Virus record (IMG/VR): IMGVR_UViG_3300018962_000001
Location: 124,001 to 188,000 of that record
Length of the DNA: 64,000 bases
Direction: 5' to 3' (one strand)
Each line of letters begins with the position of its first letter. Positions within the stretch are counted from its first letter, which is position 1. The translations under genes and the position numbers were made by a program. The notes under the pieces were generated by a model. That model was not told where the DNA came from, did no database searches, and saw nothing but the letters and a program-made list of their open reading frames with translations. This document shows positions 1-64,000 of this stretch, piece by piece.

Positions 1-105
1 TTCTACGAGGACGGCACCTGGCATCAGCAGCGCGGTCTGTCGGGAGTCAAACGGGACGTGGAACGGTCCTATCGTGGATGGACCGCTGCCGTTGAGTTAG
101 GGTGA
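1..105 (+). CDS. 3' end of a CDS running in from the left edge
   Basis: Frame 1 open from base 1 (FYEDGTWHQQRG...VELG) to TGA at 103-105; same strand as downstream operon. Confidence 0.5.
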   Translation, partial: FYEDGTWHQQRGLSGVKRDVERSYRGWTAAVELG

Positions 106-164
106 ATCCCTAGCAAGGATCTCATCCTCCTGGATCATGGATGTCGGGCGAAAGGAGTGCTCTG

Positions 165-362
165 ATGCGAATCTGGGGGATTGGTTGGCTGGGCCGTCCG
201 TCGTTCTGGGAGGGCATCGCCCGCATTGTCGATCTGGGGGGGACGCTGAGTGATCCCTTGCCCGATTCCGACTATCAGGGATGGAACGCAGATCAGGCGG
301 CTCTTGCCGAGGATTGGCGTGTCGTGCTGGATGATCTGCTGCGGTTCCCACCACACGAGTAA
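165..362 (+). CDS. Small hypothetical protein
   Basis: AAGGAG RBS before ATG 165; operon packing. Confidence 0.7.
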   Translation: MRIWGIGWLGRPSFWEGIARIVDLGGTLSDPLPDSDYQGWNADQAALAEDWRVVLDDLLRFPPHE

Positions 363-372
363 GGAGCGCTGG

Positions 373-612
373 ATGCCATTTCGGCCATCGCCACGTCGTC
401 TGGTCCGCTGGGGATCAGCCGGTGCAATGCACCGGCTCTATGAGTATCTCTTTGCGATCCCGTACCTGGGCATGGTCTGCCCGATCTGTGATGTGCCGAT
501 TGACGATCTCGACACGTTTAAACAGGCCCGGTTCGGCCATCCCGGCGATCTGGTGCATCGGGCCTGTTGGCCGATCTACCTTATACGCTACCCGAAGGAT
601 CATCCACGATGA
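373..612 (+). CDS. Small hypothetical protein with CxxC...HxxC putative Zn site
   Basis: AAGGAG at 361; CPIC and HRAC; ATGA overlap with next gene. Confidence 0.6.
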   Translation: MPFRPSPRRLVRWGSAGAMHRLYEYLFAIPYLGMVCPICDVPIDDLDTFKQARFGHPGDLVHRACWPIYLIRYPKDHPR

Positions 613-1016
613 CACCGATACGACGACTTACCTCGGCTGAGGAGCACCAGGAAGCGCTGGAACGCCTGGGCACACTTGTGGAATCTGATCCGCCCCGCGA
701 TAGCCCACTCGGCCAGGAAGCGTATCTCCTGGGGCTGGTAATCGAGGACTATGAACGCCAGGCGTTCCCGATGCGATTTCCCGATCCCATTGACGCCATT
801 CACTTTCGGATGGAGCAGCAGGGTCTAGGATTGGGCGATCTCGTTCCCATCCTCGGAACACGCGTTGTCGTTTATGAGGTAATGCACCGACAGCGTCGTC
901 TGACTCTCTCGATGATCCGCAAAATCCATGCGGCCCTCAAGATTCCAGCCGAGAGCTTAATCCAACCGTACTTCCTGACTGGAAAGGGTCCATACGATGA
1001 TGCGAGGATCACATGA
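609..1016 (+). CDS. higA: HigA-family antitoxin / XRE HTH protein (no cognate toxin adjacent)
   Basis: Typical HigA pattern: EEHQEAL..L...IEDYE..AFP..PDPIDAIHFRMEQQGL...DL...G....VYEV....RRLTLSMIRKIHAALKIPAESLI. Confidence 0.85.
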   Translation: MTPIRRLTSAEEHQEALERLGTLVESDPPRDSPLGQEAYLLGLVIEDYERQAFPMRFPDPIDAIHFRMEQQGLGLGDLVPILGTRVVVYEVMHRQRRLTLSMIRKIHAALKIPAESLIQPYFLTGKGPYDDARIT

Positions 1017-1324
1017 TCTATGTTGATGAACTCCGTCGCTACTTCCAAGCGCCCAAGCCAGGATCGGAGCGCTGGTTTGGCAATGGCAAAGAGTCCTGCC
1101 ACCTGACCGCAGACACCCCGGAGGAGCTGCATGCCTTTGCCCAGCGACTCGGCCTCCGGCGATCGTGCGCACAAAGTAGTGGCTATACCCTTCACTATGA
1201 TCTCATTCCGCAGAAGCGCGCACGCGCCGTCGCGCTTGGGGCCAGGGAAGTCACCGCACGCGAGCGTGCGCGGATGATCGCGGCGCAGATTGAAAAGGAT
1301 CGCCCTGATGTGTCCGGCGTGTGA
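1013..1324 (+). CDS. DUF4031 family protein
   Basis: MIYVD...SCHLTADTPEELHAFAQRLGLRR...HYDL...RARAVALGA signature. Confidence 0.85.
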   Translation: MIYVDELRRYFQAPKPGSERWFGNGKESCHLTADTPEELHAFAQRLGLRRSCAQSSGYTLHYDLIPQKRARAVALGAREVTARERARMIAAQIEKDRPDVSGV

Positions 1325-1565
1325 GGGGCGGGGGGGATCGGAGGTTATCGCCTGTCCGGGCGCACGGCTCCTGTGGAAGTCCTGCGGGGCATGCGGGGGA
1401 CGCGGAACCATGACCGAGGCCGAGATCGCGGCGTATCACGAGCGGCAGGTGGTTGCGCGGGCCTTGCGCGAGGACCGGCGGCGGCGGCGGCGGACGATCG
1501 CCGAGGAAGCGGCGGCGCGCGGGATGGATCTGGTTGCCTATAGTCGGTTGGAACGGGGGTATTGA
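1308..1565 (+). CDS. DnaJ-type Zn finger fused to truncated HTH
   Basis: CPACEGRG and CGACGGRG (CxxCxGxG x2); C-terminal LREDR...TIAEEA...YSRLERG is XRE-like. Confidence 0.6.
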   Translation: MCPACEGRGGSEVIACPGARLLWKSCGACGGRGTMTEAEIAAYHERQVVARALREDRRRRRRTIAEEAAARGMDLVAYSRLERGY

Positions 1566-2362
1566 TGGAGGGTGGATCGAGTCTCCAGGAAATCCGCGCG
1601 GTGGATCTGTGGATGGCGGTGCAGTATTTGAGTTGGGAACCGCTGGGCGAGGATCGCTACGCCACGCCTGACGGGGAGCGGCGGGCAGATGACGCTCCCT
1701 ATCTCACGAGCAGCTGGGATTGGATGCTTCCACACCTCCCGCCCGGATGGTATGTATTCCGGGTTGAGCGCCTTGATCTGTGGAATGTCTGTGAGCGACG
1801 TTGGCCGTATGCGCCTGATCGGATCTGGGCACAACACTGGAATGGCCCTCTGGCGATTGGCCTTGCCCTCCAAGCGCATGCCCAGGGCCAGATCCATCAG
1901 ATCCCGCTTGATCCCAAGAACCCGTGGCTCTACATCGATGTCGATGGCGTGTTGAACGGTACCTATGAGGGATGGGTCCAACTCCGCCCAAATGCGATCG
2001 GCTTTCTTCGGTGGTGTACGGAGCATTTTAATTGTTTCTGGCTGACACGCTGGCCGAAATCTGAGCGTGATCGGCTGCTGCGGCTCTTATACGCGAGTGA
2101 TTTGATCCCAAAGATCCGAGAAACGCCCTATACCTCCTCAAAAGTTGATGCACTCGACTTAACGCAGGATTTCTACTGGATCGAGGATGGTATTCTGCCC
2201 GATGAACAGGCACGGTTAGACAGCCTGGGGAAAGGCGATCGGTATCTTGCGGTGCATGCCGAAGGCAAAGATGAGCTGGATCGTATTCAGGGCGAGCTTC
2301 GGAAGATTCTCGTCGATCGGATCAAAGAGCGGCTCCAGGACCGACACCGGAGGACGGAATGA
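1565..2362 (+). CDS. Two-domain protein with C-terminal HAD-superfamily phosphatase-like domain
   Basis: LYIDVDGVLN (motif I), FWLTRW (motif II T), SSK (motif III), FYWIEDG (motif IV). Confidence 0.75.
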   Translation: MEGGSSLQEIRAVDLWMAVQYLSWEPLGEDRYATPDGERRADDAPYLTSSWDWMLPHLPPGWYVFRVERLDLWNVCERRWPYAPDRIWAQHWNGPLAIGLALQAHAQGQIHQIPLDPKNPWLYIDVDGVLNGTYEGWVQLRPNAIGFLRWCTEHFNCFWLTRWPKSERDRLLRLLYASDLIPKIRETPYTSSKVDALDLTQDFYWIEDGILPDEQARLDSLGKGDRYLAVHAEGKDELDRIQGELRKILVDRIKERLQDRHRRTE

Positions 2363-2874
2363 CAGACACAGCAAAACCTCGCCATGCCGCAGGAACAACG
2401 GTCGGTGTGGATCGATCCCAAGCGGAGATTAAAAAGCTCCTTCGGGATCATGGGGCAACCGGCATCGCGTTCGGCTGGCGCGCTGATCCTCCGGCGCATG
2501 TGGTGGCGTTTGAAATCGACGATCGCAAGATTCGCTTCGTGCTGACCCTCCCGACACACGAATCCTTTCGTGTGCAATACCGTGGAGCGGTGGCTGCGCG
2601 CGAACGGACGCCAGGGGAGATTCGGAAGGTGGCGGACCAGGAAGAACAACGCCTGTGGCGAAGCCTGGCCGCGACCATCAAGGCTCGTCTCATTGCAATC
2701 GCCGACCATATTGAAACGGTCGAACAAGCCTTTCATGCCTATCTGGTCATGGCGAACGGACAAACGCTGGGAGAATGGTCAGCCCCGCAAATTGCTGCGA
2801 TGTATGACTCCGGCGCGATGCCACCCATCCTACCCGGCCTGCCGGATGCTGCGCCGCCGCAGTTAACGGACTAG
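2359..2874 (+). CDS. Conserved phage hypothetical protein
   Basis: GGAGG RBS, ATGA overlap; TTVGVDRSQAEIKKLL...WRSL..TIKARL...ETVEQAF pattern typical of a widespread phage family. Confidence 0.75.
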   Translation: MTDTAKPRHAAGTTVGVDRSQAEIKKLLRDHGATGIAFGWRADPPAHVVAFEIDDRKIRFVLTLPTHESFRVQYRGAVAARERTPGEIRKVADQEEQRLWRSLAATIKARLIAIADHIETVEQAFHAYLVMANGQTLGEWSAPQIAAMYDSGAMPPILPGLPDAAPPQLTD

Positions 2875-2878
2875 AATA

Positions 2879-2887
2879 TGCTATACT
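2879..2887 (+). promoter_or_regulatory. Extended -10 promoter (TGcTATACT)
   Basis: TG-C-TATACT directly after stop of upstream gene and before a 220-nt non-coding stretch. Confidence 0.55.
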
Positions 2888-2898
2888 ACCCGTGTCTT

Positions 2899-3055
2899 GG
2901 ATCGAGGGGCGTGGTTGACACGCAGGCGGAGTGGCCCGGACCCGGAGCGCGCAGCCGAGTTCGGTGACCCAGCAAGTCGTCACGGGTGACATCCGATAGT
3001 CGGAATCGAGAACCGCGGCTCGTTCTGACCCGATCCTCGCCACGTCCGCGTGGCG
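2899..3055 (+). ncRNA. Candidate structured RNA / leader
   Basis: Closing stem GGATCG(2899)/CGATCC(3031) encloses hairpins GCGTG/CACGC, GTGAC/GTCAC, TCCGA/TCGGA, AGAAC/GTTCT; then CGCCACG-TCCG-CGTGGCG. Confidence 0.4.
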
Positions 3056-3104
3056 GAACGATCTTTGCAGATGCCCTTCTGACGACCAACAGGAGGGCGT
3101 TTGT

Positions 3105-3785
3105 ATGCCAGCGAAACAAGAGCGACGGAAATCTCCCCAACGCACGCCACGGAAGGGCCTGGATATGCAGGCCAAGTTCACCCTGGAAGTCCGGCGTGTG
3201 CTCGGAGCCGAACAGAGTGGCCTGGAAGCGTTGCGCCAATTCAGCCAGGAGGCGCAGAATCCCAGTTTACGGGCGACGCTCGATCATCATGCGACGGAAA
3301 CCGAGCAGCAGATCGAGCGGTTGGAGGAAGTCTTAACGCTGTTGGGTGGGGCCACCAAGCCGGAAAAAGATGCCGTGACGGAAGCGCTGCGCAAGGACAC
3401 GGACAAACTGCTGAAACGCCTGACCGATCCAGCCCTAATCGACTGTGCCGTGTCGGCGGCGGCGGTGCGTGGTGAGCATCTGGAGATTGCCGCGTATCGC
3501 GATCTGGTCCAGGCCGCCGCAACCTTCCATCCTCAGATTCTTCAGTTGCTTCAGGCCAATCTTCAGCAGGAGGAGATGGCGGCATCACTGCTCGAAAGTA
3601 ATGCGCCAGGGCTCCTCCAGGCGATTCCCGCTGAGCTGCGCGGACAGCCGGTGGCACAGCCGTCAGCGGGAGCGCCGTCACAGATCGTCACTGCCGTTCA
3701 AGAAGCGCAGGCTGTGAGCGGTACCGCGTCTGGTGATCCGATTGCCCAGCAGGCCATCGCGGATGCCGCGCAGCGTGCCCCGTAG
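3105..3785 (+). CDS. YciF/DUF892 ferritin-like protein with Ala/Gln-rich tail
   Basis: AGGAGG RBS; AEQ...H..ETEQQIERLE...EHLEIAAY..L...LL..NL.QEE four-helix-bundle pattern. Confidence 0.8.
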   Translation: MPAKQERRKSPQRTPRKGLDMQAKFTLEVRRVLGAEQSGLEALRQFSQEAQNPSLRATLDHHATETEQQIERLEEVLTLLGGATKPEKDAVTEALRKDTDKLLKRLTDPALIDCAVSAAAVRGEHLEIAAYRDLVQAAATFHPQILQLLQANLQQEEMAASLLESNAPGLLQAIPAELRGQPVAQPSAGAPSQIVTAVQEAQAVSGTASGDPIAQQAIADAAQRAP

Positions 3786-3826
3786 CGTGGCCGATCGTCT
3801 TAGCCCCCCGAAAAGGAAGTGCTGAA

Positions 3827-4072
3827 ATGTCCACAGCCGACGAAAAAGAGCAAGCTGCTACGAAAGGGAATGAAGCGTTCCCTGATGGAAAAGTCCAGGT
3901 CGATGCGACGGAGGTGGGTGGCGAACACCGATCGACGAATCAGGCTCCCACGGATGATTATGATCACCGCCCGGCCCAAACGCAGAGTGCGGGAACCGTA
4001 ACAACACCCGCGTCAACGCCCCAACCGCCGCAGCCCGCAACCGAGTCCGGGCCGGAAAGCGTCGGTACCTAA
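3827..4072 (+). CDS. Small hydrophilic low-complexity protein
   Basis: AAGGAAG RBS, ATG 3827; T/P/Q/E-rich. Confidence 0.6.
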   Translation: MSTADEKEQAATKGNEAFPDGKVQVDATEVGGEHRSTNQAPTDDYDHRPAQTQSAGTVTTPASTPQPPQPATESGPESVGT

Positions 4073-4146
4073 CAAGGCTTGACACCGGCTGGGCAATTCC
4101 AGTATACTCATCCTATCTTCCCCAGCCGGGCACCTGCTCCCTGGCC

Positions 4147-4176
4147 CCCGCCGAGTCGCGACTCGGCGGGACTTTT
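4147..4176 (+). terminator. Rho-independent terminator
   Basis: Perfect palindrome CCCGCCGAGTCG/CGACTCGGCGGG followed by ACTTTT. Confidence 0.75.
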
Positions 4177-4189
4177 GTATGGTCATCCC

Positions 4190-4274
4190 TTGACAAGCGT
4201 ATGTATCTGCGCTATGATGGAGCTAGATAGATTGATGGCGCTGTCTTGACAAGCGCTTAAGGATACGCTACACT
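4190..4274 (+). promoter_or_regulatory. Two tandem sigma70-type promoters driving the tRNA region
   Basis: TTGACA-17-TATGAT (4190-4218) and TTGACA-17-TACACT (4246-4274). Confidence 0.8.
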
Positions 4275-4290
4275 ATGCGAGGAATGGTCT

Positions 4291-4506
4291 ATGCCGGAGA
4301 CAAAATTTACCGAAACCCGCGCGTTAGAATGTGTGCTTGCGGATGACGATGAGGGCTTAGCGCAGATTCTTGACGGGATGACGGAAACGGAGTTGGCACA
4401 TCTCGCAAGTGCCTGCCGGTATCTTGGCACCGAGGCAATGGATGTGTGGGCGCGCAAGCGGAATACCGATCGCATCCAGGGCACGGTAGCACCAGCAGCA
4501 GATTAA
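4291..4506 (+). CDS. Small hypothetical protein
   Basis: GAGGA RBS, ATG, directly downstream of promoters. Confidence 0.65.
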   Translation: MPETKFTETRALECVLADDDEGLAQILDGMTETELAHLASACRYLGTEAMDVWARKRNTDRIQGTVAPAAD

Positions 4507-4507
4507 T

Positions 4508-4585
4508 GGGATGGTAGTTCAGCCTGGTTAGAACACTGGCCTGTCACGCCAGAGGTCGTGGGTTCAAATCCCATCCATCTCGCCA
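4508..4585 (+). tRNA. trnD: tRNA-Asp (GTC)
   Basis: Acceptor GGGATGG/CCATCTC, anticodon arm CTGGC-CTGTCAC-GCCAG, T loop GTTCAAATC, discriminator G, encoded CCA. Confidence 0.97.
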
Positions 4586-4704
4586 CCCCAATTGCTGCCG
4601 GTCTGAGGGAGCCTTCGGGCGACATACCTCTGGATTGGGACCTACGGAGGCCTCCTGCCGTGGGCAGACAAGTGGAGGCAATACCTTAGTCGTGCGGAGG
4701 ATGT

Positions 4705-4887
4705 GTGAAAATTCTTGAGCGCGGTACACCGCCGTCCGAGCCGAGCTATGAGGTTCGCTGCAAGGCCTGTGGGAGTCTCATTTGCTTTCAAGAATCCGAG
4801 GCCAAAAAGACGGAGACTCAGTTCTATGGGACATCGATTGAGATCGCGTGTCCGGTGTGCCAGCAGACGATCACCATAACTCTGTAG
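4705..4887 (+). CDS. Small Zn-ribbon protein
   Basis: GGAGG RBS, GTG start; CKAC...CPVC. Confidence 0.75.
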   Translation: MKILERGTPPSEPSYEVRCKACGSLICFQESEAKKTETQFYGTSIEIACPVCQQTITITL

Positions 4888-4910
4888 AGGGAGGTCCGTG
4901 TCGGCACTAC

Positions 4911-4987
4911 GTCCATGTAGCTTAGTTGGATAGAGCATCAGTTTGCGGAACTGAAGGCCGGGGGTTCGACTCCCTCCGTGGACGCCA
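4911..4987 (+). tRNA. trnR: tRNA-Arg (GCG)
   Basis: Acceptor GTCCATG/CGTGGAC, anticodon arm TCAGT-TTGCGGA-ACTGA, GTTCGACTC, CCA. Confidence 0.95.
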
Positions 4988-4990
4988 TGA

Positions 4991-5065
4991 TCGGTCGCAG
5001 CTCGACGGTCGAGCAACACCCTGATACGGTGCAGGCTGCTGGTTCGAATCCAGCCGACCGAACCA
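4991..5065 (+). tRNA. trnI: tRNA-Ile (GAT), atypical
   Basis: Acceptor TCGGTCG/CGACCGA, anticodon arm CACC-CTGATAC-GGTG, GTTCGAATC, ACCA; C at position 8. Confidence 0.88.
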
Positions 5066-5092
5066 AGACAATTCTTTTGTCTGCTACCTGGC

Positions 5093-5117
5093 CTGCCCAT
5101 CCTTTTCGGATGGGCAG
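5093..5117 (+). terminator. GC-rich hairpin after tRNA cluster (terminator or processing/stability signal)
   Basis: CTGCCCATCC-TTTTC-GGATGGGCAG; no U tract. Confidence 0.45.
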
Positions 5118-5138
5118 CGCTAGTTAAAGGAGCGGAAT

Positions 5139-5828
5139 GTGGATCATCCAATCCTATTGTGCTTTCGCTGCAAGGATCGACGCGCCGATGCCGGTGAACG
5201 ATGGAAATGGCGATGGAGCGGATTTTCGCGGGGACCGTGTGCTGACTGTGGACACCGCTACGCAGAGCAATGGGACCCATGTCGACTCCTCGTGGTTGAG
5301 TTTGACAAGGATCTCCACCCGCTCCGAGCAACGGTGGAAACGATCCGGGAGCATGGCCCACATGAGGAGGAATTTGACTGTGCCTGGAGTCGCGCCGACC
5401 AGCGTATGTACTATCATGGTGTTGGTGGTGGTCCAGCCCACTTTGGAAGGGGGAAGACCCCGTATATCGTTGCTCAGTTGCTCTGTGGGCCAGGCTCTGT
5501 CGAATCGACCCCGGATACTCCTGCGGGGATGGGGTTCGCGCCGCATTTCGTCTGGGCAACTCCTGATGTGCGTTTGGACATCCAAAGCCGAACGTGTACG
5601 CGCCTTCCGACTCTGCCCGCTGGCTACGCCGAGATGGAGTTAATTGAGGCCTTTGAGCTTGATACGCGGACCGTGTACTGCCAGATGTGCCAGGATGAGT
5701 ATGCCGATGAGATCGGACGGACCTGTGATCACTTGATCTGGTGTGACCAATGCAGTGCCTGGTCGGGGACGGGAATGGTGCGCGAGGATAGTGGCTGTGA
5801 GCATTATCCTGAAGCGGTGGAATCCTGA
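5139..5828 (+). CDS. Cys-rich (multi-Zn) hypothetical protein
   Basis: AAGGAG RBS; CFRC, CADC, CQMC, CDH, CDQC, CEH. Confidence 0.7.
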   Translation: MDHPILLCFRCKDRRADAGERWKWRWSGFSRGPCADCGHRYAEQWDPCRLLVVEFDKDLHPLRATVETIREHGPHEEEFDCAWSRADQRMYYHGVGGGPAHFGRGKTPYIVAQLLCGPGSVESTPDTPAGMGFAPHFVWATPDVRLDIQSRTCTRLPTLPAGYAEMELIEAFELDTRTVYCQMCQDEYADEIGRTCDHLIWCDQCSAWSGTGMVREDSGCEHYPEAVES

Positions 5829-6238
5829 CTCCAGGCCGCACGGGCCGCCGCCGCCGCCGCCGGGATCGCCGACCGCACGGCCCGGCAGTGCGTCTCCACC
5901 AGGGCTGCGCCGCCGAGAACCGCCAGATGCGCCACTTGATCGCCCCAGATCGCGACGTGGATCGACACCGGATTCGCGGGATCAGTGGTTTGTCGAATCC
6001 GTCGTCGCCACCACTGGAGCGGTACGCGGGTGTCGATCAGGAGATGCGTGAGACCGATCGCGATTGCTACCGGCCAGGAATACACCAGGCGCTGCGCGAT
6101 CGTATGCAGGCCGCTATGCACGTAGGCCGCAGGATGGCGAAGGTCGGTCTTGTTGGTGGCTTGCCATTCGTTCTGCATCATCCAATCGACGATCCAATGA
6201 ATCAGCGTGCCCCAGACAAGCTTCTCGGTTGCGCGCAT
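5804..6238 (-). CDS. DUF3307 family membrane protein
   Basis: HWIVDW..Q, HSGLH, THLLID, DQVAH conserved His/Asp motifs on hydrophobic helices; GAAGGA RBS. Confidence 0.85.
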   Translation of the reverse strand: MRATEKLVWGTLIHWIVDWMMQNEWQATNKTDLRHPAAYVHSGLHTIAQRLVYSWPVAIAIGLTHLLIDTRVPLQWWRRRIRQTTDPANPVSIHVAIWGDQVAHLAVLGGAALVETHCRAVRSAIPAAAAAARAAWSQDSTASG

Positions 6239-6351
6239 GGCGGTGGTCCTTCCAAAACGAGGGGAGCGGTTCCCGACCACGCCCCCCAGCATAGTCGATT
6301 CCCACTCCCGCTTGTATCCTAGCACACCCGGTCATTCCCTGCAAGCATCAA

Positions 6352-6633
6352 TCAGGAGCGCGGTGCGATTCGTCGCAAGATCTCCAGATGCTGCATGTTG
6401 GTTTCCTTGATCCCGCGATACCGCCCAATCTCGTGATTGGCATTGGCAACCATCTGTTCGAGCTGGGTATCAATTTGCTGATTCTCCCATTCCAACCGCG
6501 CGATCATTTCTTCCACCGTTTGGGGATTCCCCGATGGTTCAGGCGATCCGCCAGTCGGTGGGGTATAGGGCGGTGGGTCCAGTCGTTGGGTTGGGCCAGT
6601 GGCCGCCTCTGATCCCGTGGGATTCTGAGTCAT
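6352..6633 (-). CDS. Small coiled-coil protein downstream of tail spike
   Basis: AGGAGG RBS; heptad helix IARLEWENQQIDTQLEQM. Confidence 0.75.
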   Translation of the reverse strand: MTQNPTGSEAATGPTQRLDPPPYTPPTGGSPEPSGNPQTVEEMIARLEWENQQIDTQLEQMVANANHEIGRYRGIKETNMQHLEILRRIAPRS

Positions 6634-6641
6634 GGGTCCTC

Positions 6642-6938
6642 CTAGCGAAGTAAGTGATCGAGTTCTTTGGTGATGACATTCATCAACCCGGTTAATTGCC
6701 CGGCGGCGGCGGCGGGCAGGGGTCGCCAGCTTGGGGGTGGGCCGGACACCACCCCATTTCCTGCGATGGTTGGACCGGGCACCTCACGCCACAACGTAAG
6801 ACTTCCTTGCTCCAGGACACGTCCGCCCTGCTGCGCTGGCTTATCCAGCAACGCATACACCACCGTGATGGTCTGATCCGCCGGATTGATCGTGATCATC
6901 TGAATATCGTACGCGGTGATTGTAACATTTCGGGGCAT
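6642..6938 (-). CDS. Small tail-spike-associated protein
   Basis: AAGGAGG RBS before ATG 6938; position right after spike gene. Confidence 0.7.
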   Translation of the reverse strand: MPRNVTITAYDIQMITINPADQTITVVYALLDKPAQQGGRVLEQGSLTLWREVPGPTIAGNGVVSGPPPSWRPLPAAAAGQLTGLMNVITKELDHLLR

Positions 6939-6948
6939 CCGATCCTCC

Positions 6949-9900
6949 TTATCCCGCGCGCAGGCGCGTGATTTCTGCTTCCAAGGTTTCCACACGCGCA
7001 ATGAGTTCTTTTAAGGCGACCAGCTCGGCCAGCGGCAGCTGCGATAAATCGCTCGTCAGCACCGGCGATCCGTCGATCAGGCGGTGATCGGCGTGGGTTC
7101 CCACCCATTCCGGGGCCACTCCCTGTAGCTCCTGGGCGATAAAGCCCACGGCAGATCGGCCAGCCGTGGTTCCGCCCAGACCATTGAAATCGAATCGATC
7201 AGGATGGGGCAGCCGCTTAATAAACTCAATCCCGTGCTCATAGGGCCGGATGTTCTCTTTCACACGCCGATCGGAGCTGTCGGCAAACGTGCCGCCACCC
7301 GGTTTGTACACGGTCGTGTCAAAGTACACGGCTCCTGGCGTGATCCCAATCTCACGATACCACGTGACGGACTCACCACGATACCCCGTCCCGGTTCGTT
7401 TGCGTGACCAGAAGAATCCCCAGGTTTGGGCATTCGCGTCCACTTCCATCATGGCCGCATTTGGATTGAAGGTTCCGGTATCCGTGCCCCATACACAGAT
7501 CCCCGGTGAGCGGAGCAGGTTGGCTTGGCTTGTTGGGTAGGCATGGAATAATAGCCCGATCGATTGCCCATAGGGATGATAGCCCCACCAGCTCCATCCG
7601 GCATTGCTTGCTGCGTTTAATTCCAGGCAGGGCCGACTGATCGAGGGCGATCCGTTGGCGTGGCGGAACGGACCCACCGAGATTGCGCTCATGCCGGTAA
7701 TAATGCCGGTGCCATTAATAGCATCGACCGTGACTTTTGCTCCTTGCAGAGTGGCCCCTGTTCCATTGAGCGTCACCAACGACGATCCACACACCAGGCG
7801 TGAGTCCGTTGTACCGACCTGAAGGAGTCCCTGATCGCCCACAATATGCGGGGCATTCGTGTACTGATCGCGCGCCAGTACCCGATACCGCGCTTGTCCA
7901 TAGACTCCCGCATGCACCACTTGAATGTAGTGGCCGATCCCGACCGGCGACCCTCCTCCATCGACCTCATGGGTGATGCGATCTTCGGACACCAGCCGCG
8001 CTGCGGTATCATACCAGCGATAGAGGAAGTAATCATCTGCACGGTTGATCGTCATACCTGCCGCACTTAAGATGAGATTCCCGCCTCCGGCCAGCACTCG
8101 ACCTGCCGCGCCGACAAACAGATCCCCGCTTACATTCAGTGACCCGGTATTCGCACTCACTGCCGATAGACTACTGGCCCGAATGGTATCTGACACAATC
8201 AAGTTGCCATGAATCTGCGCGTGGGCGATCTGCCGCAGGGACGGATTATAAAAGTCGTTGCGAACGGTCACTCCGGCATTATAGAAGTTCAAAAACCGAA
8301 GCCGAATATAGCGTGTGTTGGGAAGCATCCGATAATGCCAAAGCACGTTCTTGCCCTGCGGAATTTCCGGCTCCGTCGCACTTTGCCGAAGGAGATACAT
8401 CGCGAGATCGCGCCATTCACCGCCATACACCGATCCATACCACCAGTACGGGTTGAGCTGATCCGCTTCCCAGGTACGATTAATCGCGTGAAACGGCGTG
8501 ATCGCGATCGCTTGTTTATTCTCATCATAGGGCAAGAGGCCCACGAATCGGGTTCCGGTTGCGTCAGGATGATCGGAATACACGCTCAGGGTAAACTCGT
8601 AGGAACTATTCGGATCGACCTCGATCAAATCACTATGGACGATCGCATCACCACTGGTCGTGAGGCGTAACGTCCGCACCGGCACGCCCTGCTTGGTTCG
8701 ATCCATGACCAGAGTGCCCGCTGTTTCCCATCCGATCCAGCCGGTGAGTCGGTTGGTTTGTGAGAAGTTGTTGAGTAAATTGCTGGGTGATCCGAGGACA
8801 AGCTTTTGCGCGGTAATCGTTCCATCTTGCAGATGCACGCCACGCAGCTGCCGCCGTACATCGACCTCATCCAGATAGATGCTGAGGGGCGTTGCGGTGG
8901 TTGCGGTTGTGCGCACCGCGAACGATGCCCAGAGAACACCAGGAGGGACCGTATAGACATATTCGAACAACGTCCACGTTGCCGGGATCGGCACCCCACT
9001 GATGACATCCGACACGCTGGTCCTCGCGGTTGCGGTAATCCAGTCGCCCACGACATCAGCATTGGCTTCTTGCAGGCGTAGTGCGAACTGCCCCGCCCCG
9101 CCGGTGCCCATCACCTTGACGCGCACCGTATAGGTTGCGCCAGGGGTGACCGGAATCTTGCGTGCGCCCACCGCGCTGCTGGTGCTGGTGGTGCATTGAA
9201 TCGATGCTCGACCTTCGGTACGGTAGGTCGTCGAGATCCCCAGGGTGCCTGATCCTTCCACGATCGTCCACCCTTCGGTCCCGGCCTCGCCGGAGGGATT
9301 CAGGATCAGATTGTCACTCCAGGTTCCGATGGCAATCTTGGACGCCGTGATCGAGTTGGCGGCCAGCGCTGCCGCGGTGATCGTGCCGGTCTGAATGGCT
9401 CCGCCATTGATATTCGTAATCCCCCCACCATTCCCGACGACACTGAAAGCCGATCCATCATATTGAATATACTCACTGGCACTTCCGAAACGGAAGGTGC
9501 CATTATTTCGTATATAGACCGGCCAGGTGGTCCCCGTATAATAGCCGAGGTACTCTGCTGTCAGGTTTAACCCAGCCGTTGGCCCCCCGCCCGTCAAGGC
9601 TGCTCCATTGATAGCCGACGATCCCGGCTGAATCGTGACCTGGCCCTTCACGGCGAGAGTCGATCCATCCCAGCTCACGCCGCTCGTCAGTATGCCGTTT
9701 GCGGTTGCTCCAACGCGGAAGATACTGGTATGCGCGGGCACGCCATTGGGCGGGGTGGCTCCCGTGGTTTGCAGCCATACCCCGTTGCCGGACAACCAAT
9801 CCGTCGCCCCTGATCGGATCGCGCCACCACGCGCTACGACCAGGCCCGTGGATTCAAGCTGCACAGCGGGATTCGCCGCTGTGCCGCCAAAGCCGCCACG

Positions 9901-12873
9901 AGTCCACCAGAGCGTTCCTTGATTGTCGATGCGGCCCGTTTCCTGGCTGCCGAAATACCCCGAGATCGCCGACGTGGACATGACAAAGCCACTGCTTGTC
10001 GTCCCAACTCCCGGAGCACTTTCGACAATCAAGCCTTCGGTCAAGGACAGGCGGCGACCCATAAACAGCTGCGCGGCCTCATAGGTTTCGACCCGGATTT
10101 CACTTAAGGTGGTCGCCTGGGCAAAGTGGACGATCAACCGCCGTGTGGTGATATTCCGCACCAAGCGAGTTTCCGGGGCGATGTGGATGTCGCCGAAGCG
10201 CCAGGTTCGCGCATAGCTGGTCCCGATCGCCTGGAGTGGTTCGGCGACATAGAATGCTGCATGCGCTCCAGGGACCGTCTCGGCGACCCGCCGAAGGAGG
10301 ATATTGCCTGGTGTTCCAACGACCGTATGATCACTCGCACTATTGGCAACCAGGGCTGTTAACGTCCCATCAGTCTGCTCAAATTCGATCCACCAGGCGG
10401 GAGTCACCGCCGTTGCCGCGGCCAGGGTCAGTCCCGTGATATTGCGGGCAAGCGGAAACTCGATCGTAAACGACTCGCCAGCGGCGATCGGGATCGCGTC
10501 GGTATCCATCCGGCCATTGACCAGCGCCTCGATGCCTGGGTCGGACGCCGGGCGCAGCGTTGAAAACATGCGGAGCTGCTGCATCGTTGCCAGATCATGG
10601 AATCCGAGGTCGAGCGCCGCAACCATGATCTCCGCTGCCGGACTATACGGGCTTACCCGATTAAACACATCCTGCCAGCGATATTGGACCCGATAAGTCT
10701 GGGCCGCTGGGGCAAAGACGGTGGTGCGGCGATCCGGGGCCGGGATGGGGATCAGCAGATCCGGCGCGAGAATCGCATCACTATTGGGCGCACTCAGAAA
10801 GGGTGCTCCGTCAAAGAGCATCTGCGTGCTGCGAAGGAAGGCGGGCAACGGCTCTGTGACCGGAACACTGGCCGTCATTTGTTTAAAGATCGTCTCGATC
10901 GCGGGCGGGGTGCGGGGGGCTGCCGCGATCGGAGCAACACAGATCCGGGTGACCCACGCGCTGCGGCCCGCCGTGGGACTTGTCTGGGAAAAGACATCGA
11001 TGGATCGAATTGCAACCATCACGGTGGATTCCGGGTAGCGGGCGTGATCCGGCGACTCCGGGCTATCCTGAAGGTTCTCCGCAAGGGTGTATGTTGCGCG
11101 CACCGGCTGGCCCGGCAACCCGACCCGACGCCGAATCACTGCCTGAGACGATCGCCACTCCACCTCATAGCCCATCCAGGCCCGGCGCATCACTGGGGGC
11201 GTCCAGGTGACTTCCAGATCAGGGGTTGCGGTTTGTGCATTGTCCCAGGTGCTGATTAACTGGCTCGGCGGATCGGGCGGCGTTGGGTAGCGATTCACGA
11301 TCCCAACCCAGGCAGAGGTTCCGCCCAAGAAGACATCGCGCCGTCGTATGCGCAGGAATACCTCGCTTCGTAATCCGACCGTCACATGCGTGTCATACCG
11401 ATAGATGATCTGCGACGGATTCCCTGTCAGCAGCCCCGCGTGCAGCAGTTCAGTCTGATCGGCAGACCACCACTCGTACTCAATGCCCCGCCAACTATCC
11501 CGCGCCGCGACGTGATCCCACGTCACCACAATATCGAGGTCGGGTCCAGGTGCGGGTGTTTCGGGCGACCACGAGGTGCGTACTCCGGTCGGGGGACTCG
11601 GCGGCGAGGGATAGAGCACAGTCACGCGCTCCGATTCCGTCCTGCGCCCGAAGGCATCCTGCGCCGCGACGACCAGGCGCAGGTGCGCAACCGGCTGTTG
11701 GTCCGCCGCTTCGCTATCACTGGCATTTTGATCGAGCCGATACGTGTACTGCGGTGATCCTGCTGCAAGATCCACGATTCGCCGCGGGGACCCATCGAGA
11801 TTCAGAATGGTTAATTGATAATTTACAAGGGCCGGAAGGACCGGCTGGCTGTGCCAGCGCAGCGTCAAATCCACCGCGGGATCGGCCTCATCACGCCAGT
11901 TCATCCGGCTCCACAGGGGCGCAGGCAGCGGAGGATAGCGCGCACTAATTGCCGCTGGAGACGAGCGATTCCCATCGTGATCGCGCGTGCGGATGATGAT
12001 CGTCACCGCCGCCGCCGCCGCCGGGCCATCGCTCTGGTTGTCCTCAATCGCATAGGTGAACGTGCTCTGGATTCCGGCGATCTCCACGATCCGGCGCACC
12101 GATCCCTGGAAGTCTTGCACTTCCACGGTGTAGCCTGCGAAGTCGGACGGGATTAAGTCAGGATTCGTCCAGCGAATTGTAAGGCTGGGGTCCGGCAGCG
12201 AGGACGCCTCCCAGGAGGCACTATGCGTAGCCCCAGGCCGGAAATCAAAGCGGACGGGATCGGGCGGTGTGCGATCCGCCGTTGCGATCGCCGTATGTGG
12301 AGTGCTCCACTCGCCGGTTTCGCCAGTGCTTAGGACTGCCTGGACGTGGACCTGATACTCGCCAGGCGGAACGATGATCGTCCCTTGGTGGTCCGACGCC
12401 GGAACCCGGTGATCATGAATCGATCCTGTGGTCGATCGGGCTTGGAGTCGATACTCAGCCAGATGGGCGACCGCGACTCCTTCCCAGAACCCCGTTAGTT
12501 GCTTTACGCCACCCACCACAGCAGGATCACGCCACACGGGCGGCGCAATGCGTGGGGCGGTTGGGCGGGGGGCATACGATGGCGCGGAGCGGCGATCGGC
12601 GGTGGCGACCGCCGCCACCAGGCCCACGATCACGCCATCCCGGATCGTGACGGTTGGTGTTGTCCCCCGCTGCACAGCGGCAGCAAGGTGATCCGTGAGA
12701 TCGCGTCCGGCAATCGGCATCACGAGCGCACTGGGAGATCCCGCCATTCGAACGCGCGCGGTTTGATCATCTCGACTAACGCGATCCACATTCCCTTCGT
12801 GAAAACTCACCGAAGGAGTGGTGAGCGCGGACACCACGCGCCGCTGGATTGCTCGCAGATCTCGATTCGCCAT
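6949..12873 (-). CDS. Central tail fibre/spike: FN3-like repeats, two CBM-like domains, beta-rich shaft, C-terminal peptidase S74 intramolecular chaperone
   Basis: SSDRRVKENIRP...GFIAQEL...LKELIARVETLE (S74 + coiled coil); repeated L.I.W..P....Y.V FN3 units; NLILNPSGE / NLLNN CBM starts; IQTGTITAAALAANSITASKI repeats. Confidence 0.9.
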   Translation of the reverse strand: MANRDLRAIQRRVVSALTTPSVSFHEGNVDRVSRDDQTARVRMAGSPSALVMPIAGRDLTDHLAAAVQRGTTPTVTIRDGVIVGLVAAVATADRRSAPSYAPRPTAPRIAPPVWRDPAVVGGVKQLTGFWEGVAVAHLAEYRLQARSTTGSIHDHRVPASDHQGTIIVPPGEYQVHVQAVLSTGETGEWSTPHTAIATADRTPPDPVRFDFRPGATHSASWEASSLPDPSLTIRWTNPDLIPSDFAGYTVEVQDFQGSVRRIVEIAGIQSTFTYAIEDNQSDGPAAAAAVTIIIRTRDHDGNRSSPAAISARYPPLPAPLWSRMNWRDEADPAVDLTLRWHSQPVLPALVNYQLTILNLDGSPRRIVDLAAGSPQYTYRLDQNASDSEAADQQPVAHLRLVVAAQDAFGRRTESERVTVLYPSPPSPPTGVRTSWSPETPAPGPDLDIVVTWDHVAARDSWRGIEYEWWSADQTELLHAGLLTGNPSQIIYRYDTHVTVGLRSEVFLRIRRRDVFLGGTSAWVGIVNRYPTPPDPPSQLISTWDNAQTATPDLEVTWTPPVMRRAWMGYEVEWRSSQAVIRRRVGLPGQPVRATYTLAENLQDSPESPDHARYPESTVMVAIRSIDVFSQTSPTAGRSAWVTRICVAPIAAAPRTPPAIETIFKQMTASVPVTEPLPAFLRSTQMLFDGAPFLSAPNSDAILAPDLLIPIPAPDRRTTVFAPAAQTYRVQYRWQDVFNRVSPYSPAAEIMVAALDLGFHDLATMQQLRMFSTLRPASDPGIEALVNGRMDTDAIPIAAGESFTIEFPLARNITGLTLAAATAVTPAWWIEFEQTDGTLTALVANSASDHTVVGTPGNILLRRVAETVPGAHAAFYVAEPLQAIGTSYARTWRFGDIHIAPETRLVRNITTRRLIVHFAQATTLSEIRVETYEAAQLFMGRRLSLTEGLIVESAPGVGTTSSGFVMSTSAISGYFGSQETGRIDNQGTLWWTRGGFGGTAANPAVQLESTGLVVARGGAIRSGATDWLSGNGVWLQTTGATPPNGVPAHTSIFRVGATANGILTSGVSWDGSTLAVKGQVTIQPGSSAINGAALTGGGPTAGLNLTAEYLGYYTGTTWPVYIRNNGTFRFGSASEYIQYDGSAFSVVGNGGGITNINGGAIQTGTITAAALAANSITASKIAIGTWSDNLILNPSGEAGTEGWTIVEGSGTLGISTTYRTEGRASIQCTTSTSSAVGARKIPVTPGATYTVRVKVMGTGGAGQFALRLQEANADVVGDWITATARTSVSDVISGVPIPATWTLFEYVYTVPPGVLWASFAVRTTATTATPLSIYLDEVDVRRQLRGVHLQDGTITAQKLVLGSPSNLLNNFSQTNRLTGWIGWETAGTLVMDRTKQGVPVRTLRLTTSGDAIVHSDLIEVDPNSSYEFTLSVYSDHPDATGTRFVGLLPYDENKQAIAITPFHAINRTWEADQLNPYWWYGSVYGGEWRDLAMYLLRQSATEPEIPQGKNVLWHYRMLPNTRYIRLRFLNFYNAGVTVRNDFYNPSLRQIAHAQIHGNLIVSDTIRASSLSAVSANTGSLNVSGDLFVGAAGRVLAGGGNLILSAAGMTINRADDYFLYRWYDTAARLVSEDRITHEVDGGGSPVGIGHYIQVVHAGVYGQARYRVLARDQYTNAPHIVGDQGLLQVGTTDSRLVCGSSLVTLNGTGATLQGAKVTVDAINGTGIITGMSAISVGPFRHANGSPSISRPCLELNAASNAGWSWWGYHPYGQSIGLLFHAYPTSQANLLRSPGICVWGTDTGTFNPNAAMMEVDANAQTWGFFWSRKRTGTGYRGESVTWYREIGITPGAVYFDTTVYKPGGGTFADSSDRRVKENIRPYEHGIEFIKRLPHPDRFDFNGLGGTTAGRSAVGFIAQELQGVAPEWVGTHADHRLIDGSPVLTSDLSQLPLAELVALKELIARVETLEAEITRLRAG

Positions 12874-12877
12874 TGCC

Positions 12878-15800
12878 TTACTCCCGTGGTTGATAGTAGC
12901 GAGCGCGGACCAGGGCGGTTGCATTTTGCTCCTGGAGCCGAACCGTCATTTGTGCGCTCATCGCAGGACTCTGCTCCTGCCGCTCCCAGGAGCGCTGCAC
13001 GCCCATGATATACAGGGGGCCATTGGTATCGTCGAGCGTGTTGGTAACCTCGACCAGATCAAACCGTTCATATTGAAGGGACGGATGCACCGGATACGCG
13101 CGCGGACGGAGACTTCGCTCAATGGTTAACAACTCTTGCCAGGCGCGCTCCCGACATTCGTCCTCATCGCGTAATCCATCAACCGAGATGACCCGCCACA
13201 GGAGTCGTCCGATTCGCTCCGCGATGGTTGGCGAGTACGCTGATCCCCAGATTTGAAGGCCACTTGCGGTTTTGGAGACGACCCGGATGGCGCACGGCAA
13301 CTGGTCATAGGCCACGCTATAGCCGCCCCCCATGATTCGCGCATCGCGCAGCGTTCCAACCGGCGTGTGGGCCAGGGTCCGCCCCACACGCAGCGTTCGT
13401 CCATCGGCGACCATCCAGGCTTGGCGACCCTCCAGCAGCGTCGTCAGATATTTATCGAGCGTTTCCCCTGGCGGAATCGGATCGTAGTTGGCGAGGCCAA
13501 GCCACGGAATGCGTACCTGATAAATCGTCGTCGTTTGATGGGTGCCACCGACCATCCCTAGTCCCGCCGAAAGACCCCAATACCCTTCGGCTACCAAGGT
13601 CTCATCGTAGAAGGTCCGGGCGAGGACGCCATTGGCGTACACGCTATACCACGGTCCATCGACGACAAAGCGAAACCATGTCCGCCCCTCCCCATTCCCA
13701 AAGATCGGCACGAGACTTTCCGACTCGGCAAATCCCACAAAGGTCGGGCCTTCCGGCTGGGGCGCGTTCACATATAAGCGGACACGCGCCCAGCGCGGAT
13801 CAGTGGCATCGACACACCCACCGCCAATGGAGATCGTGAGCAGGGCATACCGTTGTCCGTCCGGACTGGCGCGCGCCAAGATCCCAAATCCGCCGGTCCC
13901 CTCCATTTGCATATCGAGATCGATCACGAGATTCTGCGCCCAGACCCCGCTTTGCAGCCCCCAGATCCGATACATTGGAGCACGCCCAGTATCCACATAC
14001 TGGAGGCGGCCCGGATCGACACGCCAGTGGCTTTCCGCAGGCTGGCCCGCGAGATCGCGTCCGCCCAGGACCGTCCAGCCGTTCAGTGATCCCGAAGCCC
14101 AGCGCTCATCCAGCTGGGCTTCGGCGCGGAGATGGGTAAAGCCGCGTTGCGTCGCGATCCGGTGTAAGAATTCCTCAACGGTGGTTTCGCGCTCGTGACT
14201 CACGACCCGAATCATATCAAAATGTGTTGCGACTGCATAGTCGTTGATCGTAACGGGTTTTTCGGGATCATTGAGATCCTGATGGGAATACAGCGCCGTT
14301 TGGACCTCCAAGGGCGGAATCTCGACTCGAACCGCACAGTTGGCAGTGGATTGCAGCTCTCCGTAGCTCTGTCCATCTGGTCCAGCGAGCAAGACATCCA
14401 AGAGGGGCACCGGGTCCTCAATATTAATATAGGTAAATCCATCGATCTGCACGAGAATGCGGTGCATTTGGTGAGTCACTTCGACCTCATGGAATTGCGG
14501 CCAGGTCGTTTGCGCTCCCTCAATCATCGGCACGGCGCTGGATCGTGCCAGCAGGGTCCGATAGATGTTCTGCCGGAGGTCACGGGTGGCTTTGCCCGTT
14601 TGGGGATCGCGATACTCATACGTTGCTCGGACTTTCCACAGCTCCATCCCGACGCAAGTCCGCCCCCACTTCACAATATAGTATTGTGAGAAGTCGCTGG
14701 ATGCGCCGAACACAATGCCGACTGTTTGACGACCTCCCAGATCGGGATCTTCTGGCATCACCGTGATCGCATGATGCGGATGCATGGTGCGGACGTTCAC
14801 CGCAATGGTGACCCGCCCTGCCAAGCCGGTGGTAAATCCGAGCCAGTGGACACCGGGTTCCATGCCCCCCTCGTCGTGGGAAGCGGTCGTAATATACTGT
14901 TCGCCGTGCGCTTGATCATTAACCCAGCGCCATTTTGACTGGGCCACCGGCACCAGTGCTTGCAAATCCGATTCGGTATCAAAGCGATAGGTGACGCGCT
15001 CTCCCGGATCGGGCACCACAATGGCGCGATCGGTTTGGCCGTGCCGGATCTGATTGCTATAATCCGTGGCTTGTACCTGAAGGGTCCCCGCCACGTTCGC
15101 AACATCCTGGGGTCCGACCTGATCAATATGTCCTTGAAACACCCGCACAAGCTCGGTGTCTCGCCAGACTGATTCGCCGGTTGTGTACGCGCTCACCTGG
15201 GAGCCGTGTTCGAGCTGGGCTGCGTCTGCGAAAAAACTCTGGTGGAGATCCGTGACTCCGGTAAATCGCACAAAAAAGGCCGCGTGCGTCCGATCCGGCT
15301 GATCTGCCCGAAACGGGGCGGACACTCGTCGCCAGGTGCCAACTGCCTCGGCGACCAAACCGACGAGCAGCACCTGCGCCGCCGCCGCCACCGCGCCGCC
15401 GCGATACACGGCATGCAGCTCGATCGTCCCGGTGCCGGGAACTGTCTCATTGCGGACATGGATCGAGAAGGTATCGGTGACCGCAGGATCGATCGGCTGA
15501 TCCGTCACTCCGACCTGAAGAAACGTGGTTGGTTGGACCGCGATCACATGCAGCCCAACCACGCCGTCATAGGCCGCGTGGGCACTTCGCTCCAGATGAG
15601 AGGCCGAATCCCCCGTCGTCCATCCGACCGAATCTGACTCGACCGAAGGATTCCGCAGCCGGTTGACCAGCGTGCCCTGGCCGACATAGCCCGCCCGGAT
15701 CTCCAATTCTCCCCCATAGCGAACAAGGGGATGATCGTGATACAGGCGCAGCTCATTCTTCAGCGTAATATCTCCCTGTGCCGCCGCCGTTGGGTTTTCG

Positions 15801-17158
15801 GGTTCATCGACCCGAACACTGCGAACATGCGCCGTTACATCCAGTGCGGGGCCTTCAATCCCGCGCAGGGGATCACCGAACAGGCTCGTTGGTTCGGTGC
15901 GCCAGAGGCTATCATTCCCGACCAACCAGAGTGCCTTGCGCCACAGGATCGGCGTGCCCCAGTTATAGGGCGCTCCTTCATTGACGGGATCATAGCCGGG
16001 ATCACCCGGTCCTGCGCCGCTGGACTCTCCAATATAGTAGGCATCTGACCAATCTCGCCCATTGGTGCTGTAATACAGCACGCCGTGCCGGGCATGCACA
16101 AAATCGCTATCACTCAGGATACGACGGCCTGCGAGAACGACCTTATCTCCGATCCGACTTGCCCGAAACCCACGAATCTCATCTTGCTCAGGCTCAGCGA
16201 AATCGATAGCCTCGACGGGATAATGATCGGAAAACATGCGATTTTCATAGAGCACGGCAGCGGGTCGTCCCGCCAGATCATCCATATACACCAGCACACA
16301 GCTCCCGCGATCAGGGTCAACGATGGCCGCCGTAAACTGAAATTCTCCATCCCAGAATGCCTGCGAGGAGACCAACCGGGCACGAGTGCTACTCTTAATA
16401 TGCCGAGTCCGTTGCCAATAGGCGTTCGGACGGGACACGCCCTGGGAGTCCGTGCCGGAAGGGAAGAGTTGCCAGGCATGGAGATCAATCCACATGGTGC
16501 CCGGATCGCCATTGGTATGTCCGGCGTGTTGGCGCGAGGCAGCAAACAGGAGATCGGGCCGCGGCGCGGCCAGCGCCGTAAGATTCCAGTGACGACTCCC
16601 GTCGAGGCGCACTGGGTTAAGCCAGGACATCCCCGGTCGGGTTGGGTGCCGCATCGAATCTTGATACCAAATCGCGCCATCGTGCTGGCTAATCCAGAAA
16701 CAGCGGAGCCAGTGCCCAACCGAGGCTGAAAAGGCAGCGACCGCTTCGCGCGTCCCTTGCAACATGGTTGCGTTGGGGACGCGCGACCACTGCTGAAGCA
16801 GCGAAAGGACGCTGGTCTCGGCAGCCGTTCCAGGCACCGTGTTTAAAAAGATCGGTCCTTCCCGCCAATAGCGTTGGGGAACCCCAAAACTCCGCACCAG
16901 CGTATCGTCGGGAGTGACGCACACAGAGCCGGTGGTTCCACCTCCATGAATGGCGTCCGCTCCTTGCCACCCATAGGCCGCCCCAGGACTTCCAGCGGCT
17001 TCCATGCCGGTTGGAATGACACCGGCTCGGCCCGTCCGCGAATAAATGCGATTCCACCGCAGAACTGTTGGGTTGGGGCGGATAACCGCCTGGACTCGCG
17101 GCGTTTGAATCGCCGCGGAATCGGCGCGGAGAAAGTCGAGACTCAGATCCGTGCGCAC
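12878..17158 (-). CDS. Tail tip / baseplate hub protein with inserted CBM-like and lectin-like domains
   Basis: 1426 aa; LDVTAHVRSVRV...GDITLKN...ELEIRAGY and VFQGHID...ATD hub motifs split by an NRLRNPSVE...DAAQLE CBM; hub-like C-terminus. Confidence 0.8.
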   Translation of the reverse strand: MRTDLSLDFLRADSAAIQTPRVQAVIRPNPTVLRWNRIYSRTGRAGVIPTGMEAAGSPGAAYGWQGADAIHGGGTTGSVCVTPDDTLVRSFGVPQRYWREGPIFLNTVPGTAAETSVLSLLQQWSRVPNATMLQGTREAVAAFSASVGHWLRCFWISQHDGAIWYQDSMRHPTRPGMSWLNPVRLDGSRHWNLTALAAPRPDLLFAASRQHAGHTNGDPGTMWIDLHAWQLFPSGTDSQGVSRPNAYWQRTRHIKSSTRARLVSSQAFWDGEFQFTAAIVDPDRGSCVLVYMDDLAGRPAAVLYENRMFSDHYPVEAIDFAEPEQDEIRGFRASRIGDKVVLAGRRILSDSDFVHARHGVLYYSTNGRDWSDAYYIGESSGAGPGDPGYDPVNEGAPYNWGTPILWRKALWLVGNDSLWRTEPTSLFGDPLRGIEGPALDVTAHVRSVRVDEPENPTAAAQGDITLKNELRLYHDHPLVRYGGELEIRAGYVGQGTLVNRLRNPSVESDSVGWTTGDSASHLERSAHAAYDGVVGLHVIAVQPTTFLQVGVTDQPIDPAVTDTFSIHVRNETVPGTGTIELHAVYRGGAVAAAAQVLLVGLVAEAVGTWRRVSAPFRADQPDRTHAAFFVRFTGVTDLHQSFFADAAQLEHGSQVSAYTTGESVWRDTELVRVFQGHIDQVGPQDVANVAGTLQVQATDYSNQIRHGQTDRAIVVPDPGERVTYRFDTESDLQALVPVAQSKWRWVNDQAHGEQYITTASHDEGGMEPGVHWLGFTTGLAGRVTIAVNVRTMHPHHAITVMPEDPDLGGRQTVGIVFGASSDFSQYYIVKWGRTCVGMELWKVRATYEYRDPQTGKATRDLRQNIYRTLLARSSAVPMIEGAQTTWPQFHEVEVTHQMHRILVQIDGFTYINIEDPVPLLDVLLAGPDGQSYGELQSTANCAVRVEIPPLEVQTALYSHQDLNDPEKPVTINDYAVATHFDMIRVVSHERETTVEEFLHRIATQRGFTHLRAEAQLDERWASGSLNGWTVLGGRDLAGQPAESHWRVDPGRLQYVDTGRAPMYRIWGLQSGVWAQNLVIDLDMQMEGTGGFGILARASPDGQRYALLTISIGGGCVDATDPRWARVRLYVNAPQPEGPTFVGFAESESLVPIFGNGEGRTWFRFVVDGPWYSVYANGVLARTFYDETLVAEGYWGLSAGLGMVGGTHQTTTIYQVRIPWLGLANYDPIPPGETLDKYLTTLLEGRQAWMVADGRTLRVGRTLAHTPVGTLRDARIMGGGYSVAYDQLPCAIRVVSKTASGLQIWGSAYSPTIAERIGRLLWRVISVDGLRDEDECRERAWQELLTIERSLRPRAYPVHPSLQYERFDLVEVTNTLDDTNGPLYIMGVQRSWERQEQSPAMSAQMTVRLQEQNATALVRARYYQPRE

Positions 17159-17162
17159 ATGC

Positions 17163-20100
17163 CTATCCTTTCAAGATATACCACCGATGTAAGCAGGCCG
17201 TCCCTTCACTGACCGCCAGCATTGCCAGCGGCACCTCGCTCAGAGTCACCGGCCACGGAATCGTTCCGACACTCACCATCCGTTTGCGATTCTGCCAGAT
17301 TTCGAGTCGTGCCCCCCCAGGCCGCGCCGCCAGCACGACGAGATAGCGGCCTGCCACACGACCGTCGACACTGCCCGCGACTCGTGCTGTCTGGCCGGTT
17401 GGATCAGCGGGGTCCACCCCCCATAGGAGAAAGCCCTGCGTTCGCCATTCTAACCAGATCCCGGCGCTGCCAAATCGTCGGTCGCGGGAGCTTGGGAGGG
17501 ACAATCCGATTTTGCCGGTTGCCGCCCCGCGCACGGCCTGAATCGTTAGATCGGCGACCAACGTGGGCTGGAATCGTGTCCCCGCTGCGCGTTCCCGAAT
17601 CGACGTACTTGCGAGGTGCGAGCCGTTCCCCGTCAAGACGATTCCAACATCCGGCTCATGGTCCACAACCCCCTGGATCGTATACAGCGGAGCAGGCAGA
17701 TCGCTATAGGCGAACGCCCCCGTGGCTGATCGCCAAAAGACATCGGCCAGGGCTACGTCATGGCGGACGCGCCAGGTCGTTTGATACTGATCGGTTCCGC
17801 GCGCATAGTGTCCCCGAACGCTGTGTGCGCGCAGCTCCGGCGTTTCGACCGCCACGCGCGTCCCATCCAGTAAAATCATGGGAAGAACGCCTGGGAGGGC
17901 CAGGAGACGCGGAAGGACTGCCGCCGTCGCCGCATCCGGCGGATAGGGTTCAACGGTCAGCGTTGTCAGATGGACGGCGCTCCGTTGGGCCACCGTTCGG
18001 CCACTCGTGGTTTCGGTAGCCTGAACCATGCCGCCACCAAAGCCGCGCTCAATCGTCCCTGCGCGGGTGTATAACGCCACCCCGCCCAGGAACAGCATAT
18101 TCCTGGGCACCTCCGACTCTGCCGGAAGGGTGGCTCCCGGTACCGGCGGCGACCACGGCGAGGGGCCACTTGGCCCCACGGTACGAATCTGGTACCAGTA
18201 CACACTTCCGCGTGGGAGGGGAACGTGATCCCACTGATAGGTGCGCTGCGTCGGATCGATCGGCAGCTGCGCGACGGGAGTCCACGTCAGCGCAGCTAAG
18301 GCATACGCGATTTCAAACCGCTGGGCAGTCGGGCTTGCCTGGGGATCGAAGGTCCAGTGGACTCGAATCCGATCAGCAAAGCCGCTCTCCGTCCGTACCG
18401 ACTCCGGCGGCGGCGGCAGGACCGGCAAGGAGCCACTGACAAAGGACGACCACGGAGACACGCGCATGCCACTGACGGCGCGAACCGCATACGTCACAAC
18501 GGTTCCGGGAGGCACCTGCGGATGCACCAACATCGGATGCGTCGCAGGCACGGATGGGAAACGGTACCACTGGCGGCGGTCAATGGTCCAGATCAGCTCA
18601 TTACTTTCTACCAGCGGCGTTGGATTGGTCCACTGGACCACGAGATCCGGTGCTTGCGGAATTACCACTAGATCAACGGGAGCTGCGAGCGACACTTCTT
18701 CGTGCCGGACGAGCGCGGCATGCTGGGTGGGGCGTCGCCCCGCTGCTCCGAGCAACATCGGCACCATGCGCAGGAGGACATGGTTTCCAGGGCGTCGTGG
18801 AATCACCGCCCCACCCTGGGCCAGAGTATGCAGGAAATCAAGTCCGGCGACAGCGGGGTGGCGATTCCACCCCGGACTTCCGCCCAATGGATGCCGCAGA
18901 CCACTGATCGTTGCCGCCGCTCCTGCCATTCGCACGGGCATGGCTCCCCCAAGCGGATGGTGGCGATCGAAGGCGGCGGTGGGTGCGCGGGGTGCGGCTG
19001 GGACCGATCCGCGTAGACTCACCTGGACCTGAAGCAGTGCGGCCCCGCCCTTCGCGGCTGCATGCTGGTGCCCCTGGATCGCGTGGCCGACTCGCACGGA
19101 GGCCGCCCCGGTAGGCCGGTGGCCGAAACTCGTCCCTTGGAGTGACGCGGCGGGAATCGCGGGCGTGCTACTCAGGAGCGCCACGGGCCGGACACGGCGG
19201 GCCGCCGCTGCCGCCCATAAGGTCGTCACTCCCCCACCCCAGGTAAGGCCACCCTGGATCGGGACGATCGCGGTCCCGTCCCGGCGACCCACGGTGCGCC
19301 GCAGGAGCCGCCCCTGGAGTCCCATACTGGCAGGAACCATACGGCGCAGGAGGGTACGGCGCAGGAGGGTTGTTCCCGGTGCTCCTGGGAGTGTAGGAAG
19401 GGCTACCGTGCGCCACTTCTGGCGATGAACGGCCAGGGCTGCTAGAATCGAGTGTGTGCCCGTGCGTTGGAGCACCACGCGCCGGAGCACACTTCCCTCC
19501 ACGCCCACCGTTGCTGCCACACCGCGCGCACGCCCCGTTCGCCACCCCACGGTGATGAGCAGCGCCGCCCCGGCCTGCTGGAACCGAGCACGGCCCACAC
19601 GGTATCCCAGGCTGGTCGTATTCGGGGTGGTCGCCGCAACAGCCCGCGGGACCGCCACACGGATCGTCAGATCCGTGGCGGCGCGACTCCGGCTCAAACT
19701 CGCCCCGGTAATGGCATGGGTCGTCATGAGGGCATTCACGTTATCGTAGGCGAGGGTATTCGGGGCACTTAGCGCTCCACCCGTACTGACATACGAATCG
19801 AATCGCACTCTGGTCGTGGCAAGCTGGCCCGCCGTGTAGAATCCTTGCCAGGCCAGATTCCATCCTGGCGGGTTCGTCCAGGTCGTGCCATCCGGCGAGA
19901 ACTCAGCATAGATCGTCCCGCCGGTTTCCCGAATTCGTGCCCAGCGATTAGCATTCAAGTCAAGCGGTGCGGAGGCAATCGTGGTATCCACGCCTGCCAC
20001 ACGCCGCTCAAAACTTAATGTCGCCCCAATGATTCGGATCTGAATCCAATGGCTTGAGTCAAAGCGGAGCGTGATTTGGTTGCGTTGCCGACTATCCAGC

Positions 20101-23100
20101 GTGCCGAAGTCCGTAAATTGCCAGTGCAACCCGGATTCGGTGAGATCATAGGTCCCAGCACTCTGAAGCACCGGGAAAATGCCCGGCGCACTGGTATCAA
20201 ACGCGATCTGGAGCACTTCCTGCTGGGTAATGGTCGCCCCCATCGCTGCCGTCATCGCCCAGCGGGTGGAATCGATCGTCGTCCCGGTAAAGCGATCGAC
20301 CAGATCACTCAATCGCCGAGATTCGAGTCGTCCTCCAAGACTAAAGGCCGTTTCCGACGCCTGGAGGTGCCCACTCACGCCAAAGCTCAGATCCTGAAGT
20401 GCCCGCAGCTGGCCGCTCACCAGAAATGACGCATCCAGTTGTTGCAGGAGCGCGGCCTTGATTTCGACCGCATGGAGCACCCAGTAGGTTGCGGCAGCAA
20501 AGGTGCCATCCAGAGTCACCTGCCCTGGCACCGGAACATCCGCGTACTCAATCGACACACTGGAGTTTGCGGATGCCGAGCTGGCTCCGGCGCGATGATT
20601 CAGGCGCAGGGGACTTTCGCCCTCACCCACGGCGAAGGTCGCATCCCGTGTCCCAACAATGGCAAGCGCACGCGCCTGGGCCGAGGTCGTCGATAACGCC
20701 ACACTTGGCGTGGTTTCTTGGGCCGTATCCTTCGTCGTCACGGGAACGCCGAATGCGCCACTCCCGCCGCTTCCCGTCGTGGCCGCATTGGTAAGCGGGA
20801 CTGCGAGAATAACCGCCGAGTCGGACACCGCACTGAGGGTGGCAGTGGTTGGCCCGGTGGTTGGCGCAGCGCCAATACCACGAAACACGGCGAGCTGCGA
20901 TCGTCCGCCACCATCAAAATCGTGAGTGATCCGAGTCCAGGTGATTCCATTCCCGGCCACCGAGTCGATCGTGAGGGGGACTTGCCGCCGCGCAACCACG
21001 GCGACCAGAATGGGCGTATTCGACGGCGGGGACCAGGTGCTCGTGGCGACCGTTTGCGCGGCAAGCGCTGATCCCACCACCTCGGTGCCGAATCCCAGCG
21101 GCGCAATCTGTGGCGGAGCTTGCAGCTTTGCTCCCACGCTGAAGCTGCACTCTCGTTCCTCAACGGTCATGATCGCAGGTTGAATCACCAGAACCGAGGC
21201 CGCCGCCGCCGCCGCATACGTGAACCCCGATGTTTTCACGCCACTGGGGGAAAGAGCACTGAGGTGTTGTGATGCGGTGGCGAAGCTGATTTGGACGCCG
21301 GAGGTTTTTCCCTGTGCCTGGATCGTCATCTCGCCTGGTGGGGTGATCGTATTCAGCGCGCCAATGGAGGAAACAAAAAGCAATAAGAGTCCATCGGCGA
21401 CATCTGGTTGGAGTGACGGAGCAAGGATCTGGGATTCGGTCGACAGATTGGTTGAGCCATCGATCACATTGACCAGGCTGGAACGGTCCACATTGTTGAG
21501 GGTATAGATCGTTCCCCCACTCGGGACCGCTTCTTCAAGGGTAAAGGTAAACGGCTGCGCTCCACCCGCCGGGGCGTAGCGTCCAAACACCGCGTCGGCG
21601 ACCGAATAGTCTTTGTTGGTTCGGATCAGGAGACTCCACCCTTCGGGCGGCGTAATCTCCACGCGCGGTAACGTCCCTGTATTACGAATGGCAACATGCG
21701 CAATCAGCGCCTGATCCGCGAGGGTCTGTGCCACGCTCGTGAGCGTGATCGTCCCCGCAGCGGCTTGGGGTGGCGTGACGCCCACCCCGACAATCGAGAT
21801 CGGCTTCGATTGCACACGCTGTCCAACGTGCAGCATGCCGCCAAGCGGAACCAGGAGCGAATGTTCGCCCGTGGTCGTGCCTGCTGCAATTTTGCCCCCT
21901 ACCGTAAAGGACCGATCCACAACCGTGATCCCGGCACTCGCTGCTAAGACCGAGATCGATCCCAGGAGATAGGAATCATCGGCTTGTTTTCCGTTCTGAG
22001 CGAGCCGGAGATTCGGGGCTTTGCCCGCCTGATCCACGATGACCACATGCAGGTTATACGATCCAGCGGGAACCGTGAGCGGTATATTGATGGTATCAAG
22101 GACGGTCACCGGCGCTTCGCCGGTGGGCAGCAGTTTCGTGAGATCGAGACTCGATGCGGGACTTTGCCACGTGACCGTTCCCGTCGAGGGATGGCGGAAT
22201 TGGTAATAGATTAGCCAGCGGAGAAAGCTGCGGCTCACGCCCAGGTTCTTCCACTCGCTGGTGATCGTCGTTTGTTGCCCTGCACGAATCGTGGTCCCTC
22301 GGATGCCAGTCATCGCATAGCGATACCCCGACGTGGACATACAGAGGATAAAGTTCTGCTGTTCTTCAAGCGTTAAGTTGCTATATGCCTGTGAGATGTT
22401 GCCATTCATCACCGAATCGACGCCGTAATAGCGGATGTGATCGAGGGTCAGGGCATAGTTCTCGCTGCCTCGGTACCATTCCCCGGTAAACGGCGCATCA
22501 TAGATCTGGGTCCGCAGCAGTGCCCATAGGGTACGACTCGCCCCCATTTTGCGGCGGAGGTCAAAATGCTCGATCTTGCCGAGGCTTTCGCGTCGCGCGC
22601 CGACCCAGGGATAGGTCGATCGGGCATATTCGTAGGAATAGGTGTCATCGGTCATGATGTACACAAACGTGTTTGGAAACATCGCCACCAGTTGATCGAT
22701 GACATATTGCTTGGTCGCGTTCGTTGCAAAATACGGGGCGTTGCCCGGAAGATACCCCTCCCCAAATTGTCCATACCAGAACAGATCGATCGCCTCGAAG
22801 TTCACATTCTTATCGTAGCGAGTCGCAATCGCTTGAAAGCAAGCGAGCAACCGTTCCAAGAAGTAGGCATGATTCCAGTTCGGACACCACAGGTCGCCGA
22901 GCCACGCGCCATACGGGGAAACCGTGAGGTAGCCGGGCACTTTTGATCCGGTATAACCGCCCCCACCCATCGGGTTTAACCCAAACTGGAAACGTCGCCC
23001 TTTCTGGGTTGCCCACCCGACCCAGGTATCCAGCGAGGACCAGTCATACACGCCCTGGCTGGTTTCAAAGTCATTCCAGAACCGCCGTCGATACGAGACG

Positions 23101-23870
23101 CGCCCCGGCATCGCAACGACCTGCGAACTAAACCATTCAACCGAGCCACGCATGGGATTGGGAATCTCATTGGCGGCAACCGTGGAATACGGGATCAGGG
23201 TGGGAGTAAACTGAAATGCGGGGGACGGCGGAACCGTGCCGGGCGCGAGCCGCAGGACAACCATTTGCCCGATATTGGTCGCCGCCGCCGCCGCCGAGGC
23301 GGTTAAGGAGGCAATCGTGCTGGCATTCAGGATCGTGCGATCGGCGACGGAGACGGTCAGGCTTAGGTTGGCGGCACGTGCTTGGGGAGTCCAGGTAGTC
23401 GGATCGGTGATCGTGGTTCCCGCAGCGGTCGCCGTAAAGACGAGGACATGGACATCCGCCACCTGGGGGAGCGTAACCCCAGGAATCGCGATCCCCGTGC
23501 TGGTACTGGTAAAGACGCCGGTGGAGTCGAGGACGGGAGCGGTCGGATCGAGTCCACCCAGACAGGCAATGGCACCCGCAGCTTGGTACTTGGTGTCAAA
23601 GGTTGCAAGATGATAGCGTGGCTCAGTCGCCGTCACCTTACGGATATACAGCGCCGAGGCGATCGTCGATCCCGACTGCGTACGTCGGATGGGCGTCCAG
23701 TTGGGCAGCGTGATCGTCACCGTGGCACTGGTGACCGCGATCTGCGCGATCAGCCATTCGCCGGGCACGGCATTATACGGAGTCACGAGGAGGAGAAAGT
23801 CGGCGAGCGCCGCTCCCCCACTCGTCGTTCCGTTGTGATCGGCGAGAATGCCGCGCCGGACAATTGGCAT
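17163..23870 (-). CDS. Giant (2235 aa) tail appendage protein: beta-sandwich repeats, glycoside-hydrolase-like (GH42-like/DUF4832) domain, LamG-like domain, periodic spacer, FN3 pair, Dit-like C-terminal region
   Basis: PNPMRG...WNDFETSQGVYDWS...WYGQFGEG...GYRY...WKNLG TIM-barrel + DUF4832 pattern; WARIRETGGTIYAEFSPDGTTW; YAVRAV and YQIRTV FN3 motifs. Confidence 0.8.
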   Translation of the reverse strand: MPIVRRGILADHNGTTSGGAALADFLLLVTPYNAVPGEWLIAQIAVTSATVTITLPNWTPIRRTQSGSTIASALYIRKVTATEPRYHLATFDTKYQAAGAIACLGGLDPTAPVLDSTGVFTSTSTGIAIPGVTLPQVADVHVLVFTATAAGTTITDPTTWTPQARAANLSLTVSVADRTILNASTIASLTASAAAAATNIGQMVVLRLAPGTVPPSPAFQFTPTLIPYSTVAANEIPNPMRGSVEWFSSQVVAMPGRVSYRRRFWNDFETSQGVYDWSSLDTWVGWATQKGRRFQFGLNPMGGGGYTGSKVPGYLTVSPYGAWLGDLWCPNWNHAYFLERLLACFQAIATRYDKNVNFEAIDLFWYGQFGEGYLPGNAPYFATNATKQYVIDQLVAMFPNTFVYIMTDDTYSYEYARSTYPWVGARRESLGKIEHFDLRRKMGASRTLWALLRTQIYDAPFTGEWYRGSENYALTLDHIRYYGVDSVMNGNISQAYSNLTLEEQQNFILCMSTSGYRYAMTGIRGTTIRAGQQTTITSEWKNLGVSRSFLRWLIYYQFRHPSTGTVTWQSPASSLDLTKLLPTGEAPVTVLDTINIPLTVPAGSYNLHVVIVDQAGKAPNLRLAQNGKQADDSYLLGSISVLAASAGITVVDRSFTVGGKIAAGTTTGEHSLLVPLGGMLHVGQRVQSKPISIVGVGVTPPQAAAGTITLTSVAQTLADQALIAHVAIRNTGTLPRVEITPPEGWSLLIRTNKDYSVADAVFGRYAPAGGAQPFTFTLEEAVPSGGTIYTLNNVDRSSLVNVIDGSTNLSTESQILAPSLQPDVADGLLLLFVSSIGALNTITPPGEMTIQAQGKTSGVQISFATASQHLSALSPSGVKTSGFTYAAAAAASVLVIQPAIMTVEERECSFSVGAKLQAPPQIAPLGFGTEVVGSALAAQTVATSTWSPPSNTPILVAVVARRQVPLTIDSVAGNGITWTRITHDFDGGGRSQLAVFRGIGAAPTTGPTTATLSAVSDSAVILAVPLTNAATTGSGGSGAFGVPVTTKDTAQETTPSVALSTTSAQARALAIVGTRDATFAVGEGESPLRLNHRAGASSASANSSVSIEYADVPVPGQVTLDGTFAAATYWVLHAVEIKAALLQQLDASFLVSGQLRALQDLSFGVSGHLQASETAFSLGGRLESRRLSDLVDRFTGTTIDSTRWAMTAAMGATITQQEVLQIAFDTSAPGIFPVLQSAGTYDLTESGLHWQFTDFGTLDSRQRNQITLRFDSSHWIQIRIIGATLSFERRVAGVDTTIASAPLDLNANRWARIRETGGTIYAEFSPDGTTWTNPPGWNLAWQGFYTAGQLATTRVRFDSYVSTGGALSAPNTLAYDNVNALMTTHAITGASLSRSRAATDLTIRVAVPRAVAATTPNTTSLGYRVGRARFQQAGAALLITVGWRTGRARGVAATVGVEGSVLRRVVLQRTGTHSILAALAVHRQKWRTVALPTLPGAPGTTLLRRTLLRRMVPASMGLQGRLLRRTVGRRDGTAIVPIQGGLTWGGGVTTLWAAAAARRVRPVALLSSTPAIPAASLQGTSFGHRPTGAASVRVGHAIQGHQHAAAKGGAALLQVQVSLRGSVPAAPRAPTAAFDRHHPLGGAMPVRMAGAAATISGLRHPLGGSPGWNRHPAVAGLDFLHTLAQGGAVIPRRPGNHVLLRMVPMLLGAAGRRPTQHAALVRHEEVSLAAPVDLVVIPQAPDLVVQWTNPTPLVESNELIWTIDRRQWYRFPSVPATHPMLVHPQVPPGTVVTYAVRAVSGMRVSPWSSFVSGSLPVLPPPPESVRTESGFADRIRVHWTFDPQASPTAQRFEIAYALAALTWTPVAQLPIDPTQRTYQWDHVPLPRGSVYWYQIRTVGPSGPSPWSPPVPGATLPAESEVPRNMLFLGGVALYTRAGTIERGFGGGMVQATETTSGRTVAQRSAVHLTTLTVEPYPPDAATAAVLPRLLALPGVLPMILLDGTRVAVETPELRAHSVRGHYARGTDQYQTTWRVRHDVALADVFWRSATGAFAYSDLPAPLYTIQGVVDHEPDVGIVLTGNGSHLASTSIRERAAGTRFQPTLVADLTIQAVRGAATGKIGLSLPSSRDRRFGSAGIWLEWRTQGFLLWGVDPADPTGQTARVAGSVDGRVAGRYLVVLAARPGGARLEIWQNRKRMVSVGTIPWPVTLSEVPLAMLAVSEGTACLHRWYILKG

Positions 23871-23872
23871 GC

Positions 23873-24271
23873 CTATGCTTCTCCGGTCGTCAGTTTCAGA
23901 TCACCGTTCGGATAGATGTACAGACGCACCGCGCGGACGCTGGTGATCTCAAGCTTGTCCGCAACGAGGCTCTGGGTCACCGTTCCCTGCATCACCTGGA
24001 GACTTTTCTCAACCACCCATGTTTTCGCCCAGCGTTCGTCAGCCGCCACCTCCAGGATGATCCGGCGGTGCGTTAAGTAGATGGGGGTGAGCACGATACG
24101 TCGCAGGGCCGACTCGCGCACCACGTCGATCGATTGTTCAACCCATCGATCGTGCTCCCAGCGATATTGGGAAATCGTGGTCCCATCCACCAGATCCGCG
24201 TTCCAGATGTACCCCCCGCGGAGATTCTCGACGCCCACCTGAGCCACCAGATCGACAACCGATAGATCCAT
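23873..24271 (-). CDS. Hypothetical protein co-encoded with putative fibre subunits (possible assembly factor)
   Basis: AAGGAGG RBS; YIWNADLVDGTTISQY; tight operon spacing. Confidence 0.7.
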   Translation of the reverse strand: MDLSVVDLVAQVGVENLRGGYIWNADLVDGTTISQYRWEHDRWVEQSIDVVRESALRRIVLTPIYLTHRRIILEVAADERWAKTWVVEKSLQVMQGTVTQSLVADKLEITSVRAVRLYIYPNGDLKLTTGEA

Positions 24272-24280
24272 CCAGCCTCC

Positions 24281-24787
24281 TTAGGTTTCGTCATACCGAT
24301 ACGTCAGCGTATAGTTTGGAAGCACCCCGGCGGCGGCGGCGGCGGTCACGCCCATTTGCGCATGCACATAATCTTGTGTGCCAACGCCGGTGCTGGCACT
24401 CAGCACCGTCCCCGCATTCACCACAAGGGGACTGGCGGCGGTATAGGAGGCCGCACTGACTCCATTGGAAATCCGCGTGGTTTCTTCCGCCGCATTGGGC
24501 TGGCTATAGGTCGAAGTTGTGCGGAGATACAAGGTTACGCCGGTTGCCCAAGCCCCTGATCCAAACAGCCGCAGATTGCTAATGCTGCCACTTGGCGCGG
24601 TGGTCGCTTCCATCTTAAAATACTTCGACCAGGAAAAGACCTCCCCCTGTCCCGGTATCTGCACGGGAACCGTTGCGACATCGGTGGTCGGATCACTATC
24701 ACCTTTATGAAACCGCCCACCAGCAGCCAGCGCGGTCCCTGCCGCCACCGCACCGTGATAGGAAAGTGCCCGCGTGGTTGCTGGCAT
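24281..24787 (-). CDS. Small beta-sandwich virion structural protein (putative fibre subunit, ends YRYDET)
   Basis: AAGGAGG RBS; all-beta Ala/Thr/Gly-rich; PVQIP...SWSKY...ISNLRLF...DYVHAQM...LTYRYDET. Confidence 0.7.
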   Translation of the reverse strand: MPATTRALSYHGAVAAGTALAAGGRFHKGDSDPTTDVATVPVQIPGQGEVFSWSKYFKMEATTAPSGSISNLRLFGSGAWATGVTLYLRTTSTYSQPNAAEETTRISNGVSAASYTAASPLVVNAGTVLSASTGVGTQDYVHAQMGVTAAAAAGVLPNYTLTYRYDET

Positions 24788-24798
24788 GGAGAGCCTCC

Positions 24799-25428
24799 TT
24801 AGCCTTCATAGAGCGCCAGTGCGCCGGGGGCAATCGACGGCGCACTATCGCCCGCGTTGATCGTGCGTGGCAAGCCCAGCAGCACGCCTGCGGAGTCCGT
24901 GTGCCCGGTTGCTCCAGCACCGCGCGTCACGGTCCACACGGTGGTTCCTTGCCCGGCGGTCACCGTCAGTTGCTCATCGTCGATCGTGATGGTATAGCTC
25001 CCGGAGGTGGGAAAGCCACTCGCAGACGCGACGGTGATCGTCGTCGCCACGGCAGTGATTGCGCCGACCAACAAGGTGTACGCGCCGACCGGACCACCTT
25101 CCCAATAATTGCCCCCCACCGCCGCATCCCAGATTCCAAAGAAGGCCACCGTTCCCCAGTTCGCGCCGGTCGGCACCGGAAACGTAATGGCATTCACATT
25201 CGTAATGCGCTGCACCTCATTCCCCACGGCAACGGGCGCAAACCACGAGGCATCGCCAACCGGCACCGCCACGCGGGCATAGCCTCCTCCGGACACCTCA
25301 TTCGCGCCGGTATCTCCTGGATCGCCGGTATGGAGGGATACATACACGGTGGTTGGTTTTGCCAGGGTGGCCGATCGGTAGCGATGATTCAGGAGGGCTG
25401 CCTCCAAGTAGTTCGACTTTCCAGCCAT
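24799..25428 (-). CDS. Phage minor tail/fibre subunit (SNYLE...VSLHTGDPG...EVSGGGYAR family) with inserted small beta domain
   Basis: Family motifs SNYLEAALLNH, LHTGDPG, EVSGGGYARV, ITFP, WGTV.FFGIWDA..GGN, RTINAGD. Confidence 0.85.
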   Translation of the reverse strand: MAGKSNYLEAALLNHRYRSATLAKPTTVYVSLHTGDPGDTGANEVSGGGYARVAVPVGDASWFAPVAVGNEVQRITNVNAITFPVPTGANWGTVAFFGIWDAAVGGNYWEGGPVGAYTLLVGAITAVATTITVASASGFPTSGSYTITIDDEQLTVTAGQGTTVWTVTRGAGATGHTDSAGVLLGLPRTINAGDSAPSIAPGALALYEG

Positions 25429-25433
25429 ACGGC

Positions 25434-25742
25434 TTAGACTCCTTCCATGACAATTTCAAGGATCTCCAGCGTCAGCGTCACCGGGCGCTGCGGGTCGGGG
25501 ATCGCAACCGGCGTGATCGCTCCTGCCGGAAGGTGGATTCCAGATGGCAAGGTGATCGGGAGCGGCATGCCACCCATCGCCAGCAGCAGGGCGGATTCTT
25601 GGGCGGGTGTTTCCACCACCACACCGATTTGCCAGCGCCGTGCCGCCTGCCAGATCTGTCCCCCGCCGAGTTGTTGGGTTTCCGATCCGGCAACCGTGTA
25701 GAACGGGGTCGATCCGAGATAGAATGGGCTTAATAGTACCAT
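25434..25742 (-). CDS. Small distal-tail (Dit)-position protein
   Basis: Immediately after tape measure; similar to the C-terminal region of 17163..23870. Confidence 0.55.
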   Translation of the reverse strand: MVLLSPFYLGSTPFYTVAGSETQQLGGGQIWQAARRWQIGVVVETPAQESALLLAMGGMPLPITLPSGIHLPAGAITPVAIPDPQRPVTLTLEILEIVMEGV

Positions 25743-25754
25743 CCCCTGGACTCC

Positions 25755-28700
25755 TTAAATATATCCAGCGGCACGCAGATCGCGCAAAAAGCCTGCCCAG
25801 GCTTCTTCTTGCCGGGCATCAATCATCCGGGCAATTTGATCAAGGGTATAATTGACGCCCTCAATCTGGTAGGTCGGAGCATAGGTGATGGGCGGCAGGT
25901 TCAGCCGGGTCGCCACGGCAGCCAGCGCGGGCGCTGCTGTTTGTGCCCGGAATCGGTCAAAGGTCGCAGCGCCGCCACCAAGCGAACGGTCGAGCAATCC
26001 ATGCTCCAGCTCCTGTGTCAATGCGACTAATTGATCCTCCATCGCCGCCCGCAATCGCGCGAGTCGTTCGCGTAACCGATCGACGGGAACGACGACCTCC
26101 GGCCCAGCCTCGCCCAATAAGTAATTGGTACCAGTATGCGCCCCGATCCCGGTCACCGGCTCCCGAATGACGCCACCTGTGGCATACCCAACCCAGCCAC
26201 CACCACGCATCACCGACTGGACCCCAGGCAGATCACGAATATGGCCGTACCGGCGTTTAATATAATTAATCGCGGCGATCAGGTTTTCAATGGGATCATA
26301 GATGTCTCCGGGATTGCCAAGATCCCGTCCGTTCGCATAGCCCAGATCTCCGGTATAGGCACGGGCGGATGCCCGTTTGTTGGCATTAAAGGTTTGCGGA
26401 ATCGTTTGAGCCAGGCCGCGCGATGGATACCCCGCGCGAAAATTCGAGTCCCATAGATTGATAGATCGGGGATTCCAGCCTGACTCATACTTGCCAAGAA
26501 TGGACAGCCCCTGAAGCCAATCGCGGGTAACCGCAGCCCCTGCCAGTGCCTCGCTGATCCACGATCGCGCTGGCCCCGGTGTGCCCGGCCAGTACTCGCC
26601 ACCCCGTGGGTCCGGCGTGTCTTGAGTCACGCCCCGCAGTTCGCGGAGGAAGGCCGCGAGTTCCAGCTTGGGATCAACCCAATTGCCCCGTTTGTCACTA
26701 ATCTGATAGTGGAGGTGATCGACCATTTCCCCGTCGCGGTAGGGCGTATGCCCGACGTTGCCGATGTCATAGCCCCGCTCGATCTGCTGGCCCGCGCGGA
26801 AGTTGGCTGGATCAACGAGGTGGGCATAGTAGTGTTCGCGACCCGATTGCCCGCGAATTTGAATATAGTTTCCACCGAATCCGTTCCAGCCCTGATAGGA
26901 AACGACGCCGCTCTCCAGTGCTCGGATGATCGTCCCTTCATCGGCGAGAATGTCGATGCCCTCGTGTCTCCCGGTGGTATCAGGACGCGCATCCCCCCAC
27001 CACGATACGATCTCCCGGCTGCCGACCATAAACTCGGCAGCGTCATAGACATCGGTCCCGACCTGGGCATCCTCAAAGGCACGCAGTAAGCCTTCGACCA
27101 GCGCGAGTGCCCACTCTTTCACTTTGCCGAAGATCGCCGTGCCCACACCAGCAAAGGCATCACCAGCAAAGTCGAACGACTCGAATCCCACGGCGCTCAG
27201 CCCACGATCCAGCACCCACCCCGCACCTTGACTGATCCAGTTAATGACATCGCCGATCGCGTCGCCAATGCCAAGTTCATAGGCCGGGTAGTTCCCCGGT
27301 AGCAACCCACGCCGCCGCAGGCGCGCGGTCTCCTGATGCGGGAGGACCGTTGAGCCGCGCGGCAACATAACGATTTCCGGTCCCTTTTCTCCCACAATGG
27401 CCGGGCCACCTGGATGGTACCCCCGCCGCGTGCCCCGCGCATATTGGGGAATGGTCGGAAGATTAAAGGTATCGGGAAGCGGCGCGGCAGCACCGAGCTT
27501 CTCGGCAATCCAATTGATCGCGTCGCGGAATTTGTTGACAAAGAACTCAAACCCTTTAATGGCAGCATTAAGTCCCGACGATCCATCCGCCGGGCCGATG
27601 GCCGTGTTTGCCATCTTTTTCATAATGGTGCCGATCTCGTTAGCAGCTCCCACGAACGGGGCGAGAATGGCCTCCTTGATCTCGCTGATTCGGTCGCTCA
27701 TCCCTTTCCAGGCGCGATAGCCTCCATTGAGCACGCCATTGCCCCGGTCATCCCAGGTGCCGACAAAATCACGCATCGCGGTTTTGCCACCCTCGACGAG
27801 ATTCGCAAAGAGTCCCAGCACGCCAGGGCCACCAACGGTGTACGTTCCCACCAAATTGTTCCGAATAAGATTCGGAAGATTAACGACCAGTTGTGCCACC
27901 TGGCCGATTAAGGAGTCGCCGCTGGTATCACTCAGCCCAATCCACTGCTTCACGGTGCGACTGGTATCGTTGATTAACCCCCAGAATAGCCCAAGGACGC
28001 CGCCGCCGCCGGACGCATAGCGCCCGACCAACTCGCCGATGAGTCGGAAGAATCCATTCGCGAGGCGTTGGATCGTGCCTAACATCGATCCGGCAGCAGA
28101 ATCCGATCCGACCCAGGCAATCAGCGCATCGAGGCCTTCATTGACAAGCCAATACAGCCAGCCCAGTACCCCGTTCTGCCCGGACGCATACGTGCCAACC
28201 ATCCATCTGATCGCAGCGAGATAGTCATCCGCAAGCGTGCGGATCAGACCGAGCATCCCCCCCTGTTGGTAGGCTCCGATCCATCGCTCAATATTTGTTA
28301 GCGCGGTATCCACCAGCGTTGCCAGGAGTCCAAGCAGACCGCCGCCGCCGGGAGTCCACGTGCCGACCATCCAACGGATGGTCTGAAGCATGGCATCCGC
28401 GAGACCCTGGATTTTCGCAAGCCCCCAGTCCCATAAGTTCTGGAACCACCGCACGATCCCGTTGACCATATCGGGAATAATCGAGTGCCCAACCAGATCC
28501 ACCCACAGCTGGTAAAAGGCGTTTTTCACCCCTTCCCACAAGCCAACTGCCAGGCCGATCACCGTGGTCACTGCCCCGGTGAAGATCGATACTACACTGT
28601 CAATAATCCCCTGGACAAAATCGCCAACCGCTTGCCAAAGCGGCTGCCAATCGCCGGTATAGAATCCGTAGATGATTCCCGCAACAATCCGCACCACCCC

Positions 28701-31700
28701 GGTGATCACCGTCGCGATTAGTTGAATCACGCCAAGGAAGACCTCAATGATTCCGCCAAGCCCGACGATCACGCCCGGCAGCACCCCGGACAGCAGATTG
28801 ATGATGAATCCCAGGACATAGAGAAACGTCGTTCCCAGAATCGTGCCCACCGTCACCAATACCGCAGCGATACCTCCTAAGATGGGCATGAGCGACCGCA
28901 GGGTATTGAAAAAGATGGTGACCAGAGGACTCAGCACCTGGAACGCGGTTTGGAGATTCGCCCAGAGGCGTCCGAACGCTAACCCAACCGCTCCCACGGC
29001 ACGTTGAAAATCATGAAAGAGCGGTTGCAGGAAGGCGATGAATCGACTCCAGGTCGGCGTGACCGTGGTGTTCCAGTACTGAACAAACTCGGCGACGCGC
29101 CCCTGAATATTGCCCCAGTTCTTCAGCCACGCCACCGTTAACAGCCCGATCACCAGCGCGATCGCGCCAATCGCGAGGGTGACGGGGTTGATCGCGACCG
29201 CTAAGGCTGAGAAGATGGCTGGCCCGGTGCGGAATAGCCCCAGGAGGTTGCTGACAGGATTGGTCAGCATGGTGAGCGGGTTCAATGCCCGCCAGATTGC
29301 GCTGAACACCGGTCCCAGCCGTGATCCCACGGCTGCCAGGACCGGGAAGCGCGTGCCGAGGGCCGTAAATAGGCCCGTAACCGTGTTGACAGGGTGGATT
29401 AACAGTTGGAATGGATTCAGGATTCCGCGCAGCGCAGGGGCTAGGGGACCAAGGTAGGTTGTCACCCCTTGGATTCCAAGATGAATCGCACCGCCAACGC
29501 GGAAGACGGCAAAGGCCGTCCCAATCCCCGCGACGACACTGAGAATCGTCCCGCCATTGGTTTGCAAGAAGGCAAAGAAGGGCTGGATTTCGGCCCGCAC
29601 CCCTTGCATCGTCGCCCGCAGATTGGCAAACTCATCGGGGAGTTGACCGAGTCCGCCGAACTCGGATTCCCAATCCACCCGTGCTTCGCCCCCCGCAGGC
29701 ATCGGAGGCAGCGGGATGTCGGGAGCCGTCATGCCAAAGAGGGCAGTGACAAATTGGACAACCGCATTGCGGGCTAAGTCGATTCGCTCCTTAGCCGTAT
29801 CAATCGTGGTGCTGAATGATTGCCATGCTTGTTGGCCTTGGGCCAGGCCAGTCGTGATATTGTCGGTGAGCTGCGTGATCGCCTGGGTCGCGTCACCAAA
29901 GGTCGATTGTTGTCCACGAGCCGCTTGATCGGCTGCTTTTTGCGCCTTTTCCTGAATGTTCAGGATCATCTGCTCAATTTCTGAGTACTCTTGTGATCCC
30001 TCGGCATAGCGACTGCGAAGGCCCATCAACAGCTCAAGGGCTTCGTTATATCGTCCTTGATCCGTCAGGAGGCGCGCTTGGGCCTTGATCTGCCGCTCAT
30101 AGGCGTTTTCTGCCTTGATCCCCGAACTTGCGATCGAACGATCCCGCTGGGCTTGCAGACGCTCAATCTGCGCCTCGATGTTGAGCCACTCTTTCGATCC
30201 CTCGGCAAAGTGCGACTGTCGCTCCCGCAGCTTCGCAATCGCTCCATCATAATCGCCGGTTGCCTTTTCCAGATTGGCTTGCGCGGCGATCTGTTGATCC
30301 ATCGCCTTCGCAGCCTTGCCGGTTGCCTCCTCCTGCAACCGTGCCCGGCGTTCTTCGAGCACCTGGATCTGGCGCAGCGTGTCAAAGTACTCCTTGCTCC
30401 CCGGCTCCAAGCCCGCCAACTTTTCGCGCAAGATGGCGATCTGCCCGTTGGTGTCCTCCAGTTCCAGGTTGTATTTTTCCTGGGCGGTTCCCACCTTGGC
30501 AGCATCGCGGGCGGCGTCCTCCGCTTGCTGGCGTTGGAGATTGGCGATCTGCTCCATGATGCGGTAGCGCTCTGCCGGATCAGTGGTTCGTTCAAGCTCC
30601 TCGTTAAGCAACGCGATTTTGCCGGGCGTATCCGCAATGGCGAGCTGGTAGTCGAGGAGGGCTTTTCGCTGCCGTTCCTGTTCTTCCGTCGCTTCACGCC
30701 GGGCTTGATTGAGTTCTCGCTCCGCTTCCAGATATTCCAGTGTGCCGGGGGTCAATTCACTTAAGCGTTGCTCTAGGATCGCGGTCTTTTCCGCCGCCGT
30801 CGCCGTTTCGAGGGCATTGCGGCGCTGCGCCTCGGCCAAGGCTTCCGCTTCTTTGCGCGACTTTTCTTCAGCCGCCGCCTGAAGCTGCGCCAACTGGGTC
30901 CGCAGCCGGTATCCTTCTTCAGACTCTTCGCCAACCGCCGCGATCCGGTCGCGCAACATTTGCTGGCGTGTTGCATCATCGGCAATCGCGTATTGATAAT
31001 CCCACTGTGCGTCCGCTAAGCGCTTGAGCCGATCTTCTTCCTTTTTGGTCCCACTTTCGCGTTCATCGGCCAGGCGATGCTCCAGGTCATAGATCTGCGC
31101 GAGAATCTTGTAGTATTCTTCACTTCCATGCTCAACATTCGCAAGTTCACCGCGCAGGATCGCCAGTTTCCCGGCAGTATCGGCAATATGGAAGTTGTAG
31201 TCGCGCTGGGCTTTCGCGCGGCGGTTGGCTTCCAAGACCGCCTCGCGTTCCCCCGGCGTCATGCCCGGCAGCAGCCCAAGTTTGCGATCTTCATTGATCT
31301 GGCGTTGAATTTGCAGCACCTGCTCCATGAAGCGGAGTTCCCGCTCTTGGAGGCGGTCGGCGGCGGCAAATCCGGCCAAACGGTCGGCGACCACCTGCTG
31401 CTGCTGTTTCAAAATCTCAAGCTGCTGCTGGAGTTGGGTCTTTTGATCGTCTTGGGCCTGTTCCTGGGCCTCCAACATCGCCAGCTGATCGCGCGCGGCA
31501 CGTTGTTGCGTAAAGGTGCGTGCGTTGCGCAGGGCACGTTCTGCCGAGCGTGTTGCTTCTTGGAGACGGCGGCGGGCGGCGGGATCATCCAAGGCCCGCA
31601 GCTTCGCTTGCACCTCATCGATCTGTTGGGTAAGAACGGCCTGATTCAACCGCTCTTGAATACGTAGGAAGATGTCGCGGTTTTGTTCGCCGAGGCGCGA

Positions 31701-33398
31701 CTCGATCTGCATCAATGATTCGGCACTGATCCTCCCCGTTTGATTGATGGAGTCGATCGCCTGCGCGACCAGTTGCGTGATCCCCGGATCTCCATTGGTG
31801 CCCACGGAGATGCGAATCGCTTCCTCAGCACTAATTTTGCCCGCCGTAACCAGCGCCGTCAGCCGATCTTGAACCTCCTCGGCGATCGTCGTCAGTGCGC
31901 CAAAGTCCGAATCGTCCCACTCAAGATAGGCCCGGAGGACCGGACTAAACCACGTGTCAATGGTCGAGAGCGGCCCTTCTCGCGGCGGCGAGAAACCACG
32001 CAAGAACGCTTCGATCCGGCTAGTGATTGCCAGGATTGCCATCTCGACGTAGCTACTGGCTCCTGCTAACATGCCATCGGCGAAGGCTGCAATGCTGTTC
32101 ACACCGCCAAGGAACAGTTCACGCGACAGGTTCTGAATCAGGCGAAGAATGAGTCCACTTAATCCCAGCAGGAGATTCGTAATCTGGGTGGCAGCCGTGC
32201 CGAAATCGCCGCTAAACAGGGAGATCAAGGCTCCCCGGAGCGGCGCGAGCGCGGCCAGCACCTGCGCTGCAAACTGGCCGTATCCTCCCACGACCCGATC
32301 CACAAAGGCCAGCGCTGGGGCGGTTGCCTGGCTGAATCCGGTTGCCATTGCCTGAACCGTGCTGATAGCGAGGCGCATGCCTGCGGCAATGCCCTGCCCC
32401 AGCGTGGCGGCGGCGGCGAATAACGCCGGGTCTTTCAGTAAATTTTCGAGGCCAACCAACTGCTCTTTGATGACATCAAAGATTGGTGCTCCGAACACGC
32501 TGCGCAGCATGAACCAGCGGTCAGAAATATTCGACAGAATACCGTCCATCGATCGGGCGGCAAGTTGGGCGGCACCGCCGAACTTCTCGGCAAGAATCTC
32601 GTTGAGGGCGGTGAGCGCCTGATCCGCCGTGCCGAGATACGTTCCCTGCGCATCGAACTTGAGTCCCTTCATCTCAAGATCGGAGCGAGTCGCAATCGCA
32701 AGCTCTCGGAGGCGGCGGAAGGCATCGCCGAAGTCACCCGTTCCAACACGAGCAATCGCGAAGGTGACTTGTTCCAATTGGCTGCTTAAATCACGGATCG
32801 CCGGACGAGTGACGACCGCTGCGTTGGCGACGTTGAGGAGAAATTCTTGCGTGCGCGCGCCAGCAACCTGGAGTTGCCGATCCGCTTCCACCAGCGCGGG
32901 CAGATCAAACGGGGTTTGCACATTAATCGCCTGCAATTCGGCAAGGCGACTTCGGGCGCGCGCGAGCATCTGCGCTGTCGTATCGCCTTCCTGTCGCAGC
33001 AGGGTCATGTAGGAGATGATGCTGTTTTCGAGTTGCTGGTTGGGACCAACCAGCCCGGAGAGTGCTGCCGAGGCAATCCGGCCTAACTCACGGAATCCAA
33101 AGGTCAACGCGCCCACGCGCGTGATCAGGCCGACCATCCCCCCGCCTAAGACGTTGATCGACGATGACAATCCTGACGAGGTTTGCTGGGCACGGACGAA
33201 CGTGTCGCGAAGCACGGAAGCCAGGGTTCGGGCTGACGCGGTAAGTGAACTCATGGATCGCGTGCTCGTCTGCGTGTTGACGTTAAACCCCTGGAGCTGT
33301 GATCCAAGCGCTTGAAGATTTGACCCGATGGCGCGGAGGGCGTTCAGCGCCGACTGGGCATTGCCCGTAAAATTTAAGAGAACCTGAATTTGATTCAC
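25755..33398 (-). CDS. Tape measure protein with C-terminal M23 peptidase and lytic transglycosylase domains
   Basis: GGAGG RBS + GTG 33398; TPFDLPAL..A..QL and GILSNISD TMP motifs; long amphipathic repeats; HEGID/YAHL/HLH (M23); ESGWNP..IN.WDSN, GLAQ, DPIENL.AA..YI..RYG (SLT). Confidence 0.95.
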   Translation of the reverse strand: MNQIQVLLNFTGNAQSALNALRAIGSNLQALGSQLQGFNVNTQTSTRSMSSLTASARTLASVLRDTFVRAQQTSSGLSSSINVLGGGMVGLITRVGALTFGFRELGRIASAALSGLVGPNQQLENSIISYMTLLRQEGDTTAQMLARARSRLAELQAINVQTPFDLPALVEADRQLQVAGARTQEFLLNVANAAVVTRPAIRDLSSQLEQVTFAIARVGTGDFGDAFRRLRELAIATRSDLEMKGLKFDAQGTYLGTADQALTALNEILAEKFGGAAQLAARSMDGILSNISDRWFMLRSVFGAPIFDVIKEQLVGLENLLKDPALFAAAATLGQGIAAGMRLAISTVQAMATGFSQATAPALAFVDRVVGGYGQFAAQVLAALAPLRGALISLFSGDFGTAATQITNLLLGLSGLILRLIQNLSRELFLGGVNSIAAFADGMLAGASSYVEMAILAITSRIEAFLRGFSPPREGPLSTIDTWFSPVLRAYLEWDDSDFGALTTIAEEVQDRLTALVTAGKISAEEAIRISVGTNGDPGITQLVAQAIDSINQTGRISAESLMQIESRLGEQNRDIFLRIQERLNQAVLTQQIDEVQAKLRALDDPAARRRLQEATRSAERALRNARTFTQQRAARDQLAMLEAQEQAQDDQKTQLQQQLEILKQQQQVVADRLAGFAAADRLQERELRFMEQVLQIQRQINEDRKLGLLPGMTPGEREAVLEANRRAKAQRDYNFHIADTAGKLAILRGELANVEHGSEEYYKILAQIYDLEHRLADERESGTKKEEDRLKRLADAQWDYQYAIADDATRQQMLRDRIAAVGEESEEGYRLRTQLAQLQAAAEEKSRKEAEALAEAQRRNALETATAAEKTAILEQRLSELTPGTLEYLEAERELNQARREATEEQERQRKALLDYQLAIADTPGKIALLNEELERTTDPAERYRIMEQIANLQRQQAEDAARDAAKVGTAQEKYNLELEDTNGQIAILREKLAGLEPGSKEYFDTLRQIQVLEERRARLQEEATGKAAKAMDQQIAAQANLEKATGDYDGAIAKLRERQSHFAEGSKEWLNIEAQIERLQAQRDRSIASSGIKAENAYERQIKAQARLLTDQGRYNEALELLMGLRSRYAEGSQEYSEIEQMILNIQEKAQKAADQAARGQQSTFGDATQAITQLTDNITTGLAQGQQAWQSFSTTIDTAKERIDLARNAVVQFVTALFGMTAPDIPLPPMPAGGEARVDWESEFGGLGQLPDEFANLRATMQGVRAEIQPFFAFLQTNGGTILSVVAGIGTAFAVFRVGGAIHLGIQGVTTYLGPLAPALRGILNPFQLLIHPVNTVTGLFTALGTRFPVLAAVGSRLGPVFSAIWRALNPLTMLTNPVSNLLGLFRTGPAIFSALAVAINPVTLAIGAIALVIGLLTVAWLKNWGNIQGRVAEFVQYWNTTVTPTWSRFIAFLQPLFHDFQRAVGAVGLAFGRLWANLQTAFQVLSPLVTIFFNTLRSLMPILGGIAAVLVTVGTILGTTFLYVLGFIINLLSGVLPGVIVGLGGIIEVFLGVIQLIATVITGVVRIVAGIIYGFYTGDWQPLWQAVGDFVQGIIDSVVSIFTGAVTTVIGLAVGLWEGVKNAFYQLWVDLVGHSIIPDMVNGIVRWFQNLWDWGLAKIQGLADAMLQTIRWMVGTWTPGGGGLLGLLATLVDTALTNIERWIGAYQQGGMLGLIRTLADDYLAAIRWMVGTYASGQNGVLGWLYWLVNEGLDALIAWVGSDSAAGSMLGTIQRLANGFFRLIGELVGRYASGGGGVLGLFWGLINDTSRTVKQWIGLSDTSGDSLIGQVAQLVVNLPNLIRNNLVGTYTVGGPGVLGLFANLVEGGKTAMRDFVGTWDDRGNGVLNGGYRAWKGMSDRISEIKEAILAPFVGAANEIGTIMKKMANTAIGPADGSSGLNAAIKGFEFFVNKFRDAINWIAEKLGAAAPLPDTFNLPTIPQYARGTRRGYHPGGPAIVGEKGPEIVMLPRGSTVLPHQETARLRRRGLLPGNYPAYELGIGDAIGDVINWISQGAGWVLDRGLSAVGFESFDFAGDAFAGVGTAIFGKVKEWALALVEGLLRAFEDAQVGTDVYDAAEFMVGSREIVSWWGDARPDTTGRHEGIDILADEGTIIRALESGVVSYQGWNGFGGNYIQIRGQSGREHYYAHLVDPANFRAGQQIERGYDIGNVGHTPYRDGEMVDHLHYQISDKRGNWVDPKLELAAFLRELRGVTQDTPDPRGGEYWPGTPGPARSWISEALAGAAVTRDWLQGLSILGKYESGWNPRSINLWDSNFRAGYPSRGLAQTIPQTFNANKRASARAYTGDLGYANGRDLGNPGDIYDPIENLIAAINYIKRRYGHIRDLPGVQSVMRGGGWVGYATGGVIREPVTGIGAHTGTNYLLGEAGPEVVVPVDRLRERLARLRAAMEDQLVALTQELEHGLLDRSLGGGAATFDRFRAQTAAPALAAVATRLNLPPITYAPTYQIEGVNYTLDQIARMIDARQEEAWAGFLRDLRAAGYI

Positions 33399-33410
33399 GG
33401 TTGTCCCTCC

Positions 33411-33439
33411 TTGCCGAAGGGACGAACGTGATCTACAGT
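33411..33439 (+). promoter_or_regulatory. Sigma70-type promoter for orphan pentamer RNA
   Basis: TTGCCG-17-TACAGT, 11 nt upstream of the GGNNN tract. Confidence 0.55.
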
Positions 33440-33450
33440 GCGGTGAACGC

Positions 33451-33530
33451 GGCCTGGATCGGCCTGAGACGGCATCGACGGGCAAGGCACGGTTGGGCTA
33501 TCCGTGGCTAGGTATGGTTGGGCGTGGCGC
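33451..33530 (+). ncRNA. Orphan (GGY-NN)16 pentamer-tract RNA, candidate guide
   Basis: 16 in-register pentamers, 13 starting GG; flanked by promoter and terminator. Confidence 0.65.
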
Positions 33531-33559
33531 AGCACCTCACATGTGTGAGGTGCTGTTTG
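33530..33559 (+). terminator. Rho-independent terminator
   Basis: CAGCACCTCAC-ATGT-GTGAGGTGCTG-TTT. Confidence 0.75.
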
Positions 33560-33688
33560 ATTCTTGGGATGCCAACGGTGCCCCATCCGAGCCTCGCACG
33601 ATACGGATCATGTGTCGGATGGGCGAGCACGGGGGAATGGTGGCCCATATAGGAGAAGTCGGGGCAGATGCGCGGACTTCTGCCCCGT

Positions 33689-33717
33689 AGTATAGCAAAG
33701 ACCAGCGGCGTCGTCTA
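33689..33717 (-). promoter_or_regulatory. Promoter re-starting transcription towards tape measure gene
   Basis: TAGACG-17-TATACT with extended -10 TG; followed by hairpin CGGGGCAGA...TCTGCCCCG. Confidence 0.65.
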
Positions 33718-33906
33718 GGATGGGTCGGTGGGGGACTCCCACGGGAAGGGAATCCCATTGGCGAGAAAATACTTCCGCCAAAACTCGGTGTCGAAGGGAT
33801 GGCGATCCGGCGGCGGCGGCGTGAGATGGCGCGTCTTAATGGCTGCCGCGATTGCCACCAGCGAACGGTAGATCACGGCCCAGAACAAGCGATCGGCGTT
33901 CTTCAT
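33715..33906 (-). CDS. Small hypothetical protein
   Basis: AAGGAGG RBS before ATG 33906 (MKNADRLFW...). Confidence 0.65.
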   Translation of the reverse strand: MKNADRLFWAVIYRSLVAIAAAIKTRHLTPPPPDRHPFDTEFWRKYFLANGIPFPWESPTDPS

Positions 33907-33916
33907 TGTTCCTCCT

Positions 33917-34924
33917 TTAAGGAGCAGTGCGCTCCGCTGCTTCGATGGTGTGAATCCCGGTGAGAAGTTGATAATACGCCAAGCTTCCAGGCTGAAATAA
34001 GAGCAGATAGCCTTGGAGCAACTCTTTCCGCGTGGCACGCGCGGGTTCTAAGGTGATGCGTGCTCGAATCAGCGCCATCCGTTCGTCATCCGTCAACTGC
34101 GGATCGGCCAGCCGATCTTCAAGCAGCAGGATCTTCTGGACGCGCGCAGCGGCAGCGAGGGCCATTGTGGTCGGCGAGATGATCGAGTCGGAGTCGTCCT
34201 CCGGTGGCGTATAAGGCCGGGGGGCAGCTAATCGGGTGGTTGGCCCCGTCGCCGGACGCAGACGTTGATAAATCTCGACCCACGACAGGCCCAACCGCCG
34301 GAGTGCGAGGATTTCCGCACGCCGGTTCGGCAGATTCTGATAGGCCACCGACTGACGCAGATCCTCCCAGAGCGGCTGAATCTCGCTGAACCACTGCTGA
34401 CGGCGGAGAACATCCTGTGGCCCCGGATCAAGCACTCGCACCTCCTCCGGCCAGAAAGCAATCGCCTGATCGATCTGGAGATTAATGAGTCCCAGTGGCA
34501 CGCCCGCAGCATCGCACTCAACACCATCTTGATCGATCCACGGCTTGTGCGGTGATCGCCGGATGAGATGGGGTTTCGTTCCCTGGATGACCGGGAAGAT
34601 CGCCGGATCGAGTGGGGGGACAAAGGCCGCATGCGACGTGGGATCATCCACGCGGGCCAGATCTGGGATCGTGTGCCCACACCCGGAACAAAACTTCGCA
34701 CCGGGTTCGATTCCACGATACCCACAGCGGGTACACTGATTTGCTGCGCGCGCGCGCTGTAGGCACTGATTTGCGAGCAATGTCCGGGACCGAAACTCTG
34801 CCAGATCAGATCGATAGAGCAGGGTGGTCCGGTAGGCTGCATACAAGGTCGCCATCAGGACTCCTACCTGAACTCCCTCACTCGAAAGATGGAATAGGAG
34901 ATCCACGAACCAATCATTCATCAC
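33917..34924 (-). CDS. Membrane-anchored Zn-ribbon protein
   Basis: N-terminal hydrophobic helix; CTRCG...GAKFCSGCG; coupled to upstream HTH gene. Confidence 0.7.
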   Translation of the reverse strand: MMNDWFVDLLFHLSSEGVQVGVLMATLYAAYRTTLLYRSDLAEFRSRTLLANQCLQRARAANQCTRCGYRGIEPGAKFCSGCGHTIPDLARVDDPTSHAAFVPPLDPAIFPVIQGTKPHLIRRSPHKPWIDQDGVECDAAGVPLGLINLQIDQAIAFWPEEVRVLDPGPQDVLRRQQWFSEIQPLWEDLRQSVAYQNLPNRRAEILALRRLGLSWVEIYQRLRPATGPTTRLAAPRPYTPPEDDSDSIISPTTMALAAAARVQKILLLEDRLADPQLTDDERMALIRARITLEPARATRKELLQGYLLLFQPGSLAYYQLLTGIHTIEAAERTAP

Positions 34925-35136
34925 TCCTCCCGTTCCTCCGGCGGCGGCGGCGCGAACAATGCCAGCAACGGCACACCGAGCGCGGCAGCCATTTTGTCAA
35001 GCGATCCGATCGTTAACGTCTCGACGTGGCGATTATGCCAGGCTTTGCGAACCGTCCCCACCCCCAGATCGGCCCGTCGTGCCAGCTTCGAGATATTTAA
35101 CGCCTGGGCGGTGGCGATAACAGCTACTTGAAACAT
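34921..35136 (-). CDS. Cro/C1-type (XRE) HTH regulator
   Basis: LNISKLARRADLGVGTVRKAW...TIGSLDKMAAALGV; AAGGAGG RBS. Confidence 0.85.
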   Translation of the reverse strand: MFQVAVIATAQALNISKLARRADLGVGTVRKAWHNRHVETLTIGSLDKMAAALGVPLLALFAPPPPEEREE

Positions 35137-35176
35137 TCGATCCTCCTTCCTCGTGTGGAGCGCGCATCATTGTGCA

Positions 35177-35260
35177 TTGACAGACCGCATATCTATGTTA
35201 TACTGTCATTATAATGTATAGTATATAGAGTATAGCATACAAAACCTATGCTACATTATA
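35177..35260. promoter_or_regulatory. AT-rich divergent promoter/operator region between HTH gene and pentamer array
   Basis: TTGACA-16-TATACT (35177-35204); near-palindrome TATACTGTCATTATAATGTATAGTATA; inverted repeat TAGCATA-N7-TATGCTA (35233-35253). Confidence 0.7.
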
Positions 35261-35309
35261 CTCCCACTCCCGGCAGAATGCTAGACATTCGACAGATGAA
35301 TTCGGACAT

Positions 35310-35710
35310 GGTTGGGTGTGGATTGGCTAGGCTAGGAGAGGCACGGTGAGGTCTGGCACGGATGACTCTGCACTGAGTCCAATCCCTTCGGGGTATCTGG
35401 GTATGGCATGGGAACGGTTGGGTCCGGTAAGGATCGGCTGGGAGCGGCAAGGTGTGGCAAGGTCGGGCTGGGCCGGGCAACGCAGGGCACGGATGGCGGT
35501 GTATTCCGCCACCATTCCCCACCAGGGGAATACGAGGATGGCTGGGCGCGGGCATGGCGAGGCGTGGCAAGTCGAGGCTGGGCCGCGCTAGGTGCGGCAA
35601 GGCACGGATGATCGTGGATTCGATCACCATCCCTCACACGAGGGTTATTTGGCTCGGATCGGTCAGGATTGGCTAGGTCAGGTGGGGCTGGGTGAGGCTT
35701 GGTTTGGTAC
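35310..35710 (+). repeat. Array 1: four (GGY-NN)n pentamer units, the first three each closed by two hairpins (candidate guide RNA array)
   Basis: Tracts of 10, 16-18, 11-13 and 12 pentamers at 35310, 35400, 35540, 35651; conserved GGCAC-GGATG-stem-TGNAYT-stem end. Confidence 0.9.
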
Positions 35711-35720
35711 AAGGAGCAGT

Positions 35721-36359
35721 ATGATGGCATCCAACATGATTCAAGCGACGGTTGAGATCCAGGGAACGAAGCCACTGTTGTGGCACGCCTTTACGCCCGA
35801 CAGCATTCCGGCGGACGGCAAGAAGGAAAAGACCGGGGTGGCGGGTAACGATCCCCAGGAATGGCGGCGATCCTTCCTGGCGGATCACGAAGGCCGCTTG
35901 TTTGTGAACCCGGAATACATCTTCGGCTGCCTGCGCGATGGCGCGCGACACACCAAAAAAGGCCGTGGATCGATTATGTCGAATGTGGCGGCAACGCTTC
36001 AGATCGTGGACGAGCGGATCTACACCGATCGCTATTTCCCACGCAACGGCGCGACTGGCCCCTTTGATCCGGCATCGGCGGATCGCCCGCCGATCGAGAT
36101 CACCGAGCCGGTTTATCTCGACGTGCGATCGGTGAAGAACCCGTCCACGAAAGGTCGGAACGTCCGCTACCGGGTGGCGGCGAGTCCAGGGTGGCGGGCG
36201 AGCTTTACGATTCTGTGGGACAAAACCATTGTCAGCCGCACCGAGATGGAGGCGGTCATTACTGATGCGGGCCGACTCGTCGGGCTGGGTGATGGCCGAT
36301 CGATCGGCTTTGGTCGATTCATGGTGGTGCCAGGGTCCATCACGTTTACCGAGGTCTAG
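35721..36359 (+). CDS. Stand-alone RAMP / Cas7-like RNA-binding protein (Vipr-like)
   Basis: AAGGAG RBS; VEIQGTKPLL (beta1), LFVNPEYIFGCLRDGA (alpha1), C-terminal Gly-rich loop GLGDGRSIGFGRF, all RAMP hallmarks; no other cas genes. Confidence 0.85.
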   Translation: MMASNMIQATVEIQGTKPLLWHAFTPDSIPADGKKEKTGVAGNDPQEWRRSFLADHEGRLFVNPEYIFGCLRDGARHTKKGRGSIMSNVAATLQIVDERIYTDRYFPRNGATGPFDPASADRPPIEITEPVYLDVRSVKNPSTKGRNVRYRVAASPGWRASFTILWDKTIVSRTEMEAVITDAGRLVGLGDGRSIGFGRFMVVPGSITFTEV

Positions 36360-36369
36360 AGTCTTTCGA

Positions 36370-36427
36370 GGCGAGGCATGGTGAGGTGAGGTATGGGGTG
36401 GTTGGCGAGGTACGGCCTGGCAAGGAG
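36370..36427 (+). repeat. Pentamer tract (unit 5) forming the leader of the HNH gene
   Basis: GGCGA GGCAT GGTGA GGTGA GGTAT GGGGT GGTT GGCGA GGTAC GGCCT GGCAA GGAG. Confidence 0.85.
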
Positions 36428-36434
36428 TTTGAAC

Positions 36435-36752
36435 ATGGGCATGAAACGACAACCTCCGAAGATCTGGGAAGGAACCCGCAAACGAATATTCGAACGCGAT
36501 CGGGGGATCTGCCAATCTCCCCTGGCTCCACCCCTGTGTCAAGGGAAACGCGGCGAGTTAACGCTTGCCACGGCGCATATCGACCACCGGCGAAGCGGTC
36601 GGTTTGGCACGAATGCGGATAGCAACCTCCGGGTGCTCTGCCGCGCGTGCCACGTCCTCCGCGACGATCCGCGCCACCGAGGCATGATCGGCGGAGCCTT
36701 GCGCGACGGGATCATCCCTCCCCATTGGCGGGAGCTAACCTGGGGAGAGTAG
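36435..36752 (+). CDS. HNH endonuclease
   Basis: RKRIFERDRGICQ...C...AHIDH......GTN.DSNLRVLCRACH. Confidence 0.9.
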   Translation: MGMKRQPPKIWEGTRKRIFERDRGICQSPLAPPLCQGKRGELTLATAHIDHRRSGRFGTNADSNLRVLCRACHVLRDDPRHRGMIGGALRDGIIPPHWRELTWGE

Positions 36753-36974
36753 ATGGGTCGTCCAAGGCACAGAACGGGTGCCGTGCGCCAGCTGCCGTGG
36801 CGCAGAGTCGTCACGGCAGCACGTGATGGCGGAATCATGGGGGCGGTGCTGGGAGGGGTGTTCTTTGGCCCTTCTGGCGCGCTGGTGACCAGCTTAGTAG
36901 GAGCGGTGGCAGCGGCGGCGGTTCGCTGGTATCGAAGCGTCAAGGCGAGAGGTCGCATGGGAAGGCATGGATGA
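36753..36974 (+). CDS. Small glycine-zipper membrane protein
   Basis: GGAG RBS, starts at HNH stop; GGIMGAVLGGVFFGPSGALVTSLVGAVAAAAV followed by basic residues. Confidence 0.6.
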   Translation: MGRPRHRTGAVRQLPWRRVVTAARDGGIMGAVLGGVFFGPSGALVTSLVGAVAAAAVRWYRSVKARGRMGRHG

Positions 36975-37325
36975 TCGTGGATCGATCCCACTTCTCGGTT
37001 GGGCAAGCGAGGGTCTGGCAAGGACAGGCAAGGCTTGGCTCGGCAGGGTCGGGTTCGGCTGGGCAAGGATACTGGTGTTTCCAGTACCATCGATTGGGTG
37101 TGGCGGGGCGGTGGTAGGGTGGGGCTTGGCTTGGTCCGGCACGGCAGGGATGATGGTGTCTCCATTCCACCTCATGGTCGGGCGAGGAGGGGCGAGGCAG
37201 GGCTAGGCGGGGCAAGGTGAGGCCCGGCAAGGTTCGGCACCGATCCTCGTGTCATCGAGGCCACCACGGGGTATGCCGAGGCGTGGTAAGGTGAGGCTAG
37301 GCTGCGGTGAGGTCCGGCGAGACGG
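36943..37325 (+). repeat. Array 2: one degenerate plus four (GGY-NN)n units with single hairpins
   Basis: Tracts at 36997 (14), 37097 (10), 37176 (13), 37270 (about 11); hairpins TACTGG-TGTTT-CCAGTA, ATGG-TGTCT-CCAT, CCTCG-TGTCAT-CGAGG. Confidence 0.9.
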
Positions 37326-37327
37326 GG

Positions 37328-37358
37328 AACAGGACGGGTGCTGGTCACCCGTCCTGTT
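37328..37358. terminator. Strong hairpin between convergent array and tail chaperone gene
   Basis: AACAGGACGGGTG-CTGGT-CACCCGTCCTGTT, 13-bp perfect stem. Confidence 0.7.
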
Positions 37359-37830
37359 GATTCTCCGGTGCCTGGTCGGCGAACTCATCAACCTTGTTGG
37401 CACGTTTGTAGGCTTGCCAGAAGGCTGACTGCATCGGCGGCGGCGGCGGCGGGGCGAATGGATCTTGATAGACCTTCTCAAACGGCGGCAGCGCCTGCGG
37501 TTTCTTGCCACCGAACGCGGGTCCAAGGACGCGGGCCAGGGCGGTTTCGAGGGCCATAATCTGACTCATTTGCTGGTCCCAGCGATTCCGCGCGACCTGC
37601 TGGTACTCGCGATGGAGTCGCCGCCACCGCCAGCCCAGCACCTCCTCCAGGGGCAAATGCCGGGTTGCCACGATCTCGGTCACCATGTCGTCGATCAGGG
37701 TGCCAATGGCTCCTATGATGTCGAAGGCGAGTTGACCACCGTTGCGCCAGCTGGTGGTGGAGTCTTGGCCGGTTGTTGATTGCGCTTGCCCCACAGCTCC
37801 ACCGCTTGCCGGGCGAGCGTGAAGTTTCCC
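37345..37830 (-). CDS. Tail assembly chaperone, -1 frameshift extension (gpGT-like T part)
   Basis: Open in the -1 frame from slippery site 37830; LPLEEVLGWRWRRL resembles gpT-type motif. Confidence 0.8.
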   Translation of the reverse strand, partial: GKLHARPASGGAVGQAQSTTGQDSTTSWRNGGQLAFDIIGAIGTLIDDMVTEIVATRHLPLEEVLGWRWRRLHREYQQVARNRWDQQMSQIMALETALARVLGPAFGGKKPQALPPFEKVYQDPFAPPPPPPMQSAFWQAYKRANKVDEFADQAPENQQDG

Positions 37831-38378
37831 AGTGCCGCTGCCAAGTCTTCGGACTGCCGGATGCGCCAGGCCAGTGCCTTCACAATCGGCGCGACCTTTA
37901 CATCGTCCTCCGACAGCTGCCGGAAAAACAACTCCGCCTCTTTCTTCTGGTGATCCTTGCCACCGAACAACACGATCGCGGCAATCCGCAAAAAGTGTTG
38001 CACATTGATGGTTGCAAGCAAGGCGAAGATCGTGGCTTCAAATGGCTGCGCCGACTGGACCTTGCCGTTCACCAGCGCTGTAAACGCACTGCCCAGCTGC
38101 CCGGCGAGGTATTTTTCAGCCCGCAACGACACGTCCCCAATCACATTACACAGTGCCAAGATCGCGTGAATATCGGGTTCTCCGATCTCAAAGACTCGTC
38201 CGCCAAAGGTGACTCGATAGTCCACCACTTCCTCGACCACCGCCTCCGTAGGCCCGTCCTCGGCAGCTGGTGGAAACAAGGGTTCATCGGGCGCAGCGAT
38301 CGGTTCCGATCCCCAGAGCGATTGGTCGTTGGGCAAGGGAGCCTGGCCCCCCAGGTCGAAGCTATTGCCGTCTGCCAT
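37713..38378 (-). CDS. Tail assembly chaperone (gpG-like)
   Basis: Directly after major tail gene; acidic N-terminus; contains slippery site. Confidence 0.8.
   Translation of the reverse strand: MADGNSFDLGGQAPLPNDQSLWGSEPIAAPDEPLFPPAAEDGPTEAVVEEVVDYRVTFGGRVFEIGEPDIHAILALCNVIGDVSLRAEKYLAGQLGSAFTALVNGKVQSAQPFEATIFALLATINVQHFLRIAAIVLFGGKDHQKKEAELFFRQLSEDDVKVAPIVKALAWRIRQSEDLAAALGNFTLARQAVELWGKRNQQPAKTPPPAGATVVNSPSTS
37824..37830 (-). other. Programmed -1 ribosomal frameshift site G GGA AAC
   Basis: X XXY YYZ heptamer in frame with gpG ORF; -1 frame continues without stop to 37345. Confidence 0.85.
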
Positions 38379-38390
38379 AGCGAATCCTTC

Positions 38391-39056
38391 TTAGGTAAGC
38401 TCAAACAAGAGTCCGAAGTCCGAGCCGTCCGTGACGCCGGGATCGGGCAGGATGTTAAAGCTAAACTCGTTCGTGGTCGTGCCACGCGATTGAATTTGGA
38501 AGTCTCCGGCGGAGGCGATCCGCGCTTTCCGCAAGAAGAACATGCGAATCTTGCCGGTCACATCATTTTGCTGGAGCACCACCAGCGGGCGCTCGATCAA
38601 GGCAGATGGCGCACCAAGCCCTACCCGTCGCTGCGCAGCGTTGGCGGGCGTCCCGCTCGGGTTTGCGGAAATCGCGGTGATCGCGCCGAGTGCCCACAAC
38701 CATTTCATACGGTCGAGACTGGTATCCATACTGGTCCCGCCGAGCGTCATGGCAAAGTTATTCGGACGACCGCCGCGCAGCGGATAATCGCGTTGATCGA
38801 TATTGATGCCGTCTTGTATATCAAAGCTGCGACCGAGCGTAATTCCATCCTCACTGGTCGCCCCGAAGTCATGATAGCCATCTTCCAGGGCGTAGCTCGT
38901 CAGATTCAGGATGTCCTCAATGTAGCGCGGCACCGCCTGAGTCGGCACCGGCGTTTCCGGCGCGACCGCGGCATAAACGAGGCGTGCCCCGCCTTGCCAG
39001 ATGCGCGCATCTGCGCTGGCATCAATACTAATGGCACTAACCAGTTGCGTTGCCAT
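38391..39056 (-). CDS. Major tail (tube) protein
   Basis: RIWQGGARL...DFGATSEDGITL...FSFNIL tube-protein pattern and position. Confidence 0.85.
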   Translation of the reverse strand: MATQLVSAISIDASADARIWQGGARLVYAAVAPETPVPTQAVPRYIEDILNLTSYALEDGYHDFGATSEDGITLGRSFDIQDGINIDQRDYPLRGGRPNNFAMTLGGTSMDTSLDRMKWLWALGAITAISANPSGTPANAAQRRVGLGAPSALIERPLVVLQQNDVTGKIRMFFLRKARIASAGDFQIQSRGTTTNEFSFNILPDPGVTDGSDFGLLFELT

Positions 39057-39069
39057 CTACTCCCTCCTT

Positions 39070-39579
39070 CTAGTCCGTTGAGTCGGTGCCACTGGTCCGA
39101 CTTCCGCGACTTCCTGCACCAGTGGCACGGGGGGGAGTTCCAGGCGTGCTACCCGGTGTGGGATCGGCGGCGGTGCTCGTGTGGACCGTACCGGGTGCGT
39201 CCACACCGCCCTGCCCAACGCTTCCGCCGCCGCCGTGTGGCGTGGTTGCGCCCGTCGTCAGCGCGGCCCCCGACTGGAGATGCGCACTGATCTCCGCGGA
39301 GTAACGCTGCTCGGCAAGCCGCCGCTGTTTCGGCGACAACCCCCGCAGCGCTTCGTCCCGGCTGGGCGGCGGCGTCGCTTCCTTGATGTGAAATTTAAAG
39401 TCAGGATGCCCGCGGAGATACTCGGCCATGTCGCCATCCACCGGAACGGCGACACCCCGCGCAAAGGTCAGGTCATCGATCTCGACCGCATCGGCGTAAA
39501 AGTGTCGCCCGGCCACGAACTCAGCCAGGTAGCTTGTGGGCTGATCCTGGGTGGGCGCATCATCTTGCTGCTTTGGCAT
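39070..39579 (-). CDS. Hypothetical neck/tail-region protein with disordered C-terminus
   Basis: ATG 39579; TFARGVAVPVDGDMAEYL small domain; G/T/P-rich tail. Confidence 0.65.
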   Translation of the reverse strand: MPKQQDDAPTQDQPTSYLAEFVAGRHFYADAVEIDDLTFARGVAVPVDGDMAEYLRGHPDFKFHIKEATPPPSRDEALRGLSPKQRRLAEQRYSAEISAHLQSGAALTTGATTPHGGGGSVGQGGVDAPGTVHTSTAADPTPGSTPGTPPRATGAGSRGSRTSGTDSTD

Positions 39580-39583
39580 CGCA

Positions 39584-40093
39584 TTATCCCATCGTTCCCA
39601 GCGCATCGCGCGCCACCTGCCGCAAACGAGCGATCGTCTCGGCCTGCGTCCGCTGCCACGCGCGTTCAATAAATGGATTGGGCCGAGTACCGGGATGATT
39701 GACCTTCCGAAAGAAGTAGATCCCCCCGGTCCCAAACGGCGCATTCGGCCATTCAAACGCCAAGGCCCGGCCACGGCGCGATCGAATGACGTGAGGCGGT
39801 GATCCTTCCACGACCAGCGGGATCAGATCGGCATGCGGGCCTTCGGCAATGATTTGTGCTTGTGCCCGACCTGGCCCGAGCGAACGAATCCGATACGTGA
39901 TCGAATCGGCCATGTGCGGATCGGCCCGATTCGCCTCAGTTCGCACACCGCGCGGCGCTTCGGCACGCAGCGCCTCCACGACTCGCTCGGCTTCTTCCCG
40001 CAGCCGTTGGATCTGGGCACGCTCTAAACTGCTGGAATACCGGGCATAGCGACCTTGCGCATCGCGGAGTCCCGTCGTCGTCAGGGTAATCAT
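39584..40093 (-). CDS. HK97 gp10-like tail completion protein
   Basis: AEAP....HMADSI...VVEGSPPHVIR...ALAF...VNHPGTRPNPFIERA. Confidence 0.85.
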   Translation of the reverse strand: MITLTTTGLRDAQGRYARYSSSLERAQIQRLREEAERVVEALRAEAPRGVRTEANRADPHMADSITYRIRSLGPGRAQAQIIAEGPHADLIPLVVEGSPPHVIRSRRGRALAFEWPNAPFGTGGIYFFRKVNHPGTRPNPFIERAWQRTQAETIARLRQVARDALGTMG

Positions 40094-40623
40094 CGCGTGT
40101 ACCTCACTTGCAGGCCGATCGTGGTTGATCCTCCGGCGAGCAGGCCCAACTCCGCGCCAATGTTCGGGCCGGTGTCCGGGCGCAGGCTCGATGCTTGGCC
40201 TTCGTCCACCGGCGGCGTGATCGACATGATCTCGTAGGGCCAGCGTGGCTCTGCGGCGAGGATCGTTTCCAGCAGGGCTTCGCCATACCGCCAGCCCATC
40301 AGGGTTGCTTCTCGTACAGTTGGTCCCAGGACCTGCCATTCCACCAGCACGCTGTGGAGCGCCAGCGCAATCTTCTGACTTGTCTGGCCCGGTAGCGGCG
40401 ACCGAGGCGCAGCGATCACGGCTACGCGCGGAAAGTCGTCGATAAACAAATCCAGCACGTTCTCCCGAAAGCCGAACGTGATCTCGGCAGGCGGGGGGAG
40501 CACAATCGGCTCACGGGCTGCCCAGCGCGTTTGCACCGTGCTCAGCCAGGTAGGCAGATCCGCGCGAATGGCCTCCTCGACGGCCCGCGCCACATACTCG
40601 GTTTGCAGCGCTGGTGTTGCCAC
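40090..40623 (-). CDS. Putative tail terminator protein
   Basis: Position, size, FPRVAVI motif. Confidence 0.65.
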   Translation of the reverse strand: MATPALQTEYVARAVEEAIRADLPTWLSTVQTRWAAREPIVLPPPAEITFGFRENVLDLFIDDFPRVAVIAAPRSPLPGQTSQKIALALHSVLVEWQVLGPTVREATLMGWRYGEALLETILAAEPRWPYEIMSITPPVDEGQASSLRPDTGPNIGAELGLLAGGSTTIGLQVRYTR

Positions 40624-40994
40624 TAGCTCGGTCCTCCTCGATTCCGGCGAAGATGAATGTCCAGGCGATACACGATCCCCATCCCACCCTCGTCGTTGAT
40701 TCGCCGGATACCATATTCGCCTTCTGTGACCATCCGATCATGCACAACCGTTGCTTTATCAGCGGTCGTGACCACGGGAATCCCGGTGGGAACGAGCGCT
40801 GCCGGAACGTACACCAAGAAATCCACATCATCATGATCGGGATCAGTCTGAATCACCGCCGCGAGATCCTGCCACTCCGGAATAGGCACCCAGGTTCGCG
40901 TTTCGTGAACAAAGCGCCAGATCGTGACCGTTCCATTAAACGCTTCGAGGTCTTGGAGCAGGCCGAGGGCATCCTCATCCGAAATCAGGCCCAT
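40623..40994 (-). CDS. Putative head closure (stopper) protein
   Basis: Position, all-beta 123 aa, VTIWR...EYGIRRI. Confidence 0.6.
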   Translation of the reverse strand: MGLISDEDALGLLQDLEAFNGTVTIWRFVHETRTWVPIPEWQDLAAVIQTDPDHDDVDFLVYVPAALVPTGIPVVTTADKATVVHDRMVTEGEYGIRRINDEGGMGIVYRLDIHLRRNRGGPS

Positions 40995-41482
40995 TCATCC
41001 TCCCGGACACCACCCAATGGGATCGGCGTCACGGACGCTTGGCGTCCGGCAACATGGTTGAGATGGATTAACGCCAGTTCCCAGGAGGCATCGGCTTCCA
41101 CGATCAGGCCGCGCTGCTGCATGGCAACCGCTGCCCCATACACTTTGTTATCCAGCAGATCCTTAAGATGGGCGAAGGTTTGGGATCGGGCCTTGCTCAT
41201 CGCCAGCCCACCGCCCATTTGGACATTCACCTGCGGCACGGCCTTCCGAAGAAAGCGCAGCAGCGCGAAATAGGTCGCCGCCCACTGCACGTCATCCACC
41301 GAGCTATAGTGCAGGCCGGGGATTAACTCAGCAGGCGGCGGATGAATTCCACTAAACAACCGCAGGGTTGCGTCGAGGACGGGCTTATAGCCATCGGGAT
41401 CGTCGCGATCCGACAGCTTAAGTTCAGCAGTGACCGCTGAAAACTCATTCCGTAGCCAACTCAGCAATTCCCCACGTAGCAT
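40985..41482 (-). CDS. Putative head-tail adaptor
   Basis: Helical 165 aa, position after capsid; SKARSQTFAHL motif. Confidence 0.6.
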   Translation of the reverse strand: MLRGELLSWLRNEFSAVTAELKLSDRDDPDGYKPVLDATLRLFSGIHPPPAELIPGLHYSSVDDVQWAATYFALLRFLRKAVPQVNVQMGGGLAMSKARSQTFAHLKDLLDNKVYGAAVAMQQRGLIVEADASWELALIHLNHVAGRQASVTPIPLGGVREDEWA

Positions 41483-42036
41483 TAGCGCCTCTGCTGCTTG
41501 GTCGCGATCGGGACGCCATCGGCGTCCACTTCCACGCCACCGACGATATAGACCGGGCCGCCAGGTCCAGCCTGGTCTAAGCCCAGCCCGGCCAGTTCCG
41601 CAGCGGCACTCGCCGCCTGGGCGGATCGCAGGATTGCCTCACTAATCACGATCTGGCCGCCGCCGTGGGCCGCCGCCGCCGCCGACTGGGCTGCCTGAAC
41701 ATCCTGCGCCAACGTCCGTTCGCGCTGCGTTTGCTGCTGGATCGAGACCTGCGTGGTCGCCTGGGCTGCTTCCTCCGCGCGCGGCGCGCGCACTTCGCCC
41801 GTCGTTAGCTCTTTGCCATCCGGCGGATTCTGCGCCAAGGTGTCTGCGAGCGCCTGCTCCCGCGCCAAGCGTTCTTTTGTCGCCGCACGTAGCTCCTCGC
41901 GCCGGGCTTCCTGCTGCTCCTGTTCCTGGCGGGCTTGGGCCTCGGCGACCTCTTTCGTGGTCTGATCCGCGACCTTCGTGGCTTCCCGGTCCAGTGCCGC
42001 ATCCCGCTTGGCCTGCTCGTCTTTCTTCTCAGCCAT
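41482..42036 (-). CDS. Hypothetical Ala/Gln/Glu-rich protein after major capsid
   Basis: AAGGA RBS; coiled coil; C-terminal GGPVYIVGGVEVDADG. Confidence 0.7.
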   Translation of the reverse strand: MAEKKDEQAKRDAALDREATKVADQTTKEVAEAQARQEQEQQEARREELRAATKERLAREQALADTLAQNPPDGKELTTGEVRAPRAEEAAQATTQVSIQQQTQRERTLAQDVQAAQSAAAAAHGGGQIVISEAILRSAQAASAAAELAGLGLDQAGPGGPVYIVGGVEVDADGVPIATKQQRR

Positions 42037-42078
42037 GATCGGTTCCTTTATGCCGTGCGCCCGGAGGCGCGATTCGGC

Positions 42079-43140
42079 CTAGATCGTTGGAGCCGTATAG
42101 GTTGCGCCCCCAACATAGAGGACGGCCCCGTTCGTCCTATTCCAGACCCCGATCCCAAACTCCCTGTCCATCGTCTGGGCGCGCAGTGGATAGTGCTCGT
42201 GGTCGGCAGCAATCGTCAGATCCCCGGCGAGACCACCATCACGGGTGCGCAGCACCAGCGGTTTCAGCGGCGAGGCGGCATCGAAGCAGAAAAGGTAGCC
42301 GGATGGAACCCACGGCTTCACCCACACCTCCGCTGGCCCGAAGATCCCGATGGCGCGGTTATACATCGTGCCCATATCGAGAGTCCGACCCGGTGCGGTT
42401 CGCTCGTTGGCTCCCGGCTGAATCCGCATATCGAAATAGGGCGTGAAGTTCGAGAATGCCCGGAACGTGGCTTCCGACGCGCGATTGATATACAGCCGGA
42501 CCCCTACGCCAAACCCGTGCTCGACCACCGTCTCAACCACGTTCAGCGCTGCCGCTTCGGTCAGCGTGGTGGTTGCGAGGTAGTGGGTATGTGTGCTTGA
42601 ATCAAACGGCTGCCCGTAGGGATCGTTGGGGATGGCCGTCCCATCCGCATTGACCAACGCCCGCAGCGGCACGTTGACGTTATCCACCAACCGATCGATG
42701 TAGGCAAGGTTGTTCGTTGGGGTAAATAACGCACGCTTAATCTGCCGTTGGATATTCCGAATATCCGCCGTGCGGGCCGCGACATATTGTGCGTCCAGCT
42801 CGGCGACGGTTCGGTTCATCATGTAGAGTCGCGTCCATTGAATCGAGTACTGGAACAGGCGCATCGGAAAGCCCACGGTAACACCGGCGGCGATCTTCTG
42901 CGCGTCTGCCGTGCCGTACTCGTCAACTTCGACCATCTCGCCCTCGGCCACGCCACCGTAGCGGCGCTGGCGATCGACGGTCGGATCGACCAGATCCCCG
43001 ATCATTTCGCGCACAATCATATTGTGGGCATCGAGGTTGGCTTGAATCGCGGCGAACGCACGGTCCTCCCCAAACTGCGCAATCGTCTGATTGGCGGCCT
43101 GGGTGTCAAGGACCTGTAAGGTACCGTATGAGGTTGCCAT
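42079..43140 (-). CDS. Major capsid protein (HK97 fold)
   Basis: 353 aa after scaffold and decoration genes; GGGAGG RBS; HTHYL, FGIGVWNRTNGAVL, YTAPTI terminus typical of lambda-E-like capsids. Confidence 0.85.
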   Translation of the reverse strand: MATSYGTLQVLDTQAANQTIAQFGEDRAFAAIQANLDAHNMIVREMIGDLVDPTVDRQRRYGGVAEGEMVEVDEYGTADAQKIAAGVTVGFPMRLFQYSIQWTRLYMMNRTVAELDAQYVAARTADIRNIQRQIKRALFTPTNNLAYIDRLVDNVNVPLRALVNADGTAIPNDPYGQPFDSSTHTHYLATTTLTEAAALNVVETVVEHGFGVGVRLYINRASEATFRAFSNFTPYFDMRIQPGANERTAPGRTLDMGTMYNRAIGIFGPAEVWVKPWVPSGYLFCFDAASPLKPLVLRTRDGGLAGDLTIAADHEHYPLRAQTMDREFGIGVWNRTNGAVLYVGGATYTAPTI

Positions 43141-43152
43141 TGCAGATCCTCC

Positions 43153-43551
43153 CTAGTATGAGCGCATCGTATGGATGCGCGTGCCGTCGAGCGTTCGTCC
43201 AACCGGCACGGTGCCACCCGTCGAGGCCACCGTATCATAGCCACCCGGCACCGTGCCGGACAGGTACAAGAAGATTCCGGGCGTTAGGCCCGCGCCATAG
43301 CGCACGTTCACATCGTAGTTCAACGTGCATGCTTCACCAATGGCCGCTGCCTGTAACGCCATACCGTCCACCACGGCGGCGGCATTGGCCGCCGCCCCGG
43401 ACGAGCGGTAGATCCGCCCGTCCACTGCGGAGATATAGCACAGGTCACCGGCAGCGATCGGCTCGCCTGCGATCAAGCCCGTATAGCGATTAACGGCGGG
43501 CGGGACCACATGCGAGAGGGTTGGAACCCCACTTTTCGCGATAGCAGCCAT
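43153..43551 (-). CDS. Capsid decoration/cement protein
   Basis: AGEPIAAGDLCYI...GMAL.AAAIGE...LTPG..LYLS...G beta-tulip pattern. Confidence 0.8.
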   Translation of the reverse strand: MAAIAKSGVPTLSHVVPPAVNRYTGLIAGEPIAAGDLCYISAVDGRIYRSSGAAANAAAVVDGMALQAAAIGEACTLNYDVNVRYGAGLTPGIFLYLSGTVPGGYDTVASTGGTVPVGRTLDGTRIHTMRSY

Positions 43552-43566
43552 AATGCTGAGACCTCA

Positions 43567-44370
43567 CTACAGGGAATACATGCCTGTCTGGTGCAGGCGT
43601 GCGCGCTGTTCATCGGTCGCTTGCTGCGAGGCCGATGGCTGCGCACTCCCATCTGGTTTCGGGGGGCGCGGATTACCGGGCGGGATTGGGGTCATGAGTC
43701 GCTGGGCAAGCGATCGTGCTTGTTTCGCCCACTGGACCCGCTGCTCCAGGGCAGCCGCTCCGGGGTCGAGCACTTTCACTTCAGTCGGCCATTCACCCGT
43801 TTCCGTGTCGATTAATTCATTGACCATCGCGGCATACCGCTCGGCCTGGGCACGCGCCGTGGCGAGTTCGCCCTGCGCTTGCTCCTGCTGCACGGTCAGC
43901 TGGGTCGTCAGTTGCGTGGTCTGGGCTTCCAACTCGGTGACTCGGCGTTTGTGATCACCGATCTCGCGTTCGCGTTTATCGGCGAGCTTTTGCCACTGTC
44001 GTTGTTTTTCAGCTTCCTCCTCCTCGGCTTTGCGCGCGGCCTCCGCGGCCTCCGCTGCTGCCGTCGCCGCCGCCGCCGCCGCTTCCTCCTGGGCCACCCG
44101 TTCCTGGGTTTCGCGGTCCAGAATTTGTTGCCGCAAGCGCGCCGCTTCCGCCTCCGCATCCTGCTTGGCCTTGTTCACTTCGTCAAACCGGGCCTTGGGG
44201 ATCATATGGTCCGCCGGGGCAGGCGTTGGTGCGGGGCTGGGCGTTGGTGCAGGATCGGTCCCCGTAGGCGCAGGATCACCGTCACCCGGCGCAGGATCAG
44301 TCGTGAATGACCGGGTAAGGAGGAATAACGACCACAGCGCCAATTGTGGGAGCATGAATGTGCCAAACAT
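43567..44370 (-). CDS. Capsid scaffolding protein
   Basis: DPAP repeats, IPKARFDEVN, QWQKLA coiled coil; GGAG RBS before ATG 44370. Confidence 0.85.
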   Translation of the reverse strand: MFGTFMLPQLALWSLFLLTRSFTTDPAPGDGDPAPTGTDPAPTPSPAPTPAPADHMIPKARFDEVNKAKQDAEAEAARLRQQILDRETQERVAQEEAAAAAATAAAEAAEAARKAEEEEAEKQRQWQKLADKREREIGDHKRRVTELEAQTTQLTTQLTVQQEQAQGELATARAQAERYAAMVNELIDTETGEWPTEVKVLDPGAAALEQRVQWAKQARSLAQRLMTPIPPGNPRPPKPDGSAQPSASQQATDEQRARLHQTGMYSL

Positions 44371-44474
44371 ACAGGAATCTCCGGTACGATCCGTTTCGAG
44401 TTTTTCGTGCAACGCCACGGGATCAATACTGCTAGGATGGGGGGATTGAGCAGCTGCTTCAGCGGGGGAGGTTA

Positions 44475-44520
44475 AACAACAACAGCGCTCGAACTACCTC
44501 GTGAGGTAGTCTGAGCGCTG
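44475..44520 (-). terminator. Terminator-like hairpin in scaffold leader
   Basis: CAGCGCTC-AG-ACTACCTC-AC-GAGGTAGT-TC-GAGCGCTG then TTGTTGTTT. Confidence 0.65.
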
Positions 44521-44556
44521 ACGAAACCGTGCTCCGCAGCTATACGTAATGCCCAT

Positions 44557-44585
44557 AGTATAAGGACCGCTGGTGCTGGTGTCAA
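44557..44585 (-). promoter_or_regulatory. Near-consensus sigma70 promoter for capsid operon
   Basis: TTGACA-17-TATACT. Confidence 0.8.
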
Positions 44586-44599
44586 TAGCGGGGGTTGAC

Positions 44600-44854
44600 T
44601 CAGGCGGGATCTCGCCTCGATTCTGGGTCGGAATCGAGCAGCGGTGAGCTGGAATCATGGCGCAGCCGCTGACGATCCGCGCGGCGTTCCGTTCGCGACA
44701 GCACGCTATGCGGGAGTCCCAAATAGTCCTCCAGGCTGGTCAACAGCAAAATCAGCGCCTGACGTGCCGCCATGCCGAGTCGATAGTGATCTCCTTGGGC
44801 ACTTGGCCGGAGCGGTACCGGAGATTTCGTGGGCGAATCGTGAGCCATACCCAT
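44600..44854 (-). CDS. Small hypothetical protein
   Basis: GAAGGA RBS; helix MAARQALILLLTSLEDYLGL. Confidence 0.6.
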   Translation of the reverse strand: MGMAHDSPTKSPVPLRPSAQGDHYRLGMAARQALILLLTSLEDYLGLPHSVLSRTERRADRQRLRHDSSSPLLDSDPESRRDPA

Positions 44855-44867
44855 TCCTTCTTGCTCC

Positions 44868-45233
44868 CTACAGGGGATTCAGATCTTCGATCACTCGAAT
44901 GGTAAAATAATCGTCGGTTGGAATTGTGAGTCGCTGATCTGGCGACCCATACTGGACCTCGATTTCGGCGAGATAATCCCCCGGCGGGAGCGCGGTCTCG
45001 CCCGGAAGCCACTGAAACTGAAAGCGCGTGGTTACCCGCCCATCATACGTTCCGGTTTCCGCCGTTCCAGGACGTTGAATGACCAACACCCCCCGCTCAT
45101 TCCGCACGAAAAACCAGAACACGCCATTGAGTGTTGGGAGGGGCGTGCCATCCGCCTGCCACAGATCGGCCCGAAACGGCGTGAGTGTATCATTGCGCTT
45201 CTGATAATGAACCAGATTTGACCCGCGATTCAT
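44868..45233 (-). CDS. BppU N-terminal-like Ig-fold anchor protein
   Basis: KRNDT..F...L...G...QWLPGET..PGDYLAEIEV.Y...TIPT...I.V; GGAGGTG RBS. Confidence 0.8.
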   Translation of the reverse strand: MNRGSNLVHYQKRNDTLTPFRADLWQADGTPLPTLNGVFWFFVRNERGVLVIQRPGTAETGTYDGRVTTRFQFQWLPGETALPPGDYLAEIEVQYGSPDQRLTIPTDDYFTIRVIEDLNPL

Positions 45234-45237
45234 TGTG

Positions 45238-48200
45238 TCACCTCCGTACCTGGGCGCGTGTTCGGCTGGGGAGCACCATGCTGCGACAACGATGGCTGAC
45301 CACTGCTGCGCGCATCCGCAGATCACGCACGACGGCGCGAATTGGGAGCGCGAGCGTCGGGATCGCGCCCTGAAGATCGCCTGCCACGACCGCAAAACTG
45401 AGCACGGCGTGGCCGATCGATCGACTCAGCACCTGCCCGGCCCGCAGGGAAGCCTCCACGCTGAGCACGACCAACAGCGCACGCTGTCGGTGCGCTGTCG
45501 CGCCTGGCCCGACATCAAGCGCGATTCCGGCAGTCACCGATCGATACCCCGCACGTCGGGTGCCAGCAGCAATGATACTCGGTGCTGCGCTGACCAGGCT
45601 CCGAGCCACCGTGCTTTTGGCATGGAGGCTTCCCGTTCCAGCGGCGGTGCTGGTGAGCTGCCGCTGGGAATCTCGTCGCACCTGGGCGGTCATCAGATCG
45701 AGGACGCTTATCGCAATCGTATGCCCCCGCGCACTGATTCGATCGACGGTCCCCTGTACCGGGCCATGCCATCCACCAGGCCGGTGCGATTCTTGTGCCC
45801 GCGCGCCGGTGATGGTGGTGGCATGATCCACCTCGCCGAACCGAGTAGCCCCACCCCGACGCAGCACGTGGGCTTCCCCAACGACCCCCGCCGACACTCC
45901 CTGCCGGACCAGTGCTTGCCGGGCCAGCTGGAGACCGGTCTCCAGCGGAACGCCGAGACCGCGCACGGTGCTTGCCTGCGACCCAATCACAGCCTCAGCT
46001 TCCGCGTCCACCGTCCCGCTTCGATCGCGTCGACTCCACCGTTCAGCAAAGGTGCTCCCCGGAATAACGAATCCCGCATGGCGGGCACTTTGCCCCCCCG
46101 GACTCACCAGCGGGACCGCTGCCAGGCTGTCGCTCACGGCCCGAATCAGGCGTTGATCGCCACGCAGCCACGCCACCGCCAGCGCCCCCCACGGAGCTGC
46201 GCGACCAAAGCCCCGTCGCGTCGCGCTGGCCGGGTCGATCCCTTGGCTCACTGAGGGCGCGCGCGCGAGGATCTGGCGGCCTCCGGTTGTCGCGACCGGA
46301 GCAATTGCCTCTGCCACCCACTGGATCATGGTTGTGACTCGATCCCCGATCGTGGTTGTGACGATGGCGATCGGAGCCGTGCGGCGCTGGGCAAGGATGC
46401 GCGTCCCAACACTCATGACTCCCGTACCCCAGCCTGGCACACGGCGCACGGCCTGATGGGCCGCGAGGCCGATCGCTGGAAGATTTGCAGTTGCCGTTTG
46501 GCGAGACGCCGCCGTTCCCGCAGCGATGCCGGTGCCGATCGGCATCACTTGACTACGCAGGCGGGTTAACGCTTGGGCAGTGCGTAGCAGGCCGATCCCT
46601 GGCAGGTCCAGTAGCACGCCCCGCAGCGCCTCACGGCGCTGGGTAAGTCCGGCGGCGGCGGCGGCGATCGCCATGATCCCCCGGCGAATCGTTTGCTGTC
46701 CGCCCAGCGCGAGGGTGCTGCCGGTTCCCGCCGCGATCTGGCGCTGGGTCATGGTGCGATACCCAAGCCCACTGTTCGCCGCCTGGGTGCTGCCGATCCC
46801 GCGCAGGCCGTGGGTCATACGACTCGTGGTCATGGTGATGGGGACGGGCACCGCTGGGACCTTCAGTGCGTGTCCGCCTTTTGCCAGAGGGACCCCGATC
46901 TCGGTGGCGATTGCCACCGAGCGCGTCACCACTTGGCCCGCAGCAACGGTTGTATAATCGAGGTGATAGTCGTCAACATCAAAGATTTGCTGGGTTCCCG
47001 CAGGGACATTATCGATCTGCAAGGCGGCAACAATCCGGGGTGAGTTCCACATATCCACCACGCCCGGATAGCTTTCGTTCAGGACAAACAGCACGCCATC
47101 CGAAAGAAGCCAGCGGTAGGTAATCTGGTCATTCGCGATGTCCACAACAAACTCCAGGCGATGCCATACATCTGGGTCTAGCTCCTGCGTGAATCCATAG
47201 GCTTGCTCCGTTGAGGGCCGGTTGGCATCCCAGCCACGAGTCGCGCCAAACGGTCGCCAGTGCCGCGTTGGCGCGGTGATGATGTACGTAAAGGCAGCCT
47301 CCAAGCGCCGTCCCTGCTGGTACACCGAAAACGGAAACTCGACGGCTTGCGGGGCATTGACCGTGCCCGCATAGCGCCAGTTGATCCGGTAGATCCATCG
47401 CACGGCATCGACCCACGGAAGATCCTGGTACCGATACACATTGACATAGACCGGCTCACTCCCCGTATTGACCCCACCTGAGGTGGTGATTTCGATTTGA
47501 TAGATCTGTCCATCGCCCGATGGAGCCGATGCGTCCGCGACGATTCGATGGGTCTGCGTCATCGTATAGCCGGGCGACCCATCATTCGGGTTGAAGGTTG
47601 TGAGCGCGCCGTGAGTCCAAAATGCCTCGGTGTAGAGTTTCCATGCACTCAGCGCCGCCTGATCCAGCGGACCAAAAAATCCCTGGCTGCTACTGTCTCG
47701 CCGGGTCAGCGCTCCACTTGCAGGGAGGTTGACCCCTCCAGCGCGCTGGAGTGCCCGCCGCCCAATAGGCAGAGCGGCACTGTTTGCGAGGGTTGTGACT
47801 GCCTGGCGGCGTGCGGCGATCGTCCGCCAGATGCCGCGACTTCCGGGCAGCAACACACTGAGTTGTTTCGTGGCCTGGCCGCGCAGGCTTAACGCGGCCA
47901 GGGCTGGCCCGACCCAGGAGCCAGCAAGATGGGCACCTATGCGACGGACCAGCAGGCCGTTAACAGGGATGATGTGGTCCACCCCGCGCGGCTGTCCGAT
48001 CCTCCGCCCAGCACTCGTCTCCAAGGCGATCGAGGTCGTGGCAGCGCGCGTGATCGCGTTGCCAGCCGCAGGCGGGGCATTTAGATTGTCAAAGCTCGCG
48101 GTGTAGGCAGCGGCAGCGGCTCCCGCCGAGGACGTGCGTGCCCCAAATTGGACATATACCGACTCCAGCTCCGCGCCGGTGAGGATGGAGGTACTTTTCC

Positions 48201-50298
48201 ACGCGGTTGTCCCATCCGGCAAGGCATCAGGATGACTCCAGGTCAGCCCGTCTGCCGATACATCTCCATACAGAACCCCCGCCGTTTCCCGAATCCGCCA
48301 CCATCGATGGGCTGCCTCCTGGTAGCTGATCGTAATCGCTCCAATCCCGGTTTGCTGCCATTCCAGCGCCTGGGTATTCCCGTTATACTGAATCCAGACC
48401 GCATCCGCACTGGGATTGACGACCGCGGTTGCTTGCACCCGCAGCAGCACCCGCACGTTCGTTGTTGCGACTAAGGGGAGCACTTCCACGTGAATCGCTT
48501 GGCCGGTCAGGCGATAGGCGCTCGCAGAGGTGTAATAGCCGTAGTCACTCCCTGCTCCGGCGGAGGAAAGACTGATCTGAAGAACGGCTCCCGTTTCTGT
48601 CAGCGTTGGGGTTGCTGTCTTGTGGACGGTCCACATCGGACTCGCCACCGTGTCACTAAACGTATCGACCAGGCTTCCAAGGTTGGCGGTACTACTCATC
48701 ATCTGGATCGTCGGTTCGACGCCAACACCCACCGCCGGACCGATAAAGGCACCGCGCGCCACCGAGTCGATCGAATTTACTCCCAGAGACGCATTCCCGC
48801 TGATCAGCGCTCCTCGGCCAGTGCTTCGGATCGGTGCGGGTCCTGCCGTGGCGGGTATCGCGACGGTGCTGGATCGTGGATAGGCGGATCGATCGCCAAG
48901 TCCTGATGTGTTTGGCGAGGCAATCGTGCTGGCACGGCGAATACTAACGCCCACGCCAACACCGGGGGTGACACTGACTCCGACCGTTGGCTGACGGATG
49001 ACCGCCGTGGCTCCGGCGGCGGCCTCCTTATAGGTCACAATACCGCCAATCCAGGTTGCCGTGGCCGACAGGGTAAAGCCCACGGTTTCCGCTGCCCCAC
49101 CCACAAGGTCGCGGGTCCCCACGGTTAACGCGGCAGTCGTGGCGTCAGGATAACTCCCGCGACTCGCGTATGGACTGGCAACGCTGACCGACGCGACGGT
49201 CGCCGCATTCGCCAGCAGGCCGATCGCGAGGCGATTGCCACTGCCAAGGGCGGCACTGGTCGTCGCACTCGCAGCAGTCCCCATCCCGCCGCTGAACCCC
49301 GTGCGATCAACGGGATTGGTTGTGGCAATGCCAACAAACTCAAATGCGATGATCGAAAGATTGCCGGACCCAGCGCCACGCTGCACGGTGATCAAGGGAT
49401 TCGTGGTTGTCTGATTGTTTGCGTAGCGCCAGATCTGAATTTCATCACTCCCGCTAACCTGAACAAAATCGCGCGTGAAGCCGAGACCGCTGTTGTAGCT
49501 GACACTGGTAATCTCACTGGTTCCCGACATGCGATTATTCAGGGCGACGATCAGGGACGATCCTGATCGCGCGGCTTGCGGGAAGGAAAGGTTAAAGGTC
49601 GTGGTCGAGATTCCCTGGTTCCGGGCGGATTGGCAGAGGCCAAACGCACTGGGGGTCGCTGGGACGAGAAACACCGTGAGTCCACTATAGGCTCCGCTTC
49701 CCGCGTCATGCGATCGTGATCCGGTGACTCCTTCGGCAAGATCGTAGCCATACGCGACAAACTGGCGGCAATGAGCCGTGGTGGTCCCACCACTATTTTG
49801 ATCGGTCTCCTTGAACATCCGCCAATCCGCGGTGTACGTCGTGCCGGGCACCGCGCTCGTCTCTACCGTTAACCGCATCGCGCCGCGATAGCCAAGCCCT
49901 GCCCCATTGGTGGCAGCCGCATCCGTATGGGTGGTTCCGGTGGTACCACTGTACGACAAGAGACCGACCGCGCGCGCGCCCGCCGTGGTGAGCACGCCAG
50001 AGATCCCGCAACATGACCAGACACCGCGGCCCGATGTTCCCCAGGAAATGACGGGCGCGGCGGCGTTCCAGGCCGCTGAGAACAGCGCGGTACAGGTGGC
50101 GTTCGTCGAATCCTGGACCTGGCCTTCCTTGGTCCATCCGGTCGTTGCCGTTGTCACGGTGATGGCCGTGCTCGTTTTGATCGACACAAACACCCACAGC
50201 GTATCCTCGCTTGTCAGTGCAGGCGAGGATGGCAACGTGGGCGTTACCGACGCGGCGCTGAAGGTGCCCGTGGTTTTGTTTTTATGGCGAATGGGCAC
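45238..50298 (-). CDS. Giant (1686 aa) virion appendage protein: beta-sandwich, LamG-like and jelly-roll domains separated by 20-aa periodic spacers
   Basis: WWRIRETAGVLYGDVSADGLTW LamG-like motif; 5+6+26 twenty-residue units starting with Arg. Confidence 0.8.
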   Translation of the reverse strand: MPIRHKNKTTGTFSAASVTPTLPSSPALTSEDTLWVFVSIKTSTAITVTTATTGWTKEGQVQDSTNATCTALFSAAWNAAAPVISWGTSGRGVWSCCGISGVLTTAGARAVGLLSYSGTTGTTHTDAAATNGAGLGYRGAMRLTVETSAVPGTTYTADWRMFKETDQNSGGTTTAHCRQFVAYGYDLAEGVTGSRSHDAGSGAYSGLTVFLVPATPSAFGLCQSARNQGISTTTFNLSFPQAARSGSSLIVALNNRMSGTSEITSVSYNSGLGFTRDFVQVSGSDEIQIWRYANNQTTTNPLITVQRGAGSGNLSIIAFEFVGIATTNPVDRTGFSGGMGTAASATTSAALGSGNRLAIGLLANAATVASVSVASPYASRGSYPDATTAALTVGTRDLVGGAAETVGFTLSATATWIGGIVTYKEAAAGATAVIRQPTVGVSVTPGVGVGVSIRRASTIASPNTSGLGDRSAYPRSSTVAIPATAGPAPIRSTGRGALISGNASLGVNSIDSVARGAFIGPAVGVGVEPTIQMMSSTANLGSLVDTFSDTVASPMWTVHKTATPTLTETGAVLQISLSSAGAGSDYGYYTSASAYRLTGQAIHVEVLPLVATTNVRVLLRVQATAVVNPSADAVWIQYNGNTQALEWQQTGIGAITISYQEAAHRWWRIRETAGVLYGDVSADGLTWSHPDALPDGTTAWKSTSILTGAELESVYVQFGARTSSAGAAAAAYTASFDNLNAPPAAGNAITRAATTSIALETSAGRRIGQPRGVDHIIPVNGLLVRRIGAHLAGSWVGPALAALSLRGQATKQLSVLLPGSRGIWRTIAARRQAVTTLANSAALPIGRRALQRAGGVNLPASGALTRRDSSSQGFFGPLDQAALSAWKLYTEAFWTHGALTTFNPNDGSPGYTMTQTHRIVADASAPSGDGQIYQIEITTSGGVNTGSEPVYVNVYRYQDLPWVDAVRWIYRINWRYAGTVNAPQAVEFPFSVYQQGRRLEAAFTYIITAPTRHWRPFGATRGWDANRPSTEQAYGFTQELDPDVWHRLEFVVDIANDQITYRWLLSDGVLFVLNESYPGVVDMWNSPRIVAALQIDNVPAGTQQIFDVDDYHLDYTTVAAGQVVTRSVAIATEIGVPLAKGGHALKVPAVPVPITMTTSRMTHGLRGIGSTQAANSGLGYRTMTQRQIAAGTGSTLALGGQQTIRRGIMAIAAAAAGLTQRREALRGVLLDLPGIGLLRTAQALTRLRSQVMPIGTGIAAGTAASRQTATANLPAIGLAAHQAVRRVPGWGTGVMSVGTRILAQRRTAPIAIVTTTIGDRVTTMIQWVAEAIAPVATTGGRQILARAPSVSQGIDPASATRRGFGRAAPWGALAVAWLRGDQRLIRAVSDSLAAVPLVSPGGQSARHAGFVIPGSTFAERWSRRDRSGTVDAEAEAVIGSQASTVRGLGVPLETGLQLARQALVRQGVSAGVVGEAHVLRRGGATRFGEVDHATTITGARAQESHRPGGWHGPVQGTVDRISARGHTIAISVLDLMTAQVRRDSQRQLTSTAAGTGSLHAKSTVARSLVSAAPSIIAAGTRRAGYRSVTAGIALDVGPGATAHRQRALLVVLSVEASLRAGQVLSRSIGHAVLSFAVVAGDLQGAIPTLALPIRAVVRDLRMRAAVVSHRCRSMVLPSRTRAQVRR

Positions 50299-50300
50299 CG

Positions 50301-50612
50301 TCAGGCTCCAAGATCATCAAATCCGTAGGAGAACTCGTCGCTAACCGTATTGACGTTAAACAGCCCCGCACCGATCGGCGGGGTGCTCGCTATGGGACTG
50401 CCGGTCGTGGGATGGCGTGGACTGGGGGGCACCTCATAGGTCCACCGCCGCCGCCGCCGGACGTTGGCGGCCCAGAACCGCAGGGTGTTGGGCGTGAGGT
50501 TCGTAATCACGATTCCGTTTTCGACATTCGCGCCGGTCACCGTGTCATACGAAACAAGGACTCGAATCAACCCCTGCTCGTATTCAGCCACCAGATCCGT
50601 CACCACAGCCAT
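50301..50612 (-). CDS. Small beta-rich hypothetical (structural) protein
   Basis: AAGGAGG RBS; operon position. Confidence 0.7.
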   Translation of the reverse strand: MAVVTDLVAEYEQGLIRVLVSYDTVTGANVENGIVITNLTPNTLRFWAANVRRRRRWTYEVPPSPRHPTTGSPIASTPPIGAGLFNVNTVSDEFSYGFDDLGA

Positions 50613-50627
50613 GATCCCTCCTTCGCG

Positions 50628-51272
50628 CTAGTTGGAGATGGTCCAATCCACGCGCAGGGTGTCATTGGTGGCTAAGACGGCATTCGACGAGAAATTGTCC
50701 TCCGCATACAGCACCGATCCCGCCACTGTCGCCGAGTCAAATAATCCGGCTCCATACGCCGTGGCCGCGCCGGTGGCGGTATAGGTGTACTGGACAAGCT
50801 GGCTGAATTGTGCGCCGTTGGTGGCGGGAGCCGTGTAGTTGCCCGTAATCACCGTTGCCGCCGCACGCGCGAGGCCCAGGGTCGTGAACTCGTTGGTGGT
50901 AACCCCCGCCGAGGTTGACCCGAGCGACAGATTGGCTTTCGATTTGGTGAGGGCAGCGCTGGCAACAGCGATAATCTTAAACTGGTTGGTATTGACCGCC
51001 CCCGGCGAGGCTCCGCCCCCAAAGATCTGAAGCGCCTGACGATTCGCACCCGAATCGACGCGCTCGTTACAGGACAGATCGACCCAGAGGGTGTCCCACC
51101 TCAAGATCTGCCCCGCCTCCATCACAGGTCGCCGTTGCACGGCGACGACCAACCCAAATTCTCCCGGCTGCCGGGTGGCTTTCCGGCCACCAGGGTAGAT
51201 CCGCATGGCATCCCAGGAGGCCGGGCGAAAAATGCGTCCCAGCAGGGGATGCGTATAGAGCACCTGCGTCAT
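50628..51272 (-). CDS. Beta-sandwich virion fibre subunit (N..V..G...IAV...E....GLAR...GLFD...GS.L....F...L...DTL.V.W family)
   Basis: AAGGAG RBS; motif pattern typical of phage minor tail/fibre proteins, related in pattern to 24799..25428. Confidence 0.75.
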   Translation of the reverse strand: MTQVLYTHPLLGRIFRPASWDAMRIYPGGRKATRQPGEFGLVVAVQRRPVMEAGQILRWDTLWVDLSCNERVDSGANRQALQIFGGGASPGAVNTNQFKIIAVASAALTKSKANLSLGSTSAGVTTNEFTTLGLARAAATVITGNYTAPATNGAQFSQLVQYTYTATGAATAYGAGLFDSATVAGSVLYAEDNFSSNAVLATNDTLRVDWTISN

Positions 51273-51940
51273 GACCCGGACTCCTTCTGCTGTGTGGCGG
51301 TGGCATCGCTACTCAGATCCTCGCCTTGGCGGGACCGTTCGGCACGAGCGAGCGTTTCGGCGGCCTGGTCGGCTTGCTGCCGGAGCTGTTCCTCCGGCGG
51401 CGGCGCAGTCTGATTCGTCGGATTGAGATTCATCGCCCGAAACCCGTCCCCCTTCCGGTATAACCGCTCCTGGCTGGGATCAACGTCCCAGGATCGTCCA
51501 TGTGGATCAGTGACCGTGACCGGGGTGGACCGGGGACTCGTCTGGTACTGGCGGAGCGCACTATCCCGCAAGATCGTCCACTGGGCGACCAGGGTATTCA
51601 CCGCAACCTCCGCCGCCGCCAGTGCGCCTTCATCTGCCGCATCGACGACTCCGTCGTCTTCCACGCCTTTGAGAAAGGTGGTAATCGCGGTTCGTGCGCC
51701 ATCAAAAACCGGCTTTAAGTCACGGGCCAGGGTTTTGAGGTCAGCCCGATAGGGATTCCAGCCCTGCGCCTGGAGCGCGGCCACGGCTGTTTGGGGGGCT
51801 TTAATACAGATTTCGCCGCGCGCATCCCAGAGATCAACGAGCACATCACCATTGACCTCAACCGTGGTCGCTGCCTGAGAGGCAAGCTGAACAGCCCCGC
51901 CACTTTCGACGGTCGCGCCGATGGCTTGTGGATCAGCCAT
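51269..51940 (-). CDS. Hypothetical protein, first gene of structural operon
   Basis: AGGAGG RBS; ATGA overlap with next gene. Confidence 0.75.
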   Translation of the reverse strand: MADPQAIGATVESGGAVQLASQAATTVEVNGDVLVDLWDARGEICIKAPQTAVAALQAQGWNPYRADLKTLARDLKPVFDGARTAITTFLKGVEDDGVVDAADEGALAAAEVAVNTLVAQWTILRDSALRQYQTSPRSTPVTVTDPHGRSWDVDPSQERLYRKGDGFRAMNLNPTNQTAPPPEEQLRQQADQAAETLARAERSRQGEDLSSDATATQQKESGS

Positions 51941-51976
51941 ACGTATCCTCCTGGTGTCGGTGGGGGGCGTGCCTAC

Positions 51977-52004
51977 AGTATAGCATCTGCCACGCGGTTG
52001 TCAC
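51977..52004 (-). promoter_or_regulatory. Promoter of structural operon
   Basis: GTGACA-16-TATACT with extended -10 TG. Confidence 0.65.
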
Positions 52005-52034
52005 ATGGTCCGTGCAAACTCCGATCGATGCCCC

Positions 52035-52063
52035 TTGACATACGCTGATACATGCGCTAAGCT
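52035..52063 (+). promoter_or_regulatory. Phage-motif sigma70 promoter
   Basis: TTGACA-17-TAAGCT with shared spacer motif. Confidence 0.75.
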
Positions 52064-52090
52064 GGGAGCAAGCAAGGGAGGTACCGGACA

Positions 52091-52486
52091 ATGAGGGATC
52101 GTGAACTGCTGAACCGGGTCCGCGAAATATTAGCCCGCATCGGATTGAAGCCGACGCACCAGCAAAGCGGCCTGGATACGCGACGGATCGATCCGACCAT
52201 GCTTGCCAGGAGCGGCGGGCGCATGCCGTATCGGATGAAACCACAGCACCGCGCCGGGTATCGACTCGCCAACCATGTCCTCCGAGTTGCGGATCAGCAC
52301 CAGCACACGATGCGGATCGTGTGGCAACCGGAGTCGGACAACTACGCAGCGACCACCATGCCCCAATACCAGTATGTGTTGGAGCGTGCCCGTGCCGCCT
52401 GCGAATCCGCAGGCGTTCGGGTCATCACCGATACGCAGTATCCATATGATCTCATTCTTTTGCCCACTGAGGAGGATCGCCCATGA
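52091..52486 (+). CDS. Hypothetical protein
   Basis: GGGAGG RBS; first gene after promoter. Confidence 0.75.
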   Translation: MRDRELLNRVREILARIGLKPTHQQSGLDTRRIDPTMLARSGGRMPYRMKPQHRAGYRLANHVLRVADQHQHTMRIVWQPESDNYAATTMPQYQYVLERARAACESAGVRVITDTQYPYDLILLPTEEDRP

Positions 52487-53205
52487 CTCGATCGATTGGC
52501 CCTGGATGGAATGGCTACGCCACCATCGATAACCTGGAGGCCATTGCCACGGCCATCAGGACGCTTCTCGCCGGACGCCGCTATGTATTTATCGCGGTTA
52601 ACGAATCGTATCCCTACCGAGTCGACGCCCGCACCGGCCAGCGACTTAGCCCGGAAAAAGCCACCTCGCGCCAGTCCCTGCGAGTCTGGTATAACGATGA
52701 CGTGAAGCACCCGGCGACCGCGCGCTTTGGCGGCCTCACCGCGATCGATACCTATGGAACCTGGGGAATTACGACCAGCGCGCGGGACACCATGAAAGTT
52801 AATGAGCTGGACACGTTGCAAACCCCTTACATCAGCTTCGATGGGCGCGGGGAGCACGCGAAAATCCAGATCCGGCACTACAATGGCATGAGCGAGGTGT
52901 TAAACTGGACCATCGCCGTTGAAGCCGAGCCGGATGCCGATGCGACTTGGTGGCCGCGCCTGTCGCCGGAGCGGGTCATGGAGCGGCTTACGCAGCAGCG
53001 AGTCAACGTCACCGCCTGCTATATGGACGGGGGAACGCATCATCCCTATTGGGTGATCGCAGGCTATACCAGCGGCGGCGAATTTGCGGTGCTATACGAC
53101 GATACCACCTGGAGCGTTCGGGGTGATCGATCGATGCAGCCGGTGGTTGAGGAGTGGCTCGCGCCGATCCTGGGTGGGCGAGTCTATCGGGAACGCCCGG
53201 TATGA
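52483..53205 (+). CDS. Hypothetical protein
   Basis: GAGGAGG RBS; ATGA overlaps. Confidence 0.75.
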   Translation: MTRSIGPGWNGYATIDNLEAIATAIRTLLAGRRYVFIAVNESYPYRVDARTGQRLSPEKATSRQSLRVWYNDDVKHPATARFGGLTAIDTYGTWGITTSARDTMKVNELDTLQTPYISFDGRGEHAKIQIRHYNGMSEVLNWTIAVEAEPDADATWWPRLSPERVMERLTQQRVNVTACYMDGGTHHPYWVIAGYTSGGEFAVLYDDTTWSVRGDRSMQPVVEEWLAPILGGRVYRERPV

Positions 53206-53513
53206 GCCCTCATACCCCTGGCTACTTTTACGCGATCCGGTGTGTCTGTGGGTGTATTCACGGCTGGATCACCCACCCTGCCGTTCGCAAAGTGACCCGC
53301 GAATCGCGAACGGCGATGGAAACTGTCTGGTACTGCCCGGCATGCGGTCGCCAACATCGCACCACCGATGGTACCTGGCTAGGCCAACCTCGCAAAGCCT
53401 ATGAGGAAATCACGGACGAATCGCAGCTGCCCACACAAGGCAGTCGTGGTCATGGGCCAAGGCGGATACGGAACGGGCAGATCTTCGAGGTTCCTGAGGA
53501 GGATAGCTGGTGA
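53202..53513 (+). CDS. Zn-finger hypothetical protein
   Basis: CVCGC and CPACG; ATGA overlap. Confidence 0.7.
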   Translation: MSPHTPGYFYAIRCVCGCIHGWITHPAVRKVTRESRTAMETVWYCPACGRQHRTTDGTWLGQPRKAYEEITDESQLPTQGSRGHGPRRIRNGQIFEVPEEDSW

Positions 53514-53950
53514 GTGATTCATTGGTGTCGGAGGGAGCGTATCGGCATCCGCGTGGCGTCTATTTTGCGCACGAGTGGGATGCGTGGCGCAAGCGCGTTG
53601 TCGCCGCCCAGGAGGCCGTGAGTGCCGCCAATCGGGCAGCAGAGCGTGCTACGGAGGAGTATGATGCCGCGATGGCCGAGTATGCCGAACGGCTGGTGAC
53701 GCGCTGGGCCACATATAGCGCGGGTGGGGTGCTGCCAGATGTCATCTATGCCCGGCTGCGGCAGGAGGGACATCCCGGCCAGCTCATTGCCGATAGCATC
53801 TGGTGGGTCTGGCGGCGACTCGATCGCGAGTTTTATGCCATCGAGCATATTACGGACGATCAGGCGCGGACAGGGTATGAACAGCTCGATCAGTTTCGCA
53901 CGTGGTGGTCGATCGCCAATCGCTGTGCCGAACAGGAAGGCACCGCATGA
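53510..53950 (+). CDS. Hypothetical protein
   Basis: GAGGAGG RBS; GTGA overlap. Confidence 0.7.
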   Translation: MSDSLVSEGAYRHPRGVYFAHEWDAWRKRVVAAQEAVSAANRAAERATEEYDAAMAEYAERLVTRWATYSAGGVLPDVIYARLRQEGHPGQLIADSIWWVWRRLDREFYAIEHITDDQARTGYEQLDQFRTWWSIANRCAEQEGTA

Positions 53951-54426
53951 TTCTGCAAGTTGGGAATATGTGGGATATGTGGGATACTGCCGACCTGTTT
54001 CTCATTACGACCAACAGCACGATCAAAAAGAACGGCGCGCTCGTGATGGGTCGCGGGATTGCGCACCAGGCACGCGACCGTTTTTCAGGGATCGATCATA
54101 CGTGGGGCCAGCACATTGAGCAGCTGTGTGGACATCTCGGAGTCTATGGCCTGCTCATCAGCGCCGCGTGGCCCGACAAGAAGATTGGGGCGTTCCAGGT
54201 CAAACAACATTTCCGCGATCGGGCAGATCCGGCGCTGATTGCCGCCAGTGCTGCTCGCCTGCGGGCGTGGTGTACGACTCATCCCCAGGCCACCGTGCAT
54301 CTCAACTTTCCCGGCATTGGGAATGGTCGTTTAGATCGATCGGTCGTCCTGCCCCTGCTTCATCGCTTACCGGATTCGGTAACGGTCTGGGAATTGCCCA
54401 AGGAGACTCACGATGACCCGGCCTGA
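53947..54426 (+). CDS. Macrodomain (ADP-ribose binding/hydrolase) protein
   Basis: GNMW...LITTN...GALVMGRGIA...F.VK.HF...FPGIGNGRL; TARG1/DarG-like macro pattern. Confidence 0.85.
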   Translation: MILQVGNMWDMWDTADLFLITTNSTIKKNGALVMGRGIAHQARDRFSGIDHTWGQHIEQLCGHLGVYGLLISAAWPDKKIGAFQVKQHFRDRADPALIAASAARLRAWCTTHPQATVHLNFPGIGNGRLDRSVVLPLLHRLPDSVTVWELPKETHDDPA

Positions 54427-54754
54427 TTCCCCCATTGTCACCATTTCCGGCGATGTCAGCAGCCCGACAGAGGGGTCGGCTACCTATGCCATCGGAGCAC
54501 TGCGCGGTGGGCCGGTTCGCCGGGTCTTTGTGTATGGTCCCGGCGAAGGGATGCCGCCCATGTTTGAAATGATCGGTGTCGTCCGTGGGCGCACCCCTGG
54601 GGACGCAATCGCGACGTGGCTCCAAGATCGCTTTCGCGAGGCCAGGGAAATTCACGCCAGCATCTTCTGGCATCCGAAAAATGTCCAGCTGCGCCGATTT
54701 GTGTACGATGTTCATATCCAGATTGCGGGAGAAGAACGCGATGCCACGATTTAA
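54413..54754 (+). CDS. Hypothetical protein
   Basis: AAGGAG RBS. Confidence 0.7.
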   Translation: MTRPDSPIVTISGDVSSPTEGSATYAIGALRGGPVRRVFVYGPGEGMPPMFEMIGVVRGRTPGDAIATWLQDRFREAREIHASIFWHPKNVQLRRFVYDVHIQIAGEERDATI

Positions 54755-55049
54755 CCGCTCCAAGACCTTATTCCGGGTGTATCGATTGCTGTGCATTCCC
54801 TTGCCCCAAGGCGGCGGCGGCACGAAGTCTGCCGCAACGACCGGCTATGTATCCTTTAGCGAAGATATGCGCCATGCCTTGCCGCTGATTCAGGACGTGA
54901 TCCGCCAGTGTTATCAAGGCGAGGATTACCAGGGATCGGTAGAGGAAACGTTAACCAAACTGGAAGCCTGGCATGCCGCGCGTACCCGTGCGAATTGGGA
55001 TTTTGCCGGGTCTGGGTGGAAACAACGGGTGTCGGAGGACGGCCAATGA
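54741..55049 (+). CDS. Hypothetical protein (paralogue of next gene)
   Basis: GGAG RBS; similarity to 55046..55309. Confidence 0.7.
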   Translation: MPRFNRSKTLFRVYRLLCIPLPQGGGGTKSAATTGYVSFSEDMRHALPLIQDVIRQCYQGEDYQGSVEETLTKLEAWHAARTRANWDFAGSGWKQRVSEDGQ

Positions 55050-55309
55050 CGATTCAAGAAGCACTCCAACGACTCGGACGGGTGATCCGCATCCCGATTC
55101 ACAATGGCAGTAATCAGTATGCTGCCGACCTGATGTATGCCCTGCCAAAGATCGAAGCGGTTATTGATGAATGCTCTCGCAACACCCCCGATATGGAGAT
55201 CATCGAGCAAACACTCCAGCTCATGGAACGCTGGCACGCCATCCGCGTCGAGGAGGGGTGGAGCTACCTGGGCGCGGGCATTGTGGGCGTGATCCGGCGC
55301 GCTCCCTGA
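55046..55309 (+). CDS. Hypothetical protein (paralogue of previous gene)
   Basis: GGAGG RBS; ATGA overlap. Confidence 0.7.
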   Translation: MTIQEALQRLGRVIRIPIHNGSNQYAADLMYALPKIEAVIDECSRNTPDMEIIEQTLQLMERWHAIRVEEGWSYLGAGIVGVIRRAP

Positions 55310-55383
55310 TATTATTTCCGGTTGTGGCCCTCCGAGACGATTAACAGAGTGGGAGCCTTTTCCCGTCGTAGGAGTGTCACGAT

Positions 55384-55692
55384 ATGCCACGGAAACCAAT
55401 CACGGAAATCCTGCGCGAAGTAACGGAGCAACTGGAGCGCGAAACCCCGGAAGAACGCGAGGCGCGGCATCGCGCGCAAATCCCTGGCGATCTGGTGTGT
55501 GAGTGGTTGATCCAGAAAGAGGACGAGCGGCAGGCACGCGAGTCAGGGACTCCCATCCCGACCCTGCGCCTGCACACCTTTGTCACCCGGTTATACCACC
55601 ACTACGGCCAGGAGGTGGCCCATGAGGTCGTCGAGTTGATCCTGCTCCATCACCAGATGACCGACTATGAAAGCCTCGAACCCGAAGTCTAG
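55384..55692 (+). CDS. Hypothetical protein
   Basis: AGGAG RBS. Confidence 0.7.
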   Translation: MPRKPITEILREVTEQLERETPEEREARHRAQIPGDLVCEWLIQKEDERQARESGTPIPTLRLHTFVTRLYHHYGQEVAHEVVELILLHHQMTDYESLEPEV

Positions 55693-56057
55693 GTTTCGTC
55701 GCGGGGGCGCGTCTCGCCCGCCCGCTTACATGCCAGGAGCTGGCGCGCGGTATCAGTTGGCATCGATTCGATATGGAGATCATCGCCCACGACAACCGTG
55801 GGCGATCGTTTCGTCCATCCCGCCACCAATGCTTCACCGAACGACTGCGCAAACGCCGCCGCCGCCGGATCATCGGCATCGAACCCGATCAGGACAATGG
55901 CGCGTGCCGACGAGACCACCTCGCGAATAGTTGTCCGCAGCCCCAACTGTTCTTCAAGCCACTGAATGCGCGCGTAGCAGCGCTCCAGATGGTCGTGTGC
56001 AGCCCGTTCTCCATCGGTTAAGGGACGGGCATCGGGCGGCCAGGTTGCTTCACTCAT
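55689..56057 (-). CDS. Hypothetical protein (lone - strand gene with own promoter)
   Basis: GGGAGG RBS; TTGCAC-16-TATACT upstream at about 56092-56119. Confidence 0.65.
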   Translation of the reverse strand: MSEATWPPDARPLTDGERAAHDHLERCYARIQWLEEQLGLRTTIREVVSSARAIVLIGFDADDPAAAAFAQSFGEALVAGWTKRSPTVVVGDDLHIESMPTDTARQLLACKRAGETRPRDET

Positions 56058-56136
56058 CGAATTAATCCTCCCTGATAGGCATACCAGGAGCAGTATAGCG
56101 ACCTTTGGAATCTGTGCAATCTGCGCGATGTGCCTC

Positions 56137-56165
56137 TTGACATTCGCGTGTATATGCGCTATTCT
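56137..56165 (+). promoter_or_regulatory. Phage-motif sigma70 promoter
   Basis: TTGACA-17-TATTCT with shared spacer motif. Confidence 0.75.
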
Positions 56166-56224
56166 ACCCTCATCGGAACCGCGTGACGAAGAAACGGGCC
56201 ATATACGAAAGGACAGGAAGCCAC

Positions 56225-57304
56225 ATGGACAACATTCTCGGCGATCGCTTCATTATGCACGGGACGGATGAACGGGACAAAGCCTGGCACCGCAAGGGAA
56301 ACACCTTCACAAAGGATGTCATGTCAGCAATGGAAGCCTACGAGCGCCTGGGGCGCATGCCGGTTCGCCTGGTCCCACTGCAAACCGCGCCGGAGATCGC
56401 GCCTGATGGCAGCACCATCCCTGGGATCACGATCCCGAATCGGGCGATCATGCGCGGCCCGATCCCGGAGGACCAAACGGATGTGTGCTTCGGAGTCGTC
56501 GGGCCGGAGTATGTCCTCATCACCCCGGAGCAAGTCGCCCGTATCTGGGACGAGGTTTCAGGGCAGGGTCGAATCGAAACGATGGGCTTTCTGGGCCAGG
56601 GCGAGCGTCTGTTCGTCACGCGCAAGGAACGCCCGCTGGAAATCGACGGCGACGAGGTGGAGATGTACACGGTCCTCGACTCGCCGATGCAGCAGGGCTA
56701 TAGCGCCCAGATCTTGATCACGCCCTGGCGAGTTGTCTGCCAAAATACGCTGATTGCAGCGATCGAAGGGGCACGCGAACGCTGGCAAATTGCCCACAGC
56801 GAGGGGGCACATATCAAGCTGATGGAATGGCTCTCGCTCGCCTTCGCGCGCACCGACGAGAAGGTTAACAACATCAAGACCGCCTTTGAAGCCCTGGCTG
56901 CCGGAGGCTCCTGCACGATCGAGGAGATCGAATACGTCGCGATCCAGACCTATCCCGATCCGAAAAAGCCCCGCCGCAACTGCCCGCCCGCGCAGTACAC
57001 GCAGCGCATGGAAATCTTCGAGGACGTGCTGACTCGGCAGCGCAACCGGCGCGCGGCGGCGATCGAGTTTGCGCAGGGGAAGGGTGCAGGGCTGGCGGAT
57101 CGCGCGATCACCCCCTGGGTCATCTATAATGCAATGGCCGAGCACGCCCAATACTGCTCATCCACACGGGGCAAGATCGGTGCGGACACGTTGTTCGGAG
57201 AGCGGGCAAAGTGGATCGCGAATGCCTTTAACGCATCGATGGATCTGGTGACGGGCAAGCGGCACGCGACTCCCGAAGTCGAAATGGCCGCGCTCGCCAA
57301 CTAG
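56225..57304 (+). CDS. DUF932 (TIGR03299-like phage/plasmid) protein
   Basis: AWHRKG, GVVGPEY, IETMGFL..G.RLFV, TPWRVVCQNTL, TPW..YNA..E. Confidence 0.88.
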   Translation: MDNILGDRFIMHGTDERDKAWHRKGNTFTKDVMSAMEAYERLGRMPVRLVPLQTAPEIAPDGSTIPGITIPNRAIMRGPIPEDQTDVCFGVVGPEYVLITPEQVARIWDEVSGQGRIETMGFLGQGERLFVTRKERPLEIDGDEVEMYTVLDSPMQQGYSAQILITPWRVVCQNTLIAAIEGARERWQIAHSEGAHIKLMEWLSLAFARTDEKVNNIKTAFEALAAGGSCTIEEIEYVAIQTYPDPKKPRRNCPPAQYTQRMEIFEDVLTRQRNRRAAAIEFAQGKGAGLADRAITPWVIYNAMAEHAQYCSSTRGKIGADTLFGERAKWIANAFNASMDLVTGKRHATPEVEMAALAN

Positions 57305-57372
57305 AATCGCTCTGGGGGGAAGCAACCTCTCGCTTCCCCCACCGTATCTCTCCTTAAGAGAAAGGAATCGCT

Positions 57373-57954
57373 ATGTTAAGCTTCATGCACCGCTGGATTG
57401 GCCTGCTGCTCGTACTCCTGATGCTGGCCGCTTGCGGCACGAACAACGCCCCGCCACCACAAAGTGATGCGCGCGGGACGAGCTGGAATGTCTCAACCTT
57501 CGGCGGTGATCTCGCCGTCGATGTCGATCGCGCCTACTACCGGATTGAAGGCGAGGTGATTGGGGAGCTGCGCGATCTGGAGCGCTATCGCAGCAGCAGT
57601 TCCTTTACTGCCGTGAATGGGGTTGCGTCCGGCTCCAGTTGGAGTGAAACAGACGGAAAAGGGTTTGTCCGGGTGCGTGTCTCTCGGATCGAACCCGCAG
57701 CGCCCCATATCGGCACGGTCGAGCAAGTGCTCCTGCTCAAATCCACGGATAGCAAGATTAAGGCGGTCTTGCCCGGCGATCGGGTGACCTTTATCTGCCG
57801 GGCGAATTTTGAAGCGGTTGCCCCCGTCCTCGTCGATCAGGTGTACACCGCCGAGGATAAAGAGCAAGGCGGCGTATGGGAATTCGATTACTGCCGTATG
57901 GACACGCCGCAGCTGGGCGTTCCCGACCCCACCCCCACCATCCCCAAGGAGTAA
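57373..57954 (+). CDS. Lipoprotein
   Basis: Signal peptide with lipobox LAAC; AAGGA RBS. Confidence 0.8.
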   Translation: MLSFMHRWIGLLLVLLMLAACGTNNAPPPQSDARGTSWNVSTFGGDLAVDVDRAYYRIEGEVIGELRDLERYRSSSSFTAVNGVASGSSWSETDGKGFVRVRVSRIEPAAPHIGTVEQVLLLKSTDSKIKAVLPGDRVTFICRANFEAVAPVLVDQVYTAEDKEQGGVWEFDYCRMDTPQLGVPDPTPTIPKE

Positions 57955-58023
57955 CGACTCAATCCACACACGGAAGGGGGGATCATCACGATCCCCCCTC
58001 GGCTTGCTGAAAGGAAGAACGCG

Positions 58024-58761
58024 ATGCCTAAATATCACACGGCACACGATACGCTGCGCACCAAGAACCAGCTTCACGTGGTAGGGCACTGTCCAATCTC
58101 GCACAAGCGCCAGTTTGCTGCCTTGGAACCGGCGACCAGCGAGGCCAAGCGACTCAGCGACGAGTCCGGGTATGTCATCCTTCCCTACCAAGCAGTGTGT
58201 TGCCCGTATTACCACGTCGGCAAGCAGCGGTGTCCCCGTTGTTCGGGGTATCTGAAGCTGGCAGGCCATGTGTGCCCCAATCCTGATATGACCGTGCCAC
58301 CACGCGGCTTCGATCTAGCCGATCTTCCCGCGATTGACTCCGAGTATGCTGCGCTGGGCGCGCAGCTCACGGCCCTTTCACGCGATCTCGCGCAGATTCG
58401 CCAGGGCATTCTCGATCCGGCGCTCCGGGCGGGCCAGCCCGTGGCGGTGTATCGGGCAATGGCAATCGCTGAATGTGAGCGAATCAAAGATCGCCGCCGG
58501 GAGCTTCAGCCGATTCGCCATCGCCTCCATCAGTTTCGCGACTATCAGGCAAAAGTCGCGCGGATCAGCACGTGGAGCGCCGATCCCCCGGATCTCGCCG
58601 ACACCCGTGATCTCCTCATGCAGATTCGGACCTATTTTGCCATCCGTGAGATCGAGGGCGATCTCACGCCTGTGGAACAGGCACTCCGAACGGCAATCTC
58701 ACGCTGGCTTGTGGCAAATCAGCCCCCCGACCCACTGGAAGCTGCCGATGAAGCCCCTTGA
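58024..58761 (+). CDS. Hypothetical protein with Zn-binding motifs and coiled coil
   Basis: CP..HKRQF, CCPYYHVG, CPRC...HVC. Confidence 0.7.
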   Translation: MPKYHTAHDTLRTKNQLHVVGHCPISHKRQFAALEPATSEAKRLSDESGYVILPYQAVCCPYYHVGKQRCPRCSGYLKLAGHVCPNPDMTVPPRGFDLADLPAIDSEYAALGAQLTALSRDLAQIRQGILDPALRAGQPVAVYRAMAIAECERIKDRRRELQPIRHRLHQFRDYQAKVARISTWSADPPDLADTRDLLMQIRTYFAIREIEGDLTPVEQALRTAISRWLVANQPPDPLEAADEAP

Positions 58762-58786
58762 CTTGCGCGCCGGAATACGCTAAGAT
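58758..58786 (+). promoter_or_regulatory. Phage-motif sigma70 promoter
   Basis: TTGACT-17-TAAGAT with shared spacer motif. Confidence 0.7.
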
Positions 58787-58814
58787 GAGTGAGTAGCAAG
58801 ACAGGAGCGCACGT

Positions 58815-59468
58815 ATGACATATCCACTCACGCAGGAGGGACCGGCGGCGGCGGGCCGGTATCTGACACGCGAGGAAGCCCGGCAGATCTACCACCAGTA
58901 CGACTCGGAGCATACCGCCCTGAAGGGTCAGATCGATCGTCTCAGCGAGTGTGTGCTGGCACGCGAGATCGCTGAAGGGGCAGCGGCGGCGGTTCGCTTT
59001 GCCGATGATCTGACCTCTGACCCGTGGACCGGATTCTTTCTGTCGGTTGCGGAGCAACCGACGCGGTTTCCCGGCGTCTTTTGCAATGCCCGCTGCGAGG
59101 CAGAGGGACGAATCGCGTATCCCGACAAGTCCGATGCCGCGTGGCATGGCGCGCAAACGGGACATTGCCATGCCCCGACCTGCGGCCAATGGGATGTACG
59201 GCACGAGGCTCCGTTATGGAGTCCCCAGAACCCCATCTATCTGATCGTGCGGCACCGCAGCGCGGCGCTGGACTATCTGGATGGCTATGCCGTGATCGCC
59301 GCGCGCGTGGGAGCCTTCCTGATCGCCGCTGTGCGGCCCCAGGATGCCGTCTATTGCCGCGACCGCATGATCAGCGGTATCCGGGTGCTGGGCGCGCGCG
59401 AGTTCTTTCCCACGCTCGCCACGGCGGTCACGGTGGCGGCGGGGCTGGATCGGTTTGAAAGAGTCTAA
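58815..59468 (+). CDS. Hypothetical protein
   Basis: AGGAG RBS. Confidence 0.7.
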   Translation: MTYPLTQEGPAAAGRYLTREEARQIYHQYDSEHTALKGQIDRLSECVLAREIAEGAAAAVRFADDLTSDPWTGFFLSVAEQPTRFPGVFCNARCEAEGRIAYPDKSDAAWHGAQTGHCHAPTCGQWDVRHEAPLWSPQNPIYLIVRHRSAALDYLDGYAVIAARVGAFLIAAVRPQDAVYCRDRMISGIRVLGAREFFPTLATAVTVAAGLDRFERV

Positions 59469-59469
59469 C

Positions 59470-59787
59470 ATGGTACAGCCATTTACCGAGAAAACTCCTG
59501 CCCACACGATTGCGCAGGAACCATTGTCGGAGCAGCGCCAGAGTGATCAAAGCATTGTGATTGTTGCCGCGCGCCGCCTCCTGCGAATCTCGCCCTATCC
59601 GTGGACCTTTCGCCGATGTACACCGGGAAGTCAAGTCGTCGAGTTTCAAGCCCTGATCCCAGGGGACGGCGTGATTGCGACCTATTACCCGTTTACACGG
59701 CTCATCACCTTCGCGTTCATGTCCGGGTTACAGGCGCGGATTGAGTTTACCGCGCCGCTGGAGCCGGACTCAACCGGCACTAGCTAA
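59470..59787 (+). CDS. Hypothetical protein
   Basis: AAGGAG RBS before ATG 59470. Confidence 0.7.
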   Translation: MVQPFTEKTPAHTIAQEPLSEQRQSDQSIVIVAARRLLRISPYPWTFRRCTPGSQVVEFQALIPGDGVIATYYPFTRLITFAFMSGLQARIEFTAPLEPDSTGTS

Positions 59788-59800
59788 AAGGAGCGTGTGC

Positions 59801-60211
59801 ATGTCGACTCAGGATGATCTGATCCCACCACGATCCAAGGAGCGATTCCTGGTTCAGTTTGAATCTACCCGTGAGGAAGTGGACGCCCTGCTGCGGTTGC
59901 TCGCTTGCGCGCCATCGATTGTGTCGATCGTCGATCCCGACAGCTTCCATCTTCTGCGCATCGAACCAGCCGTGCATAGCGCGCTCCTCCTCCCTCTGCC
60001 GCTGGATGGGCCGACCGTGCCATCCTTGGAGCTGTATCAGCTTGAAATGCAGCTCGCGCAGGCGCGGCAGAACGCCTGGGAGTCGCTGACGCGCTCGGTA
60101 GCGGAGGCGGATCGCAACGCCGCCTTCGAGGCGCTGGAACGGGCGCGAGTCGCCTACGATCAAGCACTGGGGCGACTTCCAGGCCGCGAAGCACCTGAGG
60201 AGTCCCGATGA
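59801..60211 (+). CDS. Hypothetical protein
   Basis: AAGGAG RBS before ATG 59801. Confidence 0.7.
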   Translation: MSTQDDLIPPRSKERFLVQFESTREEVDALLRLLACAPSIVSIVDPDSFHLLRIEPAVHSALLLPLPLDGPTVPSLELYQLEMQLAQARQNAWESLTRSVAEADRNAAFEALERARVAYDQALGRLPGREAPEESR

Positions 60212-60681
60212 AACCACCCCTGTTTGACGAGCCGCCCCCAGTTGACGAGCCGCCGCCGGATCTCAGCCTTGCACTCCGGCAGGTGGCGGCCTGGGAGCAG
60301 ATCGCCGCCGCCGCCGCCGGGAGGGTTGCCATTCTCCGGGCAATCTTCGTTCTTCTCATCCTGTATATCTTGATGTACGGGTACTTCCTCTCTCCAAGCG
60401 CCGACGATCTGCGCATTCAAACCCTGCCCGGCGCAACCTGCGTCTGGATTGAAGGCCAAATGCGACTTACGATGCAGTGCGTCCCGAATGGTCGGGCCAC
60501 GATTCCATCACAGGAGGAGACCCCCGATGACTCTGTCCCGATGGGGCGAACTAACCACCGTTCAGGTAGCCTACTTTCGCACGGGCGATCACCCCTGGAC
60601 GGCGCTGGACGGACCGATTGCCACGAGCGCAGAGTCGGACTCTGCGCTCGTGGGGACCGTCATTGCCGGGTTGTCGATTGA
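60208..60681 (+). CDS. Single-pass membrane protein (3' end overlaps next gene by 155 nt)
   Basis: GAGGAG RBS; TM helix AIFVLLILYILMYGYFL. Confidence 0.55.
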   Translation: MKPPLFDEPPPVDEPPPDLSLALRQVAAWEQIAAAAAGRVAILRAIFVLLILYILMYGYFLSPSADDLRIQTLPGATCVWIEGQMRLTMQCVPNGRATIPSQEETPDDSVPMGRTNHRSGSLLSHGRSPLDGAGRTDCHERRVGLCARGDRHCRVVD

Positions 60682-61540
60682 GCCATTTTCGACCGATGAG
60701 CTGGAGCGGCTCGTCGACGCAGCGGAGATGCCCGCACCCTCCGAAGCCAGTCCTCTGCGACTGTGCGGCTGTTGCGGGGCGGTATTAAGCGGATCGCCGC
60801 CGTTTGATCCGGTCTGGTGGCAAGGTGGCGAACTCTGGTGGTTGGCCGACCAAGACTATGGCACCGTGGAAACCGCCTGGGACGAGGCGACCGGCCTGCT
60901 GTTGTGCGACGCGGCACGATTCGAGATCGCGGCGATCGCCTGGGGATCGACCGATGAGCCAGGAAACGGTCCCAGCTATCTCGCCACAGAGATCGGGAAT
61001 GTCAGTATGCGCGACCTGTTTGCGCCGTTTCTCGGGGATCTGAAGGTCGCTGCCGATTGGGTCCGCTGGCGGCGCGGTGAAGGGCGCGATCGGTTCGTCA
61101 GCTTCGTGGTCTTGTGGGAATGTTCCCAGGAGATCGGAGGCGGCTATTTTGGCGATGATTGGGAGGTGGCGGTGGATTTCGTCGGGATTGTGCGGCCCAC
61201 ACGCACCGGCCTCGATGTGATCCCTCCCGCCCAGTACGATACACGAGGAGGACCGCAGATGCAAATTACAACCCAGCGCCGATCCGGCGATTGGATGGCG
61301 TGCCTGGATGGGGATCTCACCAAGTTTGAAACCGGACGGACGGAGGAGGAGGCGGTTGGGACGCTGATTCGGACTCGTGCCGCCGAAGTGCCCGATCATA
61401 CCGTGATCCAAACGCAGCTGACCAACTGGCGGGCAAGCCGGGCGGGCGTGGCGGTGCTCGGAGCGGAGGCGATCGCCTCCGGCAGCGTCCAGATCCGGCG
61501 GCTTCCTCCCGAATCGGGTGGAACTGGAGCCCCACGATGA
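60527..61540 (+). CDS. Hypothetical protein, probable fusion of two genes
   Basis: AGGAGG RBS before ATG 60527; second in-frame GAGGAGG + ATG at 61259. Confidence 0.65.
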   Translation: MTLSRWGELTTVQVAYFRTGDHPWTALDGPIATSAESDSALVGTVIAGLSIEPFSTDELERLVDAAEMPAPSEASPLRLCGCCGAVLSGSPPFDPVWWQGGELWWLADQDYGTVETAWDEATGLLLCDAARFEIAAIAWGSTDEPGNGPSYLATEIGNVSMRDLFAPFLGDLKVAADWVRWRRGEGRDRFVSFVVLWECSQEIGGGYFGDDWEVAVDFVGIVRPTRTGLDVIPPAQYDTRGGPQMQITTQRRSGDWMACLDGDLTKFETGRTEEEAVGTLIRTRAAEVPDHTVIQTQLTNWRASRAGVAVLGAEAIASGSVQIRRLPPESGGTGAPR

Positions 61541-61893
61541 GCACCGAGACTCCCGATTCCTTGGATCTGTTGCGCCATTGGCCGACCCCGTGGACCGTTC
61601 GCCCCGTAACCCGGTATCACATTGGACTCTATGATGCCGTGGGAAAGCTGGTGCTATCCGCAGAAACGAGTCACCAGACCTTGCTGCTCAGTCTCATCGC
61701 TACCTGTGTGAATCAGGCCGCGGCAACGAAGGACCTGATCGCCGCTGCGCGCGCGCTGTCGGCGGATTGGGAGCCGTTCACCGATGATCAGGAACGGCTG
61801 GTCGTTGCCCCGCCGTATATCCGGGCTGTCCAGCGGGCGGTCGCCCGCTACGACGGCAAACCAACCTGGCCCTATGAAGGAGGTCCGGCATGA
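61537..61893 (+). CDS. Hypothetical protein
   Basis: GGAG RBS; ATGA overlaps. Confidence 0.7.
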   Translation: MSTETPDSLDLLRHWPTPWTVRPVTRYHIGLYDAVGKLVLSAETSHQTLLLSLIATCVNQAAATKDLIAAARALSADWEPFTDDQERLVVAPPYIRAVQRAVARYDGKPTWPYEGGPA

Positions 61894-62177
61894 CCCAGTG
61901 CAGTCATCAGCGGGCCGTGGAACACCACCAGTACAAATCCCTGATTCCACGCTTGGATCAAGGACACCTTTTTACCGAGCGCGTGCCCTGCCCGGATTGC
62001 GCGCTCCCCGTTACCCTGATCCCGCAATATAGTCGTCCGGTTCCTCATCTGTTGGTCGTCACCGACGACTACGCGATCACGGCGGATTTCGCGTTCTACG
62101 GCGGCCAGCTCTATCAGACGGTGCAAACCGAGCCACGGACCTATCCGCCGCCGTACGAACGGGAGGTGGGTGGATGA
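61890..62177 (+). CDS. Hypothetical protein (CxH...CxxC)
   Basis: AAGGAGG RBS; ATGA overlaps. Confidence 0.7.
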   Translation: MTQCSHQRAVEHHQYKSLIPRLDQGHLFTERVPCPDCALPVTLIPQYSRPVPHLLVVTDDYAITADFAFYGGQLYQTVQTEPRTYPPPYEREVGG

Positions 62178-62536
62178 CGATCTCGTTTCCGAATGATCCA
62201 CAAGCCTTCTTTCTCCACCTTGCCAACTATTGTGACGGGCCGGTCACGGCGGTAACCCTGAGCTTCCACGCCGATCCGGTGGCCTTTGGGTGGCGAATCT
62301 CGGCAAATTACTATCCTGAGTCCCGGCGGCTGATGCGCGACCACTTTTATCTCACCGCTGATCCGCAGATGGATCGGTTGATCCAACTCAGCATTGAGGG
62401 GCGCATCATTGAGGCCGTGCCAGGCGGGATTCCAGGGCCGGATGGTGATCCGCCGTATCGCCTGTGTGCGGGGATTATGCCCGATACCGATTCCCGGTCC
62501 AACCCGCTGCGCCTGGAGGACCGACATGGCGCTTAG
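62174..62536 (+). CDS. Hypothetical protein
   Basis: GGAGGT RBS. Confidence 0.7.
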   Translation: MTISFPNDPQAFFLHLANYCDGPVTAVTLSFHADPVAFGWRISANYYPESRRLMRDHFYLTADPQMDRLIQLSIEGRIIEAVPGGIPGPDGDPPYRLCAGIMPDTDSRSNPLRLEDRHGA

Positions 62537-62822
62537 CCCGGATCTGGTGTGTGCGATTAATACGTGGTTTGCCTTTCGGCGAACTCCGCGATGGATCAAT
62601 CACGAAGGCCGGAGTCGCCGGGCTGGTGGTCGCGCGGTGCAGATTCTGACCTGGCCGGATGACCGGACCAAGCAGATGATCGAGGAGCATGTCATCACCG
62701 TGGCCGCTGCGCACGGGATCGCGGTCACGATCCGGCAGTCGGGCATGCTGCTGCTGGCGTGCGGCGATGATCGCTGGATCATCACGGAGCCGATTCCTCC
62801 GTGGGAGGACCGAACGCAATGA
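62526..62822 (+). CDS. Hypothetical protein, paralogue 1 of 3
   Basis: GGAGG RBS; MALS..L..AINTWFAFRRTP. Confidence 0.75.
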   Translation: MALSPDLVCAINTWFAFRRTPRWINHEGRSRRAGGRAVQILTWPDDRTKQMIEEHVITVAAAHGIAVTIRQSGMLLLACGDDRWIITEPIPPWEDRTQ

Positions 62823-63286
62823 ATCTCAGTATGAACCTGCTGGCCGCGCTAAACACCTATTTCGCCTTCCAGACCATGCCACACCAGCACGGCACGGTCC
62901 AGGTGGTTGGATGGCGCGATGACCCCACGCGCCAGCGGGTCTGTGCCGCGCTGACGGCTACTGCCGAGGAGGATGGGTGGCGGATCGCCATCCGTTCGGA
63001 CGGTATTGCCCTGTTTCGTGATGACGAGTCCCATCTCATCACCGGCCCGATCGAGATTCCACGCCACGCGCCCGGACGGATTCCTACCCGGCTGGCGGAG
63101 TATCTCTGGACCTATACGTGTCTGTGTTTGGGTGATCCGCGCATGACCGGGCCAATTGCCCTGTTTGCCCTGTCGGTGGATGCCGACGCCCACCGGGAGC
63201 AGCTTGCCAGCACGTATCACCAACGCGAGGTGGTGCTCCTTGGCTTCGACGACTGGTGTGATCGTTTTGAAGGAGGATCGGTCTAA
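62819..63286 (+). CDS. Hypothetical protein, paralogue 2 of 3, with C-terminal extension
   Basis: GGAGG RBS; MNLS..L.AALNTYFAF. Confidence 0.75.
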   Translation: MNLSMNLLAALNTYFAFQTMPHQHGTVQVVGWRDDPTRQRVCAALTATAEEDGWRIAIRSDGIALFRDDESHLITGPIEIPRHAPGRIPTRLAEYLWTYTCLCLGDPRMTGPIALFALSVDADAHREQLASTYHQREVVLLGFDDWCDRFEGGSV

Positions 63287-63546
63287 TGCGCCTGAGTGCT
63301 GCGATGAAAGCCGCGATTAATACCTATTATGCGTTCCGGCGGACCCCAACCCGCGTGGCAACACTGGAACGTGGTGGATCGCTCTACAACGTCGGCTGGC
63401 CCGACAGTGCGACCAAGGAGCGGATCTGCCAACACGTGTGTGATGTTGCCGCTACGCACGGGATCAGTGTGTCGATTGTGCCGGGGACCATCTTCCTCCG
63501 GCGTGGCACGCAACGCCTGCAAGTGAATGGACCAATCGAGCCATGA
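63286..63546 (+). CDS. Hypothetical protein, paralogue 3 of 3
   Basis: AAGGAGG RBS; MRLS..M.AAINTYYAFRRTP. Confidence 0.75.
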   Translation: MRLSAAMKAAINTYYAFRRTPTRVATLERGGSLYNVGWPDSATKERICQHVCDVAATHGISVSIVPGTIFLRRGTQRLQVNGPIEP

Positions 63547-64000
63547 GTGACCACCGAACCCTGCGCAGCGATGGGACGCTGCGCTATGCTGATGGAATCT
63601 ACCGACTCGCGCAGTTCGAGGGCGGCGACCCTGACGGCGAGTGGTGGAATCAACGAGTTGATCCGTATCTAGGAAAGCGGGTGGAGGTGGAGCTGGACGA
63701 CGGGATTCAACTCGGAAAATTGGCCGTGTCTGATCCACGCACGGGCGACTTCCTCTTTTATATGTTTCGCGATCAGGACGTTGGTCCGCCGCCGCCGCCA
63801 CTGGATACCCAGGTGGCGGAAGATGGCGCGGTGTATTATTCCTGGCGCTGGTGGATGCCGGAAGCCCCCGCTTCAGTCTGGCGGCGCTGGATCGGCAAGG
63901 TGGTGCATCTCCATGATGATCCCGACGCGCCCCAGGATCGAGTTCAGGTCGTTGATCCGGCGACCGGCACCACCCTGTGGTGGGCGCTCATCGTGCCACT
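63543..64000 (+). CDS. Hypothetical protein, truncated by window edge
   Basis: ATGA overlap at 63543, frame open to window end (MSDHRTLRSDG...). Confidence 0.65.
   Translation, partial: MSDHRTLRSDGTLRYADGIYRLAQFEGGDPDGEWWNQRVDPYLGKRVEVELDDGIQLGKLAVSDPRTGDFLFYMFRDQDVGPPPPPLDTQVAEDGAVYYSWRWWMPEAPASVWRRWIGKVVHLHDDPDAPQDRVQVVDPATGTTLWWALIVP

What the first reader, a model, noticed from the sequence alone, without database searches (positions are those of the whole stretch)
35651..36437. Pentamer tracts run straight into the ribosome-binding sites of both protein genes
Seen: U4 ends GGTTT GGTAC AAGGAG cagt ATG (RAMP) and U5 ends GGCCT GGCAA GGAG tttgaac ATG (HNH). These two tracts lack the 3' hairpin that closes most other tracts; the Shine-Dalgarno replaces it, and in U5 it is in pentamer register. 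Inference: surplus RAMP polymerising on its own mRNA leader would occlude the RBS, giving translational autoregulation that matches protein to guide supply and limits nuclease expression.
Basis: partly seen in the sequence, partly recalled or inferred. Interest (0 to 1): 0.65.

Follow-up and report, generated by a model that had tools for sequence, protein, structure and literature searches.

The report
Guide-RNA tracts fused to gene starts
In a phage-borne VIPR system (a CRISPR-like RNA-guided machine first described in 2026), two pentamer-repeat guide RNAs lack their closing hairpin and run straight into the start signals of the RAMP (Vipr) and HNH nuclease genes; for the nuclease this layout recurs in about 40% of related loci and probably ties nuclease synthesis to guide loading.

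Summary
U4 (35651-35710, 12 perfect GGNNN units) ends directly at the AAGGAG in front of the RAMP gene. U5 (36370-36428) ends in GGCAA GGAGT seven bases before the HNH ATG. Neither has the hairpin tail that closes U1-U3 and U6-U8.

The locus is a VIPR system, described in 2026 bioRxiv preprints. The RAMP is a Vipr protein, the tracts are vrRNAs (GGY/NN repeats), and the HNH is the accessory gene.

In 152 non-identical related loci, a tail-less tract runs straight into the HNH start in 55 of 71 loci that have tracts between vipr and HNH. It is often the only tract present. A tract in front of vipr is rare (9 of 147).

These leader tracts are as well formed as other vrRNAs. Their NN positions differ between near-identical loci, so they are real programmable guides, not dedicated operators. 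Their constant last repeats (GGCAAGG..) double as the Shine-Dalgarno.

A Vipr filament and a 30S subunit therefore cannot occupy the same RNA. Translational throttling, chiefly of HNH, is a reasonable but untested inference. The searchable VIPR papers do not mention it.

Verdict: a real, conserved and undescribed feature of a known system.

The parts
35177..35204 (+). Sigma-70-type promoter (TTGACA, 16 nt spacer, TATACT, extended TG) that probably drives the whole array-vipr-HNH operon
   Evidence: 11 of 12 matches; the only + strand promoter-like site in 33400-37500
35310..35650 (+). Tailed vrRNAs U1 (35310-35364), U2 (35411-35490) and U3 (35551-35610), each followed by a two-hairpin tail beginning GGCAC GGATG
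35651..35710 (+). U4: tail-less vrRNA tract of 12 perfect GG units (10 of 12 GGY), forming the 5' leader of vipr
35711..35716 (+). Shine-Dalgarno AAGGAG of vipr. It starts at the base after the last U4 unit and is out of pentamer register by 2.
35721..36359 (+). vipr (RAMP, 212 aa; the likely true start is the second ATG at 35724, giving 211 aa)
36370..36428 (+). U5: tail-less vrRNA tract of 7 units (the seventh only 4 nt) plus 5 units, forming the 5' leader of HNH. The last unit GGAGT is the core of the SD.
36423..36428 (+). Shine-Dalgarno AAGGAG of HNH, formed by the last two repeats (GGCAA GGAGT) and in register
36435..36752 (+). HNH endonuclease (vap, 105 aa) with CX8C, HIDH, N and CXXCH motifs
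36753..36974 (+). orf73, a glycine-zipper/TM-like peptide with no counterpart in related loci. Its 3' end overlaps a vrRNA remnant.
36955..37010 (+). Lone tail-like element sharing about 24 nt with the U3 tail and preceded only by decayed repeat units
37012..37358 (+). Downstream array: U6 (37012-37071), U7 (37113-37152) and U8 (37176-37240), each with a hairpin tail; short U9 (37280-37304); and a 13-bp terminal hairpin (37328-37358)
33456..33556 (+). Orphan upstream tract U0 (about 15 units, some decayed), followed directly by a 12-bp terminator hairpin

Best explanation
The locus is a phage-encoded VIPR system of the Vipr-HNH kind.

U4 and U5 are genuine vrRNA guide tracts that serve at the same time as the 5' untranslated leaders of vipr and of the HNH nuclease gene.

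In this clade, the vrRNA that immediately precedes a protein gene drops the structured tail. It keeps only the constant terminal repeats (GGCAAGG followed by A, G or T). These repeats supply or directly abut the Shine-Dalgarno, and the ATG follows within 0-10 nt.

Vipr binds one protomer per pentamer and buries the two G's (published structure). A Vipr filament on the leader and a 30S initiation complex are therefore mutually exclusive on one RNA molecule. Each transcript is either translated or coated. As Vipr accumulates it should shut down translation of HNH, and in this phage also of vipr. The coated leader is then left as the guide RNP after the unprotected mRNA body is degraded.

Shown here: the anatomy, the family membership, the conservation, and the guide-like evolution of the leaders. 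Inferred: mutual exclusion, negative feedback, and maturation by trimming.
For: System identity:
- A profile of 27 homologues hits the PDB chain 'SUSP1 Vipr protein' (36pp_D) over its full length, E 2.5e-9.
- The AF2 model (pLDDT 83.6) matches Csm3/Cmr4/Cas7-11.
- GGY/NN tracts of 8-16 units are present.
- The HNH gene follows vipr in 133 of 152 non-identical loci.
- The VIPR description comes from 10.64898/2026.04.26.720920.

Conservation of the leader layout:
- 55 of 71 loci with tracts between vipr and HNH have the last tract running into the HNH start with no hairpin.
- In the 47 strictly called cases, the last in-register unit ends 5 nt or less from the ATG in 24 and 10 nt or less in 32.
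- The layout is present in 47 of 121 clusters at 80% Vipr identity. It is scattered over the Vipr tree and over many phyla, with at least 8 changes forced by well-supported branches.

Leaders behave as vrRNAs and as guides:
- The GG fraction is 0.91 in leaders and 0.91 in other tracts. Y at position 3 is 0.90 against 0.86. Median length is 14 against 12 units.
- L114 and L117 have vipr genes that align at 1.00 identity, but their leader NN differ at most units while GG and the last repeats are kept. The same holds for L010/L014 against L125.
- In 9 loci the HNH leader is the only tract within at least 1 kb on either side.

The SD is part of the tract:
- GGCAAGG is the commonest terminal motif of both tailed and leader tracts.
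- In L114 and L117 the ATG follows the last unit directly.

Binding mode: one Vipr protomer per repeat, with G1 and G2 flipped into protein pockets (10.64898/2026.04.26.720927).

Alternative layout: in 62 loci the HNH start overlaps the end of vipr (-1 to -44 nt). This suggests that HNH translation is tied to vipr in that layout as well.
Against: - There are no expression, processing or binding data for this clade.
- The first VIPR paper reports sRNA-seq of nuclease-type systems, including single-vrRNA ones (its fig. S20, legend only readable). Discrete small RNAs are probably released. If release is fast, translation may be unaffected.
- Intergenic space is tightly packed on both sides of the tracts, which start 3-15 nt after the vipr stop. 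Compaction alone explains part of the adjacency.
- A tract in front of vipr is rare (9 of 147 loci), usually with a separate SD.
- About 7-10 loci place a hairpin between the tract and the HNH RBS, so the fusion is not obligatory.
- Two close pairs show conserved rather than variable leaders (L010/L014 and L059/L135).
Confidence: 0.55

Rival explanations
1. Guide only, no regulation. U4 and U5 are ordinary guides that sit next to genes because the phage genome is compact. They are released or trimmed quickly, and Vipr binding has no meaningful effect on translation of vipr or HNH. The tail is dispensable because the downstream mRNA, or a nuclease stop at the filament edge, defines the 3' end.
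For: - NN are hypervariable in leaders of near-identical loci, and some loci have the leader as their sole tract.
- Tracts also start 3-15 nt after the vipr stop, so packing is tight on both sides.
- In the layout where vipr and HNH overlap, terminal vrRNAs end directly in a terminator hairpin, so tails vary with context.
- sRNA-seq of nuclease-type VIPR loci is reported in the first paper.
Against: - The SD is built from the last repeats, and the ATG lies 0-10 nt from the last unit in most cases. Any Vipr on the unprocessed transcript must therefore collide with initiation.
- Relatives use hairpin tails or hammerhead ribozymes to separate internal vrRNAs. No such separator lies between the leader and HNH.
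- The tail is lost specifically and recurrently at gene-proximal tracts, across 47 clusters.
Confidence: 0.3
2. Dedicated autoregulatory operators. U4 and U5 are not guides. They are decoy tracts whose only role is to titrate surplus Vipr and occlude the RBS.
For: - They lack the tail.
- The U5 SD is in register.
- The leader is conserved at about 85-98% in two close pairs, while an upstream tailed guide was replaced.
Against: - Leaders are full guide length (median 14 units) with normal GGY quality.
- NN differ between loci with identical vipr.
- In 9 loci the leader is the only vrRNA, so those systems would have no guide at all.
- A vipr leader is present in only 9 of 147 loci.
Confidence: 0.08
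3. Decaying remnants. U4 and U5 are truncated vrRNAs left over after genes were inserted into an array, with no function.
For: - U5 carries a 4-nt unit (a register slip).
- A lone tail-like remnant lies after orf73 at 36955-37010.
- Some leaders have degenerate units.
Against: - U4 has 12 of 12 perfect GG units.
- Leader tracts as a class are as intact as tailed ones.
- The layout recurs in 47 clusters.
- No tail follows HNH in the single-tract loci.
Confidence: 0.04

Closest known systems
VIPR systems (Vipr RAMP plus vrRNA; bioRxiv 10.64898/2026.04.26.720920, 10.64898/2026.04.26.720927, 10.64898/2026.10.15.759431), in particular the nuclease-associated types III/V
   Same: - A Vipr homologue.
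- GGY/NN pentamer tracts of 8-16 units.
- Structured 3' tails on most vrRNAs.
- An adjacent accessory gene with an HNH domain.
- Phage-borne.
- Relatives with hammerhead-interspersed arrays and with single-vrRNA loci.
- No self-targets.
   Different: - Two vrRNAs here, and the HNH-proximal vrRNA in 55 related loci, have no tail and are fused to a ribosome-binding site.
- The papers describe the tail as an invariable 3' extension and do not mention RBS, translation control or leaders (term searches).
- The type (III or V) could not be assigned, because the figures are not readable here.
Translational repression by proteins that coat periodic or unstructured leader RNA: B. subtilis TRAP on (G/U)AG repeats overlapping the trpG/trpP RBS; T4 gene 32 protein polymerising along its own leader; CsrA on GGA motifs in the SD (from general knowledge, not tested here)
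   Same: A multimeric or cooperative RNA-binding protein recognises short repeats that run into the SD, so that binding excludes the 30S subunit. In the gp32 case, surplus protein represses its own mRNA.
   Different: Here the repeat tract is also a programmable DNA-targeting guide. The main repressed gene would be the partner nuclease rather than the binder itself. Repression is inferred, not shown.
Type III CRISPR crRNA maturation by 3' trimming to the edge of the Cas7 (Csm3/Cmr4) filament (general knowledge)
   Same: A RAMP filament of defined length protects the guide, and unprotected 3' RNA is removed by host nucleases. This would explain how a tail-less leader becomes a mature guide.
   Different: The 3' extension here is a translated mRNA, not a repeat remnant. 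No trimming data exist.
Autoregulation of CRISPR-Cas by guide-like RNAs (long-form tracrRNA for Cas9; CreR/CreA RNAs for Cascade) (general knowledge)
   Same: The effector's own RNA-binding activity is used to limit expression of the system.
   Different: Those act on promoter DNA through partial guide-target pairing. Here the proposed control is direct occupancy of the mRNA leader.

Membership tests
VIPR system | Vipr protein homologous to characterised Vipr (SUSP1) | tested here: met
   An hmmsearch with the profile of alignment A1 against PDB sequences hits 36pp_D 'SUSP1 Vipr protein': E 2.5e-9, query 8-202 against chain 5-190.
VIPR system | RAMP fold (RRM core, glycine-rich loop, thumb) | tested here: met
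   The AF2 model has pLDDT 83.6 and pTM 0.80. Foldseek against the PDB puts Csm3, Cmr4, type VII Cas7 and Cas7-11 on top at E about 1e-7, probability 1.00. A G-rich loop GLGDGRSIGFGRF lies at the C-terminus.
VIPR system | Residues that read the GG (SUSP1 H17, D177, thumb R138) | tested here: inconclusive
   In the HMMER alignment, SUSP1 H17 falls on the nearly invariant H22 and the GDWR loop falls on GDGR with invariant D182. Invariant R149/R151 lie in the aligned thumb stretch, but their exact equivalence is not established.
VIPR system | vrRNA: tandem GGY/NN pentamer repeats, about 9-16 units | tested here: met
   Ten + strand tracts lie in 33456-37304. U4 has 12 of 12 GG and 10 of 12 GGY. 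Shuffles give none of at least 7 units.
VIPR system | Conserved structured 3' tail after the repeat tract | tested here: not met
   Met for U1-U3 and U6-U8, which share a hairpin with complementary but different stems. Not met for U4 and U5, the subject of this finding: no structure beyond shuffles. The system as a whole still qualifies.
VIPR system | Adjacent accessory (vap) gene with a DNA-related function | tested here: met
   HNH (Pfam PF01844 at its cut-off; several PHROG HNH families at 1e-8) follows vipr here and in 133 of 152 related loci.
VIPR system | vrRNA expressed, bound by Vipr, and guiding DNA recognition by the 1-nt skip rule | not testable with these tools
   There is no self-target in the window above shuffled controls. 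Exact 9-unit scans of IMG/VR gave only chance-level hits.
Translational operator bound by its own or its partner protein (TRAP/gp32-like) | Protein-binding repeats overlap or abut the SD or start codon | tested here: met
   The U5 SD is the last in-register unit, and U4 ends at the base before the SD. In relatives, the last unit ends 10 nt or less from the HNH ATG in 32 of 47 loci.
Translational operator bound by its own or its partner protein (TRAP/gp32-like) | Protein binding lowers translation of the downstream gene | not testable with these tools
   This needs reporter fusions or toeprinting.

The most novel reading that the evidence does not exclude
In the Vipr-HNH clade, the guide RNA and the nuclease mRNA are one molecule. 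Vipr loading on the 5' leader switches that transcript from 'nuclease message' to 'guide RNP'. This gives a built-in governor of the nuclease-to-guide ratio. It may also deliver the nascent HNH in cis to the filament assembling on its own mRNA. In this phage the same device also feeds back on vipr.
Probability: 0.3. Interest if true: 0.75.

Novelty: new variant of a known kind. Interest (0 to 1): 0.55.

Why it matters
VIPR is a very recent addition to RNA-guided systems, and its biogenesis and regulation are largely unexplored.

A guide that is also the 5' leader of the nuclease gene, with the ribosome-binding site built from the last guide repeats, raises three points:
- It would show that the 'invariable tail' is not required for a functional vrRNA.
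- It points to a simple way of keeping a free HNH nuclease from outrunning its guide complex.
- It matters for engineering: heterologous constructs that separate the vrRNA from the vap gene would lose this coupling.

It also yields a simple annotation rule for this clade: the tract that precedes a gene is tail-less.

Tried and rejected
- **Split-vrRNA idea.** The idea was that the HNH gene was inserted between a tract and its tail. It was suggested by the lone tail-like element at 36955-37010. It was rejected as a general rule because no tail follows HNH in single-tract relatives.
- **Self-targeting by U0-U8 within the 64-kb window under the 1-nt skip rule.** Best scores were no better than those of shuffled guides.
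- **Natural targets in IMG/VR by exact 9-unit patterns.**
  - U4 units 1-9: one hit, in a giant-virus MAG, whose flanking units match 2 of 6 bases (chance).
  - U4 units 4-12: none.
  - U8 units 3-11: one hit with 3 of 8 flanking bases (chance level).
- **Rfam on 33000-38000.** No family matched, so there is no ribozyme in this locus.
- **Flanking genes as conserved partners.** The HTH, the Zn-ribbon protein, orf107, orf149 and orf221 have no counterpart in any related locus.
- **Pfam, NCBIfam and PADLOC on the RAMP.** There was nothing beyond a weak Cas6 hit (E 0.028) and PHROG 4652 of unknown function.
- **VIPR type assignment (III or V).** Not possible, because the figures and supplementary tables are not held.
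- **Conserved leader seen at first.** The first close pair compared (L010/L014) suggested a conserved, non-guide leader. More pairs showed hypervariable NN, so a 'dedicated operator' reading was downgraded.
- **Vipr-HNH binding.** No complex-prediction job was run, because the report does not claim that Vipr and HNH bind.

Full report
**1. What is in the sequence**

Positions 35300-37360 on the + strand hold a dense set of in-register GGNNN pentamer runs.
- Ten runs of at least five units lie on the + strand, all between 33506 and 37304. One lies elsewhere on either strand.
- Dinucleotide-chain shuffles of the window give 0.23 runs of at least five units and none of at least seven. Seven such runs are observed.

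Laid out in register, the region reads in this order:
- a strong promoter (TTGACA, 16 nt, TATACT; 35177-35204);
- three tracts U1-U3, each closed by a tail beginning GGCAC GGATG;
- U4 (35651-35710, 12 of 12 GG), followed directly by AAGGAG and the RAMP gene (35721 or 35724 to 36359);
- U5 (36370-36428), whose last two units GGCAA GGAGT are the Shine-Dalgarno of the HNH gene (ATG at 36435);
- orf73;
- a lone tail-like remnant;
- tracts U6-U9, ending in a 13-bp hairpin.

Folding the 3' flanks gives a common stem-loop for U1-U3 and U6-U8. The stems are complementary but different in sequence: ACUC/GAGU, GGCGG/CCGCC, GAUCG/CGAUC, ACUGG/CCAGU, CCUCG/CGAGG. The flanks of U4 and U5 fold no better than shuffles.

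**2. What the system is**

[quoted passage not shown] It describes VIPR systems as follows:
- a small RAMP (Vipr);
- vrRNAs made of 9-16 GGY/NN pentamers followed by a conserved 3' tail;
- an accessory vap gene;
- mostly phage-borne;
- seven types, of which the nuclease-carrying ones are types III and V.

The window's protein fits this description.
- It has more than 2,000 homologues, all unnamed, and belongs to PHROG 4652.
- A profile of 27 homologues hits the PDB chain 'SUSP1 Vipr protein' at E 2.5e-9 over its full length.
- Its AF2 model (pLDDT 83.6) matches Csm3, Cmr4 and Cas7-11.
- The 105-aa neighbour is an HNH with intact CX8C, HIDH, N and CXXCH motifs.

The surroundings are a phage structural module: major head protein, neck, tail-tube-like protein, and a 2,576-aa protein with M23 and SLT domains. 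The contig is a 204-kb IMG/VR viral genome.

The locus is thus a new member of a known system. What remains to be judged is the special anatomy of U4 and U5.

**3. Comparative test**

I fetched related loci from viral, genome and metagenome collections and obtained 152 loci with non-identical vipr genes. In each I located vipr, HNH and all tracts.

HNH follows vipr in 133 loci. Two layouts exist:
- In 62 loci the HNH start overlaps or nearly touches the end of vipr (-44 to +44 nt), and the tracts lie after HNH.
- In 71 loci, tracts fill the space between vipr and HNH.

Among those 71 loci:

| Arrangement before HNH | Loci |
|---|---|
| Last tract runs into the HNH start, no hairpin | 55 |
| Hairpin between the tract and a separate SD | 7 |
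| Other | 4 |
| No GG tract | 5 |

In the 47 loci that pass the strict call, the last in-register unit ends 5 nt or less from the ATG in 24 and 10 nt or less in 32.

The layout occurs in 47 of 121 clusters at 80% Vipr identity. It is scattered over the Vipr tree and across Acidobacteriota, Chloroflexota, Armatimonadota, Cyanobacteriota, Chlamydiota, Actinomycetota and viral contigs. Well-supported branches force at least 8 changes.

A tract directly in front of vipr is rare by contrast. It occurs in 9 of 147 loci, in at least 4-5 separate places on the tree, and usually with a separate SD 10-17 nt beyond the tract.

The rule that emerges: the vrRNA that immediately precedes a protein gene has no tail.

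**4. Are the leader tracts guides or operators?**

Three results point to guides.
- **They are as well formed as other vrRNAs.** The GG fraction is 0.91 in both classes. Pyrimidine at position 3 is 0.90 in leaders against 0.86 in others. Median length is 14 against 12 units.
- **The leader can be the only tract.** In nine loci with at least 1 kb of flank on either side, the HNH leader is the only tract. It must be the guide if those systems work at all.
- **Close relatives differ at NN.**
  - L114 and L117 have vipr genes that align at 1.00 identity. Their leaders differ at NN in most units, while the GG and the last repeats are kept.
  - L010 and L014 against L125 (92% vipr identity) behave the same way.
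  - Two other pairs (L010/L014 and L059/L135) have conserved leaders.

The 3'-terminal units are constant. GGCAAGG is the commonest end of both tailed and leader tracts, and in the leaders it serves as the SD (AAGG or AAGGAG). In L114 and L117 the ATG follows the last unit with no spacer at all.

The leaders are therefore programmable guides with a constant 3' handle that doubles as the ribosome-binding site.

**5. Mechanism**

The VIPR structure paper (10.64898/2026.04.26.720927) shows three things:
- one Vipr protomer binds per repeat;
- adjacent protomers jointly hold each GGY;
- both guanines are flipped into protein pockets.

With the SD guanines being G1G2 of the last repeat (U5 and many relatives), or lying within one unit of it (U4), a filament on the leader and a 30S subunit cannot share the RNA. 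That step is a structural inference.

From it follows the likely behaviour. Early transcripts are translated. As Vipr accumulates it coats the leaders, stops HNH translation (and vipr translation in this phage), and converts the RNA into a guide RNP. The unprotected message would then be removed, by analogy with type III crRNA 3' trimming (general knowledge).

The other layout, in which HNH overlaps the end of vipr, also subordinates HNH translation to vipr. This agrees with selection for a limited, Vipr-linked nuclease dose.

None of this is shown experimentally. The three VIPR papers I could search contain no relevant mention of ribosome binding, Shine-Dalgarno, autoregulation or mRNA leaders, nor does a fourth paper that recovers VIPR arrays.

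**6. Rivals**

- **Guide only.** This is the main rival. The tracts would be ordinary guides placed tightly against genes and released quickly, so that translation is unaffected.
  - In its favour: tracts are packed just as tightly against the vipr stop.
  - In its favour: sRNA-seq of nuclease-type and single-vrRNA loci is reported in the first paper (only the legend is readable).
  - Against it: relatives use hairpin tails or hammerhead ribozymes to separate internal vrRNAs (seven type II hammerheads in L062; hairpin tails). No separator lies between the leader and HNH.
  - Against it: the SD is made of repeat units.
The guide-like evolution and the sole-tract loci make this unlikely.
- **Decayed remnant.** The intact repeats and the recurrence make this unlikely.

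**7. Verdict**

- The RAMP and HNH identifications are correct.
- Coupling of the tract to the HNH RBS is a conserved and previously undescribed feature.
- Self-regulation of the RAMP is not general.
- The tracts are guides first.
- Repression is inferred.

Novelty: a new architectural variant within a known kind of system.

Noticed in passing
window 33456-33556 (+): An orphan vrRNA-like tract (about 15 units, several decayed) is followed at once by a 12-bp terminator hairpin. It lies 1.7 kb upstream of the array, separated from it by three minus-strand genes. It resembles the 'solo vrRNAs' of 10.64898/2026.10.15.759431, and it overlaps the annotated 5' end of the 2,576-aa ORF on the other strand.
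   Followed up: partly
window 36955-37010 (+), overlapping the end of orf73 (36753-36974): A lone tail-like element shares about 24 nt with the U3 tail and is preceded only by decayed repeat units. The last codons of orf73 are thus read from a vrRNA remnant. orf73 has no counterpart in any related locus and may be young or spurious.
   Followed up: partly
window 36398-36404 (U5): The seventh unit of U5 is only 4 nt long (GGTT), which shifts the register by one. Similar 4-nt units sit just before the terminal GGCAAGGCAAGG motif in L006 and L012. This hints that the terminal handle may be a separate module.
   Followed up: no
window 35631-35650 (+): The second hairpin of the U3 tail (a 5-bp stem followed by TTATTT) scores as terminator-like, right before U4. 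If it is leaky, it would limit read-through into vipr.
   Followed up: no
window 33715-35136 (-): Three genes are divergent from the VIPR promoter: a Cro/C1-type HTH protein (71 aa), a 335-aa protein with a zinc ribbon, and a 107-aa ORF. None is conserved next to vipr in other loci.
   Followed up: yes
L062 4366-5222 (+); motifs also seen by eye in L065, L070, L072, L079, L094, L098: Seven type II hammerhead ribozymes (Rfam RF02276, 45-55 bits) are interspersed with vrRNA tracts downstream of HNH in Bacillota relatives. The window itself has none.
   Followed up: partly
L038, L039, L051 (between vipr and HNH): These relatives carry pentamer arrays with a non-GG fixed motif (GTC-type units) instead of GGY. 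This matches the non-canonical VIPR repeats reported in 10.64898/2026.10.21.760802.
   Followed up: no
window 25755-33485 (-): A 2,576-aa ORF carries C-terminal M23 peptidase and SLT transglycosylase domains. It is probably a tape-measure or tail lysin protein. Further giant ORFs (1,426-2,235 aa) lie at 6949-23870. The VIPR operon sits on the opposite strand, inside the tail module.
   Followed up: partly
L114 vs L117: The two metagenome loci have vipr genes that align at 1.00 identity but HNH only 89% identical. One has one vrRNA and the other two, and the first nine units are shared. This suggests recombination or cassette exchange downstream of vipr.
   Followed up: partly

What the first reader, a model, noticed from the sequence alone, without database searches (positions are those of the whole stretch)
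35355..37265. Covarying 3' hairpin defines individual guide-like RNA units
Seen: six tracts and the degenerate unit end with the same architecture, GGCA(C/A/G/T)-GGAT..-stem-TG-started 5-6 nt loop-stem-CC. The stems differ in sequence but keep pairing: GACTC/GAGTC (loop TGCACT), TGGCGG/CCGCCA (TGTATT), TGATCG/CGATCA (TGGATT), GATCG/CGATC (TGGAT), TACTGG/CCAGTA (TGTTT), ATGG/CCAT (TGTCT), CCTCG/CGAGG (TGTCAT). In array 1 a second hairpin follows (CCC-TTCG-GGG, ATTCCCC-ACCA-GGGGAAT, CCCTC..GAGGG). Compensatory change across copies is strong evidence for a functional RNA structure. Inference: it is a processing site, a filament cap or a nucleation signal that yields ~80-135 nt units, analogous to the crRNA 3' handle but conserved in structure only.
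Basis: partly seen in the sequence, partly recalled or inferred. Interest (0 to 1): 0.8.

Follow-up and report, generated by a model that had tools for sequence, protein, structure and literature searches.

The report
Phage VIPR guide-RNA tail hairpins

Summary
The junction motif GGCA-N-(G/C)GAT-N5-TG occurs exactly 7 times in 64 kb, all on the + strand at the stated places (0.62 expected). Each is followed by a 5-bp stem. All 35 stem cells pair and all 5 pairs show compensatory changes.

The hairpins sit at the 3' end of GGY-NN pentamer tracts that flank a 212-aa RAMP protein. This protein is homologous over its full length to the solved SUSP1 Vipr protein (profile E 4e-10). An HNH gene follows, as in 73 of 79 related loci. 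The locus is therefore a VIPR system, and the hairpins are vrRNA 3' tails. In SUSP1 the published tail is a pseudoknot that caps the Vipr filament.

Here the tail is a simpler mini-hairpin: GGAU, a 5-6 bp stem, a UGNNNU loop, then (A/G)CCA. A covariance model found eight more copies in three other metagenomic VIPR loci (15 tails: 74/75 cells paired). A related array has hammerhead ribozymes in the same position, and others end in terminator hairpins.

No RNA data exist for this phage, so capping and processing are inferred.

Verdict: a new member of a known kind, with a tail class I did not find in the three VIPR preprints.

The parts
35177..35204 (+). Near-consensus sigma-70-type promoter (TTGACA, 16 nt, TG-n-TATACT) that probably drives the whole vrRNA/vipr operon.
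   Evidence: 11 of 12 hexamer matches plus an extended -10. Function is inferred.
35310..35393 (+). vrRNA 1: ten GGY-NN units (35310-35359), tail GGAU (35360-35363), stem-loop GACTC/TGCACT/GAGTC (35364-35379), then second hairpin CCC-TTCG-GGG (35384-35393).
35411..35531 (+). vrRNA 2: about 16 units (35411-35490, preceded by a phase-shifted stub at 35390-35414), tail GGAU (35491-35494), stem-loop (35495-35510), ACCA (35511-35514), then second hairpin ATTCCCC-ACCA-GGGGAAT (35514-35531).
35536..35644 (+). vrRNA 3: about 12-14 units (to 35605), tail GGAU (35606-35609), stem-loop (35610-35625), ACCA (35626-35629), then second hairpin CCCTC-ACAC-GAGGG (35631-35644) followed by TTATTT.
35651..35716 (+). 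Tail-less GGY-NN tract of 12 units that runs straight into the Shine-Dalgarno sequence AAGGAG (35711-35716) of vipr.
35721..36359 (+). vipr: 212-aa single-RRM RAMP protein with a G-rich loop (GLGDGRSIGFGRF).
   Evidence: Sequence hit to PDB 36pp_D 'SUSP1 Vipr protein', E 8e-6. Profile hit E 4e-10 over positions 8-194 of 199. AF2 model pLDDT 82, with best folds Csm3/Cas7 at E about 3e-7. Matches phrog_4652. More than 2000 homologues.
36370..36427 (+). Tail-less GGY-NN tract (7 + 4 units with a phase shift) that ends in the Shine-Dalgarno sequence AAGGAG (36422-36427) of the HNH gene.
   Evidence: The same layout occurs in many relatives.
36435..36752 (+). HNH endonuclease gene, the likely vipr-accessory (vap) gene.
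   Evidence: Pfam HNH at the gathering score. PHROG HNH families at E 1e-8. A homologue lies downstream on the same strand in 73 of 79 related loci.
36753..36974 (+). 73-aa glycine-zipper/transmembrane-like ORF. Not conserved in related loci. Its stop codon lies inside the next tail (GGATGA).
   Evidence: 0 homologues in the loci.
36944..36990 (+). Stub unit ('degenerate unit'): 3-5 GG units inside the ORF end, GGCAT-GGAT (36964-36972), stem-loop (36973-36987), CCA (36988-36990).
   Evidence: The same arrangement is seen in L363 at 3123-3153, right after its HNH gene.
36997..37089 (+). vrRNA 5: 14 units, tail GGAU (37067-37070), stem-loop (37071-37085), ACCA (37086-37089).
37097..37169 (+). 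vrRNA 6: about 10 units with a phase shift, tail GGAU (37148-37151), stem-loop with a G-U pair (37152-37166), CCA (37167-37169).
37176..37263 (+). vrRNA 7: 13 units, tail CGAU (37241-37244), stem-loop (37245-37260), CCA (37261-37263).
37270..37358 (+). Last tract (about 12 units with a phase shift), which ends not in the mini-hairpin but in a 13-bp hairpin (37328-37358) facing the convergent gene.
   Evidence: The terminator scan did not flag it.
33451..33556 (+). Separate solo GGY-NN tract (13 of 16 units) followed by a 12-bp terminator-like hairpin with a T-run (33529-33556).
34921..35136 (-). Divergently transcribed Cro/C1-type HTH protein next to the operon promoter. A possible regulator.
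   Evidence: HTH_26, E 1.6e-5. The regulatory role is inferred.

Best explanation
The seven hairpins are the 3' tails of the vrRNAs (guide RNAs) of a phage-encoded VIPR system. SHOWN: a + strand operon holds tracts of GGY-NN pentamers around a vipr gene and an HNH gene. Each internal tract ends with GGCA-N-GGAU, a covarying 5-6 bp stem, a UGNNNU loop and (A/G)CCA. INFERRED from the SUSP1 and P. fulva work: one Vipr protomer binds each GGY-NN unit and the protomers polymerise into a helical filament that presents the NN dinucleotides for gapped pairing with DNA. The hairpin stands at the 3' end of that filament as its cap and as the mark that makes the RNA a Vipr substrate. My own inference: the switch from GGY to GGA at the junction stops the filament, because the pocket of the next protomer that holds the third base excludes purines. 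The short G-poor linker after CCA is left naked and is cut or trimmed by cellular RNases back to the hairpin. This would release units of about 81-131 nt from the long transcript. The module works as punctuation: it also stands after the last ORF, before the first tract of array 2. In a relative, hammerhead ribozymes occupy the same position.
For: Motif enrichment and cross-validated covariance model. Covariation in the window: 35/35 cells paired, 5/5 compensatory pairs, 0/500 shuffles. Covariation in 15 tails from 4 genomes: 74/75 cells paired, 0/500 shuffles. RNAalifold returns the same helix plus a sixth U:R pair. G-U/U-G pairs and the exclusive + strand orientation fit an RNA element. The hairpin is joined in register, at zero distance, to the upstream tract, whereas its distance to the next tract varies. 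The neighbouring protein is a Vipr homologue, with the key residues H22, D191 and R193 conserved. Literature: vrRNA is repeats plus a structured tail; a pseudoknot caps the filament's 3' end and subunits near it are always resolved; solo vrRNAs were recognised by sequence identity to the SUSP1 tail, and those authors treat the shared tail as conferring competence for Vipr complex formation. The terminal GG unit carries a purine at position 3 in 63/95 tracts of this clade against 9.5% of internal units. All four SUSP1 tracts also end in GGG or GGA, and the Y pocket excludes purines. A related array (L046) has seven Rfam type II hammerheads in the same inter-tract position. In L363 a stub tract plus tail follows the HNH gene, as at 36964-36990 here.
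Against: There is no RNA evidence for this phage: no RNA run was listed and the DNA runs show no variants. Ends, processing and Vipr binding are therefore untested. Four of the seven hairpins fold no better than shuffled sequence. No target of any vrRNA was found, so guide function here rests on homology alone. Three tracts carry no mini-hairpin (before vipr, before HNH, and the last one), so the tail is not obligatory for every tract. Only 4 of about 155 related loci use this tail class. The covariance alignments are fitted to the structure, and their E-values come from a short calibration.
Confidence: 0.82

Rival explanations
1. The hairpin plus (A/G)CCA mimics a tRNA acceptor end. It is primarily a processing signal read by host tRNA-maturation enzymes: RNase P at the 5' side of the helix and/or 3' exonucleases that stop at CCA. 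This would be a natural 'tRNA-punctuated' guide array. Capping of the filament would be secondary or absent.
For: CCA follows the stem within 0-1 nt in 13 of 15 tails from four genomes, preceded by A or G in 10. The module also occurs where there is no guide to cap (36964-36990 here; L363 3123-3153). In L046 ribozymes occupy the same position, so the slot is a cleavage slot there. That bacterial RNase P recognises helix-RCCA, and that RNase T stalls at CC, is from my own knowledge and was not tested here.
Against: ARAGORN and Rfam find nothing tRNA-like in the region, even at permissive thresholds. The helix is only 5-6 bp and the loop is not a T-loop. The A/G before CCA can pair with the U of GGAU, and CC can pair with GG, so the CCA may not be single-stranded. 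Unit 1 lacks the CCA. RNase P cleavage would remove the tail from the guide, unlike SUSP1, where the tail stays on the RNP.
Confidence: 0.15
2. The hairpin is a 5' handle of the tract that follows it, not the 3' tail of the tract before it.
For: The hairpin at 36973-36987 has hardly any tract before it but a full tract after it. The tract before vipr and the last tract each have a hairpin upstream but none downstream.
Against: The hairpin is fused in register to the upstream tract through the invariant GGCA-N-GGAU, while the spacer to the next tract varies from 7 to about 30 nt and may hold another hairpin. The first tract after the promoter has no hairpin before it. In SUSP1, sRNA-seq and cryo-EM place the structured element at the 3' end.
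Confidence: 0.08
3. The hairpins are intrinsic terminators or attenuators that subdivide transcription of the array.
For: They are stem-loops between units. The second hairpin of unit 3 is followed by TTATTT and was flagged as terminator-like.
Against: None of the seven mini-hairpins has a U-run. Their stems are 5-6 bp, and the scan flags none of them. The genes downstream need read-through. The true array ends use different, longer hairpins (33529-33556, 37328-37358).
Confidence: 0.03
4. The hairpins are DNA-level inverted repeats (protein-binding or recombination sites) or chance palindromes in G-rich repeats.
For: Short palindromes are common. 56 TG-loop hairpins with stems of at least 4 bp exist on the + strand of the window.
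Against: Only these seven carry the flanking motif (expected 0.62). The stems differ in sequence but keep pairing, which argues against sequence-specific DNA binding. G-U pairs would be A-C mismatches on the other strand. The same class recurs in three other VIPR loci in the same position.
Confidence: 0.02

Closest known systems
vrRNA 3' tail of type II VIPR systems (Escherichia phage SUSP1; KT454805, 27450-29560, minus strand)
   Same: Both follow a GGY-NN tract directly, with a purine replacing Y in the last GG unit. Both are about 25-40 nt and have covarying stems that differ between vrRNAs of one phage. Two SUSP1 tails even start with GGAU plus a 5-bp stem (GGUAG, GGCAG), as here. The units are about 100 nt and flank a vipr gene.
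   Different: The SUSP1 tail is an H-type pseudoknot whose 16-nt loop pairs back to the last pseudo-repeat. Here the loop is 5-6 nt, so no pseudoknot is possible. The stem is followed by a conserved (A/G)CCA and, in array 1, by a second CCC-loop-GGG hairpin. The Vipr proteins are related only at profile level (E 4e-10; tblastn finds nothing in 50,697 phage records). The accessory gene is an HNH nuclease, whereas the paper describes the accessory genes of type II systems as predicted DNA-binding proteins.
Hammerhead-ribozyme-interspersed vrRNA arrays (reported for type I and V VIPR; example here L046, Marinithermofilum abyssi)
   Same: Same Vipr clade (57% identity) and the same slot between successive tracts. 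By my reading of the L046 sequence (not verified against the Rfam alignment), cleavage would leave a 5-bp mini-hairpin at the vrRNA 3' end. The element also precedes the first tract.
   Different: The window has no ribozyme signature (Rfam at gathering and at E up to 10), so cleavage, if any, must be done in trans.
CRISPR crRNA repeat-derived 3' hairpin handle (Cas6-type processing in class 1 systems)
   Same: A small hairpin at the 3' end of each guide in a multi-guide transcript, next to a Cas7-like RAMP that coats the guide. The Vipr model's best structural matches are Csm3/Cas7.
   Different: There are no identical repeats: six different stems among seven copies. There are no contiguous spacers, because the guide is a 5-nt periodic tract with 2 informative bases per unit. 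There is no Cas6 or other cas gene, no adaptation module, and the system is phage-encoded.
tRNA acceptor-end mini-helices and tRNA punctuation of polycistronic RNAs
   Same: A helix followed by purine-CCA, repeated between functional RNA units.
   Different: There is no tRNA or T-loop features, the helix is only 5-6 bp, and the resemblance is untested.

Membership tests
VIPR system (Vipr + vrRNA) | A Vipr protein: a minimal single-RRM RAMP with a G-loop and thumb, homologous to characterised Vipr. | tested here: met
   PDB 36pp_D SUSP1 Vipr at E 8e-6. Profile E 4e-10, full length. AF2 pLDDT 82 with Cas7/Csm3 as best folds. H22, D191 and R193 align with SUSP1 H17, D175 and R177.
VIPR system (Vipr + vrRNA) | Intergenic tandem GGY/NN (YNNGG) pentamer repeats of at least 4 units flanking vipr, on the coding strand. 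| tested here: met
   At least 11 tracts of 7-16 units, all on the + strand, between 33451 and 37340 and nowhere else in the window. 90.5% of internal units in the clade are GGY.
VIPR system (Vipr + vrRNA) | A structured 3' tail directly after the repeat tract. | tested here: met
   Seven covarying hairpins, and 15 in four genomes.
VIPR system (Vipr + vrRNA) | An adjacent vipr-accessory (vap) gene predicted to act on DNA. | tested here: met
   HNH gene at 36435-36752. It is syntenic in 73/79 loci.
VIPR system (Vipr + vrRNA) | Encoded mainly by phages or proviruses. | tested here: met
   The window is identical to IMG/VR contig UViG_3300018962_000001, 204,685 bp. A tail-protein PHROG lies nearby.
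VIPR system (Vipr + vrRNA) | vrRNAs are expressed as roughly 100-nt species and co-purify with Vipr. | not testable with these tools
   No RNA run was listed. The unit spacing of 81-131 nt is only compatible with this.
VIPR system (Vipr + vrRNA) | NN dinucleotides match natural DNA targets under the 1-nt-skip rule, without self-targets. | tested here: inconclusive
   No self-target in the window. No exact 10-unit match in IMG/VR for four guides. Nothing above shuffled guides in 2.8 Mb of held loci. Only exact-match scans of the collections were possible.
SUSP1-type pseudoknot tail (type II VIPR) | An H-type pseudoknot: the loop of the tail hairpin pairs with the last pseudo-repeat. | tested here: not met
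   Loops are 5-6 nt, and no consistent loop-flank complementarity appears across units (sequence).
Hammerhead-interspersed vrRNA array | A hammerhead ribozyme between tracts. | tested here: not met
   No Rfam hit in 33300-37500 at E up to 10. The relative L046 has seven.
VIPR type assignment (I-VII) | Position in the authors' Vipr phylogeny plus vap gene and array architecture. | not testable with these tools
   The type tables are not held. The text says only that types III-V carry predicted nucleases or helicases and shows an HNH Vap. A nuclease-associated type (III or V) is my inference.
CRISPR array / crRNA handle | Near-identical direct repeats of about 24-40 nt separating unique contiguous spacers, with cas genes. 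| tested here: not met
   TRF finds only 10-20-nt periodicities in the locus. The stems differ between copies. No cas genes other than the RAMP.
Intrinsic terminator | A GC-rich stem followed by a U-run. | tested here: not met
   None of the seven is flagged. The flanks are CCA-YY, not U-runs.
tRNA-like element | A cloverleaf or at least an acceptor/T-arm with a T-loop; detected by ARAGORN or Rfam. | tested here: not met
   Searches find none in the locus. Only the helix-RCCA resemblance remains.

The most novel reading that the evidence does not exclude
The mini-hairpin with its conserved purine-CCA is a tRNA-acceptor-like punctuation mark. It would let the phage borrow the host's tRNA-maturation enzymes (RNase P and/or CCA-limited 3' exonucleases) to cut a guide-RNA array and the operon mRNA into units. 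That would make it a trans-processed counterpart of the hammerhead-punctuated arrays of sister systems, and a natural analogue of engineered tRNA-gRNA arrays.
Probability: 0.15. Interest if true: 0.6.

Novelty: new member of a known kind. Interest (0 to 1): 0.3.

Why it matters
The locus adds an uncultivated 205-kb biocrust phage to the VIPR systems and documents a tail class different from the one solved structurally. This class is a bare 5-6 bp hairpin with fixed flanks (GGAU ... UGNNNU ... RCCA), shared by at least four unrelated metagenomic loci. Within one Vipr-HNH clade the same slot is filled by this hairpin, by other hairpins, by terminators or by hammerhead ribozymes, so the tail appears to be an exchangeable module. 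This gives a small, mutable handle for asking what a vrRNA tail must provide (filament stop, cap, processing site) and for designing minimal vrRNAs. It does not change the current picture of VIPR.

Tried and rejected
(1) RNA evidence: no RNA run holds the locus. Laying the three DNA runs gave identical sequence and no variants, so there is no population-level covariation.

The tail class was found only after fetching more Vipr loci from metagenomes.

(3) Nearest Vipr relatives by exact-protein look-up gave a related but different tail in L321: GGAUA, a 7-bp stem with an 18-nt loop, then CCAC.

(4) Target search by the 1-nt-skip rule found no self-targets, no exact 10-unit matches in IMG/VR for four guides, and nothing above shuffled guides in the held loci.

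(5) Rfam, at both gathering and permissive thresholds, shows no known RNA family in the locus.

(6) tblastn of the protein against 50,697 phage records found no match. The link to SUSP1 needs HMM-level sensitivity.

(7) A pseudoknot like SUSP1's was rejected because the loops are too short and loop-flank complementarity is inconsistent.

(8) The look-alike at 12597-12614 has CM E 0.93 and is chance. The GG-periodic stretch at 44198-44250 lies inside a long minus-strand ORF, 43567-44418.

(9) VIPR type (I-VII) could not be assigned because the classification tables are not available as text.
Full report
OBSERVATION. The region 35290-37340 of the + strand consists of tracts with a strict 5-nt period (GG-Y-N-N), interrupted by short hairpins and by three ORFs. 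The junction motif GGCA-N-(G/C)GAT-N5-TG occurs exactly seven times in the 64-kb window, always on the + strand and always at these sites. Shuffles give 0.62 on average and never 7. A covariance model built from four units (R1) recovered the three units left out at E about 1e-5, and the next best hit in the window had E 0.18. On the model-based alignment of the seven copies, all 35 stem cells form standard pairs and each of the five pairs shows double compensatory changes. No shuffle of 500 reaches this, and sliding the 3' partner by one column drops pairing to 34-52%. Six different stem sequences occur among the seven copies.

Successive tails lie 131, 115, 98, 81 and 94 nt apart. Taken alone, four of the seven hairpins fold no better than shuffled sequence, so the case rests on covariation and position.

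LOCUS ANATOMY. A near-consensus promoter (35177-35204) faces a divergent Cro/C1-type HTH gene. The elements downstream of the promoter, in order:
- three tract+tail units, each followed in this first array by a second small hairpin (CCC-loop-GGG type);
- a tail-less 12-unit tract that ends in the Shine-Dalgarno sequence of a 212-aa ORF (35721-36359);
- a second tail-less tract that ends in the Shine-Dalgarno sequence of an HNH endonuclease gene (36435-36752);
- a non-conserved 73-aa membrane-like ORF;
- a stub tract plus tail that overlaps this ORF's stop codon;
- three more tract+tail units;
- a last tract closed by a 13-bp hairpin.

A further solo tract with a terminator-like hairpin lies at 33451-33556. 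The window is part of a 204,685-bp IMG/VR viral contig from a biocrust metagenome.

IDENTITY. The 212-aa protein has no Pfam family but more than 2000 homologues in metagenomes. It matches the solved 'SUSP1 Vipr protein' (PDB 36pp) at E 8e-6 as a single sequence. As a 36-sequence profile it matches at E 4e-10 over essentially the full length. Its AlphaFold model (pLDDT 82) is most similar to Cas7-family RAMPs such as Csm3 (E about 3e-7, TM about 0.5). The structural library predates the VIPR entries.

Three 2026 preprints describe VIPR (Viral Interference Programmable Repeat) systems. A Vipr RAMP coats vrRNAs made of alternating GGY/NN motifs. The NN dinucleotides read double-stranded DNA with one skipped base per unit. 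Each vrRNA ends in a structured 3' tail that 'parallels crRNAs' (10.64898/2026.04.26.720920). [quoted passage not shown] The third preprint recognised solo vrRNAs by their SUSP1-like tails and treats a shared tail as conferring competence for Vipr complex formation (10.64898/2026.10.15.759431). Every defining feature that can be tested by sequence is met here: a Vipr homologue, GGY-NN tracts, structured tails, an adjacent DNA-acting accessory gene, and a viral context. The HNH gene lies directly downstream of vipr in 73 of 79 related loci.

THE TAIL IN RELATIVES. I fetched about 155 non-redundant loci that encode Vipr proteins 45-67% identical to this one. What follows their tracts is very diverse:
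- terminator hairpins;
- other hairpins, for example a class with the conserved loop GGCGGRAACAAAC in L321 and L053;
- type II hammerhead ribozymes: seven Rfam hits in L046;
- nothing at all, where the tract runs into the HNH start codon.

The window's tail class was absent from the first 75 loci but present in three metagenomic loci. L356 has two copies, one of which shares an identical 24-nt tail with window unit 2. L374 has four copies. L363 has two copies. In the 15 tails from four genomes, 74 of 75 stem cells pair, all five pairs show compensatory changes and no shuffle reaches the observed score. RNAalifold predicts the same helix plus a sixth U:A/U:G pair. CCA follows the stem in 13 of 15 copies. 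The second CCC-loop-GGG hairpin recurs in L356 and L363. A second model built from all 15 found no further copies. On a quick Vipr tree the four loci do not form a tight clade (no support values), which suggests that tails are exchangeable modules. In L363 one tail follows the HNH stop codon with only a stub tract before it, exactly as at 36964-36990 here.

MECHANISM. Shown: the sequence architecture, the covariation, the homology of the protein, and the conserved synteny. Taken from the SUSP1/P. fulva work and inferred for this locus: one protomer per GGY-NN unit, filament formation, gapped DNA recognition, and the tail as the 3' cap and the mark of a Vipr substrate.

My own inference concerns the junction. 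The last GG unit before the tail carries a purine at the third position in 63 of 95 tracts of this clade, against 9.5% of internal units. The same holds in all four SUSP1 vrRNAs. The cryo-EM paper states that the third base is held by the next protomer in a pocket that excludes purines. GGA/GGG at the junction would therefore stop filament growth exactly where the hairpin begins.

The element also appears to act as punctuation. It is fused in register to the upstream tract, is followed by a short G-poor linker, occurs at the start of the second array where there is almost nothing to cap, and is replaced by self-cleaving ribozymes in a sister array. How the RNA is cut here is unknown, since no ribozyme signature exists.

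RIVALS.
(a) A tRNA-acceptor-like helix-RCCA read by RNase P or CCA-limited exonucleases. This is attractive because of the conserved CCA. However, nothing tRNA-like is detected, the helix is very short and the CCA may be paired. I give it about 0.15, and it is partly compatible with the main model.
(b) The hairpin is a 5' handle of the following tract. This is disfavoured by the in-register fusion to the upstream tract, by the first tract having no hairpin before it, and by the SUSP1 precedent.
(c) Terminators. There are no U-runs and none is flagged.
(d) DNA-level repeats or chance. These are excluded by the statistics, the strand bias, the G-U pairs and the recurrence in other loci.

COMPARISON AND NOVELTY. 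The element works like, and is a member of, the vrRNA 3' tails of VIPR systems. It is not a member of the SUSP1 pseudoknot class (5-6 nt loops), nor of the hammerhead-interspersed class, nor of CRISPR repeats. The VIPR type cannot be assigned from the text available. The HNH accessory gene points to one of the nuclease-associated types (III or V by the paper's wording), which the authors describe as enriched in host defence islands, whereas this locus and 35 relatives sit on viral contigs.

What is new is modest: a further phage with a large, two-array VIPR locus, and a simple hairpin-RCCA tail class found in four genomes. I did not find this class in the text or figure legends of the three VIPR preprints; their figures and data tables were not available to me.

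WHAT LED NOWHERE. There is no RNA-seq and no sequence variants in the DNA runs. Motif scans of IMG/VR were saturated by chance hits. No targets were found for the guides. tblastn against phage records found nothing.

Noticed in passing
window 35651-35716 and 36370-36427; also L002, L009, L013, L037, L340, L343, L356, L363, L374 and others: Two GGY-NN tracts have no tail and run straight into the Shine-Dalgarno sequence (AAGGAG, formed by the last units GGCAAGGAG) and start codon of vipr and of the HNH gene. In relatives, a tract ends a median of 5 nt before the HNH ATG in at least 35 of 120 non-redundant loci by a strict count. Vipr coating of these leaders could repress translation of the nuclease (autoregulation), or the leader could itself be a guide. 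I did not find this in the parts of the VIPR preprints that I read.
   Followed up: partly
window tract ends; 95 tracts in L002-L076 and L317-L322; SUSP1 (L078 27450-29560, minus strand): The last GG unit of a tract carries a purine at its third base in 66% of tracts, against 9.5% of internal units. All four SUSP1 vrRNAs also end in GGG or GGA. With the published purine-excluding Y pocket, this looks like a filament stop signal.
   Followed up: partly
window 33451-33556 (+): A solo GGY-NN tract (13 of 16 units) lies 1.8 kb upstream of the main locus, between divergent genes. It ends in a 12-bp terminator-like hairpin with the same GATTCT-type trailer as the hairpin that closes the main array (37328-37365). 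It may be an extra, separately transcribed vrRNA.
   Followed up: partly
window 35390-35414/35411, 36404, 37097-37116/37113, 37305-37306: Several tracts change phase by one nucleotide part-way along. The VIPR paper mentions 'staggered arrays' whose vrRNAs overlap by 1 nt. Whether these shifts mark unit boundaries here is unknown.
   Followed up: no
window 35140-35290 and 34921-35136 (-): An AT-rich region with a near-consensus promoter and several TATAGTATA/TATACT-like repeats lies between the VIPR operon and a divergent Cro/C1-type HTH gene. L321 also has an HTH gene upstream of its vipr. This may be repressor control of the system.
   Followed up: no
L356 2406-2429 versus window 35491-35514: An identical 24-nt tail (GGAU, stem GGCGG, loop UGUAUU, stem, ACCA) occurs in two loci whose Vipr proteins are only 59% identical. 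The tail-bearing loci do not cluster on the Vipr tree, which hints at exchange of tail modules.
   Followed up: partly
L046 3366-4222: Seven Rfam type II hammerhead ribozymes alternate with GGY-NN tracts downstream of a Vipr homologue in Marinithermofilum abyssi. By my reading of the sequence (not checked against the Rfam alignment), cleavage would leave a 5-bp mini-hairpin at each vrRNA 3' end.
   Followed up: partly
L321 3165-3215 and L053 3210-3250: Another tail class: a covarying 7-8 bp stem around a conserved loop GGCGG(A/G)AACAAAC, followed by CCAC or CACC. It is internal to the arrays, and the last unit ends in a terminator.
   Followed up: no
window 25755-33485 (-), 4508-5065 (+): There is a 2576-aa ORF next to the VIPR locus (its real start is probably the GTG near 33402, after a GGAGGG ribosome-binding site) and a cluster of three tRNA genes (Asp, Arg, Ile). 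Both are typical of a large phage genome.
   Followed up: no
window 12597-12614 (+): A single look-alike hairpin (GAT, stem CGGCGG, loop TGGCGA, stem, CCACC) follows a weak GG-periodic stretch. The covariance model gives E 0.93, so it is treated as chance.
   Followed up: yes

What the first reader, a model, noticed from the sequence alone, without database searches (positions are those of the whole stretch)
36370..36974. HNH nuclease and glycine-zipper membrane protein co-transcribed inside the RAMP array
Seen: an intact HNH motif (HIDH...N...NLRVLCRACH, plus N-terminal Zn cysteines) follows the RAMP gene and has its own pentamer-tract leader, so it looks integral to the module. A 73-aa Gly-zipper membrane ORF starts at its stop codon. 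Established: some class 1 CRISPR variants use an HNH domain as effector, but phage HNH genes are also often homing or packaging nucleases. Inference: this may be a DNA-cleaving variant in which a separate HNH subunit is recruited to the RNP, with the membrane protein as a possible abortive or exclusion effector.
Basis: partly seen in the sequence, partly recalled or inferred. Interest (0 to 1): 0.75.

Follow-up and report, generated by a model that had tools for sequence, protein, structure and literature searches.

The report
HNH nuclease gene of phage VIPR system
This stretch is the accessory HNH nuclease gene of a phage-borne VIPR system, a CRISPR-like RNA-guided system first described in 2026 preprints. 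The nuclease belongs to the system, but the supposed 73-aa membrane gene behind it is most likely a decayed guide-RNA unit, not a gene.

Summary
The HNH ORF is real and intact. It follows a RAMP-fold gene and is preceded by a GG-every-5-nt tract. The locus is not a CRISPR variant. It is a VIPR system (bioRxiv 10.64898/2026.04.26.720920).

- **Vipr protein:** the RAMP gene (35721-36359) has a Cas7-like fold. It matches all five UniProt seeds of the VIPR paper and aligns to the inferred phage SUSP1 Vipr ORF (hhalign 97.5%).
- **Guide RNAs:** about ten GGYNN-repeat guide tracts (vrRNAs) flank the genes, and they occur nowhere else in the 205-kb phage.
- **HNH linkage:** HNH homologues lie directly downstream of the Vipr gene in about 60 of 66 Vipr-anchored loci. 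The reverse holds in 103 of 109 assessable HNH-anchored loci. The two proteins co-diverge (Mantel r 0.57).
- **Guide target:** read by the published one-base-skip code, guide vrB spells the HEXXH active-site motif of ImmA/IrrE protease genes of other phages. The phage has no such gene and no self-target.

Guide-directed cutting by HNH is inferred, not shown.

**73-aa ORF:** it is an orphan with poor codon usage. Its base composition matches the vrRNA arrays, and it ends in a copy of the vrRNA tail. It is probably not a gene.

Verdict: a new member of a known kind.

The parts
33451..33556 (+). vr0: solitary GGYNN tract (33451-33530) followed by a 12-bp terminator-like hairpin (33529-33556). It lies on the far side of the two minus-strand genes.
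33917..34924 (-). ORF with a weak zinc-ribbon match, inside the inserted island. Function unknown.
   Evidence: PF13240, E 0.0028, below the cut-off
34921..35136 (-). Cro/C1-type HTH gene, divergent from the VIPR operon. It is a positional analogue of the small XRE-type HTH gene found upstream in 16 related loci, but it is not detectably homologous to them.
35177..35204 (+). Sigma-70-like promoter (TTGACA, 16 nt, TATACT; 11 of 12 matches, TG-extended) in an AT-rich divergent region.
35310..35710 (+). Upstream vrRNA array. Tracts: vrA 35310-35359, vrB 35411-35490 (16 units), vrC 35551-35605, vrD 35651-35710. vrA to vrC each end in a tail of GGCAC GGAUGA plus a hairpin whose stem sequence differs between copies.
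35721..36359 (+). vipr: 212-aa single-domain RAMP protein with a glycine-rich loop (GLGDGRSIGFGRF).
36370..36430 (+). vrE: GGYNN tract between vipr and HNH (7 units, a 1-nt slip, then 5 more). It has no tail, and its last units contain the HNH ribosome-binding site AAGGAG.
36435..36752 (+). HNH accessory nuclease gene (vap-type), 105 aa from the likely start. The mechanical ORF starts at 36393. It carries a conserved C-terminal extension (RHRGMI..AL.DGIIP..WRELxW).
36753..36974 (+). 73-codon ORF, most likely a decayed vrRNA unit rather than a gene. It is G-rich, has a GG-pentamer remnant at 36831-36880, and runs into a tail copy.
36959..37000 (+). vrRNA tail copy. Positions 36959-36982 are 92% identical to the tail of vrC. 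It overlaps the 3' end of the 73-codon ORF.
36997..37304 (+). Downstream vrRNA array. Tracts: vrF 36997-37066, vrG 37113-37147, vrH 37176-37240, vrI 37270-37304, with short hairpin tails. vrI shares its first five NN dinucleotides with vrC.
37322..37356 (.). Inverted repeat between the end of the operon and the convergent minus-strand gene 37345-37794. It is a candidate terminator read by eye; the scan did not call it.

Best explanation
Region 36370-36974 is the middle of a phage-encoded VIPR (Viral Interference Programmable Repeat) operon. The operon is inserted between the tail-chaperone and tape-measure genes of a 205-kb phage from a biocrust metagenome.

Proposed working:
1. One promoter (about 35177) probably drives four guide units, vipr, guide unit vrE, the HNH gene, and four or five more guide units.
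2. Each guide (vrRNA) is a run of 7-16 GGYNN units. By the published mechanism, one Vipr protomer binds each unit. It hides the GGY and presents the NN pair, so the filament reads double-stranded DNA as NNxNNx, skipping the codon wobble base.
3. In this phage at least one guide (vrB) reads the HEXXH active-site motif of ImmA/IrrE metalloprotease genes. These are lysogeny-switch genes of other temperate phages, so the system is aimed at rival phages or prophages.
4. The HNH protein is the system's obligate accessory nuclease. The most likely role is that it docks on the Vipr-vrRNA-DNA complex, perhaps through its conserved C-terminal extension, and cuts the bound target. That would turn silencing into destruction.
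5. The 73-codon ORF is not part of the machinery. It is most likely an eroded guide unit whose G-rich DNA translates into a Gly/Ala/Val-rich peptide.

Shown here: identity of the parts, linkage, co-divergence, guide decoding, and absence of self-targets.
Taken from the preprints: filament formation and the one-base-skip rule.
Inferred: HNH docking and guide-dependent cutting, and operon transcription.
For: Vipr identity:
- The AF2 model has pLDDT 84.9.
- Its best PDB matches are Cas7-family proteins (Cmr4, Csm3, type VII Cas7): Foldseek E about 5e-8, VIA Z 9.8-10.9.
- In AFDB clusters, hits 2, 3, 4, 5 and 9 are the five UniProt seeds named in the VIPR discovery pipeline: X1U2U4, A0A661D0E2, A0A0F9A1L0, A0A1F4YLN4 and A0A2D6XG06.
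- The family profile aligns to the 195-aa ORF I take to be the SUSP1 Vipr over nearly its full length, at 97.5% probability and E 8.8e-12.

Guides:
- The GGYNN tracts are unique to this locus and strand.
- The same kind of tract lies on the gene strand in 101 of 146 related loci, including genomes of 31-40% GC. Only 1 locus has one on the other strand.

HNH linkage:
- About 60 of 66 Vipr-anchored loci and 103 of 113 HNH-anchored loci carry the pair.
- Apart from a small divergent XRE-type HTH gene upstream in 16 loci, no flanking gene is shared widely.
- Vipr and HNH distances correlate: Mantel r 0.57, with 0 of 999 permutations reaching it.
- The catalytic and zinc-binding residues are invariant.

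Targeting:
- 75 of 96 hits lie in an open frame in the wobble-aligned phase, and about 58 read (R)FTLAHE[LF]GH.
- A representative gene matches Pfam Peptidase_M78 at E 2.6e-19.
- The 10-unit core gave 3 exact hits in the same gene.
- Control guides gave 17 and 25 hits with no coherent family.
- There is no self-target and no Peptidase_M78 gene in the phage.

73-codon ORF.

Literature.
Against: - No experiment or prediction here bears on HNH-Vipr contact. The complex job was not folded.
- The preprints show silencing by type II systems that have non-nuclease Vaps. They only predict nuclease function for HNH-type Vaps. HNH is not mentioned in the two follow-up preprints.
- Only one of the five guides tested gave a recognisable target. 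The best full-length vrB match is 26 of 32 NN bases, and the matched contigs were pre-selected by the pattern.
- The matched viral contigs span 27-64% GC, so none is shown to be the natural target.
- No RNA data exist for this phage. Only DNA runs hold it. Expression and processing of the guides are therefore unverified.
- The window's guide tails match no known ribozyme, so how the units are separated is unknown.
- The VIPR type (III versus V) could not be assigned because the figure and tables are not held.
Confidence: 0.78

Rival explanations
1. The HNH is a selfish homing or mobility endonuclease. It moves the cassette between phage genomes and cuts independently of the guide RNAs.
For: - HNH genes are typical of mobile elements (established knowledge; also stated in PMC12669027).
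- The two-gene module sits among largely unrelated neighbours in different genomes.
- It often lies near integrase or recombinase genes.
- Several copies occur in some genomes, for example 4 in Oscillochloris sp. ZM17-4.
Against: - Linkage to Vipr is near-obligate in both directions, and the two proteins co-diverge.
- The protein is about 96 aa. It has no extra DNA-binding domain, only a clade-specific C-terminal extension.
- Other VIPR types carry non-nuclease Vaps in the same position, and deleting vap1 in SUSP1 abolishes VIPR function.
Confidence: 0.08
2. HNH is activated by target binding but cuts DNA non-specifically. This would be a collateral or abortive effector, not one that cuts the guide-bound site.
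For: - HNH effectors of signalling systems such as CBASS Cap5 are among the weak structural matches.
- Nothing here defines a cut site.
Against: - No sensor or signalling domain is present in the 105-aa protein or in the module.
- A phage-borne system that degrades all DNA would also hit the phage itself.
- The known HNH fusions to class 1 effectors cut the guided target (PMC12669027).
Confidence: 0.1
3. The 73-codon ORF is a real small membrane protein translated by coupling to HNH, for example a superinfection-exclusion or lysis-related factor specific to this phage lineage.
For: - Its ATG directly follows the HNH stop, with GGGGAG a few bases upstream.
- It has one hydrophobic stretch (Kyte-Doolittle 19-residue mean 1.69).
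- A few related loci have unrelated small hydrophobic ORFs after HNH (8 of 149).
Against: - It matches only itself among 5.8 billion proteins and has no relative in 179 loci.
- Its codon score is -0.048 per codon. That is below the 5th percentile of real 73-codon windows and close to off-frame values. It also lacks the GC3-over-GC2 pattern of this genome's genes.
- Its composition is G 0.42, C 0.23, like the guide arrays and unlike vipr or HNH.
- Its glycine-rich core coincides with a GG-pentamer remnant, and its 3' end is a vrRNA tail copy.
Confidence: 0.12
4. The locus is a class 1 CRISPR-Cas variant, or an HRAMP/ARAMP-type derivative, with a separate HNH subunit.
For: - The RAMP protein has a Cas7-like fold.
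- Array-less RAMP systems with HNH nucleases are known in archaea.
Against: - Repeat searches of the locus found no CRISPR repeat-spacer array.
- There is no second RAMP (Cas5) and no large or small subunit gene.
- PADLOC gave only a Cas6 match at E 0.039.
- The repeats are 5-nt units inside the guide, not 25-40-nt repeats between spacers.
- The protein groups with the VIPR seeds ahead of CRISPR RAMPs.
Confidence: 0.02

Closest known systems
VIPR systems with nuclease-type accessory genes (types III-V; HNH Vap shown in fig. S21 of bioRxiv 10.64898/2026.04.26.720920)
   Same: - A single small Vipr RAMP protein.
- GGYNN/YNNGG-repeat guide RNAs.
- A two-gene vipr-vap operon with an HNH accessory protein.
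- Guides that decode to phage genes, with no self-targeting.
- Related loci in my set carry hammerhead-interspersed arrays or a single guide, both architectures named in the paper.
   Different: - The paper describes types III and V as enriched in cellular defence islands. This copy sits inside the tail-gene block of a complete 205-kb phage.
- It carries about ten guides without ribozymes, in upstream and downstream arrays that resemble the type II layout.
- The exact type could not be assigned because the figure and tables are not held.
- Nuclease activity of HNH Vaps is only predicted in the paper.
Type II VIPR of Escherichia phage SUSP1 (vipr + vap1)
   Same: - Homologous Vipr (hhalign 97.5%, E 8.8e-12, with the inferred SUSP1 ORF).
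- Guides upstream and downstream of the two genes.
- Each guide is a repeat tract followed by a structured tail.
- Phage-encoded and aimed at rival mobile elements.
   Different: - The SUSP1 Vap1 (146 aa) is a predicted DNA-binding protein, not a nuclease, and the demonstrated outcome is transcriptional silencing.
- tblastn does not connect the two Vipr proteins (no hit in GenBank phages).
- The tail sequences differ.
HNH-bearing class 1 CRISPR effectors (I-E2 Cas5-HNH, I-F4 Cas8-HNH, IV-A2 DinG-HNH)
   Same: A RAMP-based RNA-guided DNA-binding complex that uses an HNH domain as its only nuclease. This is the best precedent for guide-directed cutting.
   Different: - There the HNH is fused to a Cas subunit of a multi-protein Cascade with a CRISPR array and contiguous guides.
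- Here it is a separate 105-aa protein beside a single RAMP, with gapped guides.
HRAMP / ARAMP (array-less type III-derived systems of Haloarchaea and Asgard archaea)
   Same: RAMP proteins without CRISPR arrays, associated with nucleases that are often HNH.
   Different: - Those systems have both Cas5 and Cas7 homologues plus further genes, and they are archaeal and cellular.
- No pentamer-repeat guide RNA has been reported for them in the texts read.
Phage packaging HNH endonucleases (HK97 gp74 type) and free-standing homing HNH genes
   Same: A small phage-encoded HNH protein with zinc-binding cysteines.
   Different: - It is not adjacent to terminase genes, either here or in related loci.
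- Its constant partner is Vipr, not terminase or an intron.

Membership tests
VIPR system | Vipr protein: a small (about 20 kDa) single-RRM RAMP homologue with a glycine-rich loop, related to the family's founding members | tested here: met
   - 212 aa with the motif GLGDGRSIGFGRF.
- Cas7-like fold.
- All five UniProt seeds of the discovery paper are among the top nine AFDB-cluster hits.
- hhalign to the inferred SUSP1 Vipr ORF: 97.5%, E 8.8e-12.
VIPR system | vrRNAs: tandem YNNGG/GGYNN repeats (9-16 units) with conserved GGY and variable NN, in the intergenic DNA flanking vipr | tested here: met
   - Ten tracts of 7-16 units on the gene strand, unique in the genome.
- The third base is mostly a pyrimidine, and the NN pairs differ between tracts.
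- Two or three tracts are short or degenerate.
VIPR system | Conserved structured 3' tail after the repeat tract | tested here: met
   - Seven tails share GGCA(C)GGAUGA followed by a hairpin. The stem sequence differs between copies while pairing is kept (for example GGCGG/CCGCC, GAUCG/CGAUC, ACUGG/CCAGU).
- Single-hairpin energies are not significant on their own.
- No pseudoknot was tested.
VIPR system | Minimal two-gene operon: vipr plus one accessory gene (vap) | tested here: met
   - vipr and HNH are adjacent here.
- They are adjacent in about 60 of 66 and 103 of 113 related loci.
- Neighbours are otherwise mostly unshared.
VIPR system | Mostly viral or proviral location | tested here: met
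   - The genome is a virus record, 204,685 bases, with a CheckV completeness estimate of 100%.
- Tail genes flank the island.
- 33 related loci come from IMG/VR contigs.
VIPR system | Targets read by NN pairs with a one-base skip that falls on codon wobble positions; no self-targeting | tested here: inconclusive
   - vrB decodes in wobble phase to the Peptidase_M78 HEXXH motif, with strong enrichment over two control guides.
- There is no self-match above shuffled guides.
- vrF, vrH and vrD gave no target.
- Searches were limited to exact sub-patterns.
- The natural target phage was not identified.
VIPR system | Vipr-vrRNA filament formation and binding of double-stranded DNA | not testable with these tools
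   - This needs expression, pull-down and binding assays.
- No RNA run holds this phage.
Guide-directed HNH effector (as in Cas5-HNH / Cas8-HNH Cascade) | HNH physically joined to the RNP and cutting the guide-bound DNA | not tested
   - The complex job was not folded because an RNA chain was included.
- Only linkage, co-divergence and intact catalytic residues are shown.
Class 1 CRISPR-Cas | CRISPR repeat-spacer array and a multi-subunit effector (Cas5, Cas7, large and small subunits) with or without Cas6 and adaptation genes | tested here: not met
   - No such array was found by tandem and direct repeat searches of the locus.
- PADLOC gave only Cas6 at E 0.039, and NCBIfam gave no Cas family.
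- There is a single RAMP gene.
Phage packaging HNH (HK97 gp74 type) | Position next to the terminase genes and cos site | tested here: not met
   - Here it lies between the tail-chaperone and tape-measure genes.
- In related loci the sampled downstream genes differ from locus to locus. As far as read, they include integrases and recombinases. None was confirmed as a terminase.
Type II hammerhead ribozyme (RF02276) guide processing | A hammerhead above the Rfam gathering score between guide units | tested here: not met
   - None in the window (regex).
- Present in related HNH-type loci L155, L157 and L163 at 38-52 bits.
- By regex it also occurs after HNH in about 20 loci.

The most novel reading that the evidence does not exclude
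The HNH-type VIPR of this phage is a guide-directed DNA-cutting weapon, not a silencer. Vipr filaments loaded with guides such as vrB recognise the most conserved codons of rival prophages' lysogeny-switch genes (the ImmA/IrrE HEXXH motif). They then recruit the free-standing 105-aa HNH through its C-terminal extension to cut there.

In addition, HNH synthesis may be gated by the system itself. The guide tract vrE contains the HNH ribosome-binding site, so Vipr coating of vrE on the mRNA could couple nuclease dosage to RNP assembly. Neither point is addressed in the preprints I read.
Probability: 0.3. Interest if true: 0.65.

Novelty: new member of a known kind. Interest (0 to 1): 0.45.

Why it matters
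VIPR is a very recent discovery: a one-protein, gapped-guide DNA-recognition system proposed to predate CRISPR. Only its silencing (type II) form has been studied experimentally.

- **A test case for the nuclease-bearing form.** This locus is a clean, complete, phage-borne example. It has about ten guides, an intact 105-aa HNH partner, and one guide with a readable target motif. That makes the open question directly testable: does a separate HNH turn VIPR binding into guide-directed cutting?
- **Size and cohesion of the HNH-type clade.** The comparative data show that the clade is very large. More than 2,000 Vipr relatives share 55-67% identity, spread across at least eight phyla. The clade is tightly co-inherited, which is useful for choosing orthologues.
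- **Annotation.** G-rich guide arrays can masquerade as glycine-rich "membrane" ORFs.

Tried and rejected
- **Complex prediction.** I submitted two Vipr copies, a 40-nt guide and HNH. It was counted but not folded because an RNA chain was included. It gives no evidence either way.
- **Target searches.**
  - The vrF 10-unit core had 0 hits.
  - The vrH and vrD 8-unit cores gave 17 and 25 background-like hits with no extension.
  - No guide had a match above shuffled guides in 1.1 Mb of related loci.
- **Rfam.** No family matched at E up to 1 in 33000-39000, so the window's guide tails are not a known ribozyme.
- **Defence and family libraries.** PADLOC and NCBIfam gave nothing beyond generic HNH matches (ZorE, IscB) and Cas6 at E 0.039.
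- **Cultured phages.** tblastn of Vipr against 50,697 GenBank phages found no match.
- **HNH-only search.** A search of viral contigs with the single HNH protein failed. The alignment-based search worked.
- **HNH fold search.** Only weak, generic HNH matches (best E 0.046).
- **Sequencing runs.** Only DNA runs from one biocrust study hold the phage, and their fragments are identical. This gives no strain variation and no RNA.
- **Packaging-HNH idea.** Considered because of large downstream ORFs in some loci. Rejected after reading them, since the neighbours vary and include integrases.
- **Coding pentapeptide-repeat reading of the tracts.** Rejected because the period is 5 nt and the GG pairs are fixed in all three frames.
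- **HTH homology.** The window's HTH is not detectably homologous to the XRE cluster found upstream in 16 loci.
- **VIPR type.** It could not be assigned because no supplementary files are held.
Full report
**1. What is at the coordinates**

The window is part of a single 204,685-base virus record. CheckV estimates it as 100% complete, and it comes from a biocrust metagenome.

Most genes here run on the minus strand and are structural:
- a 2,576-aa tape-measure-like ORF at 25755-33485;
- a major tail protein at 38391-39056;
- a neck protein at 39584-40339.

A 4-kb island sits between the tape-measure gene and the tail genes.
- Two minus-strand genes: a weak zinc-ribbon ORF (33917-34924) and a Cro/C1-type HTH (34921-35136).
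- An AT-rich divergent region with a near-consensus promoter at 35177-35204.
- A plus-strand block that holds the finding.

The plus-strand block contains:
- a 212-aa gene at 35721-36359;
- the HNH ORF. The mechanical start is 36393, but the likely start is ATG 36435, eight bases after AAGGAG, matching the homologues' N-termini;
- a 73-codon ORF at 36753-36974, beginning right after the HNH stop.

**2. The pentamer tracts are real and unique**

I scored GG dinucleotides spaced every 5 nt. The whole genome has such tracts only at this locus and only on the plus strand. The genome-wide frequency of a score of 8 or more of 10 is about 2.5e-4.

Parsed in frame, there are ten tracts of 7-16 GGYNN units:
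- vr0 at 33451-33530, followed by a terminator-like hairpin;
- vrA to vrD upstream of the 212-aa gene;
- vrF to vrI after the 73-codon ORF.

Seven tracts end in a shared tail, GGCA(C)GGAUGA plus a hairpin. The stem sequence changes between copies while pairing is kept.

**3. The RAMP call is right, as a fold**

The 212-aa protein has no Pfam family. It belongs to a very large and unusually conserved family: more than 2,000 proteins at E below 1e-3, the best at 55-67% identity, all unnamed.

An alignment-based AF2 model has pLDDT 84.9 and pTM 0.80. Its best matches to solved structures are Cas7-family subunits:
- Foldseek: Cmr4, Csm3, type VII Cas7 and gRAMP domains, at E about 5e-8 and probability 1.0.
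- VIA-align: Z 10.9 to 9.1 for Cmr-beta, Csm3, type VII Cas7 and type IV Csf2.

**4. HNH belongs to the module**

Searching species-representative genomes and IMG/VR with the RAMP alignment gave 66 loci. They span Armatimonadota, Acidobacteria, Chloroflexi, Firmicutes, Cyanobacteria, Chlamydiae, Verrucomicrobia and Parcubacteria.

- An HNH homologue (43-62% identity) lies directly downstream in about 60 of them. The exceptions are truncated contigs or partial genes.
- In the reverse test, 113 loci were found through the HNH alignment. Of these, 103 carry the RAMP gene directly upstream (gap -25 to 389 nt), 4 are cut by a contig end, and 6 lack an adjacent RAMP gene. One of those six is an unrelated 34%-identity HNH.
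- Among flanking genes, the only widely shared one is a small XRE-type HTH gene, divergent upstream in 16 loci. The pair therefore moves as a unit.
- Pairwise distances of the two proteins correlate across 131 unique pairs: Mantel r 0.57, with 0 of 999 permutations reaching it. This shows co-inheritance, not contact.
- The catalytic and zinc residues are invariant, and a clade-specific C-terminal extension is conserved.
- The HNH model (pLDDT 87.3) matches only generic HNH domains, and weakly.

**5. The tracts travel with the pair**

At a strict threshold, 101 of 146 complete loci have at least one tract on the gene strand near the module, and only 1 has one on the other strand. The tracts lie between the genes (39 loci), downstream (44), in both places (10) or upstream. 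This holds in genomes of 31-40% GC, where a G-rich tract cannot be compositional.

Some loci have arrays of six or seven tracts. In L155, L157 and L163 the tracts are separated by type II hammerhead ribozymes above Rfam's gathering score (38-52 bits against 37). A regex finds hammerheads right after HNH in about 20 loci, including six in Marinithermofilum. The window has none.

**6. Identity: a VIPR system**

A literature search found three 2026 preprints on Viral Interference Programmable Repeat systems. As described there:
- A VIPR locus has a roughly 20-kDa RAMP homologue (Vipr), an accessory gene (vap1-6), and vrRNAs of 9-16 YNNGG repeats plus a conserved tail.
- One Vipr protomer binds each repeat.
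- The NN pairs read double-stranded DNA with one skipped base per pair, and the skipped base usually falls on the codon wobble position.
- Seven types exist. Types III-V carry predicted nucleases or helicases, and an HNH Vap is pictured.
- Hammerhead-interspersed arrays and single-guide loci are reported.
- Experiments cover only type II systems (SUSP1, P. fulva), which silence transcription.
- HNH is absent from the text of the two follow-up preprints.

I tested membership directly.
- The five UniProt seeds named in the discovery pipeline are hits 2, 3, 4, 5 and 9 for my model in AFDB clusters, ahead of most CRISPR RAMP entries (one Cmr6 cluster ranks 6th).
- In phage SUSP1 (KT454805, recalled from memory and confirmed by the record's title), a two-gene block is flanked by GGYNN tracts. 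The paper's text does not give coordinates, so I infer from this layout that its 195-aa ORF is the Vipr gene. That ORF aligns to my family profile at 97.5% probability, E 8.8e-12, over nearly the full length.
- The locus is therefore a VIPR system with an HNH-type Vap. It is not a class 1 CRISPR variant. There is no CRISPR array, no second RAMP and no other Cas family.

**7. Does it work like a VIPR?**

I decoded the NN pairs and applied the one-skip rule.
- **Self-targeting.** No guide matches its own genome better than shuffled guides do. This agrees with the papers.
- **vrB.**
  - Of 96 matches, 75 lie in an open frame in the phase where the skipped base is the wobble base, against 11 in the other orientation.
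  - About 58 read (R)FTLAHE[LF]GH.
  - A representative gene is Pfam Peptidase_M78, the ImmA/IrrE family, at E 2.6e-19.
  - The 10-unit core gave three exact hits in the same gene. There, units 1-12 match 23 of 24 bases, and the next unit expects a CGN arginine codon where the low-GC prophage uses AGA.
  - The full guide decodes to V-L-[FL]-R-[HQ]-R-[FL]-T-[FL]-A-[HQ]-[DE]-[FL]-G-[HQ]-V, which is the HEXXH region.
- **Controls.** Two other 8-unit cores gave 17 and 25 hits with no coherent family and no extension. One 10-unit core gave none.
- **Own genome.** The phage has no Peptidase_M78 gene, while the control genomes did give matches.

This supports the code and points to lysogeny-switch genes of other temperate phages as one target class, in line with the published P. 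fulva findings.

Caveats:
- The contigs were pre-selected by the pattern.
- The best full-length match is 26 of 32.
- The natural target is unidentified.

**8. The 73-codon ORF**

It exists as an ORF, but several lines of evidence count against it being a gene.
- It has no relative in any of 179 related loci.
- It matches only itself among 5.8 billion proteins.
- Its codon score is -0.048 per codon. Real 73-codon windows average 0.316 with a 5th percentile of -0.016, and off-frame windows have a 95th percentile of -0.076. It also lacks the excess of GC3 over GC2 seen in this genome's genes.
- Its composition is G 0.42, C 0.23. The flanking guide arrays are G 0.41-0.43, C 0.21-0.22, whereas vipr and HNH are G 0.31-0.33, C 0.28-0.32.
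- The part that encodes the "glycine zipper" (from 36831) is a GG-pentamer remnant, scoring 5 of 10 (genome frequency of that score or higher is about 0.2%).
- The ORF's 3' end runs into a tail copy (36959-36982) that is 92% identical to the tail of vrC.
- Across the family, only 8 of 149 loci have any small hydrophobic ORF after HNH, and apart from one pair these ORFs are unrelated.

The simplest reading is an eroded guide unit whose G-rich DNA translates into Gly/Ala/Val. A lineage-specific small protein is not excluded (about 0.12).

**9. Mechanism and limits**

Shown here:
- the identity of the parts;
- obligate linkage and co-divergence;
- intact catalytic residues;
- guide decoding for one guide;
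- absence of self-targets.

Taken from the preprints: the filament and the skip rule.

Inferred:
- that all parts are one transcript;
- that the guides are processed without a ribozyme;
- that HNH docks on the complex and cuts the bound DNA.

My single complex job was not folded because I included an RNA chain, so there is no evidence on contact. No RNA data exist for this phage.

One detail worth testing is that vrE's last units contain the HNH ribosome-binding site. Vipr binding there could tune HNH translation. This is speculation.

**10. Verdict**

The frame is wrong, though: this is VIPR, not CRISPR. The membrane-effector idea is not supported.

Because VIPR and its HNH-type accessory genes have been described since spring 2026, this is a new member of a known kind. 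Its remaining interest lies in the untested nuclease function, in the phage-borne multi-guide architecture, and in a guide with a readable target.

Noticed in passing
L155:1746-2129, L157:1641-2658, L163:1352-2221; also L013:5870-6711: Related HNH-type loci carry arrays of up to seven guide tracts separated by type II hammerhead ribozymes (RF02276, 38-52 bits, above the gathering score). In about 20 loci a hammerhead sits directly after the HNH stop, which would give the guide a ribozyme-defined 5' end.
   Followed up: partly
window 33451-33556: A solitary guide-like tract with its own strong terminator hairpin lies 1.7 kb upstream of the main array, beyond two minus-strand genes. It may be a separately transcribed guide, comparable to the 'solo vrRNAs' of the October 2026 preprint.
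   Followed up: partly
window 35551-35575 and 37270-37294: Guides vrC and vrI share their first five NN dinucleotides (AT GA GT AA GA). They look like paralogous guides against the same or related targets. The target was not identified.
   Followed up: no
window 36421-36437: The ribosome-binding site of HNH (AAGGAG) is formed by the last units of guide tract vrE. Vipr binding to this tract on the mRNA could affect HNH translation.
   Followed up: no
window, whole: CGATCG occurs 105 times in 64 kb, against about 21 expected from base composition by my own estimate. The HIP1 octamer GCGATCGC occurs 7 times. This hints at a cyanobacterial or similar host for this 61% GC biocrust phage.
   Followed up: no
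window 6949-33485: Four giant minus-strand ORFs lie in the structural region: 1,991 aa, 1,426 aa, 2,235 aa and a 2,576-aa tape-measure-like protein with a C-terminal peptidase/lysozyme-like region. A further 1,686-aa ORF is at 45238-50298.
   Followed up: no
L012:10206-10558: A tmRNA gene (172 bits) lies about 4.5 kb from the module in Paenibacillus ferrarius, next to a serine-recombinase-like ORF. This is consistent with a prophage or island integrated at ssrA.
   Followed up: no
L317 (SUSP1, KT454805) 27499-29511: The SUSP1 record annotates the two VIPR genes only as hypothetical proteins and leaves the flanking 450-530-nt guide regions unannotated. GGYNN tracts were found at 27887-27966 and 29162-29231 on the minus strand.
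   Followed up: partly
L048, L049, L053, L055-L061 (Nostocales loci): Cyanobacterial members have the Vipr-HNH pair, but no tract passes the strict GG-every-5 threshold. Their HNH proteins carry an N-terminal extension of about 30 aa. They may use one of the alternative repeat consensuses mentioned in the preprint.
   Followed up: no
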